This document shows, in pieces, positions 1 to 64,000 of a DNA stretch of 64,000 bases. Each line of letters starts with the position of its first letter. Position 1 is the stretch's first letter. A program made the position numbers and the translations under genes. Source of the stretch: an uncultured Desulfobacteraceae bacterium (GTDB taxonomy: Bacteria; Desulfobacterota; Desulfobacteria; Desulfobacterales; UBA5852). The notes beneath the pieces were generated by a model. The model did no database searches. It was not told where the DNA came from and saw only the letters and a list, made by a program, of their open reading frames with translations. The DNA lies in the NCBI GenBank assembly GCA_913060875.1, contig CAJXSL010000021.1:15017-79016 (forward strand). Direction: 5' to 3'.

Positions 1-269
1 TCAACTTATCTTTAGGCTCGGCCGCCGACTATGAACTCATGCTGCGATTCTTATACAAGCACTGCATCCCGGCTCAATACATCCCCGAAGTGCTGGTAAA
101 AATGCGCTCCGGGGGTGTCAGCAACCATTCGCTGCGCAACAGGATCAAAGCCCACCGAATGGATTACAGAGCGTGGGAAGTAAATGGTTTGCAACCTTAC
201 CCATGGACCCTGTTGATGAAACCCCTTCGCAAGTTACCGCAATTTTTCCATATCCCCACTTCATACTGA
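1..269 (+). CDS. glycosyltransferase family 2 protein, C-terminal part (5' end outside window)
   Basis: Frame 3 is open from the window edge (..SAADYELMLRFLYKHCIPAQYIPEVLVKMRSGGVSN..) to the stop at 267-269. This stretch resembles the usual C-terminal region of GT2 enzymes. It sits next to an exosortase locus. Confidence 0.5.
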   Translation, partial: NLSLGSAADYELMLRFLYKHCIPAQYIPEVLVKMRSGGVSNHSLRNRIKAHRMDYRAWEVNGLQPYPWTLLMKPLRKLPQFFHIPTSY

Positions 270-536
270 GCGTCCGACAATCGGCCCCATCCTCCGGGCC
301 AACCAATTTCACTTTTATGACACTTCTCACAAAGCCCACGGCGGGAACATCCCGGGAAGGCATTCTTTCTTCCTACCGTCGGGCACTTTCCCATTAACGA
401 AGCGACACCGCCGGTCCGCCCATGTTGGACGGCAAGGCAGCCCAAAGAATATGGCAGGCCATTCTCCAACAATACGCCACCCTATCTTCATAGACGTGCA
501 ACCCGATCCTGAAACCGAACTTAAATCCTGAAGTCG

Positions 537-2189
537 ATGGAGCCTCTGGTGCTAAAAGACATCAACCTAAAAACCGAAAGCCTTATCAAAGGCACAATTT
601 ACAGCGGCCTGCTCATTGCCGTTTACTTTACCTCCCACCAGGTAATGTTCAAGTGGTGGCAGCGTGAGGACTACAACTACTGCTACCTGATCCCCTTTGT
701 GATCCTCTATCTCATCTGGGAAAAAAAGGATGCGTTGATAGCAACCCCGGCCCGACCGGGCTGGATGGGCCTTCTGCCCCTTGTTTTCGGGCTGGCTCTT
801 TTCTGGCTGGGGGAACTAGGGGGGGAATTCTACACCATGTACATTTCCTCCTGGTTCGTGCTGTTAGGTTTGCTCTGGCTGCATCTGGGATGGCGCAAAC
901 TGAGGGTCATCCTGTTTCCCATCGCTTTCATCCTGACTATGTTCCCGCCGCCGAACCTGATCTATTTCAACCTGTCCCTGAGGCTGAAACTCATTTCCTC
1001 ATGGTTGGGGGTATGGGTGCTCCAGTCCCTGGGCAAAACCGCCTATCGGGAGGGCAATATCATCGACCTGGGCTTCACCCAACTCCAGGTGGTGGACGCC
1101 TGCAACGGGTTGCGCTACCTCTTTCCCCTGATCGTACTGGCCATTTTAGTGGCCTATTTTGCCAGGGCGGCCTGGTGGAAAAAAGTGCTGGTGGTTCTTT
1201 CATCGATTCCCATTTCGATTTTCGTCAACGGCCTTCGCATCGCCTCGGTCGGATTGCTTTACCCGATCTGGGGCCCCCAGGTGGCCGAGGGTTTTTTCCA
1301 CGATTTCTCGGGCTGGGTTATCTTTATGATCTCTTTGGGTATTCTCCTGGGCGAACTGTGGATACTGAATTGGATATTCAAAGAGAAACAGGAGACATGG
1401 GCCAGGAGTCAGAAGTCAGAAGGTAAAAACAAGGAAAATGAGCGCATAGCTCAAAGCTCAAAGCAACTGCCTGCGGCAGAGCGCCAAGCTCAAAGCGTCA
1501 AGCTCAAAGCAACTTCAGAAAAGCAGAAAAAAGAAACCATAAAGATTTTTCAGCCTCAGTTTATTGTGGCGATTATGCTTTTGGGTGTGACGGCGGTTAT
1601 TGGCCAGACGGTTAATTTTCGCGAGGAAGTGCCCATCGCGAAATCTTTCGGTGACTTTCCCACACGTATCGGGGCCTGGGAGGGAAAACTCCAGACAATG
1701 GATCAGAAGTTCATCGATGGCCTTAATTTTTCAGACTACATTATCGTGAACTATCGCAATGATTCCAACCAGCCCGTCAATTTTTACACGGCTTACTATG
1801 AAAGCCAGCGCAAGGGCGAATCCATCCATTCCCCATCCAGTTGTCTGCCGGGCAGTGGATGGGAGTTTAACCAGGCGGGAAAAGTCCATATATCCTTATC
1901 TCAGTCCCGTCGACAATCGCTGCCGGTCAACAGAGCCGTCATGACCAATGTCGGCCAGCGCCAGCTGTCCTATTTCTGGTTTCCCATGCGGGGTCGGGTG
2001 GCCACCAACATGTGGGAAATGAAATTGTTCAACTTCTGGGATGCCCTCACCCAGCAACGCACGGACGGCGCTTTGGTGCGCCTGATCACCCCCATCGGCA
2101 AGAACGAAAAAGTCGATGATGCCGATGCCCGCCTCCAGGCCTTCACCCGCGAACTGTTTCCGGTACTCGATCAATTTCTCCCTCAGTGA
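537..2189 (+). CDS. exosortase (EpsH-type) fused to an EpsI-family domain
   Basis: 550-aa ORF. The N-terminal multi-pass membrane domain carries exosortase catalytic-type motifs (VDACNGLRYLFPL, FVNGLRIASV, FHDFSGW). After a low-complexity linker and one TM helix, the C-terminal domain has the EpsI-like motif SIHSPSSCLPGSGWE. Confidence 0.85.
   Translation: MEPLVLKDINLKTESLIKGTIYSGLLIAVYFTSHQVMFKWWQREDYNYCYLIPFVILYLIWEKKDALIATPARPGWMGLLPLVFGLALFWLGELGGEFYTMYISSWFVLLGLLWLHLGWRKLRVILFPIAFILTMFPPPNLIYFNLSLRLKLISSWLGVWVLQSLGKTAYREGNIIDLGFTQLQVVDACNGLRYLFPLIVLAILVAYFARAAWWKKVLVVLSSIPISIFVNGLRIASVGLLYPIWGPQVAEGFFHDFSGWVIFMISLGILLGELWILNWIFKEKQETWARSQKSEGKNKENERIAQSSKQLPAAERQAQSVKLKATSEKQKKETIKIFQPQFIVAIMLLGVTAVIGQTVNFREEVPIAKSFGDFPTRIGAWEGKLQTMDQKFIDGLNFSDYIIVNYRNDSNQPVNFYTAYYESQRKGESIHSPSSCLPGSGWEFNQAGKVHISLSQSRRQSLPVNRAVMTNVGQRQLSYFWFPMRGRVATNMWEMKLFNFWDALTQQRTDGALVRLITPIGKNEKVDDADARLQAFTRELFPVLDQFLPQ
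1448..1510 (+). repeat. CAAAGCT-family repeat segment embedded in frame in the exosortase-EpsI linker
   Basis: The segment agctcaaagctcaaagcaactgcctgcggcagagcgccaagctcaaagcgtcaagctcaaagc has the same units and the same CTGCC-GCG-GCAG mini-palindrome as the intergenic arrays. It is followed by aaaagcagaaaa, as at 14819-14830. It translates as ..AQSSKQLPAAERQAQSVKLKA.. Confidence 0.8.
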
Positions 2190-2858
2190 TTCCCGCAGGG
2201 AATCGGTTAATTGGGGAATTGGGTAACTGGGGGATTCGTTGATTGGTCAATTGGTTATTGCCGATTTCAGTAATTGAGAAACTAGGGGGCTGAGAAACTC
2301 CCTTAACTGCAGAAACTGGGGAAATAGGTAATTGGTCAACTGGGAGATTCTTTGAATCGTTTTAAGAAGAAAACCGGTTCAACAAAGGATTTTAGAGATC
2401 TTGAAGCTTATCAGCGTGCTGTTATTGTTCGTCAGGATATATGGGCGTTTTGTAAAAATCTTCCAACCGATGAGAAGTACCGATTGGTCGATCAGATGGT
2501 TAGGGCGTCTCGGTCGGCTACAGCTTGTATTGCCGAGGGGTATGGCCGATACCATTATTAGGAAACAATTCAATTTTGCAGACAAGCACGCGGTTCTCTT
2601 TACGAACTCCTGGACCATATCGAAACAGCCCTGGAATGTAAATCTATCAAGGAAGAACAGGCTGAAGTGTCTTTGGATAAAGTCAGCACGACCATCAAAA
2701 TACTTAACGGCTATATCGGCTACCTGCGGAAGCGAAAAGAAGACAACTCCTGAAATATCGTGCTATCGGTACTATTGATCCCATTGACTAACGATAAATT
2801 GGACTGTTTAGCCGATTACCCAATCGACGATTCGACTATTTACCCAATCAACTAATCC
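2190..2858 (+). repeat. IVS-like inverted-array element, octamer-arm subfamily (arms about 2207-2345 and about 2780-2855 around ORF 2352-2753)
   Basis: The left arm has about 8-nt periodicity: taattggg gaattggg taactggg .. tgattggt caattggt .. gtaattgg tcaactgg. The right arm carries the reverse-complement units: cccattga .. cccaatcg .. cccaatca. The small palindrome attccc-gca-gggaat at 2189-2203 abuts the xrt stop codon. Confidence 0.65.
2352..2753 (+). pseudogene. four-helix-bundle protein (23S rRNA-IVS protein family) interrupted by an in-frame TAG at 2559-2561
   Basis: 69 codons (..RLVDQMVRASRSATACIAEGYGRYHY) run into TAG. The same frame continues as ETIQFCRQARGSLYELLDHIETALECK..GYIGYLRKRKEDNS to TGA at 2751-2753. 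Both halves together give a full-length family member. Confidence 0.75.
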
Positions 2859-4496
2859 ATGATCTATCTCTCCACATTACTCTTATCTCTGTTCATCACC
2901 ATCTCGCTGGTGCCGCCGCTCAAGTCCCTGGCGATTCGTTTCCAGGCGGTGGACATACCCAACGAGCGCAAGGTGCATACCCGGCCGATCCCCAAGATCG
3001 GTGGGCTGGCCATGGCCTGCGGGGCCCTGATCCCAATTTTGCTGTGGGCAGCCATGAACGGGTTTGGCCATGCCCTGCTGGCCGGCTCGGCGGTGATCGT
3101 GATATTCGGCTTTCTGGATGATCTTTGGGACCTGCCCTACAAGGCCAAATTCCTGGCCCAACTGGCCGCGGCCCTGATCGTTGTCCAGTTCGGTCAATTG
3201 GAATTATGCTGCCTGGGCAACCTGGCCCCGGAAGGATTTCTGCTGCCCACTGCCCTGGCCCTCCCCCTGACCGTTTTCGTCATCGTGGGGGTGACCAACG
3301 CCATCAATCTGTCCGATGGCCTGGACGGCCTGGCCGGCGGCATCACCCTGATGACCTTTATCTGCATCGGCTACCTGGCCTACCAGGGCGGGCACTTTTT
3401 CACCCTGACCGTCTCTGTGGCTGCCATCGGCGCCATTTTCGGCTTCCTGCGCTTCAATACCTTCCCGGCCGTCATTTTCATGGGGGATACCGGCAGCCAG
3501 CTTCTGGGTTTCCTGGCCATCTGCCTTTCCATCCACATCACCCAGGGCAACCAGCCCCTGAGTCCCCTGCTCCCCCTGATCATCCTGGGATTCCCGATCC
3601 TGGACACCCTTACCGTTATGACCGAACGGATCATGAAAGGGGCCTCCCCGTTCAAGCCGGACAAGAACCATTTCCATCACAAATTGATGCGCCTGGGCCT
3701 CTTCCACACCGAGGCGGTTTTCACCATTTATCTCCTCCAGTCGTTCCTAATTCTGTCGGCCATTGTTTTCCGGTTCTATTCAGAATGGTTTCTACTCTTT
3801 TTCTACGCAATTTTTTCCAGTGTAATTATCAGTACATTTACCATCCTCGATCATCGTCATTGCCAGCTCCCGCGAACTGATTTTATCGACAAGATGATCA
3901 AGGGACGCCTCAAGGTCCTCAAGGAACGCAACATCATCATCAAGGTGAGCTTCCGCTGCGTGGAGTTCGGCATGCCCCTGCTGCTGGCCTCCACCTGCCT
4001 GCTGAGCCGCAACACTCCGGGTTATTTTGCGGTGGTAGCAGGAGGACTCAGCCTTTTGCTGATCGCAATCTTTTTCCTTCGCCGATCCCTGTCCGCCACG
4101 GCCATCCGCATCGGCCTCTACCTGGTCATCCCCTTTCTGGTCTACATCTCCGAAGCCGGGGCGGCCGACTTGCCCCTCAATATCCACCGTTCCTATTCCA
4201 TAGCCTTCGGCGTGATGGTGATGTTCGTGATCCTGACCCTCAAGTTCACCCGCCGCCGCAAGGGGTTCAAGACCACCCCCATGGATTTCCTGGTGCTCTT
4301 CATCGCCCTGGTGGTTCCCAATATCACCGGCACCCAGATCGCCTCCCTCAACATGGGCATGATCGCCGCCAAGATCATCGTCCTGCTCTTCGGCTATGAG
4401 GTGCTGATCGGCGAGTTGCGGGGGGAACTCAAGCGGCAGGTTATTTTCGCTGCTGCCGCCATGGCGATCATTCCGATAAAATTTTTTATTGGATAA
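2859..4496 (+). CDS. MraY/WecA-family (GT4) undecaprenyl-phosphate sugar-1-phosphate transferase with an extended C-terminal membrane domain
   Basis: 545-aa polytopic protein. It carries the motifs NERKVHTRPIPKIGG, VTNAINLSDGLDGLAGG and FMGDTGSQLLGF, typical of the WecA/MraY family. Confidence 0.85.
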   Translation: MIYLSTLLLSLFITISLVPPLKSLAIRFQAVDIPNERKVHTRPIPKIGGLAMACGALIPILLWAAMNGFGHALLAGSAVIVIFGFLDDLWDLPYKAKFLAQLAAALIVVQFGQLELCCLGNLAPEGFLLPTALALPLTVFVIVGVTNAINLSDGLDGLAGGITLMTFICIGYLAYQGGHFFTLTVSVAAIGAIFGFLRFNTFPAVIFMGDTGSQLLGFLAICLSIHITQGNQPLSPLLPLIILGFPILDTLTVMTERIMKGASPFKPDKNHFHHKLMRLGLFHTEAVFTIYLLQSFLILSAIVFRFYSEWFLLFFYAIFSSVIISTFTILDHRHCQLPRTDFIDKMIKGRLKVLKERNIIIKVSFRCVEFGMPLLLASTCLLSRNTPGYFAVVAGGLSLLLIAIFFLRRSLSATAIRIGLYLVIPFLVYISEAGAADLPLNIHRSYSIAFGVMVMFVILTLKFTRRRKGFKTTPMDFLVLFIALVVPNITGTQIASLNMGMIAAKIIVLLFGYEVLIGELRGELKRQVIFAAAAMAIIPIKFFIG

Positions 4497-4860
4497 AACA
4501 TATTCACCACAGAGACACGGTTGGCAAATAAGCCCCAAGCTCAAAGCTCAAAGCTCAAAGCTCAAAGCTCAAAGCTCAAAGCTCAAAGCTCAAAGCTCAA
4601 AGCTCAAAGCTCAAAGAAAAAAAACCGTGCGTAGGAACAGACGTCAAGCAAAAAATTTGATTTATAGAGGAAAAAATAGGAAGTGATGCCTTCGGCAGAG
4701 CTCGAAGCTCAAAGTTGAACCCGCCACCCTGAAAATTCTTTATTCTTTTTTTGTAGTTCCTTGGCGCTTTGAGCTCAGCCTTTAAGCTTGTTTTACCAGC
4801 TTTTCCCCTTTGAGCTTGACCCTTTGTGTTGTTTTTCCCAGGAGCGTTTCGCTCCTTTTC
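4497..4860 (+). repeat. IVS-like CAAAGCT-arm element, ORF-less copy
   Basis: Components: leader tattcaccacagagaca; (CAAAGCT)n at 4536-4616 (about 11-12 units); conserved module at 4617-4680 (ccgtgcgtaggaacagacgtcaagcaaaaaatttgatttatagagg); complementary arm at 4757-4826 (gcgctttgagctcagcctttaagcttg..cctttgagcttgaccctttg); GGAGCG-ttt-CGCTCC hairpin at 4842-4856. Confidence 0.8.
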
Positions 4861-4942
4861 TTATATGAAATCGTCACGTTATTTAATTACCCTATATGGT
4901 TTATTGTAACGATATCCAACCAACCGGGAGGTAAACCACCCC

Positions 4943-7348
4943 ATGCGACGCCGGATACAACTTTTGCTCTGCACCGCTCTCATCCCGCTCATGGTGCTTT
5001 CCTGCAGCGGGCCCGAAGAAAAAAAAGCCAAATTCTTCCAAAAAGGCCAGACCCTTTTTGAGCAGGGCGACTTCACCAAGGCCCGCCTGGAATTCAAGAA
5101 TGCGCTGCAGATCGACCCCGAATATGTCGAAGCCTACTTCATGCTGGGCCGCCTGGAAATGAAAGAAAAAAACTTCAAAAAGGCCTTCGGGTATTTCAGC
5201 AAGACCGTGGAACTCGCCCCGGACTATGACAAAGGACACCTGGAGCTTGGCAAGCTGTTTCTGGCGGCCCGCGCCCTGGACCGGGCCCGTGAGAAGGCCG
5301 ACCTGCTTTTGGCCAAAGATCCGGTCAACAAAGACTACCGCATCCTCCACGCTGCCCTGCTGGTGGCCGAACAAAAATCGGACGCGGCCCAGGAAGCCCT
5401 ACAGGCCCTGCTGGCGGACGGGGTGACCCAACCGGATATCTACTACATGCTGGCCACCAATTATTCCCAAATGAAGCAAGACGCACAGGCCGAGGCCATC
5501 CTGAAGGATGGGATTCAGCAAAACCCGGACTCGACCGCCCTGCACCTTATCCTGGCCCGCTTTTACGCCGGCACCAAACAGCCGGAAAAAGCCATTGGCC
5601 ATGTGGAGCAAGTGATCGCCCTGGAGCCGGACAAAAGCGCCTATAAGCTGACCCTGGCAGGCCTCCAGCGCGATGCCGGCCAGCCTGTGGCCATGGAAAA
5701 AACCCTTCAGGCGCTGCTCCAGGCCGACCCGTCCGATGAGGAAGTCCGTCTGCAGGTGGCCCGCTTCTGGCTCCAGTCCCGCAATCCTGAAAAATGTGAA
5801 CAGGTCCTCCAGGAAGGCCTGGCCACCAACCCGGATAGCTACGACATGCGGCTTTTCCTGGCGGAAGTCTACACCAACACCCAGCGCACCGACCAGGCGG
5901 TCACTGTCCTTCGGGAAGCCCTTGCCATCGGCAAGGATCCGGCCAGCCCGGACAACCTGCGCACGAAAAACAGCCTGGCCAAGGTCTATCTCAAGCGCCA
6001 GGAACCGGAAACCGCCGAACGCCTGGTGGACGAGGTCCTCGCGGAGAGCCCCAAGAACATCGATGCCCAGATGATGAAAGGCAATTTGCGCCTCATGGCC
6101 GGTGACGGTCTGGCAGCCATCACCGCCTTCCGCACGGTCACGGCGGAGAAGCCCGACATGATTCCGGCCCATCTCAGCCTTAGCCAGGCCCACCTGGTGA
6201 ACAAAGAGCCGGCCCTGGCCCTGGACACCCTGCGCCAGGCCGCCACCACCCACCCGAATGCCAAGGAGGTGCGCCTGGCCCTGGCCCGTCTGCATGCCGG
6301 ACGGCAGGAATACGATGCCGCCGAAGCAGAACTCTACAAAATCCTGGCCCAGGACCCTCAGGATCAGAGGGTGCGGGCCAGTCTGGGCGACCTCCAGGCA
6401 GCCCAGGGCAAAAACGATGCGGCCGAGCAGACTTTTATGACCATCCGCGTCCAGGCCCCCAGGATTCCGGCCGGCTACCTGAAACTGGCACAGCTCTACT
6501 GGCGCACGGGCGACAAGGCCAAGGCCGTGGCCACCCTGGAAGACGGCTATTATAAGAACCCCATGTCGGTGCCGCTCTTCACCAACTTGGTACGCATGCA
6601 TCTGGCGGCCCAGAAACAGGACAAAGCCATTGCGCTGTGCCAGGACGCCATCGAGCGGGCACCGGAAAGCGCCTTTCCCTACAATGCCCTGGGCAGCGTG
6701 TTGACCGTCACTAAGGATTATGACGGCGCCCTCGCGGCCTTCAAGCAGGCCATTGAACGCCAGCCCCTGTGGCAGCCTCCCCACAACGGCCTGGCCCGGG
6801 TTTACCTCCTCCAGGGGAAGACCGACGAGGCCATTGCCCGACTGGAAGAAGCTACGGCCACCAACCCAAAAAACCAGGCCGCTTTCCTGACCCTGGCCAA
6901 TCTCTACGAACAGCGAGGGGAAAGCACCAAGGCCATGGAAATCTACAACCAGGCCCTGGAAGCCAACCCCCAAATGTGGGCGGCGGCCAACAACCTGGCC
7001 TTTCTGCTTTCCGAAACCGGCAGCGCTTCGGCCGCGGACCTGGACCGTGCCTCGCTGATGGCCATGAAAGCCTATACGATGCAACCGGAAAATCCAGTGG
7101 TGCTGGATACCATGGGCTGGATTCATTATCGCCGGGGCAACCTCCCCCAGGCCCTGAGCTTTATCGAGCAGGCCGTTGAAAAGAACGACGACAGCCCCAT
7201 CCTCAACTACCACCTGGCGGTGGTACTGCATGAAAGCGGCCGCCCCCTGGAAGCCGAATCCGCCCTCAAGAAAGCCCTGGCCGGCGATGAGGATTTCCAT
7301 GGCCGTGACGCAGCAGATAAACTCATGCAGGAACTTCAGGGGAGTTGA
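4943..7348 (+). CDS. PEP-CTERM-system TPR-repeat lipoprotein (PrsT-like)
   Basis: 801 aa. Lipoprotein signal peptide (..LIPLMVLSCSG). TPR repeats run throughout. RBS gggagg lies upstream. The gene sits inside an exosortase locus. Confidence 0.8.
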   Translation: MRRRIQLLLCTALIPLMVLSCSGPEEKKAKFFQKGQTLFEQGDFTKARLEFKNALQIDPEYVEAYFMLGRLEMKEKNFKKAFGYFSKTVELAPDYDKGHLELGKLFLAARALDRAREKADLLLAKDPVNKDYRILHAALLVAEQKSDAAQEALQALLADGVTQPDIYYMLATNYSQMKQDAQAEAILKDGIQQNPDSTALHLILARFYAGTKQPEKAIGHVEQVIALEPDKSAYKLTLAGLQRDAGQPVAMEKTLQALLQADPSDEEVRLQVARFWLQSRNPEKCEQVLQEGLATNPDSYDMRLFLAEVYTNTQRTDQAVTVLREALAIGKDPASPDNLRTKNSLAKVYLKRQEPETAERLVDEVLAESPKNIDAQMMKGNLRLMAGDGLAAITAFRTVTAEKPDMIPAHLSLSQAHLVNKEPALALDTLRQAATTHPNAKEVRLALARLHAGRQEYDAAEAELYKILAQDPQDQRVRASLGDLQAAQGKNDAAEQTFMTIRVQAPRIPAGYLKLAQLYWRTGDKAKAVATLEDGYYKNPMSVPLFTNLVRMHLAAQKQDKAIALCQDAIERAPESAFPYNALGSVLTVTKDYDGALAAFKQAIERQPLWQPPHNGLARVYLLQGKTDEAIARLEEATATNPKNQAAFLTLANLYEQRGESTKAMEIYNQALEANPQMWAAANNLAFLLSETGSASAADLDRASLMAMKAYTMQPENPVVLDTMGWIHYRRGNLPQALSFIEQAVEKNDDSPILNYHLAVVLHESGRPLEAESALKKALAGDEDFHGRDAADKLMQELQGS

Positions 7349-7354
7349 AAAAAA

Positions 7355-8045
7355 ACGCATATTCACCACAGAGACAGGAGCGCTTTGCGCTCCGTTGAAA
7401 GTTGGAGACAACGGCAAAGCTCAAAGCTCAAAGCTCAAAGCTCAAAGCTCAAAGCTCAAAGCTCAAAGCTCAAAGCTCAAACAAAAAACAGTGCGTAGCA
7501 ACAAACGTCAAGTAAAAATTTTACTTATGAGAGGTAAAAAATAGATTCACGGATCAATAACAAAATGTTTGGATATGAAGAGTTGAAAGTCTGGGATCGA
7601 GCGGTGTCATTTGCCGTAATGGTTATCGAGGCATCGGAGAGCATTGACACCGGCCGGCAGCATTATCGCCTGATAGAACAAATCGAAGCTTCTTCGACCA
7701 GTATTGCGATGAACATAGCCGAAGGTAAAGGTCGATTTTCCAAAAAAGAATTCAAACATTTTTGCTACATTGCCAGGGGCAGTCTGTACGAAACCGCAAC
7801 TCTGCTGGAAATTTTCCACCGTAAAGCCTGGATACCCACGAATACCTATAATGAACTGAAATCCGAAGCCATAGAGATCGCCGCCATGATCAAAGGGCTT
7901 ATCAATTCTCTTCAAACGGAATAAGCTTGTTTGTTTTCCTTTGCGCTTTCATCTTTGAGCTTCTTTTATCGCAGTTCCTTTCAGCTTTGAGCTTTCAGCT
8001 TCGAGCTCTGCTGGAGGCAGCACTTTCAGCTTGACCCTTTTTTTC
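7355..8045 (+). repeat. IVS-like CAAAGCT-arm element, full-length copy with an intact ORF
   Basis: Components: leader tattcaccacagagaca plus GGAGCG-cttt-GCGCTCC hairpin; (CAAAGCT)n at 7415-7480; conserved module at 7482-7540; ORF at 7565-7924; complementary degenerate array at 7937-8040 (ctttgagctt..cctttcagctttgagctttcagcttcgagc..). Confidence 0.8.
7565..7924 (+). CDS. four-helix-bundle protein (23S rRNA intervening-sequence protein family)
   Basis: 119-aa intact ORF MFGYEELKVWDRAVSF..IEQIEASSTSIAMNIAEGKGRFSKKEFKHFCYIARGSLYET..IKGLINSLQTE. This is the family signature. It has close paralogs at 13529-13888 and 26015-26381. Confidence 0.85.
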   Translation: MFGYEELKVWDRAVSFAVMVIEASESIDTGRQHYRLIEQIEASSTSIAMNIAEGKGRFSKKEFKHFCYIARGSLYETATLLEIFHRKAWIPTNTYNELKSEAIEIAAMIKGLINSLQTE

Positions 8046-8130
8046 GATAGTTCCTTGAAACCCAATATAATTAGTGATAATTATTGATAATAAGACCATT
8101 TCTCCAACGGAATCATACCAGAAACTGACA

Positions 8131-8835
8131 ATGAATGACCATGAAGGACGGCATGCACCGATGAATCATCACGATCCTGTTTCAGCACATACCACAATAC
8201 CTGCCCCGCCAAACCCCGACGTTTGCATTAACGGGCTGCGTCCCCTGTTTCTGGGCGTTCTTATTATCTTCATGTTAGGCATTCCGGCCTGGGCCCAGGA
8301 AACACCGGCACCGGAAACGGATCAGCCCTCGTCTACCGCTGCCATACCGGGCCCGGCCTACCGGATCGGGCCGGGGGACGTACTGGATATTTCGGTATGG
8401 AAGGATGAGGCCCTCACCAAGATGATCCCGGTGCTGCCGGACGGTACCATCTCCTTTCCCCTGGTTGGCAAACTCGAGGCCGGCGGCCGCACCCTGGAAG
8501 ATTTCAAGGCGGACCTCGAAAACCGCATTACCCGCTATGTGCCCGACCCGGTGCTTTCGGTCTCGGTCCAGCAGGTCAACAGCATGATGGTCTATGTGAT
8601 CGGTCGTGTGAACAGCCCCGGCCGGGTGATGCTCAACCGCAATGTGACCGCCCTCCAGGCCCTGGCCATGGCCGGAGGGCCCAACCCCTTTGCCAAACGC
8701 AACAAGATCAAAATCTTCCGGGAAGAGACCGATCGGACCCTGATCTTCGATTTCCCCTACGACGACATCAGCCAGGGTGAACACCTGGAGTACAATATCG
8801 AGATGCAGCGCGGCGACGTGATGGTGGTGCCGTGA
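8131..8835 (+). CDS. polysaccharide export protein (Wza/EpsE-like; Poly_export + SLBB)
   Basis: Contains YRIGPGDVLDISVW..LPDGTISFPLVGKLEAGGRTLEDF..VYVIGRVNSPG..TALQALAMAGG. The ORF is open from 8074, but ATG 8131 (or 8161), preceding the signal-like segment, is more plausible. Confidence 0.85.
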   Translation: MNDHEGRHAPMNHHDPVSAHTTIPAPPNPDVCINGLRPLFLGVLIIFMLGIPAWAQETPAPETDQPSSTAAIPGPAYRIGPGDVLDISVWKDEALTKMIPVLPDGTISFPLVGKLEAGGRTLEDFKADLENRITRYVPDPVLSVSVQQVNSMMVYVIGRVNSPGRVMLNRNVTALQALAMAGGPNPFAKRNKIKIFREETDRTLIFDFPYDDISQGEHLEYNIEMQRGDVMVVP

Positions 8836-8870
8836 TGGCGGCTAACAGGACAAGCGGGTGAAGATCGATT

Positions 8871-10142
8871 TTGCGCAATCCCGGATTTGCAATAGCGCCC
8901 CGGTGCGCCGGGGGGCCATCAATCATTGTGGCCCTGCTGCCGACAGTGCTGTTCTTGCTTTTACAGCCCGTGGACGGATGGAGCGACCCGACCCAACTCA
9001 AGCTGACCATGGGGGTGCGACAGGAATACAATGACAACATTTTCTTCGACGAAGACGATGCCGAATCCGACTTCATCACCACCGGTATTTTCGGGGTGGA
9101 CCTGGGCTATGTGGTGGAGCGTCTCCAGGCCCACGCCATCGGACGCTGGGAAGGCTACACCTACCAGGACAACAGCGACCTGGACGACGTTGACCAGGAC
9201 TACCGCCTGACCCTGGACTACCGCTTCACCCCCCGCCTCAAAGGGGGGCTTTCAGGCGCCTACATTCGCGACTTCCGACGGGACCGGGAGGTGGAGACCA
9301 CCGGCGTGGTTTTTGAAAACGAAGAGCGCACCCGCTACCAACTGGATACCGCATGGGAATACCTGCTGACCGAAATTACGGCCCTTAACCTGACGGCGAC
9401 GTACTGGAAAGACGACTACGAGCGGGATCCCACCTTCCAGGAGGAGTTCCGCGACCTGGAAGCCTATGGCGGCAATATCGGATTGTCGCAGGCCCTGAGG
9501 GTATTCAACCGGCCTACCTATGGCCGGCTGAACCTGGGCTACTACAACTACCGCTACGAGTTCAGCGAAACCGACTACTATTACCTGAACCTGGGCTTCA
9601 GTACGCAGCTCAGCGAAACCTACACCCTGCTCCTGGATGCGGGCCCGCGCTATACGGAAAACGAATATCCGGTGACGCGCATCGTGGCGGGCAGCATCCC
9701 GGGCACGTTCCGGATTGTGGCTGAGGAGGAGACCAGCGAGGACTGGGGGGGCAGCGGCCGCCTGTCCTTGGCCTATGCCGGCGAAAAAACCAACTGGGAG
9801 GCGGCCCTGAGCCGGGAAATCACGGCCTCCAGCGGCCAGAACCAGACCGTGGAGCGCACCGAAGCGAGTTTCGACTGGCGCCACTGGTTCACCGGGGAGT
9901 GGCGGGGCATGTTGACCCTGCGTTACTTCAAGAGCGAAAACGATCGGGACGATCCCCTGCTGAGCGATATCGACGAAGACACTTTTGTGGTTCATCCGCG
10001 CATGCTCTACCGGTTCAACCCGGACTGGACCCTCCGGGGCAGCTACCGCTACACCTGGGAAAAGGATAACGAAGACGATACGACCAGAGAACGCAACCAG
10101 GTGATGGTGGAAATGGTCTACAACTGGCCCGTGTGGGAGTAG
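8871..10142 (+). CDS. PEP-CTERM-system-associated outer-membrane beta-barrel candidate
   Basis: 423 aa. Signal-like N-terminus. Alternating aromatic/polar, Y/W/D/R-rich composition typical of beta-barrels. It lies between the export and chain-length genes. The TTG start is uncertain. Confidence 0.6.
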   Translation: MRNPGFAIAPRCAGGPSIIVALLPTVLFLLLQPVDGWSDPTQLKLTMGVRQEYNDNIFFDEDDAESDFITTGIFGVDLGYVVERLQAHAIGRWEGYTYQDNSDLDDVDQDYRLTLDYRFTPRLKGGLSGAYIRDFRRDREVETTGVVFENEERTRYQLDTAWEYLLTEITALNLTATYWKDDYERDPTFQEEFRDLEAYGGNIGLSQALRVFNRPTYGRLNLGYYNYRYEFSETDYYYLNLGFSTQLSETYTLLLDAGPRYTENEYPVTRIVAGSIPGTFRIVAEEETSEDWGGSGRLSLAYAGEKTNWEAALSREITASSGQNQTVERTEASFDWRHWFTGEWRGMLTLRYFKSENDRDDPLLSDIDEDTFVVHPRMLYRFNPDWTLRGSYRYTWEKDNEDDTTRERNQVMVEMVYNWPVWE

Positions 10143-10530
10143 CGCCTTGCGGCAGTGCTCGAAGCGGCTGCCTGCGGCAAAGCTCAAAGCTCAAAGCTCA
10201 AAGCTCAAAGCTCAAAGCTCAAAGCTCAAAGAAAAAAACCGTGCGTAGGAACAAACGTCAATATAAAAATTGATTTTGAGGGGGGAAATAAGCCTTAAAG
10301 CTGAAAGAAAATGCGGTTTGTTCTTTTTACGTCAAGATATGGAAGGAACTTATTCTACCAATCGCAGTGCCCCAGCCCTGCCAAAGGCAGCCGATTGACG
10401 CTTCATGCTCTGCCGTAGCCCGCGTGTTTTTAGCTTGGCTTTTTTGCGATTGCTTTGAGCTTTCAGCTTGACGCTTTGAACTCTGCCGCAGGCAGCCTCT
10501 TTCAGCTTTGAGCTTGGCGCTTTTCCGAAG
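10143..10530 (+). repeat. IVS-like CAAAGCT-arm element, ORF-less copy
   Basis: It begins directly after the stop codon. Components: CTGCC-tgc-GGCA hairpins; (CAAAGCT)n at 10178-10231; conserved module at 10232-10290; shared remnant acttattctaccaatcgca; complementary arm at 10451-10523. Confidence 0.8.
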
Positions 10531-10610
10531 GCCCTAACGAACATAACGATCTAAACTATCGTAACGACCAAAACTAACATAGCTATCCAAACTATTTATC
10601 GGGAATCTCC

Positions 10611-12215
10611 ATGGAACAGGAAACCATCAATCTGAGCGATTTTACCGACATCATCCGCCGGCGGCGCTGGAGTTTCATCCTCCCGGCCGGTGCCATCTTC
10701 CTCCTGGCGGTCCTGGTGGCCCTGGCCCTGTCGCCGGTATACAAGTCCACGGCCACCATCCTGATCGAGGAGCAGGAAATCCCGTCGGATTTCGTCATCA
10801 CCACGGTCACCAGCTACGTGGAGCAGCGCCTCCAGAGCATCAACCAGCGCATCATGAGCTCCACCCGCCTGCTGGAGATCATCGACCGCTTCAACCTCTA
10901 TGCCGACGAGCGCGACAAGCGCACCACCGAAGAAATCGTCGAAAAGATGCGGGAAGACGTGCTGCTGGAACCCATCAGCACCGAAGTCATGGACAAGCGC
11001 ACGGGGCGGGCCACCATGGCCACCATCGCCTTTTCCCTGTCCTACGAAGCCAAGGAGACCCCGGCCAAAGTCCAGAAGGTGGCCTCCCAGTTGACCTCCC
11101 TCTTCCTGGAGGAAAACCTCAAGGTGCGCGAGCGCCAGACCTCGGAGACCTCCCAGTTCCTGCGGGATGAGAGTGCGCGCGTCAAAGCCCAGATGGACCA
11201 GATCGAGGGCGAAATCGCAGTTTTCAAACAGGCCCACATCAACGAACTGCCCGAGATGCTGCAGCTCAACATGCAGGAACTGAGCAATATCGATCGCAAC
11301 ATGGAGCGTTTGCAGGAGAACCTGCGCACCCTCAATCAGCGGGAAGGCTACCTCCAGGCTGAACTTTCCACCACCTCCCCTAAATGGCACAAAAGCTGGG
11401 TTGCTGAAAAAGACGAGGACGTCAAACGCCTGGAGTTCCTTGAAGTCCAGTTGATTTCCCTGAAGACCCGCTATTCCGACGAATACCCGGACGTAGTCAA
11501 AACCGTCCAAGAAATCGACACCATCAAGCGACGTCTGGACGAAGCTGGGGTGGACTACTCCCGCCAAAACGGCAAGGACCACGATACACCGGAAAACCCG
11601 GCCTATATCAGTCTGTCGGCACAACTGAGCGGGGTGCAGTCGGAAATCGAGACCATCAACCGCCAGATCGCCAGTTTCGAGGGCACCGCCCTCCGATACA
11701 AGCAGCGCATTGCCGCCACCCCGGCCGTGGAGGAAACCTACAACGCCCTGCTCTCGCGCCAGGCCAACACCCGCCTGAAATACAACGACCTGCTCCAGAA
11801 AACCATGGAAGCCGAAGTGGCCCAGGGCCTGGAAAAAGACCAGAAGGGCGAGCGCTTCACCCTCATCGACCCGGCCCGCCTGCCGGAAAAACCCTTCAAG
11901 CCCAACCGGCTGGCCATCGTGCTGATCGGTATTGTTTTGGGCATGGGCGCAGGGGTGGGCTGGGCCGCCCTGCGGGAGTTCACGGATGATGCGGTCCACA
12001 ATGCGGAGGCCCTTACCCGCAGCACCGGCTTCCCGGTACTCTCGGGCATTCCGGCCATCATAACCCCGTCCGAAACCGAACACCGGCAGCGCATGCAAAA
12101 AGTCAAAATCATCGCTGCCGTGGCCGCCGTACCGTTGGCCATCGTCATCTTCCATTTTTTTATCATGGACCTGGATATCTTCTGGGCCAAGCTGATGCGA
12201 CGGTTGGGGTTATAG
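10611..12215 (+). CDS. polysaccharide chain-length determinant protein (Wzz/EpsF-like, PEP-CTERM locus type)
   Basis: 534 aa. It has an N-terminal TM helix, a Wzz motif region (..SPVYKSTATILIEEQ..), a long coiled-coil periplasmic domain and a C-terminal TM helix. Confidence 0.85.
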   Translation: MEQETINLSDFTDIIRRRRWSFILPAGAIFLLAVLVALALSPVYKSTATILIEEQEIPSDFVITTVTSYVEQRLQSINQRIMSSTRLLEIIDRFNLYADERDKRTTEEIVEKMREDVLLEPISTEVMDKRTGRATMATIAFSLSYEAKETPAKVQKVASQLTSLFLEENLKVRERQTSETSQFLRDESARVKAQMDQIEGEIAVFKQAHINELPEMLQLNMQELSNIDRNMERLQENLRTLNQREGYLQAELSTTSPKWHKSWVAEKDEDVKRLEFLEVQLISLKTRYSDEYPDVVKTVQEIDTIKRRLDEAGVDYSRQNGKDHDTPENPAYISLSAQLSGVQSEIETINRQIASFEGTALRYKQRIAATPAVEETYNALLSRQANTRLKYNDLLQKTMEAEVAQGLEKDQKGERFTLIDPARLPEKPFKPNRLAIVLIGIVLGMGAGVGWAALREFTDDAVHNAEALTRSTGFPVLSGIPAIITPSETEHRQRMQKVKIIAAVAAVPLAIVIFHFFIMDLDIFWAKLMRRLGL

Positions 12216-12242
12216 ATTTGCCTGCGGCAAATCTATAACCCC
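12206..12242 (+). terminator. perfect 17-bp-stem hairpin overlapping the wzz-like stop codon (no T-tract)
   Basis: ggggttatagatttgcc-tgc-ggcaaatctataacccc. TAG 12213-12215 lies inside the 5' stem. It may act as a terminator or processing site, but there is no U-run. Confidence 0.4.
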
Positions 12243-12480
12243 AAGCTGAAAGGGACTGCGAAAAGATCGAAATATAAAATGGGAAAATAAGAAAAAGCTC
12301 AAAGCGGCAACCTGTAGGTTTTATCTATTTTCCTAATTCACTATTTTCCAATTTCTTGTTTTTGCCCTGTCTTTAAGCTTGGCGCTGCTTTTAACGCAGT
12401 TCCTTTGAGCTTTCAGCTTTGAGCTTCGAGCCCTGCCGCAGGCAGCCCTTTGAGCTTTCAGCTTGACGCTTTGAGCTTCA
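12243..12480 (+). repeat. CAAAGCT-family element, mainly the complementary (GAGCTTT) arm
   Basis: 12373-12478 reads cttggcgctgcttttaacgcagttcctttgagctttcagctttgagcttcgagccctgccgcaggcagccctttgagctttcagcttgacgctttgagc. Short sense units (aagctgaaagg, aaagctcaaagcgg) lie at 12243-12325. Confidence 0.75.
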
Positions 12481-12577
12481 TTATTGGCCTAAGGCCCCAA
12501 CTATCAAACTAACGAAACTATCAAGACTATCTTAACTGTCTACCATATTAACTCTTTAAACGATTATAAGGTACCCC

Positions 12578-13324
12578 ATGGCAACCGAGATACTTACCGA
12601 ACAAGACTTTATCGACAGTGACGATGAAACCAGGCTGGGGTGGAATTCACCTTCCTACACCCAGTCCCAGTCCGTGACCCTGGCGCCTGATGTGCTCATC
12701 GCCAACCGCTGCATCGGCATCGAGCCGGATTCGGACGAGATCGAGCACTACAAGCTGCTGCGCACCCAGGTGCAGCAGCGCACCCGGGACAAGGGCTGGA
12801 ACACGGTGATGGTCACCAGCGCCAACCCCGGAGAGGGCAAAACCGTCACCGCGATCAACCTGGCCCTGACCTTTGCCCTGGAATTCAGCAACACCGCTCT
12901 GCTGGTGGATGCCGACCTGAAGCAGCAGAACATCCACAAAACCCTGGGCTACCAGAGCAATTACGGCTTGAGCGACTACCTGCTGCACGACCAACCCCTG
13001 AACGACCTTATCGTCTGGCCCGGCATTGAAAAGCTCACCATCATTTCAGGCCGCCGGACCATTGAAAACAGCACCGAACTGCTCGGCAGCACCCGCATGC
13101 GCGAACTGGTGCATGAAATGAAGTCCCGCTACGACGACCGCTACGTGATCTTCGACGTTCCTCCCCTGCTGAACGTGGCCGATGCAGTGGCTTTCGCCCC
13201 CATTGTGGACAGCATCCTCATGGTCGTGGAGGAAGGCCGAACCGCCAACAGCGATATCCAGACCGCCCTCAAGATGATCCCCCAGGATAAATTTTTGGGA
13301 TTCGTGATGAATCGAAAGAAGTAG
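12578..13324 (+). CDS. exopolysaccharide-locus P-loop ATPase / tyrosine autokinase-like protein (EpsG-like)
   Basis: 248 aa. Walker A VTSANPGEGKTVTAINLA, Walker A' LLVDADL, Walker B VIFDVPP. No obvious C-terminal Tyr cluster. Confidence 0.8.
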   Translation: MATEILTEQDFIDSDDETRLGWNSPSYTQSQSVTLAPDVLIANRCIGIEPDSDEIEHYKLLRTQVQQRTRDKGWNTVMVTSANPGEGKTVTAINLALTFALEFSNTALLVDADLKQQNIHKTLGYQSNYGLSDYLLHDQPLNDLIVWPGIEKLTIISGRRTIENSTELLGSTRMRELVHEMKSRYDDRYVIFDVPPLLNVADAVAFAPIVDSILMVVEEGRTANSDIQTALKMIPQDKFLGFVMNRKK

Positions 13325-13339
13325 GGACGAAGGCTCAGA

Positions 13340-14030
13340 GGGCCTGAGCTCAAAGCTCAAAGCTCAAAGCTCAAAGCTCAAAGCTCAAAGAAAACCGTGC
13401 GTAGGAACAGACGTCAAGCAAAAAATTTGATTTATAGAGGGAAATAAGCCTGAAGCTGAAAGCTGAAAGCTGAAAGGAAAACCTAAAACAAAGGGCAAAA
13501 TCAAATAAATTCGAAAATCAATAATCAAGCGTTTGGATATGAAGATCTTAAAGTTTGGGATCGAGCGGTGTCATTTGCCGTAATGGTTATCGACGCAACA
13601 GAATGTATTGACACCAGCCGGCAGCATTATCGTCTGATCGAGCAAATCGAAGCCTCCTCGACAAGTGTTGCCATGAACATTGCAGAAGGCAAAGGGCGTT
13701 TCTCCCTCAAGGAATTCAAACATTTTTGCTACATTTCCAGGGGCAGCCTGTACGAGACCATGACGCTACTGGAAATATTTCATCGTAAAGACTGGATATC
13801 TTCGGCGAAATATGACGAGTTAAAAGCGGAAGCCATTGAGATCGCCGCAATGATCAAAGGGCTTATCAATTCTCTTCGAACGGAATGAGCTTGTTTGTTT
13901 TCCTTCGCGCTTTACGATTTTAGGAAGTTCCTTTGAGCTTTCAGCTTGACGCTTTGAGCTTGTTTTTTCTCCCTTTGAGCTTTCAGCTTGGCGCTTCTTT
14001 TCATCGCTGTTCCTTTGAGCTTATTTCCCG
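13340..14030 (+). repeat. IVS-like CAAAGCT-arm element, full-length copy
   Basis: Components: (CAAAGCT)n at 13346-13390; conserved module at 13391-13445; (GAAAGCT)3 at 13449-13477; ORF; complementary arrays at 13929-14023. Confidence 0.8.
13568..13888 (+). CDS. four-helix-bundle protein paralog; ancestral ATG replaced (GCG at 13529-13531)
   Basis: Homology to the 7565 copy starts at 13532 (FGYEDLKVWDRAV..), but the codon aligned to its ATG is GCG. The first usable in-frame starts are GTG 13568 and ATG 13583. It is possibly a decaying copy. Confidence 0.6.
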   Translation: MSFAVMVIDATECIDTSRQHYRLIEQIEASSTSVAMNIAEGKGRFSLKEFKHFCYISRGSLYETMTLLEIFHRKDWISSAKYDELKAEAIEIAAMIKGLINSLRTE

Positions 14031-14289
14031 TCTTTTCCCTTTTCACCCCCCTTCAGATTCCGGGCGGCCACGGCAAGCTCCGGACCCCGTCGCATCGCTT
14101 CCCTGAACATGCCCACCGCTTTTCCGTCTTCCCCCGCATGCGATAGATCATTCCCATATTGTTATGGGCCCGTGCCAGCGTATAGGCGCGCCGCAGGAGG
14201 TCGAAGGCCTCGTCCTGTCTGCCGTTCAGCCCCGGGCACAGGGCAGGATGTGTACATTTTAGGGTGCTTATGTTAGGTGGATGTTTCAT
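14021..14289 (-). pseudogene. small TPR-like ORF with a probable -1 frameshift in a G5 run (plus-strand ccccc at 14131-14135)
   Basis: The listed ORF (14053-14289) reads ..EAFDLLRRAYTLARAHNNMGMIYRMRG, then nonsense. Shifting frame after the G-run gives EDGKAVGMFREAMRRGPELAVAARNLKGG.., a good TPR continuation that ends at TAA 14021-14023. Confidence 0.35.
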
Positions 14290-14357
14290 CTCGTCCCTAT
14301 AACCCCGGATATTTTACGCGTTCGGGATAATGGATTCAAACGGAGGAGCACTAAAGC

Positions 14358-14753
14358 ATGCGCGGATTCTTGATTCGGTGGATCGTATTGGGCGTCGCCA
14401 TCAGCTTGGCGGCTTTTTTCCTGGACGGCATTCGTGTCAGCGGCATTCTGGCCACCCTGGGGGCCGCGGCCATGCTGGGGATCCTGAATGCCTTTTTCCG
14501 CCCTTTGGCCTTGATCATCACGCTGCCCATCAACATCCTGAGCCTGGGCCTGTTTACCTTTATCATCAATGCCGCCATGCTCAAGATGGCCTCCGCCCTG
14601 ATACCTGGATTCGATGTCCACGGGTTCTGGACGGCCATTTTCGGCTCACTGATCATCAGTATCGTCAGTTTTCTAATCAACAGTTTTGTCGATGACCGGG
14701 GGCAGGTGGACTTCATCGATCTGCATCACCGGGGCAACAATCGCTGGGAGTAG
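14358..14753 (+). CDS. DUF360 / phage-holin-4_2 family membrane protein
   Basis: 131 aa with four TM segments (..LGILNAFFRPLALIITLPINILSLGLFTFIINAAML..). RBS ggagga lies upstream. Confidence 0.75.
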   Translation: MRGFLIRWIVLGVAISLAAFFLDGIRVSGILATLGAAAMLGILNAFFRPLALIITLPINILSLGLFTFIINAAMLKMASALIPGFDVHGFWTAIFGSLIISIVSFLINSFVDDRGQVDFIDLHHRGNNRWE

Positions 14754-14755
14754 GA

Positions 14756-14818
14756 ACTGCCTTCGGCAGAGCTCAAAGCGGCTGCCTTTGGCAGAGCTCA
14801 AAGCTGAAAGCTCAAAGG
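14756..14818 (+). repeat. CAAAGCT-family half element (sense units only)
   Basis: The segment is ctgccttcggcagagctcaaagcggctgcctttggcagagctcaaagctgaaagctcaaagg. It is followed by aaaagcagaaaagagaaattaggaaaataag. Confidence 0.7.
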
Positions 14819-14925
14819 AAAAGCAGAAAAGAGAAATTAGGAAAATAAGTGTGCGACATGTAAATGGTTTGGTTTTCCATCCCAGTTACCTATTTCGCTA
14901 TTTTCTATTTGACTGAATTTCGACC

Positions 14926-15498
14926 ATGGATACCCAACAGGCTTTGGACATACTGGGACTGAGCGCCACCCCTTCCCTGGCGGAGGTCAAGAAAGCCTAC
15001 CGGGAGCAGGTCAAGCTGTGGCATCCCGACCGGTATTCCAACGGGTCCGCCATGAAGCATCTGGCGGAAAAAAATATCCAGGATGCCAACCTGGCCTACG
15101 CCTGGCTAAAGCGCAGGCTCCCGCCGGCGTCAGCCGCCCCCACAGTCCTGCAAGCCCGCCCCCCCGGACGAACTTACCGGCCGGATCGCCTGGCACGGCT
15201 CCTCGATTGGATCGGCCGCCGCTTTCCCCACCTCGAACTCCGACCGATCCTCGATTGGCTGCGGCGCGATGCCCGCAACCGCTTTCGCCCCTGGTATCGC
15301 TATCCCGACAGTTCGGGTGATGACAAGCCGCGAAACGCAAATGAAAGCTTTGACCATGCCCTCCAACGGGCCCTGCGCAATCCCTCCGCTATCCGGCGGA
15401 TCCAGCGCTCACCCGGCACGCCCCACCCCGACAATGAAGATGATAGGGTTAAGCCCGTTGGAGGGGTTCCCAAATCGGGCAAATCACCTCGTTCGTGA
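14926..15498 (+). CDS. J-domain (DnaJ N-terminal domain) protein
   Basis: The N-terminus ALDILGLSATPSLAEVKKAYREQVKLWHPDR carries the HPD motif. The rest is Pro/Arg-rich. Confidence 0.8.
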   Translation: MDTQQALDILGLSATPSLAEVKKAYREQVKLWHPDRYSNGSAMKHLAEKNIQDANLAYAWLKRRLPPASAAPTVLQARPPGRTYRPDRLARLLDWIGRRFPHLELRPILDWLRRDARNRFRPWYRYPDSSGDDKPRNANESFDHALQRALRNPSAIRRIQRSPGTPHPDNEDDRVKPVGGVPKSGKSPRS

Positions 15499-15513
15499 AA
15501 GAAGGGGGATCCC

Positions 15514-15960
15514 ATGACCACGCAATCAACCCCAAGCAAGGCAGCCAATATCAGTGCCGCCCTTTTGTTGGCGGCCCTGGCTTTCTTCGGCAATGGCTGT
15601 GCTGCCAAACGTCCTGTCCTCTACCCCAATCACCACCTCGCCATGGTCGGCCCGGAGGCGGCTGAAGCCGACATCGAATACTGCCTGGAACTCGCCCGGA
15701 ATTATGGCGCCGATACAGCGGCGGGGGAAAAAGTGGCCAGGGACACGGTCACCGGGGCGGCCGTGGGGGGCGCCACCGGCGCTGCCGTGGGGGCGATCTT
15801 GGGTGATTTTGGCAAGGGCGCGGCCGCCGGTGCGGCCGGCGGGGCGGCCGGATCACTGACCCGCAGCATCATCCGCTCAGACGAGCCGGACCCGATCCAC
15901 CGTCGCTTTGTGGAACGCTGTCTGCGCGACATGGGCTATGAACCCATCGGCTGGCGCTAA
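15514..15960 (+). CDS. glycine-zipper lipoprotein
   Basis: Lipobox FFGNGC. Gly/Ala zipper GAAVGGATGAAVGAILGDFGKGAAAGAAGGAAG. Confidence 0.65.
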   Translation: MTTQSTPSKAANISAALLLAALAFFGNGCAAKRPVLYPNHHLAMVGPEAAEADIEYCLELARNYGADTAAGEKVARDTVTGAAVGGATGAAVGAILGDFGKGAAAGAAGGAAGSLTRSIIRSDEPDPIHRRFVERCLRDMGYEPIGWR

Positions 15961-15984
15961 CCCCGAATACATCATGAAGCTAAA

Positions 15985-16283
15985 AAAAGCTCAAAGCTCA
16001 AAGCTCAAAGCTCAAAGCTCAAAGCTCAAAGCTCAAAGCTCAAAGCTCAAAGAAAAAACCAGCACAGAGAAACAAACGTCAAGCAAAAAATTTGTTTTAG
16101 AGAGAAAAAAAACGATTCGCGGATCAATAACCAAGTATTTGGGCATGAAGAGTTGAAAAGCACTTATTCTACCAATCGCAATGGCCCGGAAAAAAATCAG
16201 TCACCGGCCATATCTATTGCTTCGAGCCTTGCTGTAGGCAGTCCCTTTCAGCTTTCAGCTTTGAGCTCTGCCGAAGGCAGCCG
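15985..16283 (+). repeat. IVS-like CAAAGCT-arm element with an internally deleted ORF
   Basis: Components: (CAAAGCT)n at 15985-16052; conserved module; ORF leader and first codons (gattcgcggatcaataaccaagtatttgggcatgaagagttgaaa), then a jump to acttattctaccaatcgca; complementary arm at 16221-16283. Confidence 0.8.
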
Positions 16284-16944
16284 CCTCATACGCCGTGTCC
16301 GCCGGCAGGTTCGGCCGGGACATGGCCTGACCGGCCAATTGATCACAACGCTCGTTCCATTCATGCCCGGCATGGCCCTTGACCCATCTGAATTCCACCT
16401 GCAGGGATCCCAGCCGGTCCAGAAGCCGCTTCCATAGATCCGGGTTTTTGGCCGGGTTGCCGTCCGCTTTTTTCCATCCCTTTTTTTTCCAGCCAAACAC
16501 CCATTTTTTATTGATGGCGTCCACCATGTAGCGGGAATCGCTGTGCAGGACAACGGGTCGGTCCCCTTCCAGGTGTTCCAATGCCACGATGCAGGCCATG
16601 AGCTCCATGCGGTTGTTGGTGGTCCGCCGGTAGCCTCCGGATAATTCCTGCCTGTCCCCCTGGGGAGAAATGATCACAACCCCGTACCCTCCGGGGCCCG
16701 GGTTGCCGATGGCGCCGCCGTCGGTATAGACCACCACTCGGGTGCCGTCGTCTGGCTGGGATTTCTTGGCGGAGGGCCGGCCTTCGCTCAAAAAGGCTTC
16801 CGCCTCTCCGCGGGTAGGGAATCCCCGATATTGTGCTCCGGCAAATCCCTGCACCTGAATTTGAGCGCCTTCCGGCCCGAACCATTCTCTGAATATACCG
16901 GTCTTGTGCCCCCGTCGGACGGCATAAAATTTCTTTTTGGCCAC
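16255..16944 (-). CDS. rnhA: ribonuclease HI with N-terminal hybrid-binding domain
   Basis: KKFYAVRRGHKTGIFREWFG..FPTRGEAEAFL is an RNase H1-type N-terminal domain. VVVYTDGGAIGNPGPGGYG..TNNRMELMA..WVKGHAGHEWNERCD is the catalytic domain. GTG 16944 with RBS aggaaa is preferred over TTG 16962. Confidence 0.9.
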   Translation of the reverse strand: MAKKKFYAVRRGHKTGIFREWFGPEGAQIQVQGFAGAQYRGFPTRGEAEAFLSEGRPSAKKSQPDDGTRVVVYTDGGAIGNPGPGGYGVVIISPQGDRQELSGGYRRTTNNRMELMACIVALEHLEGDRPVVLHSDSRYMVDAINKKWVFGWKKKGWKKADGNPAKNPDLWKRLLDRLGSLQVEFRWVKGHAGHEWNERCDQLAGQAMSRPNLPADTAYEAAAFGRAQS

Positions 16945-17149
16945 GGCTGCTTTCCTGATCAATAGAAATGTTAGAAAAAAGTGCGGCTACCATGGCATAT
17001 CGTCTGGCATAGGTCCAGCCACATTTGGCTTTTTTTCTGGACGGTTTCGTAAAACGTCCGATACGGCGTTTTGTTCTCGACGTGAAGCGTCGTACTTTCA
17101 GCTTGGGGCTTTGGGTTTATTACTATTTCACCAACCGCTTCGCTCGAGG

Positions 17150-17290
17150 CAGGGTTTTGGGCCTTGAGCCTGTTGGAGGTCTTGGGCCTTCGGCCGTTGG
17201 AGGTTTTGGGCCTTCGGCCGTTTGAGGTATATGGTTTGAGGATTTTTTGCCTTCACCCTCCAACCTCAGACCTCCAACAGCTTGCGCAGC
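17150..17290 (+). repeat. short hairpin element with TTGGAGGT/TTGGGCC units and complementary CCTCCAAC units
   Basis: Left units: tgttggaggtcttgggccttcggccgttggaggttttgggccttcggccgtttgaggt. Complementary units: caccctccaacctcagacctccaac. Confidence 0.7.
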
Positions 17291-17329
17291 AAACCTCTTT
17301 GAGCTTTTCCCTATTTCCATATTTTCTGA

Positions 17330-17436
17330 TTTCTCCTTTCTGCTTTTCCTTTGAGCTTTCAGCTTTGAGCTCTGCCGCAGGCAGCCGCTTTGAGCTTTCA
17401 GCTTTCAGCTTCGAGCTCTGCCGCAGGCAAGAGCGC
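17330..17436 (+). repeat. CAAAGCT-family element, complementary (GAGCTTT) arm only
   Basis: The segment is ctgcttttcctttgagctttcagctttgagctctgccgcaggcagccgctttgagctttcagctttcagcttcgagctctgccgcaggca. Confidence 0.75.
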
Positions 17437-17438
17437 TT

Positions 17439-18227
17439 CTATAAGCGATGGTTGGCCTGAATGACCTGGCGGGTGGCTTGGATGAGATCGTCGAGATCTT
17501 CAGGGGATTTGCCCGTGGTCTCAATGGGATCGTCCACCACGAGTTCGATGATGCCTTTGCGGAACAATAGGCTGCCTTTGGGAAGCACACGCCGGCTGCC
17601 GTTGATGGTAATGGGCAGCAGGAGCATTTCCTGCTGCATGGCGGCGGCAAAGCCCCCTTTTTTAAAGGGACCGATGCGCCCCGTTGTCGAACGCGTCCCC
17701 TCGGCAAAACACATCACGCCGGCGCCGGCCGGCAGATTGTCCATGCCGTCCTGAATGCTGGCAACAGCGGCCTCCCGATCGGACCGATCGATAAAAATAT
17801 TGCGGGAAGATTCCAGGCAATGCCCGAAAATGGGAATGCGCAAAAGTTCCCTTTTAGCAATCCAGCGGAACTGAAGCCCCCCAAGCCCCCAGGCCAGGGC
17901 CGGCCCATCGAAGTGGGACTGGTGGTTGGCGATGATCATGTAAGCCCGCGACCGGTCGATTTTCTCACCGCCCCTGACCACCACCCGGACGCCGGTAACA
18001 CTTAAAATCAGTCCGGCCCACAACCGGGCCAGTTGAAACATGCTGTTGCCGGTTTTGCTGAACAGGGAAACCAGGGTAATGGGCGGAAAAACAAGCAGCG
18101 TGGCAATGGCCAGCCAGGTTGCCAGCCAGGTTATCTTAAGCCAGCGCAAGAAAAAACCGATGGGCGCGCTGTCGGCTTCCACCGCCGGAGAATTGATGGG
18201 CGGTATGGATGGAGCGGGCTTGGACAT
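17439..18227 (-). CDS. plsC: 1-acyl-sn-glycerol-3-phosphate acyltransferase
   Basis: 262 aa with an N-terminal TM segment. It has the NHQSHFD (HX4D) motif and an FAEGTRS block. Confidence 0.85.
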   Translation of the reverse strand: MSKPAPSIPPINSPAVEADSAPIGFFLRWLKITWLATWLAIATLLVFPPITLVSLFSKTGNSMFQLARLWAGLILSVTGVRVVVRGGEKIDRSRAYMIIANHQSHFDGPALAWGLGGLQFRWIAKRELLRIPIFGHCLESSRNIFIDRSDREAAVASIQDGMDNLPAGAGVMCFAEGTRSTTGRIGPFKKGGFAAAMQQEMLLLPITINGSRRVLPKGSLLFRKGIIELVVDDPIETTGKSPEDLDDLIQATRQVIQANHRL

Positions 18228-18353
18228 GCATCCCTCTTGGGCAAAGTCAGGTTACTTTGGATTCAACTTGATCGAATTGGGCATTGGTTTCAAGGGCTTC
18301 CATATTTTTTGACAAAAGTTTTACAATGCTGCCGGATGGGTTGCTGCGCAACC

Positions 18354-18381
18354 GTTGGAGGTTGGAGGATTGAGGAATGGG
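18354..18381 (+). repeat. GTTGGAG-type array (outer left arm)
   Basis: The array is gttggag gttggag gattgag gaatggg. Complementary units (cccctccaacctctaacgcc) lie at 18937-18956. Confidence 0.6.
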
Positions 18382-18389
18382 CGAAAAAA

Positions 18390-18775
18390 AAGTATTCACC
18401 ACAGGGACACAGAGGGGGACTATAAGCGCCAAGCTCAAAGCTCAAAGCTCCAAGCTCAAAGCTCCAAGCTCAAAGCTCCAAGCTCAAAGCTCAAAGCTCC
18501 AAGCTCCAAGCTCAAAGAAAAAATAGTGCGTATAAACAAACGTCAAGCAAAAAATTTGACTTTGAGATGAAAAAAATCGATTTGCGGATCAATAACCAAG
18601 TATTTGGCTATGAGGAATCTCCAGGTTTTCGGGTTCAGCTTTGAGCTTGAAGCTTTTGTTGCCGCAGTTCCTTTGAGCTTTGAGCTTGGCGCTTTGAGCT
18701 CTGCCAAAGGCAGTCCTTTCAGCTTGGCGCTGCTTTTCTCCGTGCCTCGAGCGCAGCGGGTGGTTAAAACTATAG
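18390..18775 (+). repeat. IVS-like CAAAGCT/CCAAGCT-arm element with an internally deleted ORF
   Basis: Components: leader gtattcaccacagggaca; mixed (CAAAGCT/CCAAGCT)n at 18430-18517; conserved module; ORF leader plus about 5 codons (gatttgcggatcaataaccaagtatttggctatgagg), then the complementary arm at 18634-18735. Confidence 0.8.
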
Positions 18776-18936
18776 TAATCAGTGAATAAGAAAACAGGCG
18801 ATTGGGTACGGATGGGAAACAGGAAATTGGAAATTAGGGAGATCGGAAACTCCAGGGAAGCAACATTAGCCAACACCATGTTTTCATAATTTTTTTACTA
18901 TTTACCTTATACTCTTTTTTCTAATTGGCTGGCATT

Positions 18937-19003
18937 CCCCTCCAACCTCTAACGCCAGAAGGCCCAAGCCCGCCAACGGGTCGCAGGCCCAATACCCAGG
19001 CCC
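18937..19003 (+). repeat. CCTCCAAC / GGCCCAA-type array (outer right arm)
   Basis: cccctccaacctctaacgccagaaggcccaagcccgccaacgggtcgcaggcccaatacccaggccc is the reverse complement of the TTGGAGG and TTGGGCC units seen at 17165-17250 and 18354-18381. Confidence 0.6.
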
Positions 19004-19593
19004 ATCCGTCGACAGCGCTGAAATGGTTTTCTCAATAGGCAGGGAATTTCTGGGCAAACAAATTCTCAATGGAAACCCAATATAAAAATATTTTTAATTA
19101 TTTCTATTAGTTATAAAATATAAAAATCTTGGCTTAACTTTTGCTAAAAGACTTTTCCGTACCGCGTTGCATCCATTTCAGCCACGGCATCGAAAGGTCT
19201 TGCATGACACCCATCCGTAGGAGTTCGGCCGGTGCGAGCGCTCCAGCGACAAATATCGTCCGCCTTCTGTCGCGCCGTGAGCCTGAGCGCTTAGAGCCCG
19301 TTCGCGACGTCCAGGTCCTGGAAAACCAATACCCCGCACCCCAATTCAGGACCATCGAGGGTTATGACCCCATGGGCGCCCCCGGCATCTACACAAGCAC
19401 AGGGGCTTGGGCGGACCTGATGATATGCCCCACCGGCCTCCTATTGAACCAATACGCATGAAACGCCCCCCCCTCAAAAATTATTCTGTCCCCGGTCTCT
19501 TTCTTTTATTGATTTTACTTGAAATTTTCTGTTTATCGACATAGTGTTTACAGGACACTCGGGTTCGGCCGTAACACGGTTGGGAGGAGGGTT

Positions 19594-20064
19594 ATGGCCA
19601 TTGATTTTGTGCATTACCACGATACGGATCTCGCCATCCACACCTGGACGGACGCATTCAACCTCAAAGGGATGTTGCGCGCCACCCGGGCCTACCTTCT
19701 GACCCCGGCCAAATTCGAGGTTCTCGACATCCGCGGCCTTAACCTGGACACGATCACCTCCATGGACCTTTTCAAACTGGCCGAGCACCTGCGTTTGGCT
19801 TACCAATCCGACCGCCACGTTCCCGGTAAAACAGCCATCGTTTACCATGAGGACGTCCCCCCCATCTACAGCAGTTCCCAACGCCTTTTCCACAGCTTTT
19901 CGATCTGGGCCAAAGAGCACCGCCTACCCCGGGATTTTGCCCTCTTCCCATCCATGGAGGATGCCATCGCCTGGCTGGGAAGCCGGGAAATACAAGCGGA
20001 TTTAACCGAGACCTTATCCTCTGATCCCCATGAAGAGAATTCCGACCAGGCCCTGACGGCCTGA
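19594..20064 (+). CDS. hypothetical protein (possibly STAS/SpoIIAA-like)
   Basis: ATG 19594 is preceded by gggaggaggg. 156 aa. No motif I can name with confidence. It lies directly upstream of a SpoIIE-type phosphatase. Confidence 0.5.
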   Translation: MAIDFVHYHDTDLAIHTWTDAFNLKGMLRATRAYLLTPAKFEVLDIRGLNLDTITSMDLFKLAEHLRLAYQSDRHVPGKTAIVYHEDVPPIYSSSQRLFHSFSIWAKEHRLPRDFALFPSMEDAIAWLGSREIQADLTETLSSDPHEENSDQALTA

Positions 20065-20125
20065 ATACCGTTTCTGGACTTCCAGCGTTTTTTCACCTCT
20101 CCACCTCGCACCCTACGGTAGGACC

Positions 20126-20329
20126 GTGGCTACGGTCTATCTTTGGGGCGGCAAGGAGCTGAATCTTGAGATCCTGAAGGCTGGGTTGGCATGGCACTAT
20201 AAGCGGTACTCAGATAGGCAGGACTATGCTGAAGCTGAGGAGATCGCCCGAAGGGCTGGGTACGGACTGTGGATTGATAGGAACCCTACGCCGCCATGGA
20301 AATGGCGGCGGGATAGGCGGAAGACGTAA
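20126..20329 (+). pseudogene. thermonuclease (SNase-like) C-terminal fragment
   Basis: 67 aa: ..ELNLEILKAGLAWHYKRYSDRQDYAEAEEIARRAGYGLWIDRNPTPPWKWRR. This matches only the last third of staphylococcal-nuclease-like proteins. The catalytic N-terminal part is absent. Confidence 0.55.
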
Positions 20330-20371
20330 GGGTTTCACGGAATGATCTGATCACTATAAGAGGAGGGATCT

Positions 20372-21745
20372 ATGCGCACTGCCATAGTGAACTATCTAAA
20401 AAAGGTTAGAGAAATTCCTGAAGGTAAATTCCCCCCTGTATATTATACCCCTCCGATGTTACGCATGTTTATCTTTGGTACTTTCGTCTACCCTCTCGGG
20501 TTTGCAACACATGCGTTATTCCTCGTCGTTTTTGCATTCCTCGGTGTAAAGTGGTTAGCGCTTTTTAACATCCTGAGCGTAACAATGTGGGCAACTTCTT
20601 TCTTCTTGCACCGGAATGGATATTTCAATCTTGGCTTTGCCATAGTAACCATTGAAGTCATTGCCCATGCTGGATTATGCGTCATTTTTCTTGGGTGGGC
20701 TGCCGGTTTTCAATTCTATTTAGTGCCCATTCCAGTTGTTGTATTTTTTACCCACTGGCACACGTCTCGCAAAGCATTAATTGCCCTTTTATTTTGTGTC
20801 TCGTTCGTTTTAATGCACTACTATATTCGACCATTGAAACCGATCGTTGAGCTTGATCCTATATATCTCTCCTTCCTTTACTACGGCAACTATTTTTCGG
20901 TAAGTTTTGTATTCGCGACCTTTAGCTACTCGTTCTATATCGCGACTATCAGTGCCGAAGAGAAGCTTGAAACAGCGCACCACAGAACAAATAGCGTTCT
21001 AAAGCAACTCAATGGAGAACTGTCAGAAGCAGCGGGATACGTCAAAAAAATCTTGCCACAACCCGTTACAAAAGGGTCTATAAGGACAAACTGGCGCTTT
21101 ATTCCTTCAACCTCATTGGGTGGAGATGCATTTGGGTACCACAAAGTTGATGAGGACCATTTCGCGGTCTATTTGATAGACGTTAGTGGTCATGGTGTAG
21201 GGGCTGCTTTGCTTTCAGTGTCTGTAATCAACATGCTGCGCTCTCAATCGCTACCGAGTACTGATTTCAAAGATCCCCAGCAGGTCTTGCAAGCTCTTAA
21301 TCTTGCCTTCCCGAGTGAATCCCACAAAGACATGTTTTTCACCATCTGGTATGGCGTTTACAATCTCAACACTCGGGAATTAACATATGCAAGTGCGGGG
21401 CATCCTCCTGCAATTTTATGCAGCGATGCGACCTCATCAGATTGTAAGATTGATCTGCTCAAGACTCCCAATTTTGTAGTTGGTGCGATTGGTGAGGCTG
21501 CTTACAACAAGAGTAAATGCAATGTCGAGAAGGGGGGCACTCTATACATCTTTTCCGACGGAGTCTACGAAGTTGAGAAATCCGATGGATCAATGTGGTG
21601 CTTTAAAGAGTTCGCTGAGTACCTCAAAACGATCAAACTCGAAAATAAGCCCATCCTTGATCGACTGTATGAATATGCCAGAAACCTCGGTAAATCTGAC
21701 CGTTTTGAAGATGACTTTACGATTTTGGAGGTTGCCTTCGTATAA
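20372..21745 (+). CDS. membrane-anchored PP2C/SpoIIE-family serine phosphatase
   Basis: 457 aa. About 190-aa N-terminal polytopic domain. The C-terminal part reads SLGGDAFGYHKVDEDHFAVYLIDVSGHGVGAALLS..YASAGHPP..LYIFSDGVYE. RBS aggaggg upstream. The region is AT-richer than its flanks. Confidence 0.85.
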   Translation: MRTAIVNYLKKVREIPEGKFPPVYYTPPMLRMFIFGTFVYPLGFATHALFLVVFAFLGVKWLALFNILSVTMWATSFFLHRNGYFNLGFAIVTIEVIAHAGLCVIFLGWAAGFQFYLVPIPVVVFFTHWHTSRKALIALLFCVSFVLMHYYIRPLKPIVELDPIYLSFLYYGNYFSVSFVFATFSYSFYIATISAEEKLETAHHRTNSVLKQLNGELSEAAGYVKKILPQPVTKGSIRTNWRFIPSTSLGGDAFGYHKVDEDHFAVYLIDVSGHGVGAALLSVSVINMLRSQSLPSTDFKDPQQVLQALNLAFPSESHKDMFFTIWYGVYNLNTRELTYASAGHPPAILCSDATSSDCKIDLLKTPNFVVGAIGEAAYNKSKCNVEKGGTLYIFSDGVYEVEKSDGSMWCFKEFAEYLKTIKLENKPILDRLYEYARNLGKSDRFEDDFTILEVAFV

Positions 21746-21789
21746 CACCACCCCGGTACTCGGGTTAACACCCTCGTGCCGTTAGTACG

Positions 21790-21957
21790 CCACCGGAATG
21801 TCCGCAGGACGTTCTCGCCGTCTTGTCGGACGATAACAGGTATTTTCTGGGTCGGAGCTACATTGTAGTTTGGGGACAGGATGGCTTCGACCCGGTGGAT
21901 GGGGTAGTGCTCCCGAAGCGCTTCGATATTCCGATATCCCACGAATCGTCCGCACAC
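21790..21957 (-). pseudogene. SOS-response-associated peptidase (SRAP/YedK) 5' fragment
   Basis: A GTG start gives (M)CGRFVGYRNIEALREHYP..LSPNYNVAPTQKIPVIVRQDGENVLRTFRW. This has the canonical MCGRF N-terminus and NVAPTQ motif. Similarity is lost after about 56 codons, and the frame runs into the 3' end of the phosphatase gene. Confidence 0.6.
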
Positions 21958-22301
21958 AAAGGTGCCTCCTGAGGGTTCGATTAGATCCTGCTGGTCAAGA
22001 TAAGGATGATGATATTGGATGTGACACACAGTGTTCAAGAAAAATGGGGGGAATCCGTGTGCGATATCCTATATGGTGGGGTGGTATGGTTTCCCCGGAT
22101 GGGGGTACCGGGTGACACCTCCCCCGCCCCCCCTTTTTATTTAAGACGATGCATTAAAAAGCGCTTGGCACGTCCGATTTGAATGATGTGGTATCAGAGG
22201 TCCGAAAAAGCAAGGTTCAACCAGTGTGGGACTATAGTGGGACAGAATGGCTTTCAAACAAAAATAGGTCACAGCTAAGTGCTGTAACCCATTGATTTTA
22301 A

Positions 22302-22379
<78 letters not shown>

Positions 22380-22610
22380 AACGTGTTGTGAATTCAACGA
22401 AGAGCTTCATAAGCCAATCCCCGTTCGATGTCAACGACAAATTGGCATTTGTTCCCTAACGGCATCTTCCCATCTTTCGGACCCGAAGGCCCCGCCCTTG
22501 TGCGGTCAAACCGTCCATCAACCTGATCCATATCATTTGCGTTCTTGCCTATTCGTCAATAATCCTCTATTAGAGTCGGGTTCATCCGAATTGACAGTCC
22601 CATCGAAGGT

Positions 22611-23075
22611 ATGGATAAAAACCGACATCATATCGACTGCATGCGTATGGCCCTGGAAGAGGCCCGCCAAGCCGCTGAAGAGCAGGAAGTCCCTGTGGGG
22701 GCGGTGCTGGTTGCCGAGGATGGCGATATCCTGGCCAGGACCCACAACCGCACCATTGGCGACAATGATCCCACCGCCCATGCCGAGATATTGGCCATCC
22801 GACAGGCAGCGGTACGTCTGCAAAACTACCGGTTGTTAAACACATCCCTCTATGTTACGGTCGAACCTTGCCTGATGTGCATGGGCGCCATCATACATGC
22901 GCGGATCCAGCGGGTTTTTTTTGGAACCCGGGATCCCAAATGGGGCGCCGCAGGATCTCTATACAACCTTGGCGAAGACCGCCGGCTGAACCATCACCCT
23001 GAAATTATGGAAGGTCTGCTGCTGGATGAATGCCGTAATTTAATCCAGGGGTTTTTCCGTGCGCGCCGCCGCTGA
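22611..23075 (+). CDS. tadA: tRNA adenosine(34) deaminase
   Basis: It has the motifs VPVGAVLV, DPTAHAEILAIR and TVEPCLMCMGAI (the CDA zinc motifs HAE / PCxxC). 154 aa. Confidence 0.9.
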   Translation: MDKNRHHIDCMRMALEEARQAAEEQEVPVGAVLVAEDGDILARTHNRTIGDNDPTAHAEILAIRQAAVRLQNYRLLNTSLYVTVEPCLMCMGAIIHARIQRVFFGTRDPKWGAAGSLYNLGEDRRLNHHPEIMEGLLLDECRNLIQGFFRARRR

Positions 23076-23113
23076 TGCTGTCATCTAAAATACGCCTGCG
23101 GCAGCGATACTAA

Positions 23114-24430
<1,317 letters not shown>

Positions 24431-24508
24431 CGGCCTGCGGCAGGTCGCCAAGCTGAACGCTCTTATAAAAAAAGGGCCTGCTGCAGTGGTCGTTTTGGGT
24501 ATTTCGAT

Positions 24509-24558
24509 GTCGACGCGAAGCGTCGCCCTTTCAGCTTGACGCTTTGAGCTTGGTGCTT
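24509..24558 (+). repeat. CAAAGCT-family fragment (complementary arm) with a CGACGCGAAGCGTCG hairpin
   Basis: The fragment is gtcgacgcgaagcgtcgccctttcagcttgacgctttgagcttggtgc. The same hairpin plus ctttcagcttgg occurs at 17078-17110. Confidence 0.7.
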
Positions 24559-24690
24559 TTTCCATGAATGATTAAACCGGCACCAGCCGGCGGCTTCGCT
24601 CAAAGGGAATTTAAACGAAACATCCATCCCAACTATCGGGAAAAACTGATTGACTTTTTAAGCCGTCTGCAATATTGAACCTTTTCTTGT

Positions 24691-24767
24691 CGGGAAGTGG
24701 CTCAGCCTGGTAGAGCACAGCGTTCGGGACGCTGGGGTCGCTGGTTCAAATCCAGTCTTCCCGACCA
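24691..24767 (+). tRNA. tRNA-Pro (anticodon CGG)
   Basis: CGGGAAGTGGCTCAGCCTGGTAGAGCACAGCGTTCGGGACGCTGGGGTCGCTGGTTCAAATCCAGTCTTCCCGACCA. The anticodon arm is CAGCG-TTCGGGA-CGCTG. Confidence 0.9.
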
Positions 24768-24780
24768 CAATTACCAACCT

Positions 24781-24817
24781 AAGGTCGATTCGTCATAGCG
24801 GATCGACCTTCTTTTTT
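24781..24817 (+). terminator. rho-independent terminator after tRNA-Pro
   Basis: aaggtcgat-(12 nt loop)-atcgacctt, followed by cttttttg. Confidence 0.65.
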
Positions 24818-24852
24818 GAAAGCATGCGACCAATTTGCCCCCGCGAGGAAAT

Positions 24853-25311
24853 ATGACGGAAGACAACTTTACCTATGAAGTTCGCTGCGAAACCTGCCGC
24901 AGCCGATTTAAAGTTCAACTTTTCGAAAGTCACGAAAGAAACCTGTTTCTGGTGGACAAAAAAGACTGGTATTGCGATAAATGCAAAACCGCCTATGCCC
25001 GCCGGCAAACCGCCCAATTGTCCCAGGCCCACCAGGAAATCGGATTTCCGGAACTGACCGGCTCAGCTAAAATGCTCACCTGGGCTGAAAAAGTTCGTGC
25101 CGAATTGATCAACAAGGTCAACTACCTCAAGCAGAATATCACCCACGCCGATGCTGCGGCCGAAAAACTAAGCAATGACGCTTTCGATAGCTTTTTCATG
25201 GAATGGCAGGCCCAAACCAGCGCCAAGTGGTGGATCGACAACCGCCGCATGACCGTGCGCGATATTTCCAAACGCATCGCGGAAATCTCCGCATCGCTCA
25301 AAAAATCTTGA
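24853..25311 (+). CDS. hypothetical zinc-ribbon protein
   Basis: ATG 24853 follows gaggaaat. It has CETC...CDKC cysteine pairs. No recognisable family. Confidence 0.55.
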   Translation: MTEDNFTYEVRCETCRSRFKVQLFESHERNLFLVDKKDWYCDKCKTAYARRQTAQLSQAHQEIGFPELTGSAKMLTWAEKVRAELINKVNYLKQNITHADAAAEKLSNDAFDSFFMEWQAQTSAKWWIDNRRMTVRDISKRIAEISASLKKS

Positions 25312-25390
25312 CCTCGCCGTGTGATCGCACTATAAATCGCCGTAAAGTTTATGCACTATATCCCAATACCCTTTCACCGGAGGCACAATC

Positions 25391-25822
25391 ATGGCGCCCA
25401 TAAATAATACATCCGAATTAGAGGCCCTGCTCGACGCATGGTCGGATCCTGCGTCGCAGACCAAGACGACATTTCTGGAACTGAAAAAACACCTCGCCAG
25501 CAAACCGGAGGTGGAACTCGACTTTGTGGCGCGCCCCGGCGTGACCTACTCCCTGCGGGCCAAACATGTGCGTCAGAACAAACGCCCCCTATTCGCCATG
25601 GTCGATATCATCGATGACGATCCGGACGACCGCTGGCTCTCGGTCTGCTTTTTCGGCGAAATGATTACCGATCCCGATGAAATCGGTGATTTTGTCCCCG
25701 AGGGTCTGATGGGAGAGGATGCCCATTGCTTCGACATCGAAGAGCGCAATGAACGCCTCAATCAATACGTGACCATGCGCCTCGACGAGGCCTATGGGAG
25801 TGCCGCGGCGGGAGAAGCCTAG
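25391..25822 (+). CDS. hypothetical protein
   Basis: 143-aa ORF with typical local codon usage. RBS ggagg upstream. No family recognised. Confidence 0.55.
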   Translation: MAPINNTSELEALLDAWSDPASQTKTTFLELKKHLASKPEVELDFVARPGVTYSLRAKHVRQNKRPLFAMVDIIDDDPDDRWLSVCFFGEMITDPDEIGDFVPEGLMGEDAHCFDIEERNERLNQYVTMRLDEAYGSAAAGEA

Positions 25823-25834
25823 CGGCTAAGAAAG

Positions 25835-26460
25835 GCAGCGCCAAGCTCAAAGCGTCAAGCTGAAAGGACTGCCTTTGGCAGAGCTCAAAGCGGCAAGCTC
25901 AAAGCTGAAAGCCCAAAGCTCAAAGGGACGGCAATAACAAGAAGCGTGAAGCCCAAAGCTGAAAGCTCAAAGGAACTTCCTAAAATCGTAAAGCGCGAAG
26001 GAAAACAAACAAGCTCATTCCGTTCGAAGAGAATTGATAAGCCCTTTGATCATGGCGGCGATCTCTATGGCTTCGGATTTCAGTTCCGAATAGGTATTCG
26101 TGGGTATCCAGGCTTTACGATGAAAAATTTCCAGCAGAGTGGTGGTTTCGTATAGGCTGCCCCTGGCAATGCAGCAAAAATGTTTGAATTCTTTTCTGGA
26201 AAATCGACCTTTGCCTTCGGCTATGTTCATCGCAACACTTGTCGAGGAGGCTTCGATTTGCTCGATCAAACGATAATGCTGCCGGCCCGGTGTCAATGCT
26301 CTCCGATGCGTCGATAACCATGACGGCAAATGAGACCGCACGATCCCATACTTTCAACTCTTCATATCCAAACTGTTGCATAGCTCTACCCTAGTCGCTG
26401 ATTGCTCCAAGGTCTTAATGGTTTTCCTTTCAGCTTTCAGCTTTGAGCTTTGAGGCTTCA
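25835..26460 (-). repeat. IVS-like CAAAGCT-arm element, inverted orientation, carrying a frameshifted ORF
   Basis: 25835-26010 is the mirror of the right arm of the 13340-14030 copy (..ggaacttcctaaaatcgtaaagcgcgaaggaaaacaaacaagc). 26425-26455 is the mirror of the left arm (cctttcagctttcagctttgagctttgagg). Confidence 0.8.
26015..26381 (-). pseudogene. four-helix-bundle protein paralog with a +1 frameshift
   Basis: MQQFGYEELKVWDRAVSFAVMVIDASESIDTG (frame A) and RQHYRLIEQIEASSTSVAMNIAEGKGRF..INSLRTE (frame B) are separated by one extra base. The plus-strand ccc at 26286-26288 corresponds to cc at the aligned position of the intact 7565 copy. Confidence 0.8.
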
Positions 26461-27759
26461 CGTCGACAGCAGGTAAGTCCTCAAATTGGTACCGGTGCGG
26501 TGCAGCCCCAGTTTGCGTCTTATATTAAGCCGATGCATATCCACCGTGCGGGTGGAAATATTCAATACCGACGCGATCTCTTTGGTGGTCCGGCCGTATT
26601 TGACCAGATTGGCGACTTCGATTTCACCGGGGGTCAACAGCATCAAACGCGGTGAAAGCCCCTTGTTATAGGGGGCGGTCATCTCTTTCAGATTCGCGGA
26701 TAGTAGATCCACATAAATTTTTTGCCGGTCATTCAACCCGCTAGTGCGAAGTTTGTCCATGATCGGATCGATCAGTTGATGCAAGCCCTTCGCAAAAGCA
26801 TTTTTTAATTCCGCTTTGTCGCTTTCACGCATATCCACCAGTTTCCGCAAGGCGGTATTCATTTTTTCCAACTGCTCGTTTTTCTTCTGAAGTTCTTCTT
26901 CCCTTTGGTGCAGCAGGTTCTCAGCTTCTTTTTTGGCGGTAATGTCAGTGATGATAGCAAAACTTATATCCGAACCTCCGTCGACATTGGAAAGTATCTG
27001 CGGTGAGATAATGCTGAATTTCGGCTCATCCTTTTTGCTTTTCCAGCGGATTTCAAACGCATGGCGTAAATTGCGCCCCTGCCCTGTCAGCCGTTGATAT
27101 ATCAGTTTCGATACATCCGGCGGTAAAAAATCCTGAACTTTGCGTCCGATGAGTTCATCGGAGCGGTAGCCGCTGATATTCTCGAGGTGTTGATTAACGT
27201 AAAGGATCCGCCCATCGTTATCCAGGATAATCAACCCCTCCTTCATGGTTTCCACGAGCCGCCGAAACCGCTTTTCGCTTTCTTCGAGCGCTATCAAGGT
27301 TTGCTTATGTTCATTGATGTTGTAAACCACAACTGACGCACCCCGTACGCTGTCGTTTTCAAAGAAATATTGGACCTCGAACTGGGCCCATAGGGTACGG
27401 CCATCCTTGATCCTTATCTGGTACTGAACACGGCTGGGAACAATTTCACCGCGTTGTATCTTTTCGAAGCGTTCAAGAAAATCATTAAGACTGACCTCGG
27501 TCAGAAATGCGGTCATTGGCATGGACAAAAATTCTTCACGCGTGTAGCCGGTAAAATCCAGAATTGAGCGGTTTACCGAGACACATCTTCCGCTGGCCAT
27601 ATCGATTTGATACATCCCCACGGGTGCATTATCAAAAAGTCGGCGATAGCTTTCCGCCACTGAAACGTTCTGTTGTACGGCACCGCGTAACGACCTGTTC
27701 TCCGATTCAAGTTCCTTCAAGCGGCTTGTAAGGGCGCTATGTTCCGCGTCATTCGCCAT
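26458..27759 (-). CDS. PAS-domain LuxR-family transcriptional regulator
   Basis: It has a coiled-coil, two PAS-like modules and a C-terminal HTH (LTPGEIEVANLVKYGRTTKEIASVLNISTRTVDMHRLNIRRKLG). The start is taken at ATG 27759 (MANDAEH..). The longer ORF, open to 28029, overlaps the upstream gene. Confidence 0.8.
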   Translation of the reverse strand: MANDAEHSALTSRLKELESENRSLRGAVQQNVSVAESYRRLFDNAPVGMYQIDMASGRCVSVNRSILDFTGYTREEFLSMPMTAFLTEVSLNDFLERFEKIQRGEIVPSRVQYQIRIKDGRTLWAQFEVQYFFENDSVRGASVVVYNINEHKQTLIALEESEKRFRRLVETMKEGLIILDNDGRILYVNQHLENISGYRSDELIGRKVQDFLPPDVSKLIYQRLTGQGRNLRHAFEIRWKSKKDEPKFSIISPQILSNVDGGSDISFAIITDITAKKEAENLLHQREEELQKKNEQLEKMNTALRKLVDMRESDKAELKNAFAKGLHQLIDPIMDKLRTSGLNDRQKIYVDLLSANLKEMTAPYNKGLSPRLMLLTPGEIEVANLVKYGRTTKEIASVLNISTRTVDMHRLNIRRKLGLHRTGTNLRTYLLST

Positions 27760-28666
27760 AACGTCTTCCGTAATCAATCCCAAATAGGGCGGCCGCATTA
27801 TCGCCCAAAATCTTCCGGAGCGATTCGGCATCCAACCCCATCTTTTCCATTCGACGCAACTCCCGGTCCCAGGCATAGGGAATATTCGGAAAATCCGTCC
27901 CGTAAAGGATCCGTTCCGTTCGCATGCCGGCAATGTCTGGAGGGCTTGCCATTGGCAAATAGTCTGCCAACACCATGGTGGTATCCAGCCACAGGTGGTC
28001 AAACCGCTCCAAAAGCCTCTGGTAGGCATCGAATTCGTCCGCCCCGAGATGCGGGACCACCAGTTTCAAGGCGGGATAGGCTTGCAGCACTTTTTCGACA
28101 TTGGTCCAGTGGCAGATCGTGTAGGGGTCGCAGGGATAAGCCGGGCTCTTGGGCTCGCGGCCTGCATGAATCACCAGCGGCCGGTCGTGATCGCAGCAGG
28201 CTGTGTAGACCGCGTGCATCCCGGGGCTGTCCATGGTGAAACACTGCACATGACTGTGCAGTTTAACCCCTTTAAGCCCATTTTTAAACGCCTTTGCCAG
28301 AATGCCCTCCGCATCCTCCTCTCCGGGGAAAACCGTGGCCAGACCGGTTACCGCCTGGTTTTTCCGCACGAGATCGGTCATATAGCGGTTCAGTTCGTCC
28401 GCCACGCCCGGTTTGTGGGCGTATTGGAGGGCAACAATATGGCTAATCCCTTTCTCGAGCAGGAAATCAATCAGATCGTCCGTATAGAGTCGGTAACGTA
28501 TCGGCCAACCGAACTGATCGAACCATCCCCAGACCGCATCGAAAAGCGCATCCGGAAAAATATGGACGTGGGCGTCCACCACCGGCGGCAAGTTATCGGG
28601 CACGCGTTCTCCTTCCGGGTCATCCAGGGCGGGCAGCGGCAGCGTGATGTTCTTCGTCGGTTCCAT
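27749..28666 (-). CDS. amidohydrolase-2 (TIM-barrel metal-dependent hydrolase) family protein
   Basis: It has VVDAHVHIFPD.., ..KLHSHVQCF.. and ..YGTDFPNIPY. ATG 28666 has RBS aggaga. Confidence 0.75.
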   Translation of the reverse strand: MEPTKNITLPLPALDDPEGERVPDNLPPVVDAHVHIFPDALFDAVWGWFDQFGWPIRYRLYTDDLIDFLLEKGISHIVALQYAHKPGVADELNRYMTDLVRKNQAVTGLATVFPGEEDAEGILAKAFKNGLKGVKLHSHVQCFTMDSPGMHAVYTACCDHDRPLVIHAGREPKSPAYPCDPYTICHWTNVEKVLQAYPALKLVVPHLGADEFDAYQRLLERFDHLWLDTTMVLADYLPMASPPDIAGMRTERILYGTDFPNIPYAWDRELRRMEKMGLDAESLRKILGDNAAALFGIDYGRRYGE

Positions 28667-28796
28667 AGTGTATGCTTCTCCTGAATTTATGATCGCGTTT
28701 TCGATTTTTTGGTTTTGGTTTTCCCTTTGTCCCGCGCCGAGCATCGGCGGGGCGGACGGAAAAAAGTGCTCGGACTGTCTGAGTCCCGCTGAAAAT

Positions 28797-28830
28797 TGAT
28801 TCCTTTTCTTTTCCGGAAAAGAAAAGGAAT
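28797..28830. repeat. AT-rich perfect palindrome ttccttttctttt-ccgg-aaaagaaaaggaa (copy 1 of 2)
   Basis: 13-bp perfect stem with a CCGG loop. A near-identical copy lies at 37078-37111. Confidence 0.8.
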
Positions 28831-28941
28831 AATGAAATTAAATCACTCCGGACCGATCGAACTTTGCCGAATTTTCAATTAAAGGTAAAAATGCGAAGCA
28901 TTCTTCATTTCCAATTAAGCCCTTCAGTATATCATCTTGCT

Positions 28942-29841
28942 TCACGCCACCTTTTTCAGGCGATGCCGCACCCAGGCCAGACCGGCGCGCCCTTTCATGT
29001 TGTACAACGGCAACGCCAGGGGCAGCACGGGAAGCAGGGCGGGTACGAGATAGCAAATCCGGCTCAATATCTCGAAAAGCGCCGGCATGTCATCGGCAAT
29101 GAAATGCACGGCATCCCCTTGGCATTGCACCCGCCAGCGACGCGCAATCTTTTTCGCCATTGCCGGGCCATCCCGGAACACCACTTTTACGTCCAGGGGA
29201 CCGCGGCCTTCCAGCGGTCGGGTGTGGCAATTGGTCAGGGCGGCCACCGCCGTTTGGGCCAGACGGCGCCTCCAGGCGGCAGGGTCGAAGCCATCCGGCC
29301 CCCCCGCCTTGTCGATCTCAAAAGTAGTGATCCCCGGCACCTCTTGCCGGGCCTGCCGGCAGGCGTCCGGACAGCCGGAGAAGAAAACCGGTCGGATACC
29401 GTAAGGAGCCAGCAGGGAGGCAAACAAGGCAACCTCCGGCACCAGTCGTCCGTTTACCTGCACTTCAGCCAGCCGCGAGGTCATGGTGTGCGGCAAAAAC
29501 CCCGAGGTACCAGAGGCGGCATGCAACCCCAGAAACATCACGGTATCAGTTCGGCCGGGATCGCCCATTCCCGGAATGGGCCCCAGGGCGTAGCCACTGT
29601 TGACCCGGGCCCGCGGATCGATATGCTCGGGCAATAAATTGTAGCCCGTACGGTGAAAGTCCTTGATGATGACTTCTTCGGCTCCGGCATCAAAGAGACC
29701 TTGCACCACAGCCTGGACATCCAAAGTCATGGCTTCACAGGCCTGCACCCACTCGCGCGTGAAGAAAAGCGAGGCCGCATAGTTCCAGCACCCCGAACTC
29801 CCTTCGATATCGGCGATAATCAGGACGCGTCGGCTCAGCAC
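28942..29841 (-). CDS. M55 family D-aminopeptidase (DppA-like)
   Basis: It has VLIIADIEGSSGC.. and ..FLGLHAASGT..LPHTM.., as in Peptidase_M55. 299 aa. Confidence 0.75.
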   Translation of the reverse strand: MLSRRVLIIADIEGSSGCWNYAASLFFTREWVQACEAMTLDVQAVVQGLFDAGAEEVIIKDFHRTGYNLLPEHIDPRARVNSGYALGPIPGMGDPGRTDTVMFLGLHAASGTSGFLPHTMTSRLAEVQVNGRLVPEVALFASLLAPYGIRPVFFSGCPDACRQARQEVPGITTFEIDKAGGPDGFDPAAWRRRLAQTAVAALTNCHTRPLEGRGPLDVKVVFRDGPAMAKKIARRWRVQCQGDAVHFIADDMPALFEILSRICYLVPALLPVLPLALPLYNMKGRAGLAWVRHRLKKVA

Positions 29842-30878
29842 GACGACAATACCTTTTTGAGGGCAGCGATGAACCCGTGAATATCCTCTTCCGTCGTGTC
29901 AAACGATGTCATCCACCGGACTTCCGAGGTCGCCTCATTCCAGACGTAGAACGGGCAGATCGCCTGGAGTGGAGCGATAATCTCCGGGGAAACGCGGGCG
30001 AAAACACCGTTGGACGCTACTTCCCGGTCGATGTGAATTTCCGGTAGCGCCTGCAGTTCCCTGGCCAAGAGCGTCGCCATCCGGTTGGCCTGTTCGGCAC
30101 AGTGCCGCCAGAGGTCGTTGGTAAGCAGGGCCTCGAACTGGGCGGCGATGAAGCGCATCTTGCTGGCCAGTTGCATGCCCTGCTTGCGGCGGTATTTGAA
30201 ATTCCGGGCAAGATCGGTACTGAAAAAGACGATGGCCTCGCCCACCATCATCCCGTTTTTGGTACCGCCAAAAGAAAGGATATCCACTCCGGCTTCGGTG
30301 GTCAGACGCCGAAGATTCATATCCAGATGGACCGCGGCATTGGCCAGGCGGGCGCCGTCCATGTGCAGCACCATTTTATGCGCATGGGCCAGATCAGCGA
30401 TCGCCCGGATCTCCTCCGGTCGATAGACGGTCCCCAACTCGGTGGCCTGGGTTATGGACACCACCCCCGGCTGAGCATGGTGTTCGAACCCGAAACCGTG
30501 CAGATGTTGCCGGATGCCGTCACAGGTCAACTTGCCGTCGGGCGAAGCCACGGTCAGCAATTTGCAGCCCGTGTGGCGCTCTGGCGCGCCGCACTCATCC
30601 ACATGAATGTGGGCGGTATCCGCACAAATTACAGAATTGTAGGGCTCGGCGGCGGCCTGCAGGGACAGGACATTGGCGGCCGTGCCCAGGAACACGAAAT
30701 AGACCTCGATATTTTCACCGAAATGTTCCCGGAAACGCGCCACCGCCGATGCGGTATAAGGATCGTCTCCATAGGCAACGGCATGCCCCCGATTGGCCGC
30801 TGCCATGGCCGCCATGATATCCGGATGAATGCCGGCATGGTTGTCGCTTGCGAGTCCTCGCCAAGTACCTTCAGCCAT
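29835..30878 (-). CDS. low-specificity threonine aldolase (PLP-dependent beta-eliminating lyase family)
   Basis: It has ASDNHAGIHPDIM..YGDDPYT..FLGTAANVLS..FGGTKNGMMVGEAIVFF. ATG 30878 has RBS ggaga. Confidence 0.8.
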   Translation of the reverse strand: MAEGTWRGLASDNHAGIHPDIMAAMAAANRGHAVAYGDDPYTASAVARFREHFGENIEVYFVFLGTAANVLSLQAAAEPYNSVICADTAHIHVDECGAPERHTGCKLLTVASPDGKLTCDGIRQHLHGFGFEHHAQPGVVSITQATELGTVYRPEEIRAIADLAHAHKMVLHMDGARLANAAVHLDMNLRRLTTEAGVDILSFGGTKNGMMVGEAIVFFSTDLARNFKYRRKQGMQLASKMRFIAAQFEALLTNDLWRHCAEQANRMATLLARELQALPEIHIDREVASNGVFARVSPEIIAPLQAICPFYVWNEATSEVRWMTSFDTTEEDIHGFIAALKKVLSSC

Positions 30879-31078
30879 ATGTGTTTCTCCGTTTGTGATA
30901 AATTGCTTGCCCCGTCGAATGGTCGGTTGGATTTCCCATAAGCCGGAAAACAGATTTAGCCCATTCATCCCTTAGGGGCAACCCCCGGGAAGGATTACAC
31001 CCCATGCTGCAAAAGTCTCACAGGATTCGCATCCTGTGCCCAAACGCAATGGCTTTTTCAGAAACTTGGAAGTGTCCG

Positions 31079-32332
31079 TCAGGCATTCTTGAGGGTGTCG
31101 CACTGGCTGCGAATAGCTTCGATCCGCTGGAGAACCGGCGGATGGGAATAGTTCAGGAAAACGTAAAAGGGATGGGGGGAAAGATTGGACAAATGATGGA
31201 CGGATAATTTCTGCAGGGCCAGGGCCAGGGCTTCACCCTGACAGGTGGTTTCCACCGCAAAACGATCGGCGGCATACTCGTTGCGGCGCGACAGGCTCAT
31301 CCACACCAGTCCGGTGAAAAAATCCACGGGCGCATACAGCAGTCCAAAGAAAACCAGGCCGGCGTAGACCGACGGCTGGGGCATATAAAAGGCCTCGAAA
31401 AGCGGGGGATATCCAATGCACAGGGACAGCAGGTAAAACATGATACCGGCCTGCAGGATGCCGGTGAAAAGCCCCACGATGACGTGGTGCTTTTTGTAGT
31501 GCCCCATTTCATGGGCCAGGATGGCCACCAGTTCACCCTGTTCATGCTGCTGGACCAGGGTGTCGAAAAGCACAATGCGCTTGTTACGGCCAAACCCGGT
31601 GAAAAAGGCATTGCCCTTTCCGGACCGCTTGGATCCATCCATGACGAAAACGTTCGCCAGCGGGAAATCGATCGAACGGGCGTAGTCCAGGATGGCCTTG
31701 GCCAGGTTTTTGTCCGTCAGGGGTTCGAAGCGGTTGAAGAGCGGCATGATCCAGGTCGGGGCGACATACTGCATTACCAGCATGTAGGCGACCACCACGG
31801 CCCAGGAATAAAGCCACGCCAAGGAGCCGGCTTCACGAAAAAAAAACAGGATGCCAGCCAGAAGGGGCGCGCCCAGAACCATGCCCAGGATAGCGCCCTT
31901 GATGCGATCGAGAATAAACGTCGGCCATGTCGTCCGATTGAAACCGAAATTTTCCTCGATCACAAAGGTGCTGTAGATGCTGAAGGGCAGCGAGAGGACC
32001 GCGCGCAGGACCACCAGGAGACCGATAAAGAAAAGGCCGGTCAGAAGCGGGCCCTGCCCCCAGGAGCGCACCCAGGCATCCAGGGCGGGGAATCCGCCGG
32101 CCAGCCAGAAAATAACGACCGCCGCCAATTGGATGCCCTCCGCCAGCCACCCGAACCGTGTATTGACGGCGAGATAATCCTTTGACCGCTGGTAATCCCC
32201 ATTTTCATAGAGGGAACGAAAACTATCGGGCGGCGTGGCGGGCTGCGCCTTTAAATTGAGCCGATCAGCCTGCCAGTGCAGCCAGAAATCCAGGAGAAGT
32301 GCGGCGAGTATGATCCAGGCGATAAGATTCAT
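31079..32332 (-). CDS. M48 family zinc metalloprotease (Ste24/CAAX-protease-like)
   Basis: 417 aa, multi-TM. HEMGHYKKHH (HExxH) and ..NEYAADRFA.. Confidence 0.85.
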   Translation of the reverse strand: MNLIAWIILAALLLDFWLHWQADRLNLKAQPATPPDSFRSLYENGDYQRSKDYLAVNTRFGWLAEGIQLAAVVIFWLAGGFPALDAWVRSWGQGPLLTGLFFIGLLVVLRAVLSLPFSIYSTFVIEENFGFNRTTWPTFILDRIKGAILGMVLGAPLLAGILFFFREAGSLAWLYSWAVVVAYMLVMQYVAPTWIMPLFNRFEPLTDKNLAKAILDYARSIDFPLANVFVMDGSKRSGKGNAFFTGFGRNKRIVLFDTLVQQHEQGELVAILAHEMGHYKKHHVIVGLFTGILQAGIMFYLLSLCIGYPPLFEAFYMPQPSVYAGLVFFGLLYAPVDFFTGLVWMSLSRRNEYAADRFAVETTCQGEALALALQKLSVHHLSNLSPHPFYVFLNYSHPPVLQRIEAIRSQCDTLKNA

Positions 32333-32557
32333 GGGTGATGGCCTTTTTTAATTTTTTTGGATTGAGCGCTGCCCTTGCCGAACGGTTTCAAGCATCAAAA
32401 AGGGCGACCCGGCAGGCCGCCCTTTGAGACGAGGAGATTGAGACCAACATCAATGGCCTCATGCTGATTTTACAACCCCTCCGGACAGTGTCAAGGGGAT
32501 TCCCCCTTCCCGCTGTCGGCTGTCCGTCATCACCCTCGACGCGATTCCAGTTATGAT

Positions 32558-32840
32558 GTCATTCCGGCGGAAGAGCCTGTGTCGCAATACTCAGATTTTC
32601 AGGCCGCGGATAATCGAGCATCAGGGCGGCAGGCAAAAGGCAGACGGCCGTGGCGGAGCAGTATCGGTGTCGGGATCGGGATCGTCCGGAATTTCCTGTT
32701 TTATTCTTGCAAAGATTCATCGGAACGACCGATTTCCATGCTTTAACCCTATCCGACCCCCTTTCGAACCCGATTCCGATACCGACCCCGACGCCGAGAG
32801 TCGTGGTTATTGCGACACAGCTTCGGAAGCCGGAATTTAT
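32558..32840. repeat. about 280-bp element bounded by about 33-bp imperfect inverted repeats
   Basis: The left end is gtcattccggcggaagagcctgtgtcgcaatac (32558-32590). The right end is ttattgcgacacagcttcggaagccggaatttat (32807-32840). There is also an internal inverted pair gtatcggtgtcgggatcgggatcg / cgattccgataccgaccccgac. A related half-site lies at 42581-42616. Confidence 0.65.
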
Positions 32841-32930
32841 CGATATGTAGAAGAAATCATTATTTCGAGGATATAAAGCGAGCGAGAACGCCGCCATGGC
32901 CGAAAGATGCCGTTTATGGCTGGGCACGGA

Positions 32931-35102
32931 CTAACCCTCCAGATTGGCCCGGATGTCGGCCAGGAAGTTGCCGATCACCCGATACACCTGCTCGCTGCCC
33001 GGGCCCAGGAGAATGCCGTGACGATCGAGATTGAACAGGATGTACTTCTTTTCCCGTGAGCCCAGCCGATCGAAAATATGGCGGGATCCCCGGGGATCCA
33101 CCACCGGGTCGGCCACGGACTGGACCACGACGGCCGGCACCTGCACATCTTTAAGGCAGTCCCCCACGCGATCCATCAGCCGCTCCAGTTCCCGAATGCC
33201 GGCAATGGGGTTGCGGTGGTAGTTGATGTGAGGGTTTTCCGGATGATTTTCGATGAATTCCTTGCGGGCCCCGTTGGTGCCGATGCGTTGCATCAGGCGA
33301 TTCCACATATCGACGGCCGGAACGAAGCGTGCTGAAAAATCCTGCAGCCGCATGGGCGGACTGACGGCAAAAACGCCTTTGATGGCTTCGATGCGTGCGG
33401 CCGTCTCCAGAGCTAAACCGGCACCATTGCTGAAGCCGCCCACCACCACATGGCGGCAATGACAGGCCATCAGGGCATAGGCCTCCTCCACACTGTCAAT
33501 CCAATCCCGGTAGGTCTGGCGGGCCAGGTCCTCCGGTGCCGTACCGTGCCCCTTCACCCGGGGGGCATAGACCCAATAGCCCTGCCGGTTGAGATAATCC
33601 GCCAGGCCGCGGACTTCTTCGGGTGCCGCCATGTAGCCATGCGCCACGACGACGCCAAGTTGCCGAGAGCGTCCTTTAAGAAAAATCGGGCGGCCGATGC
33701 CGCGGGGTTTGGACTCGTTTTCGATAAAAAAGGCCTCGTAGTCCTTTTCAAATTCCGCGAGGGCCTTCCGGCGCAGGTGCCGGGCGAGCCGATAGCGGGT
33801 CCAGGCCGCCGGCTGCCAGGCAATGCGGCGCACACAGCGCTGGAGTTCCTTGAGCGGCTCCACCTCGTTGGAGATAACGCGTAACGGATTTTCGATGCGC
33901 ACCCGATGGAATTCGAAGGGATGGGTCAGCCGGGAAGGATTCTTGAACAGCGCATCATCCGACCCTTCCAGCACTTCGGTCTGCCGCGCCAGCGAAATGA
34001 ACTCCCGGAACTTGCCAAAACGGTCGTCCGTAAGCAGGGGCAGTTGGCTTTCGCTAAGGCTGCGATGGTAATGGGTCGGGTTTTGGGCCACGCATTGATT
34101 GGCCGCCAGGTAGACTTTGCGACGGAGGTCGTCCGGCTGCACGCTGCGATAGGGAATTTGCCGCAGCATGGAAGCAAACAGGTGGTCGTGATTGATGGTG
34201 GTCATGCGGTAGATTTCATCCATATACCGCTGCATGATGCTTAGCGCTTCCCGCCGCATCTGCTTGCGAGACGCCAGCGTATCGTCAAAATTGATAACCT
34301 GGCGGCTGCTGATATCACGTTCGATTTTGGGGCAGGTCAGACATTCGCCGATGGGGATGGGGTGTCCGAAACGCATGTCGATATCCACACCGGACAAGAA
34401 CATGGTGCCTTCCGCCATCAACTCTTCCACGAGACGTTCGGAGAGGTTCTCATTGAATTTGCGGGCCAGATCGCTCAAGGCGTTTTGCTGGGCGCGAATC
34501 GGATAGTAGGTCAGGTTGACGGGCACGATATAGGTATGCCGGGACAGGAGCGGCGCCTCATTGTCGATTTTGAATTCCGACAGGAGGCGCCGGGCTTCCG
34601 GAGGGGACTCCTGCAGCAGCCGATGGATGCGCTGGCGGTAGAATTCGGTGCGCAGGGCCAGGGTGGCGGCACCGGTATGCGGCGGATGTTTGCCGCCGGC
34701 ATAGGAGATCATGTAGCGGCCCTTTTCCACGATCTTCTTGTTCTTGACCATGCGGCCTTCGGGGTAAATCACCCAGGCCGCCTCGCCGGTGAGCAGGGAT
34801 CGCACGATCAGACGATCCCGGTCGGGATCACGTGTGGAAACCGCGCCGACCGTGTCGAGATAGCTGCCTAAAGCCCCTTGGAACAATTCGTAGTCGGCCA
34901 GGGACCACACCGGCAGTCCCGTCAATTGATTGAGCCAATAGGGCAGCAACAGGGTTTCGATACGGGTGAAATGATTGATGACGAACAGGAGCGATCCATC
35001 CCGGGGGATGGTTTCGCTGTTATGGGTCGTGACCCGGGCTTTTGAAAACCATGAAAAAGCCTTGAGAGCCAAACCGGTTGTGCGATAGGCGAATCGGTTC
35101 AT
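32931..35102 (-). CDS. fusion protein: PlsC-type acyltransferase domain + alpha/beta hydrolase domain
   Basis: 723 aa. The N-terminal part has NHFTRIETLL (HX4-type acyltransferase block) and YPEGR. The C-terminal part has VVAHGY.., the GGFSNGAG nucleophile elbow and ..VQSVADPVV. Confidence 0.75.
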   Translation of the reverse strand: MNRFAYRTTGLALKAFSWFSKARVTTHNSETIPRDGSLLFVINHFTRIETLLLPYWLNQLTGLPVWSLADYELFQGALGSYLDTVGAVSTRDPDRDRLIVRSLLTGEAAWVIYPEGRMVKNKKIVEKGRYMISYAGGKHPPHTGAATLALRTEFYRQRIHRLLQESPPEARRLLSEFKIDNEAPLLSRHTYIVPVNLTYYPIRAQQNALSDLARKFNENLSERLVEELMAEGTMFLSGVDIDMRFGHPIPIGECLTCPKIERDISSRQVINFDDTLASRKQMRREALSIMQRYMDEIYRMTTINHDHLFASMLRQIPYRSVQPDDLRRKVYLAANQCVAQNPTHYHRSLSESQLPLLTDDRFGKFREFISLARQTEVLEGSDDALFKNPSRLTHPFEFHRVRIENPLRVISNEVEPLKELQRCVRRIAWQPAAWTRYRLARHLRRKALAEFEKDYEAFFIENESKPRGIGRPIFLKGRSRQLGVVVAHGYMAAPEEVRGLADYLNRQGYWVYAPRVKGHGTAPEDLARQTYRDWIDSVEEAYALMACHCRHVVVGGFSNGAGLALETAARIEAIKGVFAVSPPMRLQDFSARFVPAVDMWNRLMQRIGTNGARKEFIENHPENPHINYHRNPIAGIRELERLMDRVGDCLKDVQVPAVVVQSVADPVVDPRGSRHIFDRLGSREKKYILFNLDRHGILLGPGSEQVYRVIGNFLADIRANLEG

Positions 35103-35215
35103 GGGATGTTTATCGGCCCGTCAGCCTGCCGACCTGAATAATGAAAGTTGCGGTCAAGATGGCTTACAACACGTTGTGACCGGCGCTTTTCAGAAAGAAC
35201 CGCATCAATATTTTT

Positions 35216-35340
35216 CCCCTGCGGACGAGCCCGAGATTCTTATTGGCCGCGTTATCGGGCGCTTGCGGTCGCAGGCGTACAGCGGCGCCCCTGATGCCCT
35301 GTCAATGAACATCGCGAACACGTGAAATATCCGGGATAGG
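35216..35340 (+). repeat. about 125-nt dispersed repeat, copy 1
   Basis: cccctgcggacgagcccgagattcttattggccgcgttatcgggcgcttgcggtcgcaggcgtacagcggcgcccctgatgccctgtcaatgaacatcgcgaacacgtgaaatatccggg aligns in the same orientation with 42406-42532. The two copies do not share a conserved reading frame. Confidence 0.75.
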
Positions 35341-35592
35341 GTATTTATAGAAAAATCCGCCGCCTGAATCAACCATCTTCCCTTATCCGACCCCTTTCGG
35401 GGTGGTCCGGCCGTCGCCATTTTTGCCCGTCGCCCGCAATCGTTCGTCGTGACACTAAGGGGTAGCGGGGGCTTCCGTCCACATCACCAAACCGGCTTCG
35501 AGCTGTCCCGCCCGTCCCAGGCACTGACCGCAAGTTGACAGCAAGATAAATTGTCGTTAATGTGGCGTTTTTTAAAGTATCGGGAGGACGGC

Positions 35593-36024
35593 GTGTATTC
35601 CAAAATATTGATCCTGCGGTTTTCACAAAAAGTGGCCCAGAAACCCATCGTCTGCAACCTGACCAAGCGATTCGACCTGACCTTCAACATTCTGAACGCC
35701 ACCATCCTGCCCCGCAAGGAGGGGATCCTGGTTCTCGAACTGTCCGGTGAGCGGAAAATGTTCCGGGAGGGGGTCAAGTACCTCAAAGCTCAGGGGGTCC
35801 AGGTTCAAAACGCCGATCAGGAAATCAAGCGGGAAAAAACCAAATGCACCCACTGCGGGGCCTGCACGGCCGTATGCCCCACCGGGGCCTTGTTCCTCCA
35901 GCGTCCGGAAATGACCGTGGAATTCGACCAACGTAAATGCAGCCTGTGCGAACTGTGTATTCCCGCCTGCCCATCGCGCGCCATGTCGGTCCGTCCCAGT
36001 AACCAAAAATTCTTCGACGGATGA
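35593..36024 (+). CDS. NIL-domain / 4Fe-4S ferredoxin-domain protein
   Basis: YSKILILRFSQKVAQKPIVCNLTKRFDLTFNILNATI.. is NIL-like. It has two CxxCxxCxxxCP-type motifs (CTHCGACTAVCP, CSLCELCIPACP). GTG 35593 has RBS gggagg. The ORF is open from 35551. Confidence 0.8.
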   Translation: MYSKILILRFSQKVAQKPIVCNLTKRFDLTFNILNATILPRKEGILVLELSGERKMFREGVKYLKAQGVQVQNADQEIKREKTKCTHCGACTAVCPTGALFLQRPEMTVEFDQRKCSLCELCIPACPSRAMSVRPSNQKFFDG

Positions 36025-37073
36025 CAGTCATTGCCGTTGCCATCAGCGGCGGCGTAGACTCCCTGGTCGCCGCTTTTCTATTGAAACAGCAGGGTCACGA
36101 CATTGTCGGACTCCATTTCCGCACCGGATACGAGCAACCATCAGGTCGGCATGGATCTCCGGCCTCCCCGGCCCACGACATGGCCGAGATAAGCCGGCAA
36201 CTCGATATCCCGGTGGATATCCTTGATATATCGGAAACCTTTCGCCGGACTGTGGTGGCCTATTTCACGTCGACCTATCAGGATGGCCGTACACCCAATC
36301 CCTGCCTTTTTTGCAATCCGACCATCAAGTTCGGTCATATCCTCTCCCTGGCGCGCGAGCGGGGGGCGGAGGCCCTGGCCACCGGTCACTATGCCCGGTT
36401 GCAAACCGGCCCGGATGGTCGACGCCATCTCCACCGCGGGGTTGATCCCGGCAAGGATCAATCCTATTTTCTGGCTCGCCTGAATCAGGAGCAACTGCAA
36501 CAGGCCCTTTTTCCCCTTGGGGATCTGACCAAAGACGAGGTGCGCGCCATCGCCCGCCGTCATCACCTGGTTCCGGCAATGGGCCAGGAAAGCCAGGATA
36601 TCTGTTTTATCAAGGACACCCCCTATCACCTCTTTTTGCAGCAACAGGAGGGATTCCGCCCCCAAGAGGGCCTTATCGAGAATACCCAGGGACGCGTGCT
36701 GGGCCGCCATAAGGGACTGCACCTGTTTACCGTCGGCCAGCGCCGCGGCATCAACTGTCCGGCCCCGGAGCCCTACTATGTGGTCCGCCTGGACCATGCG
36801 CGCAACCGCCTGGTTGTCGGGAAACGCACCGACCTGGCCGGGGATACCGCCACGGTGGCGGATATCAACTGGATCCATCGTCCAGAACGGTTTCCCGCCC
36901 GGGTGACCGCCCAGATTCGCTACCGGCATAAGGCCGCTCCGGCAGTGGTGACGGAAACGGCACCGGCAGAAGCGCTGCTGCGGTTCGAAAGCCCCCAGGA
37001 CGCCATCACCCCGGGACAGGGCGCCGTCTTCTTCGATAAAGATGAAGTCCTGGGCGGCGGCTGGATCTTATAA
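36021..37073 (+). CDS. mnmA: tRNA 2-thiouridine(34) synthase
   Basis: PP-loop AISGGVDS. TPNPCLFCNPTIKF (Cys-x-x-Cys variant). QESQDICF. The start overlaps the upstream stop (ATGA). Confidence 0.9.
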   Translation: MTVIAVAISGGVDSLVAAFLLKQQGHDIVGLHFRTGYEQPSGRHGSPASPAHDMAEISRQLDIPVDILDISETFRRTVVAYFTSTYQDGRTPNPCLFCNPTIKFGHILSLARERGAEALATGHYARLQTGPDGRRHLHRGVDPGKDQSYFLARLNQEQLQQALFPLGDLTKDEVRAIARRHHLVPAMGQESQDICFIKDTPYHLFLQQQEGFRPQEGLIENTQGRVLGRHKGLHLFTVGQRRGINCPAPEPYYVVRLDHARNRLVVGKRTDLAGDTATVADINWIHRPERFPARVTAQIRYRHKAAPAVVTETAPAEALLRFESPQDAITPGQGAVFFDKDEVLGGGWIL

Positions 37074-37077
37074 TTTT

Positions 37078-37111
37078 TGATTCCTTTTCTTTTCCGGAAA
37101 AAAAGGAATCA
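37078..37111. repeat. AT-rich palindrome gattccttttcttttccggaaaaaaaggaatc (copy 2 of 2)
   Basis: Near-identical to 28797-28830. It lies just after the mnmA stop. Confidence 0.75.
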
Positions 37112-37126
37112 GCATAGACCATTACA

Positions 37127-38455
37127 ATGGAGCAGTATTCATTGCGATTTCATATCTCGACATTGGGCTGTAAAGTCAACCAGCACGAATCCGACGTGCT
37201 CACCGCAGCGCTGAGCGCCCATGGCTGGCAGAGGAGCGAAGACGGCGACAGGGCCGATGTCTGTATCGTGAACACCTGCACCGTTACCCAGAAGGCATCC
37301 ATGCAGTCCCGCCAGTTGATCCGGAAACTCCAGCGCCACCATCCGGGGGCCCGCATCATCGTTACCGGCTGCTACGCCCAGGTGGCCCCCGAAGAGATCG
37401 AAGCCATTGAAGGCGTACATGCCATCGTGGGACACAGCCGGAGAGACGAACTGCCCGACATCATTGTCCGCACCGTCGGGCACACGGAAGACGCTCCGAT
37501 CCGGGCCGTGGACGATCTCGCCCCCGGGCTGCGTTTTTTCAACCCGGCAACGGCCGCACCCGGGGCCCGCACCCGGCCCTTTCTGAAAATCCAGGACGGC
37601 TGCAACAGCTTCTGTACCTATTGCATCGTACCCTATGCCCGCGGCCGCAGCCGCAGCATGCGTCCCGGGCAGGTTATCCGCCACCTCCGTCATCTCGGGC
37701 AGCAGGGCTACCACGAGGCGGTGCTGACCGGCATCCACCTGGGAGCTTACGGACTCGACCTCCAACCGGCCACGGACCTTGCAACCCTTTTGGAACGGAT
37801 CGAAGCGGAAAAGCCGCTGGCGCGCATCCGTTTGAGTTCCATCGAACCCCATGAACTGTCCGATGGGATCATCGCGCGTGTCGCCGCGTCGGCCATTTTC
37901 TGCCCCCATTTCCATCTTCCCCTGCAAAGCGGCGACGATGCAATTCTGAAAAGGATGCACCGTCCCTACTCCCGGGATTTTTTCCGGCAGCGGGTTGTCA
38001 CCATTGCCAAACGTTTGCCCCAGGCCGCGATCGGCGCCGATGTGCTGATCGGCTTTCCGGGAGAAGACGACCGATCCTTTGAAAAGACAGCCGGGCTTAT
38101 AGAGGAGCTCCCGCTTTCCTATCTCCACGTATTCCCTTATTCACGGCGGCCCGGAACCCCGGCCTTCAACTATCCGAACCAGGTCCCTCCCCAGGTCGCC
38201 AAAGAGCGCACCGCCCTTATCCGGGCGATAGGCAATCGTAAAAAGCAGGCCTTTATAGAACAGGCCGTCGGCCAGAAAATCGATGTGCTGGTGGAAAATC
38301 GGCGCGACCGTGCCACGGGCCGGCTGAAAGGCCTTTCCGGCAATTATCTCAGCATCCTGTTGGACGGCGAGGACAGCCGCATGAACACCATTGCGCAGGC
38401 CATCGTCCAGGATATGGATGACACCGGGCGGCTTGGGGGCCAGATCATCGCCTGA
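37127..38455 (+). CDS. mtaB: radical-SAM tRNA methylthiotransferase (MtaB-like, MiaB/RimO family)
   Basis: UPF0004 N-terminal domain (FHISTLGCKVNQHESD), radical SAM motif CNSFCTYCIVPYARG, and a C-terminal TRAM-like region. Confidence 0.8.
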   Translation: MEQYSLRFHISTLGCKVNQHESDVLTAALSAHGWQRSEDGDRADVCIVNTCTVTQKASMQSRQLIRKLQRHHPGARIIVTGCYAQVAPEEIEAIEGVHAIVGHSRRDELPDIIVRTVGHTEDAPIRAVDDLAPGLRFFNPATAAPGARTRPFLKIQDGCNSFCTYCIVPYARGRSRSMRPGQVIRHLRHLGQQGYHEAVLTGIHLGAYGLDLQPATDLATLLERIEAEKPLARIRLSSIEPHELSDGIIARVAASAIFCPHFHLPLQSGDDAILKRMHRPYSRDFFRQRVVTIAKRLPQAAIGADVLIGFPGEDDRSFEKTAGLIEELPLSYLHVFPYSRRPGTPAFNYPNQVPPQVAKERTALIRAIGNRKKQAFIEQAVGQKIDVLVENRRDRATGRLKGLSGNYLSILLDGEDSRMNTIAQAIVQDMDDTGRLGGQIIA

Positions 38456-38564
38456 ATTATCGTTCGTTTTACCCAACCGATTTTCTATCGGTTCGCATAG
38501 GATCCTGAAAACATGATTTTATCACAAATAATAATCGATTACCTTAACCCCTAAGGAGAAACTG

Positions 38565-39089
38565 ATGAGCTTTGAAAAAGTCGATCACAAAGAATCCGTC
38601 GACCGGCCCGTAGCCGTATTTGAAACCAACAAAGGCACCTTCGAAGCCGAGCTTTATGCCGCCGAATGCCCGGAAACCGTATGGAATTTCATCAATCTGG
38701 CCGAAGGCCGCCAGCCCACTGAAAAGGAAGGCCCTTTTTATGACGGCTTGACGTTTCACCGGGTCATTTCAGGATTTGTCATTCAGGGGGGCTGTCCCCA
38801 GGGCACCGGCACCGGAGGCCCCGGCTACCGTTTCCAGGATGAATTCGACACGTCCCTGCGCCATGACGGTGAAGGCGTGCTTTCCATGGCCAATGCCGGT
38901 CCCAACACCAATGGCAGCCAGTTTTTCGTCACCTTGGCAGCGACCCCGCATCTGAATGACCGGCACTCGGTTTTTGGTCGCGTCACCAAAGGGCTGGATG
39001 TAGTGCAAGCCATCGGAGGCGTTGCCACCGGCCCCATGGACCGCCCTGTCGATCCGGTCGTGATTGAAAAGCTGACCATTAAGCGCTAG
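38565..39089 (+). CDS. cyclophilin-type peptidyl-prolyl cis-trans isomerase
   Basis: It has FHRVISGFVIQGGCP..GTGGPGY.F.DEF..LSMANAGPNTNGSQFF. RBS aaggag. Confidence 0.9.
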   Translation: MSFEKVDHKESVDRPVAVFETNKGTFEAELYAAECPETVWNFINLAEGRQPTEKEGPFYDGLTFHRVISGFVIQGGCPQGTGTGGPGYRFQDEFDTSLRHDGEGVLSMANAGPNTNGSQFFVTLAATPHLNDRHSVFGRVTKGLDVVQAIGGVATGPMDRPVDPVVIEKLTIKR

Positions 39090-39240
39090 CCATCCAAATT
39101 AAAGCCTTTTGTTGACCGCGGGAGTATCTATTCTGTTGCCTCGCCTATCCCCTCCCGCGGCCAGCCCCAATATTTCATAAAAATATTTTTGCAAATTTGT
39201 TTTGACATGACCCGATATACAGGCTAACCATTCCGCTATA

Positions 39241-39264
39241 GTTTACCTTTACGTTAAGGTTAAC
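39241..39264. promoter_or_regulatory. 24-bp imperfect palindrome, candidate MerR-family operator
   Basis: GTTTACCTTTACGTTAAGGTTAAC matches its reverse complement at 20 of 24 positions. It lies about 155 bp upstream of the MerR-type regulator/acyl-CoA dehydrogenase pair. A TTGACA hexamer is at 39202-39207. Confidence 0.4.
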
Positions 39265-39418
39265 TATTGGTCATCCATAAACGGCATCTTTCGCCCCCTG
39301 GCGGCTTTCTCGCTCGTTTTCAATCCTCGAAATAGTCTACTATTCCTCCGGTTGAAACTCGCTCGGGCCTTGCCAGAAACCAAAACCTACCGTTTATGGA
39401 CGGACACTAATTATACGA

Positions 39419-39889
39419 ATGCCATTCGATCCGTCCACCATTGCCATTAGGGAGTCCATATTCGTGCCCCGTTCAACCCCATATTCTGACTATTTTACCA
39501 TTTCACAGTTGGCCGGCGAACTGGACATCAGTACCCGCTCGATTCGCTTTTATGAAGAAAAAGGAATGATTACGCCCCGACGCACCCAGGGCAACCAGCG
39601 TATCTACAGCCGGCGTGACCGGGCCCGCTTGAGACTGATCCTGCGGGGCAAACGCTTCGGGTACAGTCTGAAGGAAATTGCCGAAATGATCGGCCACACG
39701 GATCTCGGCATGTCCGAAGCCGAACAAATCCGCAAAAGCCTTCAATATGGTGAAAAAAAACTGACCGAGATCCGCAGCCACATCGAAGAACTTGAACAGC
39801 TGGAAAATGATCTGAATGACGTCAAAAAAAAATTGATCCGTCGTTTGGCGGAACTCGAAAATGGCGACGCCTCCCCGGGGTCATCTTAA
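39419..39889 (+). CDS. MerR family transcriptional regulator (LiuR-like by context)
   Basis: HTH FTISQLAGELDISTRSIRFYEEKGMITPRR..QRIYSRRDRARL. C-terminal coiled coil. Confidence 0.85.
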   Translation: MPFDPSTIAIRESIFVPRSTPYSDYFTISQLAGELDISTRSIRFYEEKGMITPRRTQGNQRIYSRRDRARLRLILRGKRFGYSLKEIAEMIGHTDLGMSEAEQIRKSLQYGEKKLTEIRSHIEELEQLENDLNDVKKKLIRRLAELENGDASPGSS

Positions 39890-39966
39890 AGCTGACTGGC
39901 CATTACATGATCACGGACGACGGTTCATTAAACTGTACATTAATTACTGTATTCTAAGGAATTGTT

Positions 39967-41211
39967 ATGTTTAATCATTTACTTTCAGACGAATCATTGG
40001 CTCTGCGCCGGGAAGTCCGGGACCTGGTCAAGTGGGTACCCCGCCAGATGATTCTGGATATGGACAAGGACCGCATCCGCTTCCCCAAGGAATTCCTGAA
40101 AGAGGCCGGGCGCCGCAACCTTATGGGCTGCCGCTATCCCCGCCGATGGGGAGGTCGCGGACTGGACTGGGTAAGCACAACCATGGTCATGGAAGAAGTC
40201 GGAACATTGGGGTACATCTTCGCCTGCGTTTTCGGCGTGGGCGCCGAACTGGTGTGCGATGCCATTATCCAGCACGGCAGCGACGACCAGAAGGAACGCT
40301 ATGTCAAACCCCTTCTCAAGGGCGACATCTTTGCCGCCGAATGCCTCACTGAACCCCGCGGCGGGTCGGATTTTTTCGGCACCACCACCACAGCGGTCCG
40401 TGAGGGTGAAGACTACATCCTCAACGGCCAGAAGCGCTTCATTGTCGGGGCGGAGGGCGCCGACTATTTCCTGGTTTATGCCAGGACCGATCCGGATGCC
40501 AAACCCCACAAGGCCCTCACCTGCTTCGTCGTCGACCGGGGCCCCGGTGTGGAGACTGAATATCTCTACAACCTGATGGGATGCCGCGGCGGGGGAGCCG
40601 GACGCCTGGTATTTCGTGACGTACGGGTGCCTGCGGAAAACATCGTGGGCCAGTTGCACGGCGCCTATGCCGTGTTCAACACCATGATGATTCCCGAGCG
40701 GCTGGGCACCGCCGCCATGACCATCGGCGCGGCCCGTCCGGCCCTCGATGTGGCCACCCGCTACACCAGCCGCCGCAAGGCTTTCGGACAGATCATCAAC
40801 CAATTTCAGGGGGTCAGCTTCCAGATCGCCGAAGCCGCCATGTTGCTGGACGCCTGCCGTGCAATGGCCTACACGACCGCTCACGCCGTCGATGCCGGCA
40901 GTCCGCCTCACTTTATCCGCCGCCAGGTTTCCGAAACCAAGAAATTCATAACCGAATCGTGCCAGAAGGTCGCCCATAATGCCATGCAGGTCATGGGCGG
41001 CATCGGGTACACCGACATATTTCCGGTGGAACGCATTGTCCGCGACCTGCGCCTGGCCTCCATCTGGACGGGCAGCAACGAGGTCATGGCCATGATCATT
41101 GCCAATGAATGGTACCGCGAGCAAATGAATCCCGACCAGACCGGCAGTGTCCGCCTCATCGACGACGATGCGGAAAGCGCCTTTGTGGAAGGAGAAAAAA
41201 TTTATGAGTAG
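39967..41211 (+). CDS. acyl-CoA dehydrogenase family protein
   Basis: 414 aa. It has ..FAAECLTEPRGGSDF.. and ..QVMGGIGYT.. RBS aagga. Confidence 0.9.
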   Translation: MFNHLLSDESLALRREVRDLVKWVPRQMILDMDKDRIRFPKEFLKEAGRRNLMGCRYPRRWGGRGLDWVSTTMVMEEVGTLGYIFACVFGVGAELVCDAIIQHGSDDQKERYVKPLLKGDIFAAECLTEPRGGSDFFGTTTTAVREGEDYILNGQKRFIVGAEGADYFLVYARTDPDAKPHKALTCFVVDRGPGVETEYLYNLMGCRGGGAGRLVFRDVRVPAENIVGQLHGAYAVFNTMMIPERLGTAAMTIGAARPALDVATRYTSRRKAFGQIINQFQGVSFQIAEAAMLLDACRAMAYTTAHAVDAGSPPHFIRRQVSETKKFITESCQKVAHNAMQVMGGIGYTDIFPVERIVRDLRLASIWTGSNEVMAMIIANEWYREQMNPDQTGSVRLIDDDAESAFVEGEKIYE

Positions 41212-41273
41212 AATCTAAAGCCGGTTATCATCACGGGGCTCAGGTTATACGTACCGGCCACACCATCTATTGG

Positions 41274-42140
41274 GTGCCGGGCGAAAATACGCGGGATCAT
41301 TTGCTATCGGGAGCATCACCATTGCATCGCATCATCAAGAAAACTTTCGGTCCTGTTCATGCCGTTCATCTCGGATATGGCCCCATCGGCCCGCCCATCA
41401 TGGGTGTCTATTTTTATTATCTGGACGGTGTGCTGATCGACACGGGCCAGAGCAACATGCGCCGCCAAGCCCTCGCGGCCATGGAAAGCCTGCCCATCCA
41501 CACCATTTTGCTGACCCACCACCACGAAGATCACAGCGGCAATGCAGCCGCTTTCCATAACCAATTCCGGGCACCGGTTTATGGGCATCCCCTGGCCGCA
41601 GCCAAACTGGCAACAGGCTACCGCATTCTGCCCTACCAGCACCTGATCTGGGGCCGGACCGCCAGACTCCGGGTCGACCCCTTCCCCGACATCATCGAAT
41701 CGGGCACATACCGGCTGGAACCGGTGGCCACCCCCGGCCACAGCAAGGATCATGTGGCCTTTCTGGAAAAAAGCCAGGGCTGGTTGTTTGCCGGTGATCT
41801 CTTTATCGGCGAACGCATCAAATTCTTCCGTTCGGACGAGGACATCCACCAGCAAATCGACTCCCTGGAGAAAGTTCTGGCACTCGACTTCGATGCCCTT
41901 TTCTGCGCCCACAACCCCTGTCCACAGAACGGCAAACGCCACCTGGCGCGCAAGCTGGACTTCCTGCGGGCATTGCGTGAGAAAGTTGGGAATTTGAATG
42001 GCCGGGGTTATCCGGAAAAGGAAATTATCCGTCGCCTCGATCCGCGAACCGATCGACAAGTCAAATGGATGACCATGGGAAACGCCAGTTTTGCCAATAT
42101 GGTGAAGTCCGCCTTGCGGCCGGTCCATGCTTCGCCGTGA
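41274..42140 (+). CDS. MBL-fold metallo-hydrolase
   Basis: It has LIDTG.., the LLTHHHEDHSGN (HxHxDH) motif and ..TPGHSKDH. The start is uncertain (GTG 41274 or TTG 41322). Confidence 0.8.
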   Translation: MPGENTRDHLLSGASPLHRIIKKTFGPVHAVHLGYGPIGPPIMGVYFYYLDGVLIDTGQSNMRRQALAAMESLPIHTILLTHHHEDHSGNAAAFHNQFRAPVYGHPLAAAKLATGYRILPYQHLIWGRTARLRVDPFPDIIESGTYRLEPVATPGHSKDHVAFLEKSQGWLFAGDLFIGERIKFFRSDEDIHQQIDSLEKVLALDFDALFCAHNPCPQNGKRHLARKLDFLRALREKVGNLNGRGYPEKEIIRRLDPRTDRQVKWMTMGNASFANMVKSALRPVHASP

Positions 42141-42405
42141 TTCGGCCTACCCGATAGAGCGTCGGCGGGATGTCGCCATATAGCGCGCACCTGTGATAAT
42201 CCCGTAAAAAGTACCTTGACTGTCATTACGGGATTGATCCGGAATCTGTTGCATCATCATGTCATTCACTTAACCCGAATATTTCATGAAATTTTTCTGC
42301 GAAATTATTTTCCGTAAATATATCGCTAATATAAGCACTGTTCGAGGCGCGATTTCCGGTGACAGTTTGTACCCTGTGCCGATTTCCAGGCACGCAGTAA
42401 AAATT

Positions 42406-42532
42406 CACCCTGCGGGCGCGTCCGAGATGCCCATTGGCCGCGTTATCTGGGGCTTGCGGTAGCAGAAGTACAGCGGGGACCCTGATGCCTTGCCAATAAA
42501 CATCTCGAACGCGTGAAATATTCGGGTTGAGG
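42406..42532 (+). repeat. about 125-nt dispersed repeat, copy 2
   Basis: It aligns with 35216-35340. The 3' motif gaacgcgtgaaata(t/c)tcgg recurs at 42650-42667. It is followed by the gccggctttcgccggc hairpin and an attgcgacacagc half-site. Confidence 0.75.
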
Positions 42533-42675
42533 AGATGCCGGCTTTCGCCGGCATGACGGACAAGAACAAGAGACTTCGCGTAATTGCGACACAGCCTCTT
42601 TCGCCAGAATGACGTCAAAACGAAATTTGTAAATTTTTACGGTGCCATCAACGCGTGAAATACTCGGACTGACAC

Positions 42676-43434
42676 TCAGGAAATGCCGCGTTCTTTCTTG
42701 ATGGCCTCATAGGCCTCCTGAATTTCGCGGAACTTGTTTTCAGCAAAATCCGTAAACTCCTCGGGCAGTCCCTTGGAGGCAATACGATCCGGATGAAATT
42801 CCTTCACCAGCGTGCGGTAGCGGGCCTTGATCTCTTCTTCGGATGCCTCCGGCGTTACCCCAAGGGTGCTGTAATGCTGCCCATCCTTCTTACCAGGGTG
42901 AGCCCGCAGGGGCTCGTCGTCGGGTTCCGGCAATCCGAATATCCGGGCTGCCCGCCGGATCAGTTCTACCTCGGCGGCGCTGAAATCGCGGTCTGCCAGG
43001 GCCACCCGCCTGAGAATGTCCAGCATGAAGGCCAAAATTTCCGGTCGGTGCCGAAAGGCGTTGTAAAACTGGACCGCAAAATCATCGAAGGAGTGGGGCG
43101 ACGTCTTGGCGGTGTTGAAGATATCGATGGCCACCCGGCGGCTTGCCGGACTCAGCCTCAGGTCGTTCTTCATAAACCGTTCGATGGCCGCGATCTCGTC
43201 CTCGGTCACCCGGCCATCGGCCTGCACCAGCTTGGCCAGCATGGAGAAGGCGGCCACAAAAAACGTCATCTGGGCGTCCTCATGGGTGCTCAGGCGGGCA
43301 CCCGCCATCCCCCCCCGGGTCATCTCTTTCGTCTGGTCGAAAAAATGCCCGAATGTAGCCCCCGCAATGGCCCCCAGCGGCCCGCCCAACGCCAATCCAA
43401 TGGTGCCGCCTACGATTTTACCCATCCAACCCAT
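42676..43434 (-). CDS. djlA: co-chaperone DjlA (TerB-like domain + C-terminal J domain)
   Basis: N-terminal Gly-rich TM segment. The central region reads ..LVQADGRVTEDEIAAIERF.. The C-terminal part HYSTLGVTPEASEEEIKARYRTLVKEFHPDR carries the HPD motif. Confidence 0.85.
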   Translation of the reverse strand: MGWMGKIVGGTIGLALGGPLGAIAGATFGHFFDQTKEMTRGGMAGARLSTHEDAQMTFFVAAFSMLAKLVQADGRVTEDEIAAIERFMKNDLRLSPASRRVAIDIFNTAKTSPHSFDDFAVQFYNAFRHRPEILAFMLDILRRVALADRDFSAAEVELIRRAARIFGLPEPDDEPLRAHPGKKDGQHYSTLGVTPEASEEEIKARYRTLVKEFHPDRIASKGLPEEFTDFAENKFREIQEAYEAIKKERGIS

Positions 43435-43588
43435 CGCAAAAACCTTTCCTTTTGATAGCTTACTTCCAAAGAACTATTGTAAGGCTGTGGAGCTGTCAAG
43501 TTATCCGTCCGGATAGCGCGAGGCCGGAACATTTCCAGGATGCCACGGATTCTATACTACTTTTCGCCACCGGAGAGAATTATCCACT

Positions 43589-43629
43589 AAAAAAGGGGGC
43601 CAGAACTTTCGAAAGTGTTCTGTACCCCC
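43589..43629 (-). terminator. rho-independent terminator after tRNA-Leu
   Basis: The minus strand reads gggggtacagaac-actttcgaaa-gttctggccccc, followed by tttttt. Confidence 0.7.
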
Positions 43630-43640
43630 TGATTTTCCTG

Positions 43641-43727
43641 TGGTGCCGAAGGGGAGATTCGAACTCCCACATCCGTACGGATACTAGACCCTGAACCTAG
43701 CGCGTCTACCAGTTCCGCCACTTCGGC
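43641..43727 (-). tRNA. tRNA-Leu (anticodon CAG)
   Basis: The reverse complement is GCCGAAGTGGCGGAACTGGTAGACGCGCTAGGTTCAGGGTCTAGTATCCGTACGGATGTGGGAGTTCGAATCTCCCCTTCGGCACCA. It has a long variable arm. The anticodon loop is TTCAGGG. Confidence 0.9.
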
Positions 43728-43833
43728 ACACCGGAATGCGTGAATGAAAACCATTGATTAATCACGCAAGATGGACTATCTATACCGCTTTACTTTGCGT
43801 GTCAAGAAAATATTGCAGGATATTCAAATCCCC

Positions 43834-44769
43834 ATGAAAATCATCGAACGTATTGAGGACATTGACAAACCATTCACAAATGCCGTCGTAACCATCGGGA
43901 ACTTCGACGGCGTACACATCGGCCACCAGAGCTTGTTCCACGAGGTTGTCCAGAAAGCCAATCACCTCCGGGGAACCTCGCTGGCCATGACGTTTGACCC
44001 TCACCCGCTGAGGGTGCTCACTAATCGCCGCCATCCCCCGCTGATCACGCTCAATGAACAGAAAAAAGAACTCATCGCCGCCACCGAACTAGATGTCCTG
44101 ATCGTTGTTCCGTTTACCCAAGAATTCGCCGCCATCTCAGCCCGGGATTTTATTACCGAATTGTTGGTCAAGCGTATCGGCATGAAGGCGATCATCGTCG
44201 GCCAGGACTATTCTTTCGGGAAAAACCGCGAAGGTGATATTCATTTGTTGCAGGAATTGGGGAGGCAGGAGGAGTTTGAGGTCATTCTGGCCGATTGGAT
44301 CAAGTCCTCCCATCAAAATAAAGATCGCATCAGCAGCACCCGGATTCGCGAACTGGTTGCCGCCGGTGATATCGAAAAAGCCCAAAAGCTTCTGGGCCGG
44401 CACTACCAGATCCGTGGTACCGTAATCGCCGGGCGCAACCGGGGCGGCAAATTGTTGGGATTCCCCACCGCCAACCTGGCCCTGCACGACGAACTCTGTC
44501 CCAAGACCGGCATCTATGCGGTTACGGTGGATTGGGAAGGCGGGAATCATCATGGCGTCGCCAATATCGGGTACAGCCCGACTTTTGACGATCACCTCTT
44601 CACCGTGGAGGTTCACATCCTTGATTTCGATCAGGATCTTTATGGCAAACAGATTAAAATCAATTTCCTGAAACGTATCCGGGACGAGATCAAGTTCGAC
44701 AGCATCGAGGCTCTTTCCCGTCAAATTCGAAACGATATCGCTGTGGCGCGTGACTTGCTGAATGATTAA
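43834..44769 (+). CDS. ribF: bifunctional riboflavin kinase / FAD synthetase
   Basis: It has VVTIGNFDGVHIGHQ.. and ..GFPTANL..GVANIGYSPTF. ATG 43834 is preferred. The ORF is open from 43771. Confidence 0.9.
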   Translation: MKIIERIEDIDKPFTNAVVTIGNFDGVHIGHQSLFHEVVQKANHLRGTSLAMTFDPHPLRVLTNRRHPPLITLNEQKKELIAATELDVLIVVPFTQEFAAISARDFITELLVKRIGMKAIIVGQDYSFGKNREGDIHLLQELGRQEEFEVILADWIKSSHQNKDRISSTRIRELVAAGDIEKAQKLLGRHYQIRGTVIAGRNRGGKLLGFPTANLALHDELCPKTGIYAVTVDWEGGNHHGVANIGYSPTFDDHLFTVEVHILDFDQDLYGKQIKINFLKRIRDEIKFDSIEALSRQIRNDIAVARDLLND

Positions 44770-44893
44770 TTGCCAATACCGTTCCCGGTTTTGACAATAC
44801 CTTAAAAATTCATCATATTTTGTACAGTTCCACCTTGATAAAAATGCAACAATGAAAGATAGGGGCTGCGCACAACCAAAGTGAAAGGCTGCC

Positions 44894-45406
44894 ATGACCG
44901 TTCGCAACATTCTAACTTACCCCGACAAATTTCTGCGAAAAAAAACTGCACCCGTCACCGCCTTCGACGACAGCCTGCAATTGCTGATCGATGACATGAT
45001 CGAAACCATGTACGATGAACCGGGCGTCGGGCTGGCCGCGACTCAAATCGGTTCGGGCCAGAGTGTCATTGTCTACGACATCACCCCGGAAGAGGGCGAA
45101 CGCCAGGCTGAGGCTCTGATCAACCCCGAAATCGTTTTTCGCGAAGGGTCATTGCTGTCGGAAGGCGAGGGATGCTTGAGTGTGCCCGACTTTCGGGCTG
45201 ATGTGAAGCGCAATGCACACGTTCGTGTCGAAGGCCAGGACCGCCAGGGCAATCCGGTGGTTATCGATGCGGAAGGGTTTCAGGCCATTGTGCTCCAGCA
45301 TGAAATCGATCATTTGAACGGCATCCTGTTCATCGACCGCATCAGTTCCCTGAAGCGTGAGATGTACAAACGTAAACGCCGCAAACAACTTCGGCAGCAG
45401 ACATGA
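44894..45406 (+). CDS. def: peptide deformylase
   Basis: It has GVGLAATQIG, EGCLS and QHEIDHLNG motifs. Confidence 0.95.
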   Translation: MTVRNILTYPDKFLRKKTAPVTAFDDSLQLLIDDMIETMYDEPGVGLAATQIGSGQSVIVYDITPEEGERQAEALINPEIVFREGSLLSEGEGCLSVPDFRADVKRNAHVRVEGQDRQGNPVVIDAEGFQAIVLQHEIDHLNGILFIDRISSLKREMYKRKRRKQLRQQT

Positions 45407-46341
45407 AATCATTTCGCATCATCTTCATGGGCACACCGGATTTTGCCGTGCCGGCATTGAAAGCCCTGCACGCCAGCCGGCACGAAGTCCAGGCGGTTCT
45501 GACCCAGCCGGATCGTCCCAAGGGACGGGGCCGCAAACTGGCACCGCCTCCGGTCAAAGTGGCGGCCCAGCAAATGGGCTACGATGTCCAGCAATACGGC
45601 TGTATCCATGAGACGGAATGCCTTTCCTTCATGCAGGGCAAAACGCCGGATCTTTTCGTGGTCATTGCCTTCGGGCGCCTTTTGAAACCGCATCATTTCT
45701 GTATCCCGGCGGATGGGGTCATCAACGTACATGCCTCGCTCCTCCCCCGCTACAGAGGACCGGCCCCGATTCAATGGGCGCTGATCAACGGGGACCAGGA
45801 AACCGGCGTCACAACGATGAATATGGCCGAGGAACTGGATGCCGGGGACATCCTGCTGCAGGCCCGCACCCCCATTAAAGCCGACGATACCGCCGCCACC
45901 CTGCATGACCGCATGGCTGAATTGGGGGCGTCCCTGCTCATCGAAACATTGGATCAACTTGCTGAAAATCGCATCCAACCCGTCAAGCAGGACCCGGCGC
46001 TCGTCACCTTCGCCCCCCTCCTGGCCAAGAAAGACGGACAGATCCGCTGGAACAAGCCAACCGCTGCCATCGACGCCTTTATCCGCGGCATGACACCCTG
46101 GCCGGGTGCGTTTACCTTTCTGGGGGATCTGCGGCTGAAAATCTTCAAGGTCCGACCGGCCATCCTGCCGGAGCCCGCCCCGCCCGGCACCATCCTCCCG
46201 GGCTTTTCCAAAGAGATACGCGTGGCCACCGGCGACGGCGCCCTCTCAATCCTGGAAATCCAGAGCGCCTCCGGACGCCGCATGGCCACCGCGGACTTTC
46301 TCAAAGGGACCGCCATCATTCCCGGCTCACGGCTGGAATAG
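45403..46341 (+). CDS. fmt: methionyl-tRNA formyltransferase
   Basis: It has IIFMGTPDFAVP.. and ..NVHASLLPRYRGPAPIQWA. It overlaps the def stop by 4 nt. Confidence 0.95.
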   Translation: MKSFRIIFMGTPDFAVPALKALHASRHEVQAVLTQPDRPKGRGRKLAPPPVKVAAQQMGYDVQQYGCIHETECLSFMQGKTPDLFVVIAFGRLLKPHHFCIPADGVINVHASLLPRYRGPAPIQWALINGDQETGVTTMNMAEELDAGDILLQARTPIKADDTAATLHDRMAELGASLLIETLDQLAENRIQPVKQDPALVTFAPLLAKKDGQIRWNKPTAAIDAFIRGMTPWPGAFTFLGDLRLKIFKVRPAILPEPAPPGTILPGFSKEIRVATGDGALSILEIQSASGRRMATADFLKGTAIIPGSRLE

Positions 46342-46348
46342 CGCTGCC

Positions 46349-47701
46349 ATGAGCCTTGCTCCGCGAAAGTCGGCCCTTGCCATTCTGCTGGATATCGACC
46401 AGGGCGGCCGCACCCTGGACCAGCATATGGATCGCTTCCATACCGAAAGCCGTTTCGAACGCCGTGATGAAGCTTTCGTCAACGCCCTGGTCTATGGCGT
46501 CCTGCGCTGGCGGGGCCGGCTGGACTGGATCATCCAGGCCGTCGCATCGAAACCCCCGGCCAAAATGGATCCCGGTGTCCTGAATATCCTCAGGATGGGT
46601 CTCTACCAGATCATCTTCATGGACCGTGTGCCGAAATCAGCGGCGGTCAACACGTCGGTTGACCTGGCCAAATCGCTCAACAAAAAATGGTTGACCGGTT
46701 TCGTCAACGCGGTGCTTCGCAATGCGCTGCGAAGCCTGCCGGAAATCGCCTTCCCTTCAGTTGAGAACGATCCGGTGGGAGCCCTGGCCGCCGGTCAGTC
46801 CATGCCCAAATGGCTGACAAAACGCTGGGTCCATCAGTTCGGCCAAAAGGAGGCCGCCGCCCTGTGTGCGGTCTGCAATCAAGTTCCCCCGCTGACCCTG
46901 CGCACCAACACCCTTGGAACCGATCAAGCATCCCTCATAAAGACGCTGCAACCTTTCGCCGCAAAGGTCCGCCCATCAACGTATACACCGGAGGGTATTC
47001 TTCTGGACGGTCTGAAAGGGCCGATTTTTTCTAGTGATGCTTACAAAAATGGATGGTTCCAGGTGCAGGACGAGGCGGCCCAGGCCGTCAGCCATCTCCT
47101 GGCCCCACAGCCGGGCCAAACAGTTCTGGACGCCTGTGCCGGCCTGGGGGGCAAAACCGCCCACATCGCAGCGTTGATGAACAATGTCGGCCGTATCACG
47201 GCCACGGACCGTGATGCCGGCAAGCTTCACACGCTCGGCCTGGAAATGAGGCGCCTGGGGATCGATATCGTATCAACCCAATCATCCGACCTCCAAAAAG
47301 CCGTAGTTTCCGACCCGAACGAATCCTATGATCGCGTTCTGCTGGACGCCCCCTGTTCAGGTCTTGGGGTGATTCGGCGCAACCCGGATGCCAAGTGGTC
47401 GCGATCGCCACAGGACATTGAGCGTTGTGCCCGGCGGCAAACCCGCTTGCTCTTAAATCTTGCCCCTCGCGTAAAACCTGGCGGTCTGCTGGTGTATGCC
47501 GTTTGCAGCACCGAACCTGAAGAAACCCAGGCGGTCATCGATTCGTTTTTGAACAAACAGACTGATTTTGCTATAGACCAAGATCTCACCGACTTACCGT
47601 CTATAATGAACCCTCTGTTGGACAGCCAAAGCAGGCTGTCGACACTGCCCCACAAGCATGCAACCGATGGGTTCTTTGCGGTGCGATTGCGCCGTCAATA
47701 A
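46349..47701 (+). CDS. rsmB: 16S rRNA (cytosine967-C5)-methyltransferase
   Basis: N-terminal NusB-like domain. It has ..VLDACAGLGGKT.. and ..DAPCSGLGVIRRNPD..VYAVCS. Confidence 0.9.
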   Translation: MSLAPRKSALAILLDIDQGGRTLDQHMDRFHTESRFERRDEAFVNALVYGVLRWRGRLDWIIQAVASKPPAKMDPGVLNILRMGLYQIIFMDRVPKSAAVNTSVDLAKSLNKKWLTGFVNAVLRNALRSLPEIAFPSVENDPVGALAAGQSMPKWLTKRWVHQFGQKEAAALCAVCNQVPPLTLRTNTLGTDQASLIKTLQPFAAKVRPSTYTPEGILLDGLKGPIFSSDAYKNGWFQVQDEAAQAVSHLLAPQPGQTVLDACAGLGGKTAHIAALMNNVGRITATDRDAGKLHTLGLEMRRLGIDIVSTQSSDLQKAVVSDPNESYDRVLLDAPCSGLGVIRRNPDAKWSRSPQDIERCARRQTRLLLNLAPRVKPGGLLVYAVCSTEPEETQAVIDSFLNKQTDFAIDQDLTDLPSIMNPLLDSQSRLSTLPHKHATDGFFAVRLRRQ

Positions 47702-47724
47702 ATGATATTGAAAGGAAACAAAAA

Positions 47725-48381
47725 ATGAAATTGATCGCGCCGTCCATTCTGTCAGCCGATTTCGCGCGCCTCGGTGAAGAGATTCAAGCGGTTGAAGCGG
47801 CCGGGGCCGACTGGATTCATGTGGATGTCATGGATGGACATTTCGTACCCAACATCACCATCGGCCCCCTTGTGGTGGAGGCCGCCCGTCGATCCACCCA
47901 ACTGCCCCTGGACGTCCACCTCATGATCGAAAACCCGGATCGTTACATCGAGGATTTTGTGAAGGCAGGTGCCGACCTGGTGGCGGTTCAGGTGGAAACC
48001 TGCATGCATCTGCATCGGACCGTGCAACTGATTCGGGAATGCGGTGCCCGACCCGGTGTGGTTCTCAATCCGACCACGCCCCTCACCAGCATCGACTGGA
48101 TCCTGGAGGATGTGGATTTCGTCATGTTGATGAGTGTCAACCCGGGGTTTGGCGGACAAAAGTTCATCCCCAGCACCTTGGGGAAAATGCGGCAATTGCG
48201 ATCCATGATCGATGAGCGCGGATTATCAACCCTGATCGAAATCGACGGGGGCGTTAACCCAACCACCATCGGTGATATTGCCGCGGCCGGGGCCGATGTC
48301 TTCGTGGCCGGTTCGGCCATCTACGGCACATCCGACTATGCGGCTACCATCAAGGAATTTCGGCAAATCATCGGCACCTAA
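47725..48381 (+). CDS. rpe: ribulose-phosphate 3-epimerase
   Basis: It has APSILSADF..HVDVMDGHFVPN..MSVNPGFGGQKF..DGG. Confidence 0.95.
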   Translation: MKLIAPSILSADFARLGEEIQAVEAAGADWIHVDVMDGHFVPNITIGPLVVEAARRSTQLPLDVHLMIENPDRYIEDFVKAGADLVAVQVETCMHLHRTVQLIRECGARPGVVLNPTTPLTSIDWILEDVDFVMLMSVNPGFGGQKFIPSTLGKMRQLRSMIDERGLSTLIEIDGGVNPTTIGDIAAAGADVFVAGSAIYGTSDYAATIKEFRQIIGT

Positions 48382-48510
48382 GGCCTTTCGATTGTCCACC
48401 CTTCAATAAACCTGGATGAGGAATCAGCCAACTTGCCAACGGGGGCTGCAAGCCATATGATTTGAAAAAGCCAATGCAGCCCTCGTCGGGTCCAAAGGAA
48501 AGGCCAGCCA

Positions 48511-49065
48511 ATGCCGGCGACAAATTTTTACCATCGGCACCCCCTTCTTAACTCCTATCTGCTCTCTTTTCTCACCTTTTCCCTGCTGCTGCCCCCCTTT
48601 GCCCATCTTGCCATCGCTTCCATGACTGATCTCGAAAAACGCCAACGCGTCAAGAACATGTATACCGATTATCGAAAGGATTTTCCCGGCGTTCCCGAAA
48701 TCGATGCAGAGGCGGCCATCTCCCTGCTATCAGATCCGAATGTTGTTTTTGTGGATGTCCGTAAACCCAAAGAGCAGGCCGTCTCCATGATTCCAGGAGC
48801 GATCGGCGACAAGCAATTCAGAGCAAATCTGAACCGGTACCGCGACAAACGCATCATTGTCTATTGCACCATCAGCTATCGCAGCGGTAAACTGGCAGCC
48901 AAACTCGCGCGCAAGGGTGTGACGGTCATCAATTTAAGGGGGGGACTCTTAGGATGGGTGCATGCTGGTGGGCCGCTCGCCCGTGGGCAGCAACCGGTGA
49001 ATAAGCTCCATGTATATGGGCGCAAATGGGATCTGGCACCCTCTGACATCGAAACCGTTTATTGA
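48511..49065 (+). CDS. rhodanese-like domain protein with signal peptide
   Basis: It has ..VFVDVRKPKEQ..IPGAI.. and the IIVYCTISYRSG active-site loop. Confidence 0.75.
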   Translation: MPATNFYHRHPLLNSYLLSFLTFSLLLPPFAHLAIASMTDLEKRQRVKNMYTDYRKDFPGVPEIDAEAAISLLSDPNVVFVDVRKPKEQAVSMIPGAIGDKQFRANLNRYRDKRIIVYCTISYRSGKLAAKLARKGVTVINLRGGLLGWVHAGGPLARGQQPVNKLHVYGRKWDLAPSDIETVY

Positions 49066-49284
49066 TCTTTTTCAAGTGTCTGTAGTCACAACTCAACTGG
49101 AAACCACTGGCACCATTGGTCCTGTGATCGGCCAAAAGAGAAAAAGCCTCCTTCCCCGACATTCTCTATATATCGGTAGCGTCAAAAATCGTTCGTCCCA
49201 AGGAATAGCGCCACATCTTCCATCAAGATCATTACCAGGAAGCGGCACCGTCCACCTTATTCCAACACCGTAATTGCATGATTC

Positions 49285-50226
49285 TCATCGGTCAGAATTA
49301 TTTTCGAGAAGGCGGCTACTCAGAACATAGGAGCAACATAGTAACAAAATTAGATTTATAACAGTTGAAAAGCAGCGGTCAAACACCACGACCAAGGCGC
49401 TTAATCCGAAGGAATTCCCCATTAAATAGCTAATACCACCGATAATCCCTTCCCGAACCCCAAGGCCACCGGGCAGGATATTGACAAAACTTGATAGAAC
49501 GCTGGCGCCTGCGAATATCAAACATAACAAGAAGTTTATTTCATTTGAAAATATTGCAAATATAATCCAAAATCGTAAGGATATTAAACATATAAATATT
49601 ACTTGAATTCCAATTATGCGCACAAGCAATCTTTTGTTTTCTCTTAAGATTGACCATCCATTTTGAACATTATCGATTACCTTCGTGACATGGTGTGGTA
49701 AAAATCTATACTTCAGTGGGGCCCATTGAATGGCGATTGAAAAAGACATTAATATAAAGCCAACGATCAAATACAAAGATATTTGTACATCATAAAAAAT
49801 GGATAAAAGGAACAAGCTTATCAAACTTGTAATTCCATTCACGGAAAGGAAACAGGCAAATAATGCTACAGTCGCTGGTAAATAATGGCTAAATTGCAAC
49901 TGATAGCGCTTCTTCAAGTAAAGCCCCTTTGCAAATAACCCCCCAGATAACGGCAATAAATTACCAATTGTATTGAGAACGGCAATACTAATGCCTTCTA
50001 TTAATGACAATGGCGCATTTAAATTGCGGTAAAATTGAGTATTAATTAGACCTCGCGCAAATACAGAGCAAACAACCAGGAAGGTTAAGAGAAAGGATTG
50101 ACTGAATGACAGATCAAAAATTATCGCCAACTGATCAAAGTCAATTAATACAAAGTATAGAACTGTAGCAATAAAGATTATAAGGATAAAGTAATTATAC
50201 AAAATTCTAAAGTTCGTTATTGCCAT
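49285..50226 (-). CDS. UPF0104 / lysyl-PG-synthase-TM-type (flippase-like) membrane protein
   Basis: 313 aa, polytopic. It has the NILPGGLGVREGIIGG signature. AT-rich codon usage. Confidence 0.7.
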   Translation of the reverse strand: MAITNFRILYNYFILIIFIATVLYFVLIDFDQLAIIFDLSFSQSFLLTFLVVCSVFARGLINTQFYRNLNAPLSLIEGISIAVLNTIGNLLPLSGGLFAKGLYLKKRYQLQFSHYLPATVALFACFLSVNGITSLISLFLLSIFYDVQISLYLIVGFILMSFSIAIQWAPLKYRFLPHHVTKVIDNVQNGWSILRENKRLLVRIIGIQVIFICLISLRFWIIFAIFSNEINFLLCLIFAGASVLSSFVNILPGGLGVREGIIGGISYLMGNSFGLSALVVVFDRCFSTVINLILLLCCSYVLSSRLLENNSDR

Positions 50227-51125
50227 TACTCTACGCTAGAATAACCAAGTCTTTGCTTAAGCATAAGCATTTTGGATTCCAAAATCGCATGAATAGGCTG
50301 CGGTTCAATGGTTTTTATTCCGTATTCATGCTGAAAAGATGAATTCACTTTATGCATTAATAAATTTTTAAGTTTATAAACATATGTCTCATGTGACAAT
50401 TCAGGAATAATTTTGCCCAGAAATCTTGACAATTCTTCCTGGTCCTGGTCAATAAACAATTTTTCAAATTTAAAAATGGATGTTTTGTTAGGAAATTCAG
50501 CATTTAAATCACAAAATAGTTGATTCAAGAAACACCAGGTCCAATAAATCTTATCCGAGATAGTAAACTGGCTCCATTGGGATAACTCAATACCAATATT
50601 CGCCGGGGTAAGTCGCTTAAGCCCTAATATGTTAATCTTATACATATTATCTTTATCCCCGAATAGCCCTCTTCTCAACCATGAGGATGCCCACGCGTTC
50701 GGTTCACGTACGATAAAAACCACTTGACTATTTGGAAAATTTAATAGTTCACGTGTTAATCCAAAAAGCTGAAAGTTACACTCAACATAGGTATCATAAC
50801 CACTAGGAATCCATGTTCGATCCCTAATTATTCTTTTTATGACACCATCTGCATCGATTTGTTTTCTTAGTCGTTTTAATGAATAATTTCTAGTCCCGGA
50901 AACTCCCAATGCCTTTAAAAGTGTAAGTTTTATGACCCCCTGTTTGGCACATCTTCTTAGTGCCTCTTTAAGACTAAGAGTGTGAAGATCGATTTTATCA
51001 GGTTCATGTACCGCATAACAATTGGGAAGTAATTTGGGAATCGCTATGGATAAAAATTGTGTCCCTGTGCGACCAGCGGAAACGATAAATATTTTTTTTA
51101 ACCTCTTAAATTCTTCGGCATGCAT
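50226..51125 (-). CDS. putative sulfotransferase family protein
   Basis: KIFIVSAGRTGTQFL is a PAPS 5'-phosphosulfate-loop-like motif. FIVREPNAWASSWL is an RxPxxxxxS-like 3'-phosphate motif. Its stop overlaps the downstream start (TAATG). Confidence 0.5.
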   Translation of the reverse strand: MHAEEFKRLKKIFIVSAGRTGTQFLSIAIPKLLPNCYAVHEPDKIDLHTLSLKEALRRCAKQGVIKLTLLKALGVSGTRNYSLKRLRKQIDADGVIKRIIRDRTWIPSGYDTYVECNFQLFGLTRELLNFPNSQVVFIVREPNAWASSWLRRGLFGDKDNMYKINILGLKRLTPANIGIELSQWSQFTISDKIYWTWCFLNQLFCDLNAEFPNKTSIFKFEKLFIDQDQEELSRFLGKIIPELSHETYVYKLKNLLMHKVNSSFQHEYGIKTIEPQPIHAILESKMLMLKQRLGYSSVE

Positions 51126-51294
51126 AATAAACTCTGTTGTGAGATCGGCATTTCTATAAAATTTCTATAGTGTTAGACAGTTGCGCCTATGCCCGCCAGC
51201 TCAAACCACTTTTAAACCTTATCCATAACAGATGCTTTCAAATCCGTATTGCCAAGAAAACAATTGATATCGCCTAAATTTGATTTCCTGTTTT

Positions 51295-52377
51295 TCAGCT
51301 GTAGCCTTTCCTAATTAAGCAGTCCACAATTTTTTTTGACGGTGATATCGACGAACCTTCTTGTTTATCAGCAATCGTTTTCCAGTTAATAAATTTCTCG
51401 GTGATGTGCTTATCAAATCCCCAAAGCATCGCATTGATGCCAATTCCATCTTTTCGTTCTGTTTTATTCCTGATAATCAAGCACTTCTTGTTCAAAAAGG
51501 CGCATTCTTCTTGTATACTTCCGCCATCGGTTAATACCATTTCTGATGAAGTAACCAAATTTAAAAACTCCGGGTAATCCAACATACTTTTAATCATAAT
51601 ATTTTCATGTAGTTTTTCATTTAATTCAAATTTTTTTAAATATTTGATGGTTGGTTTGTGTACGACAAACACAACAAGCATTTTTTTTGCGACTTGATTG
51701 AGCAAATCAACAACCTCTGACAATCTCGCTCGGTCAGATATTGTTTCCAGTCTATGGCAGGTTGCAACAGCATACTTTTCTTTGTTATGTTTTTGGGGCT
51801 CATTTTTTTTAATGTAACGAATAGCGTCTATAACCGTGTTGCCCTCAACAAAAATTTTTGCACCTCTTACGTTAAGTTTCTTTAAATTTTCAAAAGCATC
51901 TCTTGATGGGGCAAACAATATTTTAGAGAAACGCATGCAAATCATGCGAATGATTTCCTCGGGAAATGGATCAAACCAATTGTAGCTTCTCAATCCAGCT
52001 TCAACATGACAGACTCTGACTCTAGCCAAAACTGCCATGAAGGCACCCAAAAGTGTGCTGATGGTATCACCGTGAATTAGACAAATACCTTTTTCGGGGA
52101 AAACATAATTTTTTAACCACTTTCTGTCCAAACTACTTTTAATTATATTTGTCAAAAACCAATGGATCGCCTTTGATATACTTGTAATATCTTTTGTTCT
52201 CGAATTGAGTGAAATATTAGGTTCCGCAATTTTGAATACCTTCCGCAATTCCCTCGTCAACTCAGCATGTTGACCGGAATCAATATAATTATAAGATATA
52301 CCTCGATTCTGGAGTTCCATAATTATCGGAACCATCTTAATAAATTGTGCCTTTGTACCAACAAATATGTGAATCAC
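51295..52377 (-). CDS. UDP-N-acetylglucosamine 2-epimerase-like protein
   Basis: It has IHIFVGTKAQFIKMVPI.., ..LIHGDTIST.. and ..HVEAGLRS.., as in the WecB family. 360 aa. Confidence 0.7.
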   Translation of the reverse strand: MIHIFVGTKAQFIKMVPIIMELQNRGISYNYIDSGQHAELTRELRKVFKIAEPNISLNSRTKDITSISKAIHWFLTNIIKSSLDRKWLKNYVFPEKGICLIHGDTISTLLGAFMAVLARVRVCHVEAGLRSYNWFDPFPEEIIRMICMRFSKILFAPSRDAFENLKKLNVRGAKIFVEGNTVIDAIRYIKKNEPQKHNKEKYAVATCHRLETISDRARLSEVVDLLNQVAKKMLVVFVVHKPTIKYLKKFELNEKLHENIMIKSMLDYPEFLNLVTSSEMVLTDGGSIQEECAFLNKKCLIIRNKTERKDGIGINAMLWGFDKHITEKFINWKTIADKQEGSSISPSKKIVDCLIRKGYS

Positions 52378-52445
52378 AAAATACCTCTAATTTTTTAGCA
52401 GCGTCTTCCTTCAAAATAAATGTCAACGGATACAGAATTTATTCC

Positions 52446-53327
52446 TCAATTATCGCGATCAGGAAATTTTTCACTTCTTTCATACACAATTTGACATATT
52501 TGTTCAGAGACCAACCCAATCATAAAAACGATGATTGCGGTTGTGAACATAAGGGCGCTCATATTAGTGAATCGTCCCCAAGAGATATAAGTATATAAGT
52601 AATAGCATAATCCGGTGACAAAAGTTAAAGCACTTACTGGCAGGAAAATTCTAAAAGGTGAAAAAAGTGTACAAATCTTGGTGATGATCAAAAAAAATCG
52701 GATACCATCTCTAAAAACTTTTATATTGCTTTTCCCACCTCGACGAGTTGACACATCAATATCCAAGTATTTCAGAGATCGTCCGGTTCGCAATATATAT
52801 AGAGTTGATGTCGTCGGATAGGAATACCGATTCGGCAAAAGGTATAAAAAACGATTTGCCACAGAAGATCTTACACACCGGAATCCAGAAGTCAGGTCTT
52901 TGACTTTAAACTTTGCGACATACGATGCGACCATATTGCATAAGAAATTTCCAACCCCTCTAAAAAGAGAAGCCTGCTGTTCCATTGATCTTGCTCCAAC
53001 TACCATGTCGTATTCAGATAAAGCATCGATCATGGGAGCAATATCCTTCGGGTTATGCTGTCCATCGGCATCCATGAAAACAAGGACATTGCCTTTTGCA
53101 TTTCGAATTCCCGTCTTAACGGCGGCACCGTTCCCGATATTATATGGATGCCTGAAAGGCTTCGCTCCCGCTTTTTTAGCAGTCTGAAACGTCGCATCAT
53201 TCGATCCATCATCGACGACAATAATTTCATACGCAGGATATTGAGCTCTAATTTCAGCAACGATTGAACCAATTGTCTGGGCCTCATTATAACAAGGAAG
53301 GATAATTGAAACGGACGATTCTGTCAT
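52446..53327 (-). CDS. GT2 polyprenyl-phosphate glycosyltransferase (GtrB/Dpm1/ArnC-like) with C-terminal TM helices
   Basis: It has VSIILPCYNEAQTI..VVDDGSNDAT..FMDADGQH. There are two C-terminal TM segments. Confidence 0.8.
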   Translation of the reverse strand: MTESSVSIILPCYNEAQTIGSIVAEIRAQYPAYEIIVVDDGSNDATFQTAKKAGAKPFRHPYNIGNGAAVKTGIRNAKGNVLVFMDADGQHNPKDIAPMIDALSEYDMVVGARSMEQQASLFRGVGNFLCNMVASYVAKFKVKDLTSGFRCVRSSVANRFLYLLPNRYSYPTTSTLYILRTGRSLKYLDIDVSTRRGGKSNIKVFRDGIRFFLIITKICTLFSPFRIFLPVSALTFVTGLCYYLYTYISWGRFTNMSALMFTTAIIVFMIGLVSEQICQIVYERSEKFPDRDN

Positions 53328-53362
53328 GATTTGACACCCTATATTCTGATTAAGCGGCCTCT

Positions 53363-55108
53363 TCAGTTATGAAAAATGGGGTCGTCGTCTAAGCCGTATA
53401 AGCCGAAACCATTCATTTCTTCAATTTTATGTGTGTGATATTGCAAGAAAGTATTTAGTTTTAAAATATCAGATGGCTCTAATTTCATTCTTAACCAGTT
53501 TTGGTAAAGATCCAGGCGCACCATCAGGTGCGTTATCTTTTTTTTATTTAAATGCTGTAATATATCATATGCGTTTTCTGAATCTGCCACAGCATTTAAC
53601 AACAACCCTTCATTAAAGGTTATGTCCCGATCAAAATAGTACATCCTTTGCCCGAGAAATAGCCCCAGTAGGACAGCATCCGGAGCCAATCGTTCATTGA
53701 CGTATTTGATAAGTGGGTACTCGGGACGCCGTTTAGTAATATACTCATCGCTTGACACTTTTCCGCTGACATACCCCATTGGCTGTACTTTTCGGATCCG
53801 TTCAGCCATGTAATTGGCATTATATCCAATCATCACGATCACAGCCATGCTTAAAAGTATCGTATAGAAGTATTTAAAGCCAACGGCATCTGTTTTACGA
53901 ATATAGTCCCATGAGCGATATATACCCATCATGCTCAGCACAACAATCGCTGGAAGTGCAGGAACAAGATATCGGATTCTGATTGGAGCGGTGAAAAACG
54001 CCATCAAAATAAAAATTGCACTAAACCAAAACCAAATGTGTTGTTCCGCTCGCAACTTAACCGTCATCGTTCCCACAGGTAAAATTCCAACGATTAAGAA
54101 CACGAGTAAAAATGGGTTAAGTTTGCCGTCAAAGTAGCGTGGACTGTCGTCACGACCTTCATAAAAAATTCTCAGAGGCATCAATGCCATATAACCCAAT
54201 GATTCCTTGAAAACCAAATGGCGGACAGTCATCGTACCGGATGTGTCTTGGACCATTGTTGATGTCCTGCTCCATTCGACGCCTTGTTTGTCATCCGCAT
54301 TGAACACCTGCTTAAACATCGGGTAGATAGGATTATTTTTCATAACCATGTTGCGAATCATCCAAGGAGAGAATACAGACAAAGAAATGACAGCAAAACA
54401 AATGGTGGCGTTCAGAACCGGCAGCATAGCCTGCTTGTTACCGATAGTTGAGGCTTGAATATTTTCCCGCCTAAAATCCTTCTTTTTCGTTCCCTCTCTC
54501 GACCGAATGAATGGTACCATTAGGCACAGTATAGCGAAGATCAAAAGCGCATTATATTTCGTTCCCAGCGAAAGTCCGCACCATACCCCGCTCCACATCA
54601 AGTGCCGCGTTTTGAATTCTGAATCTACCCAGCGAATCAGCATATAAATGGATGCAAATCCAAAAAAAGCCACTCCCAGATCAACATAGACTTCTGACGC
54701 CAACCGAACGACAATCGGTGTGGAAAGCCAGAGCAATGCTCCCATCAAACCGAACACTGCGCTCATTCGGGTCTTCAAATATTTGTACATCAACCAGGCA
54801 GTCAATAATCCGAAGACCAGATGAATGAACTTCGGCAGTATATCGTTTCCGAAAGCAAGCGCAGCAAGGTAAAGTAAATCCAGATTCATTGGATAGTATG
54901 AAAAGGGAATATTCGGGAGCTCTACTAAACCGCCATGTTTTAAATACAGCTTAGGCAGTGCGAGATGATGGGTAAGCGCATCGCGGCTTACGGGAGGGAC
55001 ACTAGCGGTTAACACAATCCCACCAATCAGAACAAAAAGCGCAAGTAATACACACCAATAAACCGCCTGTTGTGCTTTATTGGTGCTATGTTTTAACCAA
55101 TGTCCCAT
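53363..55108 (-). CDS. GT-C fold membrane glycosyltransferase (ArnT/PMT_2-like)
   Basis: 581 aa. It has about 11 TM segments followed by a soluble C-terminal domain. The first loop reads PVSRDALTHHLALPKLY. Confidence 0.6.
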   Translation of the reverse strand: MGHWLKHSTNKAQQAVYWCVLLALFVLIGGIVLTASVPPVSRDALTHHLALPKLYLKHGGLVELPNIPFSYYPMNLDLLYLAALAFGNDILPKFIHLVFGLLTAWLMYKYLKTRMSAVFGLMGALLWLSTPIVVRLASEVYVDLGVAFFGFASIYMLIRWVDSEFKTRHLMWSGVWCGLSLGTKYNALLIFAILCLMVPFIRSREGTKKKDFRRENIQASTIGNKQAMLPVLNATICFAVISLSVFSPWMIRNMVMKNNPIYPMFKQVFNADDKQGVEWSRTSTMVQDTSGTMTVRHLVFKESLGYMALMPLRIFYEGRDDSPRYFDGKLNPFLLVFLIVGILPVGTMTVKLRAEQHIWFWFSAIFILMAFFTAPIRIRYLVPALPAIVVLSMMGIYRSWDYIRKTDAVGFKYFYTILLSMAVIVMIGYNANYMAERIRKVQPMGYVSGKVSSDEYITKRRPEYPLIKYVNERLAPDAVLLGLFLGQRMYYFDRDITFNEGLLLNAVADSENAYDILQHLNKKKITHLMVRLDLYQNWLRMKLEPSDILKLNTFLQYHTHKIEEMNGFGLYGLDDDPIFHN

Positions 55109-55229
55109 CCCTTAATAATCGTCCAGGCATTTATGCCCTGCCATATTAGATGTTCAACAAAATATACGGGTAGGCTTTCGTATTGTTGAGGCGTCCGTTA
55201 TGGGATTTATTCCCTGAATGTGCCGCTCA

Positions 55230-56105
55230 TCAATCTTCATACATATAACGTTCACGCCGCATTACGCTAATTTGATCAACTACCAAACCGAAAAAAAAGA
55301 TCATCAAAGAAGCTAAAAGGCAAAGGAGGGCCCCGTTTGCCAGCGTCAACCGAACCGTGGCAATCACGTATGCAGCATAGGCCACACCCAAGCCAGCCAA
55401 TGCGAAGGAAACCGGAATAAAAATTCTCAAAGGACTGAATAGAATCACCAGTCGTAAAATAAGCATTAGTACCATGAATCCGTGCCTCACCTGTCGTACC
55501 GTACTAGTCCCTATTCTTTTACGTGTTTTAATGGGAACAAACTTGACAAGGAAACCCATTTTCATGGCCGCAACCGTCGACGTGGAAGTAAATGAGAATC
55601 CTTCCGGCATCAGGTGTAAAATTTTTTTAATGAAAGTTCGCCGAAAAACGCGAAGACCGGAATTGATGTCGGAAATCTTTCGCCCAACTATGATATTGGC
55701 AGCCCGTGTCAGAAGCCACTTACCGGGCACTCTAAAAATATCTACACGACTACCGGTTGCCCTTTCACCTATAACCATATCAAGTTCATAGGCTTCATTG
55801 TATAGTAGCAAGAGATCTTCAGGGCGGTGCTGGCCGTCCGAATCGTAGATAGCCAGCAATTCTGTTTCAGCGGCGCGTATTCCGGTTTTCAACGCTGCAC
55901 CGTAACCGCGGTTGTATGGATGGCATATCAACCGCAACCGATCGCTATAATGTTCAAGAATTGCGCCAGTACTATCATCTGAACCGTCGTTCACGACGAT
56001 TAACTGCCAGCCCTTCGATTCGATGTGAGGCAAAAGTTCATCTAATGTTTTACGAATCGCTTTTTCCTCGTTATAGACCGGAATAATGACGGTCATTTTA
56101 CTCAT
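55230..56105 (-). CDS. GT2 polyprenyl-phosphate glycosyltransferase (GtrB/Dpm1/ArnC-like) with C-terminal TM helices
   Basis: It has MTVIIPVYNEEKAI..VVNDGSDDST..YDSDGQH. There are two C-terminal TM segments. ATG 56105 has a GGAG RBS. The ORF is open to 56135. Confidence 0.8.
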   Translation of the reverse strand: MSKMTVIIPVYNEEKAIRKTLDELLPHIESKGWQLIVVNDGSDDSTGAILEHYSDRLRLICHPYNRGYGAALKTGIRAAETELLAIYDSDGQHRPEDLLLLYNEAYELDMVIGERATGSRVDIFRVPGKWLLTRAANIIVGRKISDINSGLRVFRRTFIKKILHLMPEGFSFTSTSTVAAMKMGFLVKFVPIKTRKRIGTSTVRQVRHGFMVLMLILRLVILFSPLRIFIPVSFALAGLGVAYAAYVIATVRLTLANGALLCLLASLMIFFFGLVVDQISVMRRERYMYED

Positions 56106-56241
56106 CAGATGCCACTCCACATATGAGATCGTCAATAAATAAAGGGCAAATTACTATGTTTGCTGTACCTTCCGGGTATTGTCATCTCTCTCGACATGCG
56201 ACAGCCACTTACATACAATTTGGCAGGCGATTATCTATCCA

Positions 56242-57216
56242 TCAGTCCAAGTCTTTTGACTTGGCGATCACCAATTCCTTCCGATGGTTTAGTCGCATCC
56301 AGAAAATTACGCTGATAATACCGACGCAGATAATGTAGACCAAATTGTACAAAAACGCAAAGCTCAGAGCACTGGCAGACGAAATTTCGAAACGCCCGAA
56401 AAGAAATATAAAAACAGCTTCGCGCGTTCCGAATCCGGCTATTGTTATCGGTATAAATCCAATCAAAATAGCGACCGAAACAACCATGGCGATGGTTGAA
56501 AAACCCAGGTCTAACCCTACAGAACGGCCAATTAAATAGGTCTGAAAAAAATAAATACCATAGCTCATAACGGTCAGTAGCAGCATAAATGCAATATCTA
56601 TTGATATAAGGCGTCCGGTGACTTTACTGAAAGTCTCAAATGCATCCGCCCATTTAGTGGTAAGACGGGCGGAAATGGATTCCCTGACCATACTCGAAAC
56701 ATGGCTGGTTCTCCAAAAATAAATTACGAACCAAGGCACGACAGCGACCGTAATGCAGAATATGCTGCCGACCACTGCTGAATTTACTCCAAGTTTCATG
56801 GGATATAAGCTCGTTACAGCAAATATCAACAGACAATATAGATCCAGACAACGATCGGCGAAAATACTGGGTAACGCTTCGCTGAGTGATGCCAAGCCTC
56901 TTTGTTTTAAAAAATATGCCTTGGCAACTTCCCCCAAGCGGCCTGGTGTTATCAACCCAATGTAAATTCCTGCAAAATAAAATGATAAGGCGAATCGAAA
57001 TGGGCAGTGAATACCTTGTCGAGCAAGCATTGTTTGCCAGCGAAAAGCACGCAATCCAACTTGGGGGAGGATCAAGATAATTGCGGCACCAATTAAAATG
57101 GGGTCACTTAACTTGAGTTGGCGCCAGACCTCTTCGAGATCGACATAATAAAGAATAATCGCCAATATCGCCAAGCCAATGAACTGGGAATATTTTCTCC
57201 ATTTCATTTTGGACAT
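56242..57216 (-). CDS. UPF0104 / lysyl-PG-synthase-TM-type (flippase-like) membrane protein
   Basis: 324 aa, polytopic. It has ..GLITPGRLGE.. and ..IAGFGTREAVFIFLF signatures. Confidence 0.7.
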   Translation of the reverse strand: MSKMKWRKYSQFIGLAILAIILYYVDLEEVWRQLKLSDPILIGAAIILILPQVGLRAFRWQTMLARQGIHCPFRFALSFYFAGIYIGLITPGRLGEVAKAYFLKQRGLASLSEALPSIFADRCLDLYCLLIFAVTSLYPMKLGVNSAVVGSIFCITVAVVPWFVIYFWRTSHVSSMVRESISARLTTKWADAFETFSKVTGRLISIDIAFMLLLTVMSYGIYFFQTYLIGRSVGLDLGFSTIAMVVSVAILIGFIPITIAGFGTREAVFIFLFGRFEISSASALSFAFLYNLVYIICVGIISVIFWMRLNHRKELVIAKSKDLD

Positions 57217-57368
57217 TGATTTTCCATTGATGAATCAGTAAAATTCATGTTGCACCAGAGCAAAGGTAACAACGTGATGCCTAGTTTTAGCAAAGCATAT
57301 GGGACAGGCCAAACCCATGTACGATTCGTTTGCTCATACCGCTCACTTCTATAAATAGCACCATCCTA

Positions 57369-58535
57369 TTACGGCAACGCTTTGCGAAGAATCTCCGGTG
57401 GTATCTGGGCCAGATACACCTTACCGTTAATAACATAGGCGGGTGTCCCCGATATATCCAATTTCATGCCGGCCCATATATCCTTTGCTAACAGCATCTG
57501 TAAATCAGTTCTTTCGCGCAGGGCTTTACGCATGCCCGACAGGTCAACGCCTGTCTGTGCGGCAAGATCTCGAAGATTTAATTCTTCCCTTTTGGAGCCT
57601 TTTTCAAATAAAAGATCATTCATTTGCCAGAATTTTCCCTGCTCATTGGCGTAAAGCGCCAGGATGGCCATTTGACCTGACCCTGTGTGAAAAGGCTCCT
57701 TCACAAGAGGATTGATGGCATGGTCCATTGGAAAATGTCGGTGCACGATACGGATACGTTCGGGATAACGGGCAACAAGCTTACGTAAATAGCGATGCAT
57801 CTTGCGGCATTGAAAACAGAGGTAATCCGTATATTCCGTTATTTCCAGCTCCGGACTCGATGCCCCGATCCAGGGATGCCCGTCATCGGTAATGCCGGTC
57901 GTCAGGGTCCCTATGGGCATTTCGTCACTATACTGCCAGTACGAAGGGAAGGCGACAATCGCCAGAAGCGATACCGATATGATAAAGACGCCACTCCAGC
58001 GCGTTATTGAATTGCACCACAACATGAGGAGGTCTTGCTTTAGCCCATTAAAAAATGAGGGGAGATAGAATCGTTTGCGAATGATCCAGATGTAAAACAA
58101 CAATAGCAGGTTTATGCCGTAGCTCAGGATGCACATAATACAATAGCTGTGGACATAATAGGTGGAAATGAATGCCAGAAGGACGCTATAGAGGCTGAAC
58201 AATACCGCGATCAATTGAAGAAGCGCCCAGCCGTTTTTTTCCCGGTGCCAATCCCCCTTTGCTTTGACGAGTAACAGTGAAAAGACCAGGTATCCCAGAA
58301 CGCCCCATACAGGCACCGGAACTCCTAATAAAATTGAAAATGGGCTTTGGGAAACCGTGTCGCAATTAATGGACTTACTGATGGCGCAAAAACTGCTGTA
58401 ACCGATATCGGCATATACCCTGTAATGGGATATGGACAGATAAACGGAGTCAGCCACCCCACATAGCGATAAGATGAAAGCCGGCCAGAAATAGACTGGA
58501 AATGGATATGCCTTGATTTCTTTTTTTGGATGCAA
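57369..58535 (-). CDS. vitamin K epoxide reductase (VKOR) domain fused to a DsbA-like thioredoxin domain
   Basis: N-terminal part: 5 TM segments with loop cysteines (SFCAISKSINCD) and CIMC in a TM helix. C-terminal part: periplasmic domain with YLCFQC (CxxC) and ..GTPAYVINGK. Confidence 0.8.
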   Translation of the reverse strand: MHPKKEIKAYPFPVYFWPAFILSLCGVADSVYLSISHYRVYADIGYSSFCAISKSINCDTVSQSPFSILLGVPVPVWGVLGYLVFSLLLVKAKGDWHREKNGWALLQLIAVLFSLYSVLLAFISTYYVHSYCIMCILSYGINLLLLFYIWIIRKRFYLPSFFNGLKQDLLMLWCNSITRWSGVFIISVSLLAIVAFPSYWQYSDEMPIGTLTTGITDDGHPWIGASSPELEITEYTDYLCFQCRKMHRYLRKLVARYPERIRIVHRHFPMDHAINPLVKEPFHTGSGQMAILALYANEQGKFWQMNDLLFEKGSKREELNLRDLAAQTGVDLSGMRKALRERTDLQMLLAKDIWAGMKLDISGTPAYVINGKVYLAQIPPEILRKALP

Positions 58536-58568
58536 ATTCTTCTACCTTGTTAATAACAACGCTGTTTT

Positions 58569-60644
58569 TTAACGTGGTGATTGGCTCCGCCCGATTGTGT
58601 GGATATGCTCTTGAAGAATTATCCGTAATTTTTCGGTATCGCCGATTTCATTGACCGAATCATTTAATATAGCAGCGATGGCACCAATCGAAAAACGGTT
58701 AAAAATTTCATTTATGATACGGTTTGCATTTGCCTGATCACGGCGGGCTAAATGATTCTCCAGCATGCAAAGCATGACGGTCAGATCTCCGGGAGCAACC
58801 CGGTAGGCCCGCCGTAAAAACCAGTCACCCTGGTCCGGATAGTCCATTTCTGTAAGCACGACCCCCATCTGAAGGTTAGCCGCCCGACTGTCCGGCTCAA
58901 GCTGCAACAGGCGTCGTGAAATCAATAGGGATTCTTCCAACCGATGTTGCTTCAACAGAACAAACCCTTTTAAATTCAGCGCATGGATATCATCCGGGTT
59001 ATTTTCAATCAGCCAGTCCAGATGCTCGGTGGTTCTTTCAAATTGACCGGTTTCCGTGTAGGCAACGGCAATATTATAACGCGATCTGGTTGTCGCCGGC
59101 AATATCTCCAGAGCCTTCTCATAATACGCGATGGCCCTGTCAAGATCGCCTTTTTTAAAGTAGATCGTACCGATGTTGGTCAAGGCCATGACCTCAAAAT
59201 GCTTTCTGCGCGGCGGCTGCAGCGACATACTCTTTATGTAAAGGATTATGGCCTGTTCATGACTACCCGCCCGTTCGAGTTCTTTTGCCAGATTAAAGAC
59301 CGGTCGCGCCCTTCCAGGCGCCTTTCGTTGGGTATCCGACCACAAACGGCCCTCGCTCCGCCAATCCATGTTGCGGGCATAGGTCCCTGCGCATAGCAAG
59401 AACACAACCAATATTGGCAAAATCCGGAACACTGCGGCGAATTGGTGGCTCCGCAACCGCAACTTTTTTTTTAAGTCAAACCATCCGGCTGCTATCGGCA
59501 AGAAAACAAAGATCGAAGATACATAATTTCTATGTTCAAAAACCAGTTCTAAAGGGAGAATGGAGGATTCAACAACATGGTTGAGAAAGAAAAACAAAAC
59601 AGCGAAAGCCTCAAGCGGCCGTTTGCGGATCATCAAAATCCCTGCGCCGATGAGGAGTCCTACGATTAAAATGGAAGGCAATGTGGTCCAGGGATGCAAC
59701 AAACTGGTGGATACCGTGAAATCGTGCTCCAAGGAAAGTCGCTGGGGGATCGGATAAAAAACGAGGCTAATATAAAAAACCAGCACCCGCGGCTGGGTCA
59801 TCAATCGTTCCATCAGTGAAAACGGCCTCATCTCAAAAGATCGTGTCAGTGAATGGACGATATCCTTATTCGACCCGTAAAAATATACGCCGCTGAAAAC
59901 AACGACTAACAAGCTGGCCATGATAATCGTGGCACCAAATCGAGGGCTGAGCACCCGCTCTGATTTTTCCTGGAAAAAAATTATTTCAACCAAAGCTAAT
60001 GCCAGGGGAAGCATTGAGGCGTTTTCTTTGGTTCCCATAGCCAGAATAAACCCTGCTAAAACCAGTCCTCCCCACAGGACCTTGTGCTTCATTCGGGTCG
60101 CTAATCGAAATTGGATAAAAGAGGCTAATGCCGCGATATAAAACAAGGCCATCAAGCTGGCCATCCGTTGGACAATATAAGTAACAGCCTGGGTCTGCAT
60201 GGGGTTTAGGGCCCACAGCAGGCTGGTCCCAAGTGCAATTGAATAGATATGCGCACGATGGCGCGCGGGGAAACGAGGTGTGGTTCCTATCAAAAGAATG
60301 ACCCGATAAACCAGCCAGGCATTAAGGATATGGATAACCAGGTTGATCAGATGAAACCCGGTGACATTGTCACCATGTAAAAACCAGTTGAGAGCAAAAG
60401 ACAAGTTGGCCACAGGCCGTGACAGGTTGTTGCCATAGAGTTGGTCAATGCCGACGGCCCGTAACAGAGATTCCCCGTTCCAAGCCGTCATCTGTATGGC
60501 AGGATTGTTGAGGATGTTGGGGTAATCGTCCATGTGCCAGGACGCATGAAAAGTGTTGCCATACGCCGCCAGCAAAAACAGGAGTATCGTCAGCAAGGCT
60601 GCCGCGTGTCTGCTTTTCGTTAAGGAAAATATCGGATCAATCAT
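58569..60644 (-). CDS. TMTC-like GT-C membrane protein with C-terminal TPR repeats (paralog 1)
   Basis: 691 aa. It has ..WHMDDYPNILNNP.., ..FHLINLVIHILNAWLVY.. and ..NPMQTQAVTYIVQRMASL.. About 10 TM segments are followed by TPR repeats. Confidence 0.7.
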   Translation of the reverse strand: MIDPIFSLTKSRHAAALLTILLFLLAAYGNTFHASWHMDDYPNILNNPAIQMTAWNGESLLRAVGIDQLYGNNLSRPVANLSFALNWFLHGDNVTGFHLINLVIHILNAWLVYRVILLIGTTPRFPARHRAHIYSIALGTSLLWALNPMQTQAVTYIVQRMASLMALFYIAALASFIQFRLATRMKHKVLWGGLVLAGFILAMGTKENASMLPLALALVEIIFFQEKSERVLSPRFGATIIMASLLVVVFSGVYFYGSNKDIVHSLTRSFEMRPFSLMERLMTQPRVLVFYISLVFYPIPQRLSLEHDFTVSTSLLHPWTTLPSILIVGLLIGAGILMIRKRPLEAFAVLFFFLNHVVESSILPLELVFEHRNYVSSIFVFLPIAAGWFDLKKKLRLRSHQFAAVFRILPILVVFLLCAGTYARNMDWRSEGRLWSDTQRKAPGRARPVFNLAKELERAGSHEQAIILYIKSMSLQPPRRKHFEVMALTNIGTIYFKKGDLDRAIAYYEKALEILPATTRSRYNIAVAYTETGQFERTTEHLDWLIENNPDDIHALNLKGFVLLKQHRLEESLLISRRLLQLEPDSRAANLQMGVVLTEMDYPDQGDWFLRRAYRVAPGDLTVMLCMLENHLARRDQANANRIINEIFNRFSIGAIAAILNDSVNEIGDTEKLRIILQEHIHTIGRSQSPR

Positions 60645-60673
60645 AGCGTCACTTTTGCCGTATCATCCAGACT

Positions 60674-62761
60674 TCACGGGGAGATCAAATGTTCTATTCG
60701 GGCACCTGCTAGATGGCCCGCGACAAATGGGCGGACAATGCTCATATCATAAAGAGGTGTGTCTTTCACGGAACTGGTGAATAACCCTGCAAGGATGCCC
60801 AAAGGAATTTGATAAATGAGTTCCCGCACGTAATCGTCCGCCGTTGATAGCTGACCGGATTTCAAACTCAGGTCGATCAAGCACAGTCGCGGTTTCAAAT
60901 TCCTCGGATCCAATCGTTTCGCCTTCTCGAGCGTGACGGCTGCCTCTGTCATCTCACCCACCCGAATCAGGGTCACACCCAGGTTCAGCAACGTATTCAC
61001 ATCATCCGGTTTCTGCGCTATCGATTGTTCAAACAGTTCTTGCGCTTCTTGCGGAAAACCCATCTGCAGCCGGATCAGGCCTGCCACATTCAGGTAATAT
61101 GGGTGGGATGGATTATGGTCCAATAGAGTTTGAGAGTGCGGCAACGCTTGTTTATATTTTCCCTCGGATATTAAAGCGGCAATCAAGTTGTAACGCGCAA
61201 TTTCATGCTCAGGAAAAACTTCAAGGGCACGGTCAAAATGTTCAATGGCGGGCCCTGTTTGCTGCCACTTTCGCAATAGCGTGCCCATGTTGGTCAGGGC
61301 GAGAGCGCGTGCACGCTGGGGGGAGGGGTCGTATAAACCCAGGGAATGTTTGTAGAGTTTGAAGGCCAATGGCAAATTGTGATGCGCTTCATAATAGGCG
61401 GCAAGCTGCAAGTAGGGTCGCGCCGTGTTTGGGGTCTTAACCAGGGTATCCTCCCAGAAAAGACGTTTGTTGCCCCACACCCGATTACGGCTGTAGGTGG
61501 CCGCGCCAAGGGCCACAATGACCATCACCGTCATCACCACGAGCAGGCCTTTTCGTAAACCTGCGCGGTCCTGGAAGGCCTCGATAGCATTTCTAAGAAC
61601 GGTTGCCACCGGAACGAATAAAAACATGGTCGGCAGGTAATTGCGATGCTCAAAAACCAGTTCTAACGGAATAATGGTTGATTCAACCACATGGTTGGCG
61701 ACAAAAAACAAAATCGCCAGTGCCACATAACGGTGTCGTCTTATGGCGGCCAGGCCGATACCGATCATCGCTCCGATGCTGATCAGGGATGGGATGGTGG
61801 TCCAGGGTTCGAAAAGAGAGGTTGATACTTGGAACTCGTGCACAAGAGAAAATCGCCCCGGTAAAGGCCACAATATCTGGGACAGATAAAATAGGACAAC
61901 CCGGGGCTGGGTCAGGAGTCTCTCCGAAAGGGTGAAGGGTCGCCCTTGGTAGGCACGCTCCAAATAATCGATGGGATTGCCTTTCCATATCCATAGAAAA
62001 GAAATGCAACCAAACAGCAAGACCGCGCCGACGCCGAGTGTCAACCGCACAATCCGCTTCCGAACGCCGGGCGTCTCCAAATCCTGAAAAAAAAGGATTT
62101 CAACAAGTAGGAGTGATGCCGGCAGTAAGGCCGTGTTTAATTTGGAGCCTAACGCCAGGGCGTAGCAAAGAGCACAACCAGCGAAAAAAACGATCCGGCG
62201 TCGGTGATTTGTTGGCTGGCGGCCGACAATGTATAAATAGACGGCCGTAATAAAGAAAAGAGCGGCCAGTGATGTGGATCGCTGCACAATGTATGTCACA
62301 GCCTGCGTCTGTAAGGGATGTAACGCCCACAAAACCGTGGCAACCAGGGCAATAAACTGTGCCCTTTCATCGTCGCGGCATGATTTGGGTGGGCTTCGGA
62401 GGAGAGCCTTCAGGGTAAGATAGAGAACCAGGGCCGACAAAAAATGAATCAACAGATTCACGGCATGGTAGCCAGCGACATCATTTCCATAAAAAAACCA
62501 GTTCAGCCCGAATGAAATCATGGCCACGGGCCGGTGGAGGATGCCGCTACTGCCGGGTTGGTTCGCGTGGTAGTAGGCACTTTTTAATATTTCAGTCGGC
62601 GAAAGATCGGCGATATGAATGGCCGTATTGTTGACGATGCGCAGAAAATCATCAAAATACCAAGGCACATGGAAAGTGTTGGCATAACAGGCGGCAACCA
62701 ATCCTAATATCAAAAGCGGTACCAGGTCGGTTCGTTCTGATCCTTTGATCTCGGACGGCAT
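60674..62761 (-). CDS. TMTC-like GT-C membrane protein with C-terminal TPR repeats (paralog 2)
   Basis: 695 aa. It is collinear with 58569-60644 (..WYFDDFLRIVNNT.., YHAVNLLIHFLSALVLY, HPLQTQAVTYIVQRSTSL, LELVFEHRNY). Confidence 0.7.
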   Translation of the reverse strand: MPSEIKGSERTDLVPLLILGLVAACYANTFHVPWYFDDFLRIVNNTAIHIADLSPTEILKSAYYHANQPGSSGILHRPVAMISFGLNWFFYGNDVAGYHAVNLLIHFLSALVLYLTLKALLRSPPKSCRDDERAQFIALVATVLWALHPLQTQAVTYIVQRSTSLAALFFITAVYLYIVGRQPTNHRRRIVFFAGCALCYALALGSKLNTALLPASLLLVEILFFQDLETPGVRKRIVRLTLGVGAVLLFGCISFLWIWKGNPIDYLERAYQGRPFTLSERLLTQPRVVLFYLSQILWPLPGRFSLVHEFQVSTSLFEPWTTIPSLISIGAMIGIGLAAIRRHRYVALAILFFVANHVVESTIIPLELVFEHRNYLPTMFLFVPVATVLRNAIEAFQDRAGLRKGLLVVMTVMVIVALGAATYSRNRVWGNKRLFWEDTLVKTPNTARPYLQLAAYYEAHHNLPLAFKLYKHSLGLYDPSPQRARALALTNMGTLLRKWQQTGPAIEHFDRALEVFPEHEIARYNLIAALISEGKYKQALPHSQTLLDHNPSHPYYLNVAGLIRLQMGFPQEAQELFEQSIAQKPDDVNTLLNLGVTLIRVGEMTEAAVTLEKAKRLDPRNLKPRLCLIDLSLKSGQLSTADDYVRELIYQIPLGILAGLFTSSVKDTPLYDMSIVRPFVAGHLAGARIEHLISP

Positions 62762-62963
62762 TGCAGCTCAACCTTCTTTTGCTGGATCTTTAGAAGAGGA
62801 TAGTTTTTAAATAGAGCGTTCGGCCACCAGCACAAACAGAATAATCTATTATCAGGGAAGGTTGAAAGGTCAAGCTCTTTTGATGTCAGGCCGTGCGGAT
62901 TGTCCTCGATGGACCATGATCGATAATTGAACGCGGCTAAACCATGGTATCTTTCTCCATATA

Positions 62964-62996
62964 AAAAAGGGGAGGCACTAGATGCCTCCCCTTTTT
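62964..62996 (-). terminator. rho-independent terminator after pilA
   Basis: The minus strand reads aaaaaggggaggca-tctag-tgcctcccc, followed by tttttt. Confidence 0.8.
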
Positions 62997-63025
62997 CGTA
63001 TTAATTATGTCAGGATCCTGGATGG

Positions 63026-63412
63026 TTACTGCATGGTAATCGTGTAGACACCTCCGGACCAGCGACTGTCACCAGCCTGGTAGTCGGCCGGGCAGCGATT
63101 GCTGCCGTCGGTGACGGCAACCGTAATAGCGTTGATGCTGCCGCTGATGGCCCCGCTGTTGCCTGCGGAAACTTCAATGTTAATCGCAGCTGGGGATGCC
63201 GGGACAGAATTGTTCCCAGGAATGGAGTAGTAGTCCGCCAGACCGGCCATAATGGCTTGAGCATCGGATTCGGCAGCCGAACAGAATGCCTTGTTACGGT
63301 AAGCAATGAAGTTGGGAATAGCGATCGCCGCCAGGATACCGATAATGGCGATGACGATCATGAGCTCGATCAGGGTGAAACCTTCTTTGTTGCTTCTCAG
63401 TTTCTGCAGCAT
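63026..63412 (-). CDS. pilA: type IV pilin (prepilin with N-terminal methylation motif)
   Basis: [35 protein letters not shown]. 128 aa. Two Cys (C44, C107). RBS agaggagg. Confidence 0.9.
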
Positions 63413-63539
63413 GGTTAATCCTCCTCTTAAGGTGTTAAAAAAATATTGAAATTGGGTTGACGAATGTTAGCTGCCGCCGGATGTCATTGGGCGCTTTCCG
63501 TCGCGCCGAGTACGACCTCATTCGTTGGCTTAAAGATCA

Positions 63540-63555
63540 AGCAATGAGCATGCCA
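63540..63555 (-). promoter_or_regulatory. sigma-54 (-24/-12) promoter for pilA
   Basis: The minus strand reads TGGCAT-GCTCA-TTGCT (GG-N10-GC), about 128 nt upstream of the pilA ATG. The adjacent gene is a PilR-like enhancer-binding protein. Confidence 0.7.
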
Positions 63556-63660
63556 GAATTCAAATCCCCACACACATTAAATTCATATGCCAGTATTTAT
63601 TGTAAAATTCTTCCAGAATCCCTGGAGGGCGAATTCCGACTCAGCCCATGAGGATCAAGT

Positions 63661-63681
63661 CTCTGACACAATTTGTCAGAG
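63661..63681. promoter_or_regulatory. palindrome CTCTGACA-caatt-TGTCAGAG, candidate enhancer-binding (PilR) site
   Basis: Perfect 8-bp arms, about 110 bp upstream of the -24 element. It contains TGTC/GACA cores. Confidence 0.4.
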
Positions 63682-63767
63682 CCTTGACATTTTTTGGCAG
63701 GGTGTAACGGTCTGTGCACCAAGGGGATACTTTTTTACAATAGGGAATGCTTATTTTGTTGCCCCCC

Positions 63768-64000
63768 CTATTTGTCGTCCGCCATCTTTCCCAGGCGGTG
63801 CCGGAAGGATCGGAAGGTGATGCCCAGCAATTCGGCTGCGCGGTTCTTGTTGCCATCGGAAAAGACCAGCGCCTTTTTGAGGTAGGCGTATTCGATTTCC
63901 CGCAGAACGACGTCCAGAGCCACGCCTTTGGCCACATCGTCCAAGTCGTAGCGCTTGCCTTCCACCCCTTCGATCCAGCGGCGCTTGTGCACCGAAAGCG
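63768..64000 (-). CDS. sigma-54-dependent Fis-family response regulator, C-terminal part (PilR-like; 5' end outside window)
   Basis: The frame is open to the window edge. The C-terminal Fis-type HTH reads ..ALVFSDGNKNRAAELLGITFRSFRHRLGKM. Confidence 0.75.
   Translation of the reverse strand, partial: LSVHKRRWIEGVEGKRYDLDDVAKGVALDVVLREIEYAYLKKALVFSDGNKNRAAELLGITFRSFRHRLGKMADDK

Follow-up and report, generated by a model that had tools for sequence, protein, structure and literature searches.

The 64,000-nt window analyzed here, from an uncultured Desulfobacteraceae bacterium, contains between positions 49285 and 62761 an array of ten open reading frames, g1 to g10, all transcribed leftwards on the minus strand and located behind a type IV pilin gene, pilA (Table 1). 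The frames were recovered at exactly the coordinates given by an initial annotation, with short intergenic gaps (29, 33, 152, 106, 121, 35, 68 and 169 bp) and with a single base, 50226, common to the stop of g9 and the start of g10. The gene content assigned in that annotation, comprising two GtrB/Dpm1/ArnC-like GT2 proteins with C-terminal helices, one ArnT/PMT-like and two TPR-containing GT-C enzymes, two UPF0104 proteins, a WecB-like epimerase, a putative sulfotransferase and a VKOR-DsbA fusion, is upheld by Pfam, NCBIfam, PDB and structure matches.

Table 1. Features of the ten-gene block and the adjoining pilin region.
Feature	Coordinates	Strand	Evidence
pilR 3' end, sigma-54 activator, C-terminal Fis-type HTH ...AAELLGITFRSFRHRLGKMADDK*	63768..64000	-	Sequence read directly
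Sigma-54-type promoter TGGCAT-N5-TTGCT (GG-N10-GC)	63540..63555	-	Consensus match only
pilA, major type IV pilin, 128 aa	63026..63412	-	N_methyl E 2.5e-10
Strong bidirectional Rho-independent terminator, pilA/cassette junction	62959..63001		14-bp stem, T runs
g1, TfpW/TMTC-like GT-C glycosyltransferase	60674..62761	-	TPR Pfam matches, AF2 model, PDB fold matches
g2, second TfpW/TMTC-like GT-C+TPR enzyme	58569..60644	-	g1 paralog, 34% identity
g3, VKOR-DsbA fusion, quinone-linked periplasmic disulfide oxidase	57369..58535	-	VKOR 9e-25; Thioredoxin_4 9e-15; DSBA 5e-14
g4, UPF0104/LPG_synthase_TM flippase-like membrane protein	56242..57216	-	PF03706 6e-48; TIGR00374 1.8e-27
g5, GT2 polyprenyl-phosphate sugar synthase-like	55230..56135	-	PF00535 (Glycos_transf_2) 1e-30
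g6, GT39/ArnT-PMT-like GT-C glycosyltransferase, C-terminal periplasmic domain	53363..55108	-	PMT_2 1.6e-9
g7, second GT2 polyprenyl-phosphate sugar synthase-like	52446..53327	-	PF00535 (Glycos_transf_2) 6e-31
g8, WecB-like non-hydrolysing UDP-GlcNAc 2-epimerase, start of variable tail	51295..52377	-	Epimerase_2 2e-61
g9, divergent cytoplasmic PAPS-type sulfotransferase, variable tail	50226..51125	-	Sulfotransfer_4 2.6e-5
g10, second UPF0104/LPG_synthase_TM flippase-like protein	49285..50226	-	PF03706 7e-19

The base composition of the block is graded. GC content drops sharply from 0.54 to 0.34 over 48.5–49.5 kb, is 0.31–0.37 at 49.5–52.5 kb, 0.38–0.46 at 52.5–58.5 kb and 0.44–0.52 at 58.5–62.8 kb, and passes gradually into the 0.47–0.52 found past the block, against a window background of 0.47–0.60. 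Similarly, GC3 by gene climbs from 0.31 in g9 to 0.57 in g1, and is 0.58–0.74 in the genes that flank the block on its downstream side. Of the two abrupt shifts originally described, the AT-rich edge is present at 49.1–49.5 kb, but the return at about 62.8 kb is a gradient with no sharp edge.

To the right of the block, the gene upstream of pilA in three relatives (L001–L003) encodes Response_reg, Sigma54_activat and HTH_8 domains, and the promoter match, roughly 130 nt before the start of pilA, is predicted to be functional from the adjacent pilR. The mature pilin begins FTLIELMIV..., contains exactly two cysteines (C33 and C96, mature numbering), and shares 97% identity with the pilins of L001 and L002. 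The terminator that follows combines a 14-bp stem (7 GC pairs) with T runs on each strand. Pilin cassettes are described as typically having a terminator that separates the pilin gene from the accessory gene (PMC11841053). The strength of the present one makes co-expression of pilA and the cassette an assumption.

The products of g1 and g2 are each about 690 aa long, with a 440-aa membrane domain followed by TPRs. In g1, about 11 TM helices (residues 1–440) precede a C-terminal domain predicted to be periplasmic, with TPR Pfam matches at residues 446–650, and the full-length AF2 model has a pLDDT of 86 and a pTM of 0.81. No Pfam model, DUF1736 of TMTC among them, matches the membrane domain, nor does any PDB sequence. 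When the AF2 model of the g1 membrane domain is compared with the PDB using Foldseek, STT3, AglB, Pmt4 and ArnT are each matched with a probability of 1.00 at modest E-values of 3e-3 to 9e-2 (the best being STT3, E 2.9e-3, TMq 0.48), and non-GT-C folds reach a probability of at most 0.23, which assigns the membrane domain of these proteins to the GT-C fold. Residues D37 and D38 of g1 are invariant among the 12 sequences of a TM alignment (A2) and at least 90% conserved among 33 sequences (A1), and R77, P78, K207, E371, R373 and Y375 show no variation in either alignment. The DD pair is predicted to lie in the first periplasmic loop, with YRP, K-E-N and E-H-R-N-Y motifs downstream, and these correspond to motifs M1, M2, M4 and M7 of TMTC (PMC7801869). 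The second enzyme, g2, keeps every family-invariant residue, shares with g1 a 128-nt DNA stretch at 73% identity, and is 68–85% identical to its orthologs in L001–L003.

Both GT2 proteins have C-terminal hydrophobic (TM) helices. NCBIfam matches of g5 to AglJ, PpgS and ArnC are all under cutoff, and among solved structures it aligns best over its full length with ArnC (4e-15), then with GtrB and DPMS; its orthologs align from residue 11, such that the ATG at 56105 is probably the true start. The g7 product matches AglJ (3e-32), PpgS (1e-29) and PgfS (2.5e-20). Homologs of g6 match PF02366 PMT as well as PMT_2 and are named phospholipid carrier-dependent glycosyltransferase or GT39, with R42, D43, H47, H48, D89, D143 and K184 invariant. 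By analogy with the MprF and AglD/UPF0104 literature, g4 is a candidate flippase for a lipid-linked sugar, noting that experimental support for the role of a UPF0104 protein comes from glycerolipid systems (MprF, and gpgSDF, where flipping is only predicted), and that none of the proteins supported in this way is tied to polyprenyl-phosphate sugars.

The tail, g8–g10, is a strain-variable sugar-tailoring region. The g8 epimerase falls just under the wecB equivalog cutoff (204.7 bits versus 210). The sulfotransferase assignment of g9 is marginal from its own Pfam match, but is solid through its family: a profile search recovers 1646 representative clusters, sampled members match Sulfotransfer_3 (35/57) and Sulfotransfer_1 (23/57), and nearly all matches of the family profile to the PDB are sulfotransferases (e.g. 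TPST1, 2e-6, and the CurM ST, 7e-6). In a 57-sequence alignment of the family (A7), all members share R19 and R140, and almost all share S148. Overlap between a sulfotransferase gene and a flippase-like gene recurs in L084 and L085; because g9 is a genuine member of the superfamily and overlaps g10 by one base, the earlier idea of a sulfated sugar is somewhat strengthened, and the sugar of the cassette is possibly sulfated.

The whole array occurs with the same GC gradient and in the same chromosomal slot, bounded by pilR-pilA and by rhodanese/rpe, in relatives at 62–90% protein identity, among them relatives at about 80% and 64%, and gene content varies among close relatives in the AT-richest tail only; g9, for example, is absent from L002. 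There is no tRNA or long direct repeat in the block flanks, and no integrase among the ten products. The proposal that the block was horizontally acquired is thus not borne out, and it is not a recent island.

Linkage to pilins extends much further. Among 79 species-representative loci with a g1 relative, 72 are evaluable, and in 54 of these the g1-like GT-C+TPR gene has a type IV pilin gene no more than 1.5 kb away, either directly upstream on the same strand (41 loci) or directly downstream and convergent (13 loci). Up to 1.5 kb from the GT-C+TPR gene, pilin ORFs occur at 0.306 per kb, compared with 0.021 per kb at distances above 3 kb (Poisson P ~1e-56). The other 18 loci have no nearby pilin, and the family is therefore not exclusively pilin-linked. 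The recurrent order is pilA, GT-C+TPR (one, or with a second copy), VKOR-DsbA, PMT-like GT-C and GT2, and is seen in Desulfobacterales, Desulfobulbales and other lineages; this core is old and widespread in Desulfobacterota, and cassettes of this type occur widely among sulfate-reducing bacteria and cable bacteria. A Pfam census of 104 same-strand ORFs following the GT-C+TPR/VKOR-DsbA genes at 27 pilA loci found GT2 (19), PMT_2 (19), PMT (14), methyltransferase (5) and LPG_synthase_TM (4) proteins, the last number placing UPF0104 outside the conserved core. At L004, a locus of the same kind, GT2 is fused to a GtrA domain, suggesting that the flippase component is interchangeable.

The distribution of VKOR-DsbA follows that of pilin cysteines. 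The cysteine positions are kept in 42 non-redundant pilins linked to a GT-C+TPR gene, and VKOR-DsbA is present in the locus for 36 of these 42, and for none of 26 pilins lacking cysteines. In four of the six exceptions the contig breaks off immediately beyond the GT-C gene, leaving two (L010 and L029) truly without it. The g3 fusion, in which we read CIMC and CFQC motifs, is proposed to form the C33–C96 disulfide. The pilin had been put forward as the candidate target, and this is well supported both by this covariation and by synteny over 79 species-level genomes.

We propose that the block is a cassette for O-glycosylation and oxidation of the pilin, the sugar being strain-variable and possibly sulfated, and assign this reading a probability of about 0.6. 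The three-part logic recognized at the outset, of polyprenyl-phosphate sugar synthase, flippase candidate and GT-C, is consistent with the verified domains. As we infer it, the cassette would mature its proposed substrate, PilA, while this protein resides in the inner membrane, its globular domain facing the periplasm. At the cytoplasmic face, g5 and g7 would each transfer one sugar from a nucleotide sugar to undecaprenyl phosphate, with g8 supplying UDP-ManNAc to the g7 branch, and g9 may sulfate the sugar prior to export. The lipid-linked sugars would be brought to the periplasmic leaflet by g4 (beside g5) and g10 (overlapping g9), and passed by g1, g2 and g6 to PilA Ser/Thr or to sugars already attached, the periplasmic TPR domains of g1 and g2 docking the pilin. 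The single pilin disulfide would be made by g3, with electrons passing to quinone. PilR and sigma-54 would drive pilA, and the terminator probably restricts read-through to give a low level of the accessory genes.

An alternative that we regard as unlikely is general periplasmic protein O-glycosylation, in which many envelope proteins are recognized through the TPRs and the pilin is the most abundant or ancestral client, as in Neisseria pgl or eukaryotic PMT/TMTC. The GT-C+TPR family is indeed very large (2889 matches among 8000 scored candidates), many genomes encode multiple paralogs (five in one locus at L038, four in tandem at L050 and L055), each eukaryotic TMTC/PMT enzyme has many substrates, and the 18 loci without an adjacent pilin are in keeping with other clients. 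However, pilA adjacency is very tight and repeated in two orientations and with two pilin classes, the covariation of VKOR-DsbA with the pilin's own cysteines argues for a client-specific cassette, and the TfpW precedent of Pseudomonas aeruginosa has been described solely as a pilin glycosyltransferase.

Slightly less probable again is modification of envelope lipid or polysaccharide, with pilA adjacency being positional; GT2 and UPF0104 proteins would produce and flip a glycolipid (as in gpgSDF/HexSDF, here possibly sulfated), or the GT-C enzymes would act on LPS/EPS (as ArnT/GtrC), or, in a milder form, this would apply to the tail g7–g10 only. The gpgSDF operon, which has been characterised, makes GlcN-PG, with the UPF0104 gene gpgF as its predicted flippase, but g5 and g7 are unlike lipid GT4 enzymes such as GpgS, and a deacetylase is absent from the block. 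At L086, a g9 homolog lies beside GT2, polysaccharide deacetylase, LPG_synthase_TM and Sulfotransfer_3 genes, and neither a pilin nor a GT-C+TPR gene is in view; g6 is in the ArnT/GT39 family, to which bacterial lipid A modifiers also belong, and the gene content of the tail varies as it does in O-antigen loci. Nevertheless, the closest named families of both GT2 proteins, with their C-terminal helices, are polyprenyl-phosphate sugar synthases, and g5 aligns full-length to ArnC and GtrB. Moreover, the three GT-C enzymes require a polyprenyl-phosphate sugar donor, for which g5 and g7 are the block's sole candidates, and linkage of the core to pilins is far above chance.

It is very improbable that g1 and g2 are non-catalytic pilus-assembly or stability factors (membrane-anchored PilF/PilW/Tgl-like TPR scaffolds), with g6 the sole enzyme. 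Homologs are named 'Tfp pilus assembly protein PilF' or 'TadD' in sources, but the TPR region alone underlies these names; there are also weak PilW and Tgl TPR matches in NCBIfam, and a cable-bacteria study took homologous genes for TPR proteins of protein-protein interaction. The GT-C fold of the 440-aa membrane domain and the (near-)invariant polar and acidic residues in predicted periplasmic loops, including a catalytic-type DD pair, argue against this. Equally improbable is a recently acquired genomic island with cargo unrelated to the adjoining pilin, for which low GC and GC3 (above all at 49.3–53.3 kb), the abrupt rhodanese-side edge and the differing tails can be cited, but which for the core is largely refuted by the order, gradient and flanks shared with relatives, the recurrence of the core across lineages, and the lack of flanking tRNA, direct repeats and integrase.

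The pilin cassette reading has precedents, and the initial view that the combination matches no nameable system does not hold. The trio of GT2, UPF0104 and PMT/STT3-like genes is a previously described, conserved archaeal glycosylation neighbourhood. No experimental evidence of pilin glycosylation in Desulfobacterota was found in the searchable literature, and the closest known counterpart is the group IV pilA-tfpW cassette of P. aeruginosa, the likeness being one of described architecture. TfpW is a GT-C protein of 646 aa that has 11 TM helices, carries a DDX motif in its loop 1 and exposes a TPR domain to the periplasm. Its gene directly follows pilA, and the enzyme uses a polyprenyl-phosphate sugar to glycosylate the pilin at Ser/Thr. 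In both systems pilA is followed by a terminator and then by the gene of a GT-C with about 11 TM helices, a DDx motif and periplasmic TPRs, whereas the donors would differ, being D-arabinofuranose in P. aeruginosa and, as proposed here, GT2-made undecaprenyl-phosphate sugars.

The ten open reading frames called on the minus strand in the initial annotation are borne out, at positions 49285–62761 (numbered here g1 to g10 from the pilA side; features outside the array are in the Table), and several features of their layout are evident. First, the genes form a closely packed array with intergenic gaps of 29–169 bp, g9 and g10 sharing one base. Secondly, upstream of the array are the 3′ end of the sigma-54 activator gene pilR, a textbook −24/−12 promoter sequence (TGGCAT-N5-TTGCT) and pilA; g1 starts at 62761, such that the order is pilA, terminator, g1, an arrangement kept in 41 loci. 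Thirdly, the genes downstream are convergent with the array and encode a rhodanese-domain protein, rpe, rsmB, fmt, def and ribF. The rhodanese gene is the conserved right-hand neighbour of the array in the closely related locus L084 too, and may either be a plain flank or have a tie to sulfur or thiol chemistry.

Table. Features of the window outside the ten-gene array
Feature	Position	Strand	Remarks
Exosortase/PEP-CTERM-type exopolysaccharide locus	537–12215	+	
Exosortase_EpsH + DUF3485 fusion	537–2189	+	In exopolysaccharide locus
GT4/WecA-like transferase	2859–4496	+	In exopolysaccharide locus
All-TPR protein	4943–7348	+	801 aa; in exopolysaccharide locus
Wzz/GNVR chain-length protein	10611–12215	+	In exopolysaccharide locus
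tRNA genes	22305–22379, 24691–24764, 43644–43727		Nearest 5.5 kb from cassette end
Rhodanese-domain protein	48511–49065	+	Hydrophobic N-terminal segment; convergent with cassette
Bidirectional terminator	62959–63001		14-bp stem; between pilA and g1
pilA	63026–63412		128 aa; N_methyl 2.5e-10; mature form with two Cys

The association with pilin genes extends well beyond this contig. When one genome was scanned for each species, 79 loci with a relative of g1 were recovered, mostly in Desulfobacterales, Syntrophales and Desulfobulbales (among them Ca. Electrothrix and Electronema), and in a few cases in Nitrospirota and Pseudomonadota. A same-strand pilin gene directly precedes the GT-C+TPR gene (the class of g1 and g2) in the 41 loci mentioned, and a convergent one lies downstream in 13 (54 of the 72 evaluable loci). 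The density of pilin ORFs is 0.306 per kb up to 1.5 kb from the GT-C+TPR gene and 0.021 per kb in the remainder of these loci. Cultured bacteria with the cassette include Desulfonema magnum (L056), Desulfosudis oleivorans (L022) and Desulfofustis glycolicus (L026). The usual order is pilA, one or two GT-C+TPR genes, VKOR-DsbA, a PMT-like gene and a GT2 gene; among 104 downstream same-strand ORFs in 27 loci the Pfam families are GT2 (19), PMT_2 (19) and PMT (14), and more rarely GT4 (5), methyltransferase (5) and UPF0104 (4). A second type of locus is found in Smithella/Syntrophales (L050, L055, L073 and L046), with GT-C+TPR genes in tandem, from a single one up to the four of L050 and L055, and then two or three convergent tandem pilins of another class (FTLIEIIAVL...) that contain no cysteine; VKOR-DsbA is absent from these loci.

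The third gene, g3, encodes a VKOR-DsbA fusion (Pfam VKOR 9e-25, DSBA 5e-14) with a DsbA-like thioredoxin domain and with its loop cysteines and both CxxC motifs intact (FCAISKSINC, CIMC and CFQC). A VKOR-DsbA gene is present in the locus for 36 two-cysteine pilins and for 0 of 26 cysteine-less pilins. Six two-cysteine pilins are without one, four of which are on contigs ending just after the GT-C+TPR gene; the true exceptions are L010 and L029 (Ca. Electrothrix laxa), where two-cysteine pilins lie by GT-C+TPR genes and neither VKOR-DsbA nor a PMT-like gene occurs within 10 kb. This is the most telling of the linkage results: a disulfide oxidase that comes and goes with the cysteines of the pilin beside it is an argument for that pilin as the client of the array. 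The earlier reading of the array as a glycosylation toolkit stands, as does that of the pilin as its candidate target, the latter on the basis of pilA synteny and this covariation. Serine and threonine are enriched at S34, S38, 75, 77 and 86–93 in 42 linked pilins, with no decisive acceptor site, and in the literature searched we came across no account of glycosylated pilins in Desulfobacterota. What is observed here are the gene families and folds, the residues they conserve, the synteny with pilA and the covariation; the acceptor, the sugars, the flippase role and the sulfation of the donor are inferred. We favour the reading that the array is a pilin-maturation cassette acting on PilA, with a probability of about 60%.

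Most of the other domain calls are confirmed by Pfam and NCBIfam, although that for g1 and g2 as GT-C enzymes was at first the weakest, because their membrane domains match nothing in Pfam or among PDB sequences. This domain is 440 residues long, with about 11 transmembrane (TM) helices and positive-inside loops as read from sequence and model. No Pfam family, DUF1736 included, matches it in 12 family members even at an E-value of 5, DUF1736 is absent from the precomputed domains of 120 homologs, and the TM-domain profile has no match among PDB sequences; a tblastn search of plasmids with the TM domain also gave no match. TPR matches in Pfam span g1 residues 446–650, and the full model (AF2; pLDDT 86, pTM 0.81) has a TPR superhelix after TM11, which the helix count and positive-inside loops would place in the periplasm. 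Because Foldseek with full-length g1 gave only TPR proteins, the TM domain was modelled alone (pTM 0.81), and the high-probability matches of this model are to GT-C proteins only (STT3, AglB, Pmt4 and ArnT; TMq 0.35–0.48, probability 0.97–1.00), with all transporters and receptors at a probability of 0.23 or below. The first periplasmic loop carries an acidic motif (WYFDDF in g1, WHMDDY in g2) whose D37/D38 pair is invariant in a 12-sequence alignment of the family's TM domains and at least 90% conserved in one of 33 sequences; R77-P78, K207/N209 and E371-H-R373-N-Y375 are invariant in predicted periplasmic loops in these alignments. Y292-x6-P299 is also invariant in the g1 family, with the F after the P absent and a second P at +8 replaced by H308. 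The GT-C calls thus survive, with neither transporters nor O-antigen ligases as an alternative identity; none of the ten products has a Wzy_C or O-antigen ligase domain, and an O-OTase of the O-antigen-ligase type (PglL/TfpO) is rejected. At the nucleotide level g1 and g2 have a common stretch of 128 nt (59486–59613 and 61600–61727) with 73% identity, compared to a protein identity of only 34%, and this is a trace of their tandem duplication.

The remaining genes can be assigned largely to the synthesis and handling of lipid-linked donors. For the GT2 proteins g5 and g7 (1e-30 and 6e-31) the nearest named families are those of polyprenyl-phosphate monosaccharide synthases (AglJ, PpgS, PgfS and ArnC), although no score reaches an equivalog cutoff; the E-value of g7 with the PgfS model is 2.5e-20. 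The protein g5 aligns with solved ArnC (4e-15) and GtrB over its full length, including the C-terminal helices, and with DPMS over the catalytic domain. The mechanical start of g5 is a TTG (ORF 55230–56135) that is probably too far upstream, since its 291-aa orthologs align from residue 11, which points to a start at ATG 56105. The third GT-C protein, g6, matches PMT_2 (1.6e-9) and has more than 3000 homologs, among which PMT is also matched and which are named GT39 or 'phospholipid carrier-dependent glycosyltransferase'; R42, D43, H47, H48, D89, D143 and K184 are invariant. Both g4 and g10 are LPG_synthase_TM/UPF0104 proteins and occupy positions equivalent to those of the small flippases of GtrA-like or ArnE/F-like type, no domains of which were found in the block; the related locus L004 encodes a GtrA fusion. 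The WecB-like epimerase g8 belongs to Epimerase_2 (2e-61) and is slightly below the wecB equivalog cutoff.

The putative sulfotransferase g9 alone gives a marginal match to Sulfotransfer_4 (2.6e-5), and a word-indexed search yielded only six relatives; a profile search of 1.84 billion representatives yielded 1646. Among 57 sampled relatives, Sulfotransfer_3 is matched by 35 (best 1e-15) and Sulfotransfer_1 by 23, and the family profile recovers almost only sulfotransferases from the PDB (e.g. TPST1, 2e-6, and the CurM sulfotransferase, 7e-6). The conserved loop S16-A-G-R19-T-G-T22 (SAGRTGT) and the R140...S148 pair are counterparts of the PAPS-binding motifs, and with the family matches they show that g9 truly belongs to the sulfotransferase superfamily, though it has diverged. 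The base common to the g9 stop and the UPF0104 start (position 50226) has equivalents in the related loci L084 (10900) and L085 (2351), and the retention of this overlap suggests that sulfation and flipping may be translationally coupled.

A less likely rival to pilin maturation is a glycolipid pathway, especially for the tail of the array (g8–g10). The UPF0104 gene of the characterised gpgSDF operon belongs to such a pathway, and a g9 homolog is found in locus L086 (GCA_021772755.1, 4220–10870) at the end of a different array, after genes for, in order, a GT2, an unknown protein of 655 aa, a polysaccharide deacetylase, LPG_synthase_TM and Sulfotransfer_3. This array resembles the gpgSDF/HexSDF glycolipid operons with the addition of two sulfotransferases, and by analogy its product may be a sulfated aminoglycolipid.

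The block had been described as having abrupt shifts in composition at both ends and as being horizontally acquired. The sharp edge holds for the 3′ end of the array, where GC content falls from 0.54 at 48.5–49.0 kb to 0.34 at 49.5–50.0 kb, but there is no edge at 62.8 kb. Instead there is a gradient, from 0.31–0.37 up to 52.5 kb, through 0.38–0.46 up to 58.5 kb, to 0.44–0.52 up to 62.8 kb, passing without an edge into 0.47–0.52 beyond (window background 0.47–0.60). GC3 is lowest in g9 (0.31) and highest in g1 (0.57), compared to 0.58–0.74 in the flanking genes downstream of the block.

The same gene order is present in two metagenomic contigs with about 80% identity (L001/L084 and L002) and in a Desulfobacteraceae MAG with about 64% (L003), where it reads pilR, pilA, two GT-C+TPR genes, VKOR-DsbA, UPF0104, GT2, in some a methyltransferase, PMT-like and GT2. 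The methyltransferase, a 249-aa SAM-dependent type, lies between the g5 and g6 orthologs in L001/L084 (5221–5970) and L003 (17203–17952); the window is without it, the corresponding 121-bp gap (55109–55229) having no listed ORF. The array of L084 ends at the same rhodanese/rpe flank, and the GC gradient is common to the window and its relatives, so that atypical GC is not a trait of the window only. The tails differ: the window has the epimerase, sulfotransferase and UPF0104 genes, L002 the epimerase and UPF0104 genes, L084 all three plus two further genes ahead of the rhodanese flank, an extra GT2 gene and one of the MptA_B family, while that of L003 starts with GT4. Since order, slot, flank and GC gradient are common to the relatives and only the tail differs, the core is vertically inherited, and the tail, where AT content is highest, has the behaviour of a variable region for glycan tailoring. 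Recent horizontal acquisition is not upheld, as the block occupies the same slot in L001–L003 and L084, no tRNA or long direct repeat was found flanking it, and no integrase is among the ten products; a mobile-element origin is rejected on the latter grounds.

As the most economical reading of the maturation of PilA we propose that the GT2 proteins g5 and g7 would place sugars onto undecaprenyl phosphate, the epimerase, and possibly the sulfotransferase too, would tailor one sugar branch, and the UPF0104 proteins would flip the donors. The three GT-C enzymes would then transfer the sugars to periplasmic PilA, with the TPR domains of g1 and g2 as a docking surface, and VKOR-DsbA would close the pilin disulfide; the terminator after pilA would probably keep the ratio of accessory proteins to pilin low. 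A much broader proposition, which we consider unlikely to hold in all its parts, is that Desulfobacterota, cable bacteria and syntrophs included, routinely O-glycosylate their major pilin by a bacterial counterpart of TMTC/PMT, in which TfpW/TMTC-like and GT39-like GT-C enzymes use undecaprenyl-phosphate sugars, UPF0104 proteins are the long-sought flippases for such donors, a VKOR-DsbA is dedicated to the pilin and, in this organism, a sulfated ManNAc-derived sugar gives a strain-variable anionic pilus surface.

If the proposed role in pilin glycosylation is correct, pilin modification by GT-C enzymes, so far a matter of TfpW in a few Pseudomonadota, would extend to a large phylum of environmental bacteria, and a concrete enzymatic role would be provided for the unannotated 'tetratricopeptide repeat protein' by pilA in hundreds of genomes. 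The pilins of Desulfobacterota, including those of cable bacteria and syntrophs, are candidates in the debates on conductive pili and cable bacteria, and a dense, strain-variable, possibly sulfated glycan coat would affect how filaments pack, their surface charge and their susceptibility to phages, and how cryo-EM maps are to be interpreted. With its covariation with pilin cysteines, VKOR-DsbA provides a clean and testable case of a disulfide oxidase dedicated to one client, and the locus is a tractable setting for the hypothesis that UPF0104 proteins flip polyprenyl-phosphate sugars.

The initial annotation could name no matching system, but the P. aeruginosa group IV pilA-tfpW cassette has this architecture and is the closest known system, g1 and g2 being likened to TfpW by description, not by sequence. 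This pilA-tfpW(-tfpX) cassette reportedly operates with a D-Araf pathway. TfpW, accession AAM52060.1, is a 646-aa GT-C protein of 11 TM helices whose TPR domain is periplasmic and whose loop 1 contains a DDX motif; it is encoded directly downstream of pilA and O-glycosylates the pilin from a polyprenyl-phosphate sugar (Villela 2020, bioRxiv 10.1101/2020.04.19.049825); layouts of pilin, terminator and accessory gene are typical of pilin cassettes (PMC11841053). The likenesses are the predicted polyprenyl-phosphate-linked monosaccharide donor made at the cytoplasmic face and, in g1 and g2, the GT-C fold, about 11 TM helices, the loop 1 DDx and a large C-terminal TPR domain predicted to be periplasmic; the loop 4 proline motif of TfpW, YX6PFX7P, is only partly matched in g1. 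There are also clear differences. First, no match to the DPPR synthase, DprE1 or DprE2 families is found among the ten products, and there are instead two Dpm1/ArnC/GtrB-like GT2 proteins, which point to a donor of hexose or HexNAc type and not D-Araf. Secondly, there are two tandem GT-C+TPR paralogs and a third, GT39-like GT-C. Thirdly, a dedicated VKOR-DsbA fusion, an epimerase and a sulfotransferase are present, TfpX is absent, and UPF0104 proteins occur where the TfpW system has a GtrA-like protein. The array is a probable TfpW-type pilin glycosylation cassette, widespread in Desulfobacterota, with an oxidase of its own and a variable tail that may add sulfate.

The array also resembles three-component systems such as GtrA/B/C, ArnC/ArnEF/ArnT and CsbB/GtcA/YfhO in combining a GT2 polyprenyl-phosphate sugar synthase, a flippase (here a candidate) and a GT-C, but differs in that the candidate flippase is UPF0104/MprF-like and neither GtrA- nor SMR-like, in having three GT-Cs and two GT2s in one array, and in its linkage to a pilin gene and a disulfide oxidase. 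In the Pgf system of S. mutans (PgfS/PgfM1/PgfE/PgfM2), which has protein targets, an epimerase is likewise encoded together with two membrane GT-C proteins. The Synechococcus pilin glycosyltransferase Ogt is a cytoplasmic GT41 and is rejected as a relative.

Eukaryotic TMTC1–4 similarly have a GT-C membrane domain followed by lumenal TPRs, use a lipid-phosphate-monosaccharide donor, and modify Ser/Thr on folded beta-rich domains (PMC7801869). Motifs as quoted in that paper were compared with the g1 family, rather than aligning TMTC sequences, and the common pattern is DD with a YRP-containing motif in loop 1, K-E-x in loop 3 and E-(H)R-x-Y in loop 5: M1 (DD) is matched, and M2 (SHKSYRP; L-Y/H-R-P, with R77 and P78 invariant), M4 (KE(T/Q)xxT; K207-E/L-N209) and M7 (ERxxY; E371-H-R373-N-Y375) are partly matched. 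However, there is no DUF1736 match, neither an RxD nor a DW motif can be discerned in the g1 family, and in this bacterial host the carrier would be undecaprenyl and not dolichyl phosphate.

A UPF0104 gene beside a glycosyltransferase gene, as the predicted flippase of a lipid-linked product, is found both in an archaeal neighbourhood of AglD-like GT2, UPF0104 and PMT/STT3-like genes, predicted to be a glycosylation unit (Makarova 2015, PMC5898192) and like our array including a GT-C, and in gpgSDF/HexSDF, where the characterised gpgSDF glycolipid pathway has phosphatidylglycerol as its substrate and employs a deacetylase together with a GT4 (PMC12713373). Pilin linkage, VKOR-DsbA and TPR-GT-C enzymes are features of our array and of neither the archaeal neighbourhood nor gpgSDF. 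Lastly, Ca. Electrothrix has a conserved cluster of pilA, TPR proteins, a methyltransferase, a phospholipid carrier-dependent glycosyltransferase and a glycosyltransferase (Geelhoed 2023, PMC10580974, Fig. 4), in which the TPR proteins were taken as protein-protein interaction modules and no role in pilin glycosylation or disulfide formation was proposed. This cluster is the same type of locus, and two of our loci (L024 and L029) are from cable bacteria; the array described here differs in coming from a Desulfobacteraceae-like lineage and in carrying the extra variable tail.

Follow-up and report, generated by a model that had tools for sequence, protein, structure and literature searches.

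Two tandem genes encoding TMTC-like glycosyltransferases with a GT-C membrane domain and C-terminal TPR repeats, here called paralogs A and B, are located directly downstream of the pilin gene pilA in the window (the whole 64,000-nucleotide stretch of DNA that was analysed). We consider it somewhat probable that these proteins are periplasm-facing, lipid-phosphate-sugar-dependent pilin O-glycosyltransferases, with a presumed donor, the pilin as proposed acceptor and putative roles for the two paralogs and for the TPR domain. Genes of this family have been found next to pilin genes in many sulfate-reducing bacteria, and because this pairing recurs, the addition of sugar to the pilin appears to be the most likely function. 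The features of the region are listed in Table 1.

Table 1. Features of the pilA region, in positions of the window.
Feature	Coordinates	Strand	Evidence and remarks
PilR-type sigma-54 activator gene, 3' end, Fis-type HTH	63768..64000	-	HTH_8 2.5e-10; continues past the window
Sigma-54-type promoter-like element TGGCATgctcaTTGCT	63540..63555	-	~128 nt upstream of the pilA start
pilA, major type IV pilin	63026..63412	-	N_methyl 2.5e-10; NCBIfam; names of cluster mates
Intrinsic-terminator-like palindromic hairpin	62964..62996	.	14-bp stem, 7 G-C pairs, flanking A and T runs
Paralog A, TMTC-like GT-C + TPR	60674..62761	-	695 aa; ORF, domain, fold, hhalign
Paralog B, architecture as paralog A	58569..60644	-	691 aa; ORF, domains, invariant columns
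VKOR-DsbA fusion	57369..58535	-	VKOR 9e-25, DSBA 5e-14
Flippase-like membrane protein (LPG_synthase_TM / TIGR00374)	56242..57216	-	PF03706 6e-48
GT2, polyprenyl-phosphate sugar synthase type	55230..56135	-	Glycos_transf_2 1e-30; two C-terminal TM helices
Third GT-C, PMT_2 / ArnT-like, without TPR	53363..55108	-	581 aa; PMT_2 1.6e-9
Second GT2, polyprenyl-phosphate type	52446..53327	-	two C-terminal TM helices
WecB-like UDP-GlcNAc 2-epimerase	51295..52377	-	Epimerase_2 2e-61
Sulfotransferase-like protein, weak match	50226..51125	-	Sulfotransfer_4 2.6e-5, 24.6 bits vs cutoff 22.8
Second flippase-like protein (LPG_synthase_TM)	49285..50226	-	PF03706 6.8e-19; last gene of the minus-strand block

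The original prediction described two collinear open reading frames of ~690 aa that share four diagnostic motifs and end in TPR repeats, and this description proved correct in coordinates, strand and content. The two proteins are 36% identical over 661 residues (BLASTP, E 8e-140). All four motifs are present in both, in the forms WYFDDF, YHAVNLLIH, HPLQTQAVTYIVQR and LELVFEHRNY in A and WHMDDY, FHLINLVIH, NPMQTQAVTYIVQR and LELVFEHRNY in B, and the motif positions are invariant or almost so in 44 homologues. Among these 44 sequences (~35-85% identity to A), there is no variation at D37-D38, located just past TM1 in the first extracytoplasmic loop, at K207 and R373, or at some 50 other columns, and every family-invariant column is retained in both paralogs. 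In paralog A, the membrane domain covers residues ~1-445 with 11 helices, followed by the TPR domain at ~446-660. The C-terminal thirds of A and B match many TPR families over residues ~446-650, with TPR_1 at 2e-16 and 4e-15, respectively. AF2 models of paralog A reached a pLDDT of 85.8 and 81.5, the latter being the N-domain model (pTM 0.85), in which 11 membrane helices are visible. Together with the basic N-terminus, this helix count would place the TPR domain outside the cytoplasm.

The membrane domain has no sequence match in Pfam, NCBIfam or PDB. In a Foldseek search with the N-domain model, all PDB matches at probability >= 0.9 were GT-C enzymes, and those at probability 1.00 were exclusively GT-C enzymes, namely STT3, AglB, ArnT, Pmt4 and DPY19. 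The matched structures were STT3 (6ftg_5, 6s7o_A, 7oci_F and 6c26_A), AglB (3waj), ArnT (5f15), Pmt4 (9i5k_A and 9i5l_A), DPY19 (7zli_A) and ALG3 (9s6r_A), with TM-scores on the query of 0.34-0.49 and a best E-value of 2e-3. The predicted structure displays both a multi-helix GT-C fold and an acidic motif in the first extracytoplasmic loop, as is characteristic of GT-C (class A) enzymes, and the predicted GT-C plus TPR architecture is thereby upheld by fold and domain evidence.

The TMTC-like assignment also held in a direct profile-profile test. An alignment of 19 family N-domains with 8 N-domains of animal TMTC1-4 (hhalign; sequences taken from the supplement of PMC7801869) gave a probability of 99.75% and an E-value of 3.4e-27, with 400 aligned columns that span the whole length of both domains, while reversed or shuffled TMTC controls gave probabilities of 0.1-0.3. 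With hmmsearch, the family HMM scored 59-92 bits on TMTCs versus 0.1 bits on ArnT. In the alignment, TMTC D52/D53, K219 and R404, residues that have been implicated in catalysis or in binding of the donor phosphate (PMC7801869), correspond to D37/D38, K207 and R373, all invariant in the family. On these sequence comparisons, the animal TMTC protein O-mannosyltransferases have bacterial homologues in paralogs A and B. The equivalent of TMTC1 D169, the acidic residue of TMTC/ArnT assigned to acceptor binding (PMC7801869), is Ser, Thr or Ala in the bacterial family, H89/K90 are not conserved, and the HTE of TMTCs is replaced by QTQ. The loss of D169 and the change of HTE to QTQ indicate that the acceptor or the chemistry may differ from that of TMTCs. 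In addition, PF08409 (TMTC_DUF1736, the EL4 loop between TM7 and TM8) has no match at E <= 10 in both paralogs and the 19 family members; human TMTC3 (1.1e-31) and TMTC4 (8e-33) served as positive controls in the same library.

PilA is a protein of 128 aa (117 aa when mature, with 2 Cys) that matches the NCBIfam models PilA, GspG and IV_pilin_GFxxxE, and the other members of its cluster carry the name 'type IV pilus assembly protein PilA'. As had been proposed, the paralogs follow pilA on the same strand past a terminator, and the hairpin separates pilA from paralog A. Pilin-accessory cassettes are known to carry an attenuating terminator behind pilA (PMC11841053). Neither a sigma-70-like promoter for the paralogs nor proof of read-through was found. 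Upstream of pilA, the promoter-like element, which was also recognised by direct reading of the sequence, is the sole match to TGGCAYN5TTGCW in the window, with 0.29 expected by chance. Full-length PilR-like genes (Response_reg, Sigma54_activat, HTH_8) occupy the position matching that of the truncated activator gene in two related loci, L080 and L081. A Ser-rich C-terminal half of the pilin had been put forward as an acceptor argument. This carries no weight: the pilin is not unusually Ser/Thr-rich, with 18% Ser+Thr in its globular part, and median values are 22% in pilins adjoining family genes versus 20% in pilins elsewhere in the same loci.

Co-localisation of TMTC-like genes with pilin genes, which had been suggested as a check, was strongly positive. 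A pilin ORF lies at most 600 bp from a family gene in 52 of 79 related loci, ~74% of the loci with usable flanks, against a background of 0.03 pilin ORFs per kb in the remainder of these loci; about a quarter of the loci with usable flanks are without an adjacent pilin. In 37 loci the pilin precedes the family gene on the same strand, in 12 it is convergent, and the spacer has a median of ~120 bp. Adjacency was observed in these two orientations, with two unrelated pilin classes and across several Desulfobacterota orders (Desulfobacterales, cable bacteria, and Smithella/Syntrophus relatives), as well as in single loci labelled Bacteroidales and Deltaproteobacteria. Of 38 spacers between pilin and family gene that were compared in related loci, 28 contain a terminator hairpin with a T-run, and up to four tandem family paralogs occur in some loci. 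The usual genes further downstream encode the VKOR-DsbA fusion, a PMT_2 GT-C (3' of VKOR-DsbA) and a polyprenyl-phosphate GT2, and the order PilR, N_methyl pilin, family gene, VKOR-DsbA, PMT GT-C and GT2 was confirmed by independent gene calls and Pfam. The presence of VKOR-DsbA tracks pilin chemistry: it was found in 28 of 34 loci with two or more Cys in the adjacent pilin versus 0 of 17 with a Cys-free pilin (Fisher p 7e-9). This fusion, which joins a membrane quinone reductase to a periplasmic thiol oxidase, is likely the oxidant for the pilin disulfide.

The block downstream of the paralogs would supply the donor, since it encodes two polyprenyl-phosphate GT2s and two flippase-like proteins. 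Both GT2s show similarity of the AglJ/PpgS/ArnC type. Within NCBIfam, the first comes nearest to AglJ, PpgS, dolichyl-phosphate hexose transferase and ArnC but reaches none of their cutoffs, and its C-terminal hydrophobic helices were recognised by direct reading. The first flippase-like protein scores 96.7 bits against TIGR00374 (cutoff 43.2), has an equivalent at the matching position in L081 and is a candidate flippase for a lipid-phosphate-sugar. The WecB-like epimerase, with 204.7 bits against TIGR00236, falls slightly below the cutoff of 210. The block is low in GC and resembles a generic surface-glycan island.

A possible mechanism can be outlined from these genes. The two GT2s would charge undecaprenyl phosphate with sugars at the cytoplasmic face, after which the two flippase-like proteins would bring the resulting lipid-linked sugars to the periplasmic side. 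The paralogs are predicted to sit in the inner membrane with an active site, formed by D37-D38 of periplasmic loop 1 together with K207 and R373, that faces the periplasm, as does the TPR domain, and the TMTC-like enzymes would transfer the sugars to Ser/Thr of the membrane-anchored pilin before assembly. The TPR domain may recruit the pilin or partner enzymes, and the two paralogs may serve different sites or different sugars. The pilin disulfide would be made by the VKOR-DsbA fusion, and the pilA terminator would hold expression of the accessory genes far below that of the pilin.

Several observations speak against pilin O-glycosylation by the paralogs. The 581-aa PMT_2 GT-C could instead be the pilin-modifying enzyme, D169 and HTE are not kept, PF08409 is not matched, the pilin is not unusually Ser/Thr-rich and some loci have no adjacent pilin. 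It is conceivable, though rather unlikely, that the TMTC-like enzymes are active on an acceptor other than the pilin, either different proteins of the periplasm or cell surface, or a surface lipid or polysaccharide on which pilus function depends, and that adjacency to pilA merely results from common regulation or a surface-variation island. The wider superfamily comprises 74,886 clusters at 50% identity, so most members probably have other, non-pilin substrates and cannot all be pilin enzymes; the island-like downstream block, the missing acceptor-side acidic residue and the loci without an adjoining pilin point in the same direction. However, the adjacency is immediate and recurs in both orientations, with both pilin classes and in several orders, the terminator in the spacer is of the kind usual for pilin-accessory cassettes, and Smithella-type loci retain the pilin and TMTC-like genes while the rest of the glycan block is absent.

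Less probable again is that the paralogs are mainly periplasmic glycan polymerases or oligosaccharyltransferases, with initiation and elongation split between them, instead of TMTC-style single-sugar enzymes. As far as the published description goes, TfpW reportedly combines polymerisation with transfer (D-arabinofuranose polymerisation has been proposed), and the three GT-Cs and two donor-synthesis modules of this cluster, like the runs of up to four tandem paralogs, would fit such a role. Against this, the block contains no polymerase or chain-length genes and no initiating phosphoglycosyltransferase for an Und-PP-oligosaccharide, and TMTCs, the nearest homologues with known activity, add single mannoses (PMC7801869). 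A non-catalytic function, in which the paralogs would be TfpY-like chaperones or assembly adaptors that retain pilins in the membrane through their TPR repeats and a degenerate GT-C scaffold, is very improbable given the invariant DD, K207, R373 and ~50 columns in both paralogs and the co-encoded donor-synthesis genes, even though accessory proteins without enzymatic activity are frequent in pilin cassettes (PMC11841053) and the cable-bacteria literature takes such genes as TPR proteins for protein-protein interaction (PMC10580974).

The pair can be compared with several known systems. TMTC1-4 (metazoan, CAZy GT105) are ER protein O-mannosyltransferases for cadherins and protocadherins. The homology extends along the full 11-TM domain and includes the motifs DD, RP..L(T/S)F.LN, H.VN...H, HP..T.AV....R, K(E/x)(N/x), R.LT and (E/H)R.(L/N)Y.PS; a C-terminal TPR domain, here predicted to be non-cytoplasmic, and several paralogs per genome are also common to both. 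Apart from the absence of PF08409, of TMTC1 D169 and of the E of HTE, the lipid carrier would be undecaprenyl instead of dolichyl, and the proposed acceptor is a pilin instead of a cadherin domain. Three-component periplasmic glycosylation systems of the GtrA/GtrB/GtrC and ArnC/ArnEF/ArnT type (PMC11127046) likewise encode a polyprenyl-phosphate GT2, a flippase (here flippase-like) and a GT-C together. In contrast to these, the flippase candidates here are of the LPG_synthase_TM type and not GtrA or ArnE/F, the paralogs carry TPR repeats, and the proposed acceptor is a protein, not O-antigen or lipid A. TfpO/PilO and PglL also modify pilin in the periplasm, and the TfpO gene is also located right after pilA, but they are members of a different, unrelated family of Wzy_C type, which moves Und-PP-linked oligosaccharides; the Wzy_C match in 1 of 19 family members (E 2.8) is meaningless.

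The closest system is TfpW, the GT-C pilin D-arabinofuranosyltransferase of group IV pilin cassettes in Pseudomonas aeruginosa and P. paraeruginosa. According to the published account, TfpW is a GT-C enzyme of 646 aa for which 11 TM helices are predicted; periplasmic loop 1 contains an essential DDX, the protein ends in a TPR domain located in the periplasm, and the gene lies directly 3' of pilA and is needed for pilin glycosylation (bioRxiv 10.1101/2020.04.19.049825). By that description, both systems share the size (~650-700 aa), ~11 TM helices, loop-1 DDx and C-terminal TPR, and the position directly after pilA in a pilin-accessory cassette with a terminator between; TfpW uses a polyprenyl-phosphate sugar donor from separately encoded enzymes, to which the presumed donor here is likened. 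The family has Y375-x6-F-x-P, not the exact TfpW (AAM52060.1) motif YX6PFX7P. TfpW, as described, depends on a D-Araf (DprE1/DprE2-type) pathway, whereas GT2-type synthases, a WecB-like epimerase and flippase-like proteins were found instead among the genes scanned (46349-64000). Two tandem paralogs, the additional PMT_2 GT-C and VKOR-DsbA, and a different host phylum also set this locus apart. The suggestion that such enzymes are of a type not characterised in bacteria was overstated, because TfpW has the described architecture, the gene position and proven pilin-glycosylating activity. By analogy, TfpW would provide a precedent for pilin glycosylation by the paralogs, and by description the TMTC-like pair matches this already-known kind of bacterial pilin glycosyltransferase in architecture and gene position.

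The two TMTC-like proteins, paralog A and paralog B, are encoded by exactly two minus-strand ORFs at 58569-62761, as was originally predicted, with pilA and a hairpin located 5' on the same strand. The proteins are collinear and share 36% identity across 661 residues (E 8e-140), the four motifs named in the original prediction are present in both, and the C-terminal third of each matches many TPR families; the observation as a whole is therefore confirmed. Both paralogs are approximately equally far (39-46%) from the other members of the family, which comprises the two paralogs and their homologs in related loci, and a clean division into A-type and B-type was sought across these loci and not found. 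A tblastn search against plasmids gave matches confined to the TPR region, and Rfam and tRNA scans found nothing relevant close to the locus.

Features of the pilin cluster in the window and members of the HPLHVE subfamily in related loci (L numbers)
Feature	Position	Strand	Remarks
PilR-type sigma-54 activator, 3' end	upstream of paralogs	minus	HTH_8
TGGCAY-N5-TTGCW element	63540-63555	minus	sole occurrence within the window
pilA	63026-63412	minus	128 aa; N_methyl 2.5e-10
Palindromic hairpin	62964-62996		14-bp stem, A and T runs
Paralog A	60674-62761	minus	ORF, 695 aa
Paralog B	58569-60644	minus	ORF, 691 aa
VKOR-DsbA	57369-58535	minus	follows the paralogs
Flippase-like LPG_synthase_TM protein	56242-57216	minus	
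GT2	55230-56135	minus	
PMT_2 GT-C	53363-55108	minus	581 aa
Second GT2	52446-53327	minus	
WecB-like UDP-GlcNAc 2-epimerase	51295-52377	minus	
Sulfotransferase-like protein	50226-51125	minus	weak match
Second flippase-like protein	49285-50226	minus	
HPLHVE subfamily members	L008:10061-11905, L014:12979-14760, L034:11178-13070, L046:3792-5633 and 5708-7801, L051:3880-5721, L057:12706-14577, L078:9548-11392		

Family libraries are unable to classify the membrane domain, since residues 1-445 of either paralog gave zero matches to Pfam/NCBIfam even at E 10, and the membrane domains of 19 family members scanned singly were likewise without a match. PDB sequence searches with a single sequence and with the family profile returned TPR chains or noise only, and a TMTC-family chain was absent. 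In AlphaFold2 models of the full-length protein (pLDDT 85.8) and of the N-domain only (pLDDT 81.5, pTM 0.85), eleven long membrane helices precede TPR hairpins in both cases. The Foldseek list obtained with the full-length model was swamped by TPR proteins, the only matches found, so that the separate N-domain model was needed. With this model, all matches with a probability of at least 0.9 were GT-C enzymes, namely STT3, AglB, ArnT, Pmt4, DPY19 and ALG3 (query TM-score 0.34-0.49, best E-value 2e-3), and the predicted fold thus agrees with the GT-C assignment that had been proposed.

The label 'TMTC-like' was tested directly by comparing the family alignment (19 N-domains) with eight rows of the TMTC1-4 N-domain alignment from the supplement of PMC7801869. 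Using hhalign, a probability of 99.75% and an E-value of 3.4e-27 were obtained over an alignment of 400 columns that spans the full length of both domains, compared with probabilities of 0.1 for reversed or column-shuffled TMTC alignments and 0.3 for ArnT alone. The family HMM scored 59-92 bits for TMTCs and 0.1 bits for ArnT. In TMTCs, residues D52/D53, K219 and R404 have been given roles in catalysis and in the binding of metal and donor phosphate (PMC7801869); these align with the family-invariant residues D37/D38, K207 and R373, the latter part of EHRN in the family and of AERV in TMTCs. The position of TMTC1 D169 is Ser, Thr or Ala in the family, the TMTC HTE is QTQ, and H89/K90 are not conserved. 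The Pfam TMTC signature PF08409 has no match in the family, while the same library gives matches to it for human TMTC3 and TMTC4 (1e-31 to 1e-33). The membrane domain is therefore both a GT-C enzyme and a genuine homolog of TMTCs, belonging to a homologous yet distinct bacterial branch. An O-antigen-ligase (Wzy_C) reading was rejected, as a single member matched at E 2.8 only.

The N-domain profile matches 74,886 clusters (50% identity) at E <= 1e-3 and 14,971 at E <= 1e-30. Despite these approximately 75,000 clusters, there is no Pfam/NCBIfam model for the membrane domain, which constitutes an annotation gap; the family genes are almost always named 'tetratricopeptide repeat protein' in the sources. 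In the literature searched, the only mention of the cluster was in a paper on cable bacteria, where the TMTC-like genes are labeled merely as TPR proteins (PMC10580974), and no paper there brings TMTC, prokaryotes and pilin together.

Scanning a single genome for each species resulted in 79 related loci, mostly from Desulfobacterota, including Desulfobacterales, the cable bacteria Electrothrix and Electronema, and relatives of Smithella and Syntrophus, with a few from Nitrospirota, Chromatiaceae, Bacteroidales or Pirellulales. Cultured strains with the cluster include Desulfofustis glycolicus DSM 9705 (L022) and Desulfonema magnum 4be13 (L052), while for Desulfosudis oleivorans the loci come from MAGs only (L018, L071). 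The recurring order is pilin, one to four family genes, VKOR-DsbA, PMT_2 GT-C and GT2. The co-localization proposed in the original prediction was checked: 52 of the 79 loci have a pilin ORF no more than 600 bp from a family gene (37 upstream on the same strand, 12 convergent downstream), against a background of 0.03 pilins per kb in the remainder of the same loci. Since the family gene sits at the end of a contig in 9 of the 27 exceptions, pairing occurs in approximately 74% of the loci with usable flanks. Independent gene calls and Pfam marks gave the same arrangement in two further contigs, one of which, from the Desulfobacteraceae MAG GCA_014237205.1, matches the window order gene for gene and encodes a pilin near-identical to that of the window, pointing to a relative within the Desulfobacteraceae as the probable source of the window. 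Both pilin classes, with and without cysteines, are accompanied by family genes, and the pilin linkage of the family is real and conserved. A strong hairpin with a T-run is present in 28 of 38 pilin-to-family spacers, which fits the attenuating terminator that is a hallmark of pilin-accessory cassettes (PMC11841053).

Across the related loci (L003-L078), VKOR-DsbA was found in 28 of the 34 in which the neighboring pilin carries two or more cysteines and in none of the 17 loci with a cysteine-free adjacent pilin (Fisher p 7e-9). At least one neighbor thus tracks the chemistry of the pilin, suggesting that VKOR-DsbA is a dedicated disulfide oxidase for pilin in these anaerobes.

Several variants of the cluster were observed. 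In Smithella and relatives (L042, L046, L051, L054 and L069), the pilins are cysteine-free, have a different N-terminus (FTLIEIIAVLVILGILAAVAVP) and occur in tandem, two to three copies facing up to four TMTC-like genes in convergent orientation, with flanks lacking VKOR-DsbA, PMT_2 GT-C and GT2. In the cable bacteria Candidatus Electronema / Electrothrix (L020:5322-12837, L025:5345-10025), the pilin is followed by two TMTC-like genes, and L020 additionally has VKOR-DsbA and PMT_2 GT-C. One of the further contigs has a PhdYeFM/PIN toxin-antitoxin pair between VKOR-DsbA and the PMT-type GT-C (L080:9424-10124) in an otherwise syntenic cluster. A pilin ORF beside Syntrophus TMTC-like genes (L047:3710-3931), in which one residue is ambiguous and the C-terminal part is aberrant, probably reflects an assembly error or frameshift in the MAG.

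The two-cysteine pilins adjoining family genes (L001-L078 and the window) form a tight subfamily with an invariant stretch at the terminus, a DYF(A/S)IP-x-(H/N)-T motif at approximately residues 50-57, invariant C96-P97 and W107, and a hypervariable region from approximately residue 58 to 85. The window pilin had been described as Ser-rich in its C-terminal half, a weak point, as its Ser/Thr content is not unusual. Ser/Thr columns conserved in this class are S34, S38, S71, S/T75, T77 and S93; from the sequences, candidate acceptor positions can hardly be named with confidence.

Downstream, both GT2s are similar to the polyprenyl-phosphate sugar synthases AglJ, PpgS, dolichyl-phosphate hexose transferase and ArnC, and have two hydrophobic helices at the C-terminal end. 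Judged from gene content, the block reads as the parts list of a periplasmic 'three-component' glycosylation system in duplicate, plus three GT-Cs, and the genes of the block other than the paralogs may supply the donors. The GC content is 35-39% at 50000-54000, compared with roughly 45-60% in most other 2-kb windows; this stretch covers GT2, WecB-like epimerase, sulfotransferase-like and flippase-like genes. Low GC is typical of exchangeable surface-glycan genes, and the stretch has the look of a sugar module that varies fast or is exchanged horizontally. Frequently, the pilin clusters also hold a second TMTC-like subfamily, whose members are shorter (~600 aa) and share the motif HPLHVE. PMT_2 was matched near its threshold in three of four members scanned against Pfam and TPR repeats were found in all four, and seven of eight members align better by hhalign to TMTC1-4 (probability 98.8-99.4) than to the family of the window.

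Taken together, we lean towards the TMTC-like paralogs being periplasmic transferases of lipid-linked sugars onto pilin Ser/Thr. The GT2s would load sugars onto undecaprenyl phosphate and the flippase-like proteins would flip the lipid-linked sugars, after which, in the periplasm, the TMTC-like enzymes would attach them to Ser/Thr of membrane-anchored pilin. The TPR domain may engage pilin or partner enzymes, and the paralogs may divide different sites or sugars between them. Of this scheme, the data demonstrate the homology, the fold, the conservation of catalytic residues and the linkage of the genes, and the acceptor, the donor and the division between the paralogs are inferred. An acceptor other than pilin, with the linkage reflecting co-regulation only, is unlikely. 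The spacer hairpins and the VKOR-DsbA/cysteine pattern argue that the cluster is tied to pilin itself and not just to its surroundings. A polymerase or oligosaccharyltransferase function appears quite improbable, and a non-catalytic accessory function is hardly to be expected of a family in which the catalytic residues are conserved.

Sugar transfer to pilin could also be organized more elaborately, with the bacterial TMTC branch forming a dedicated multi-enzyme pilin O-glycosylation system in which each paralog has its own undecaprenyl-phosphate sugar and pilin site, parallel to the site-specific division of work among metazoan TMTC1-4. This is rather doubtful, but if true, Desulfobacterota pilins would be heavily glycosylated, among them the highly abundant PilA of cable bacteria, and these pilin clusters would contain the nearest prokaryotic models amenable to study for animal cadherin O-mannosyltransferases, which may even have evolved from them.

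Direct proof of TMTC enzymatic activity was lacking as of a 2021 analysis (PMC7801869). A bacterial homolog with an obvious, small co-encoded substrate candidate and donor genes would make the mechanism and TPR-based substrate choice directly testable; the finding provides a well-supported, testable bacterial TMTC model and a likely unrecognized pilin modification in Desulfobacterota. Glycosylation, if real, would alter the view of pili in Desulfobacterota, syntrophs and cable bacteria, touching on their surface chemistry, their antigenic variation and phage resistance, and what has been claimed about conductivity. Of the proteins detected in cable bacteria, PilA is the most abundant, with no role assigned to it (PMC10580974).

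The closest known system is TfpW of P. aeruginosa, a GT-C protein of 646 aa for which 11 TM helices are predicted; periplasmic loop 1 bears a DDx motif that is essential, and a TPR domain lies at the C-terminal end in the periplasm. Its gene is located directly 3' of pilA and transcribed together with it, and the protein is needed for pilin D-arabinofuranosylation (bioRxiv 10.1101/2020.04.19.049825). TfpW homologs adjoin pilA in several Gammaproteobacteria and in Kingella. Judged by this published description, the paralogs share the architecture and gene position of TfpW, and the original claim of a type not characterized in bacteria falls because TfpW has been described. What stands of that interpretation is the GT-C/TMTC identity and the co-localization with pilin, not the novelty or the Ser-richness. 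Points that differ or are new in the window family are its homology to metazoan TMTCs, which has been demonstrated, a donor system of GT2s and flippase-like proteins in place of the D-Araf pathway, the tandem arrangement of the paralogs, one more GT-C, a VKOR-DsbA partner and another phylogenetic setting. By analogy, the paralogs may best be regarded as a TfpW-type pilin cassette enzyme of TMTC ancestry, which would not be surprising in kind.
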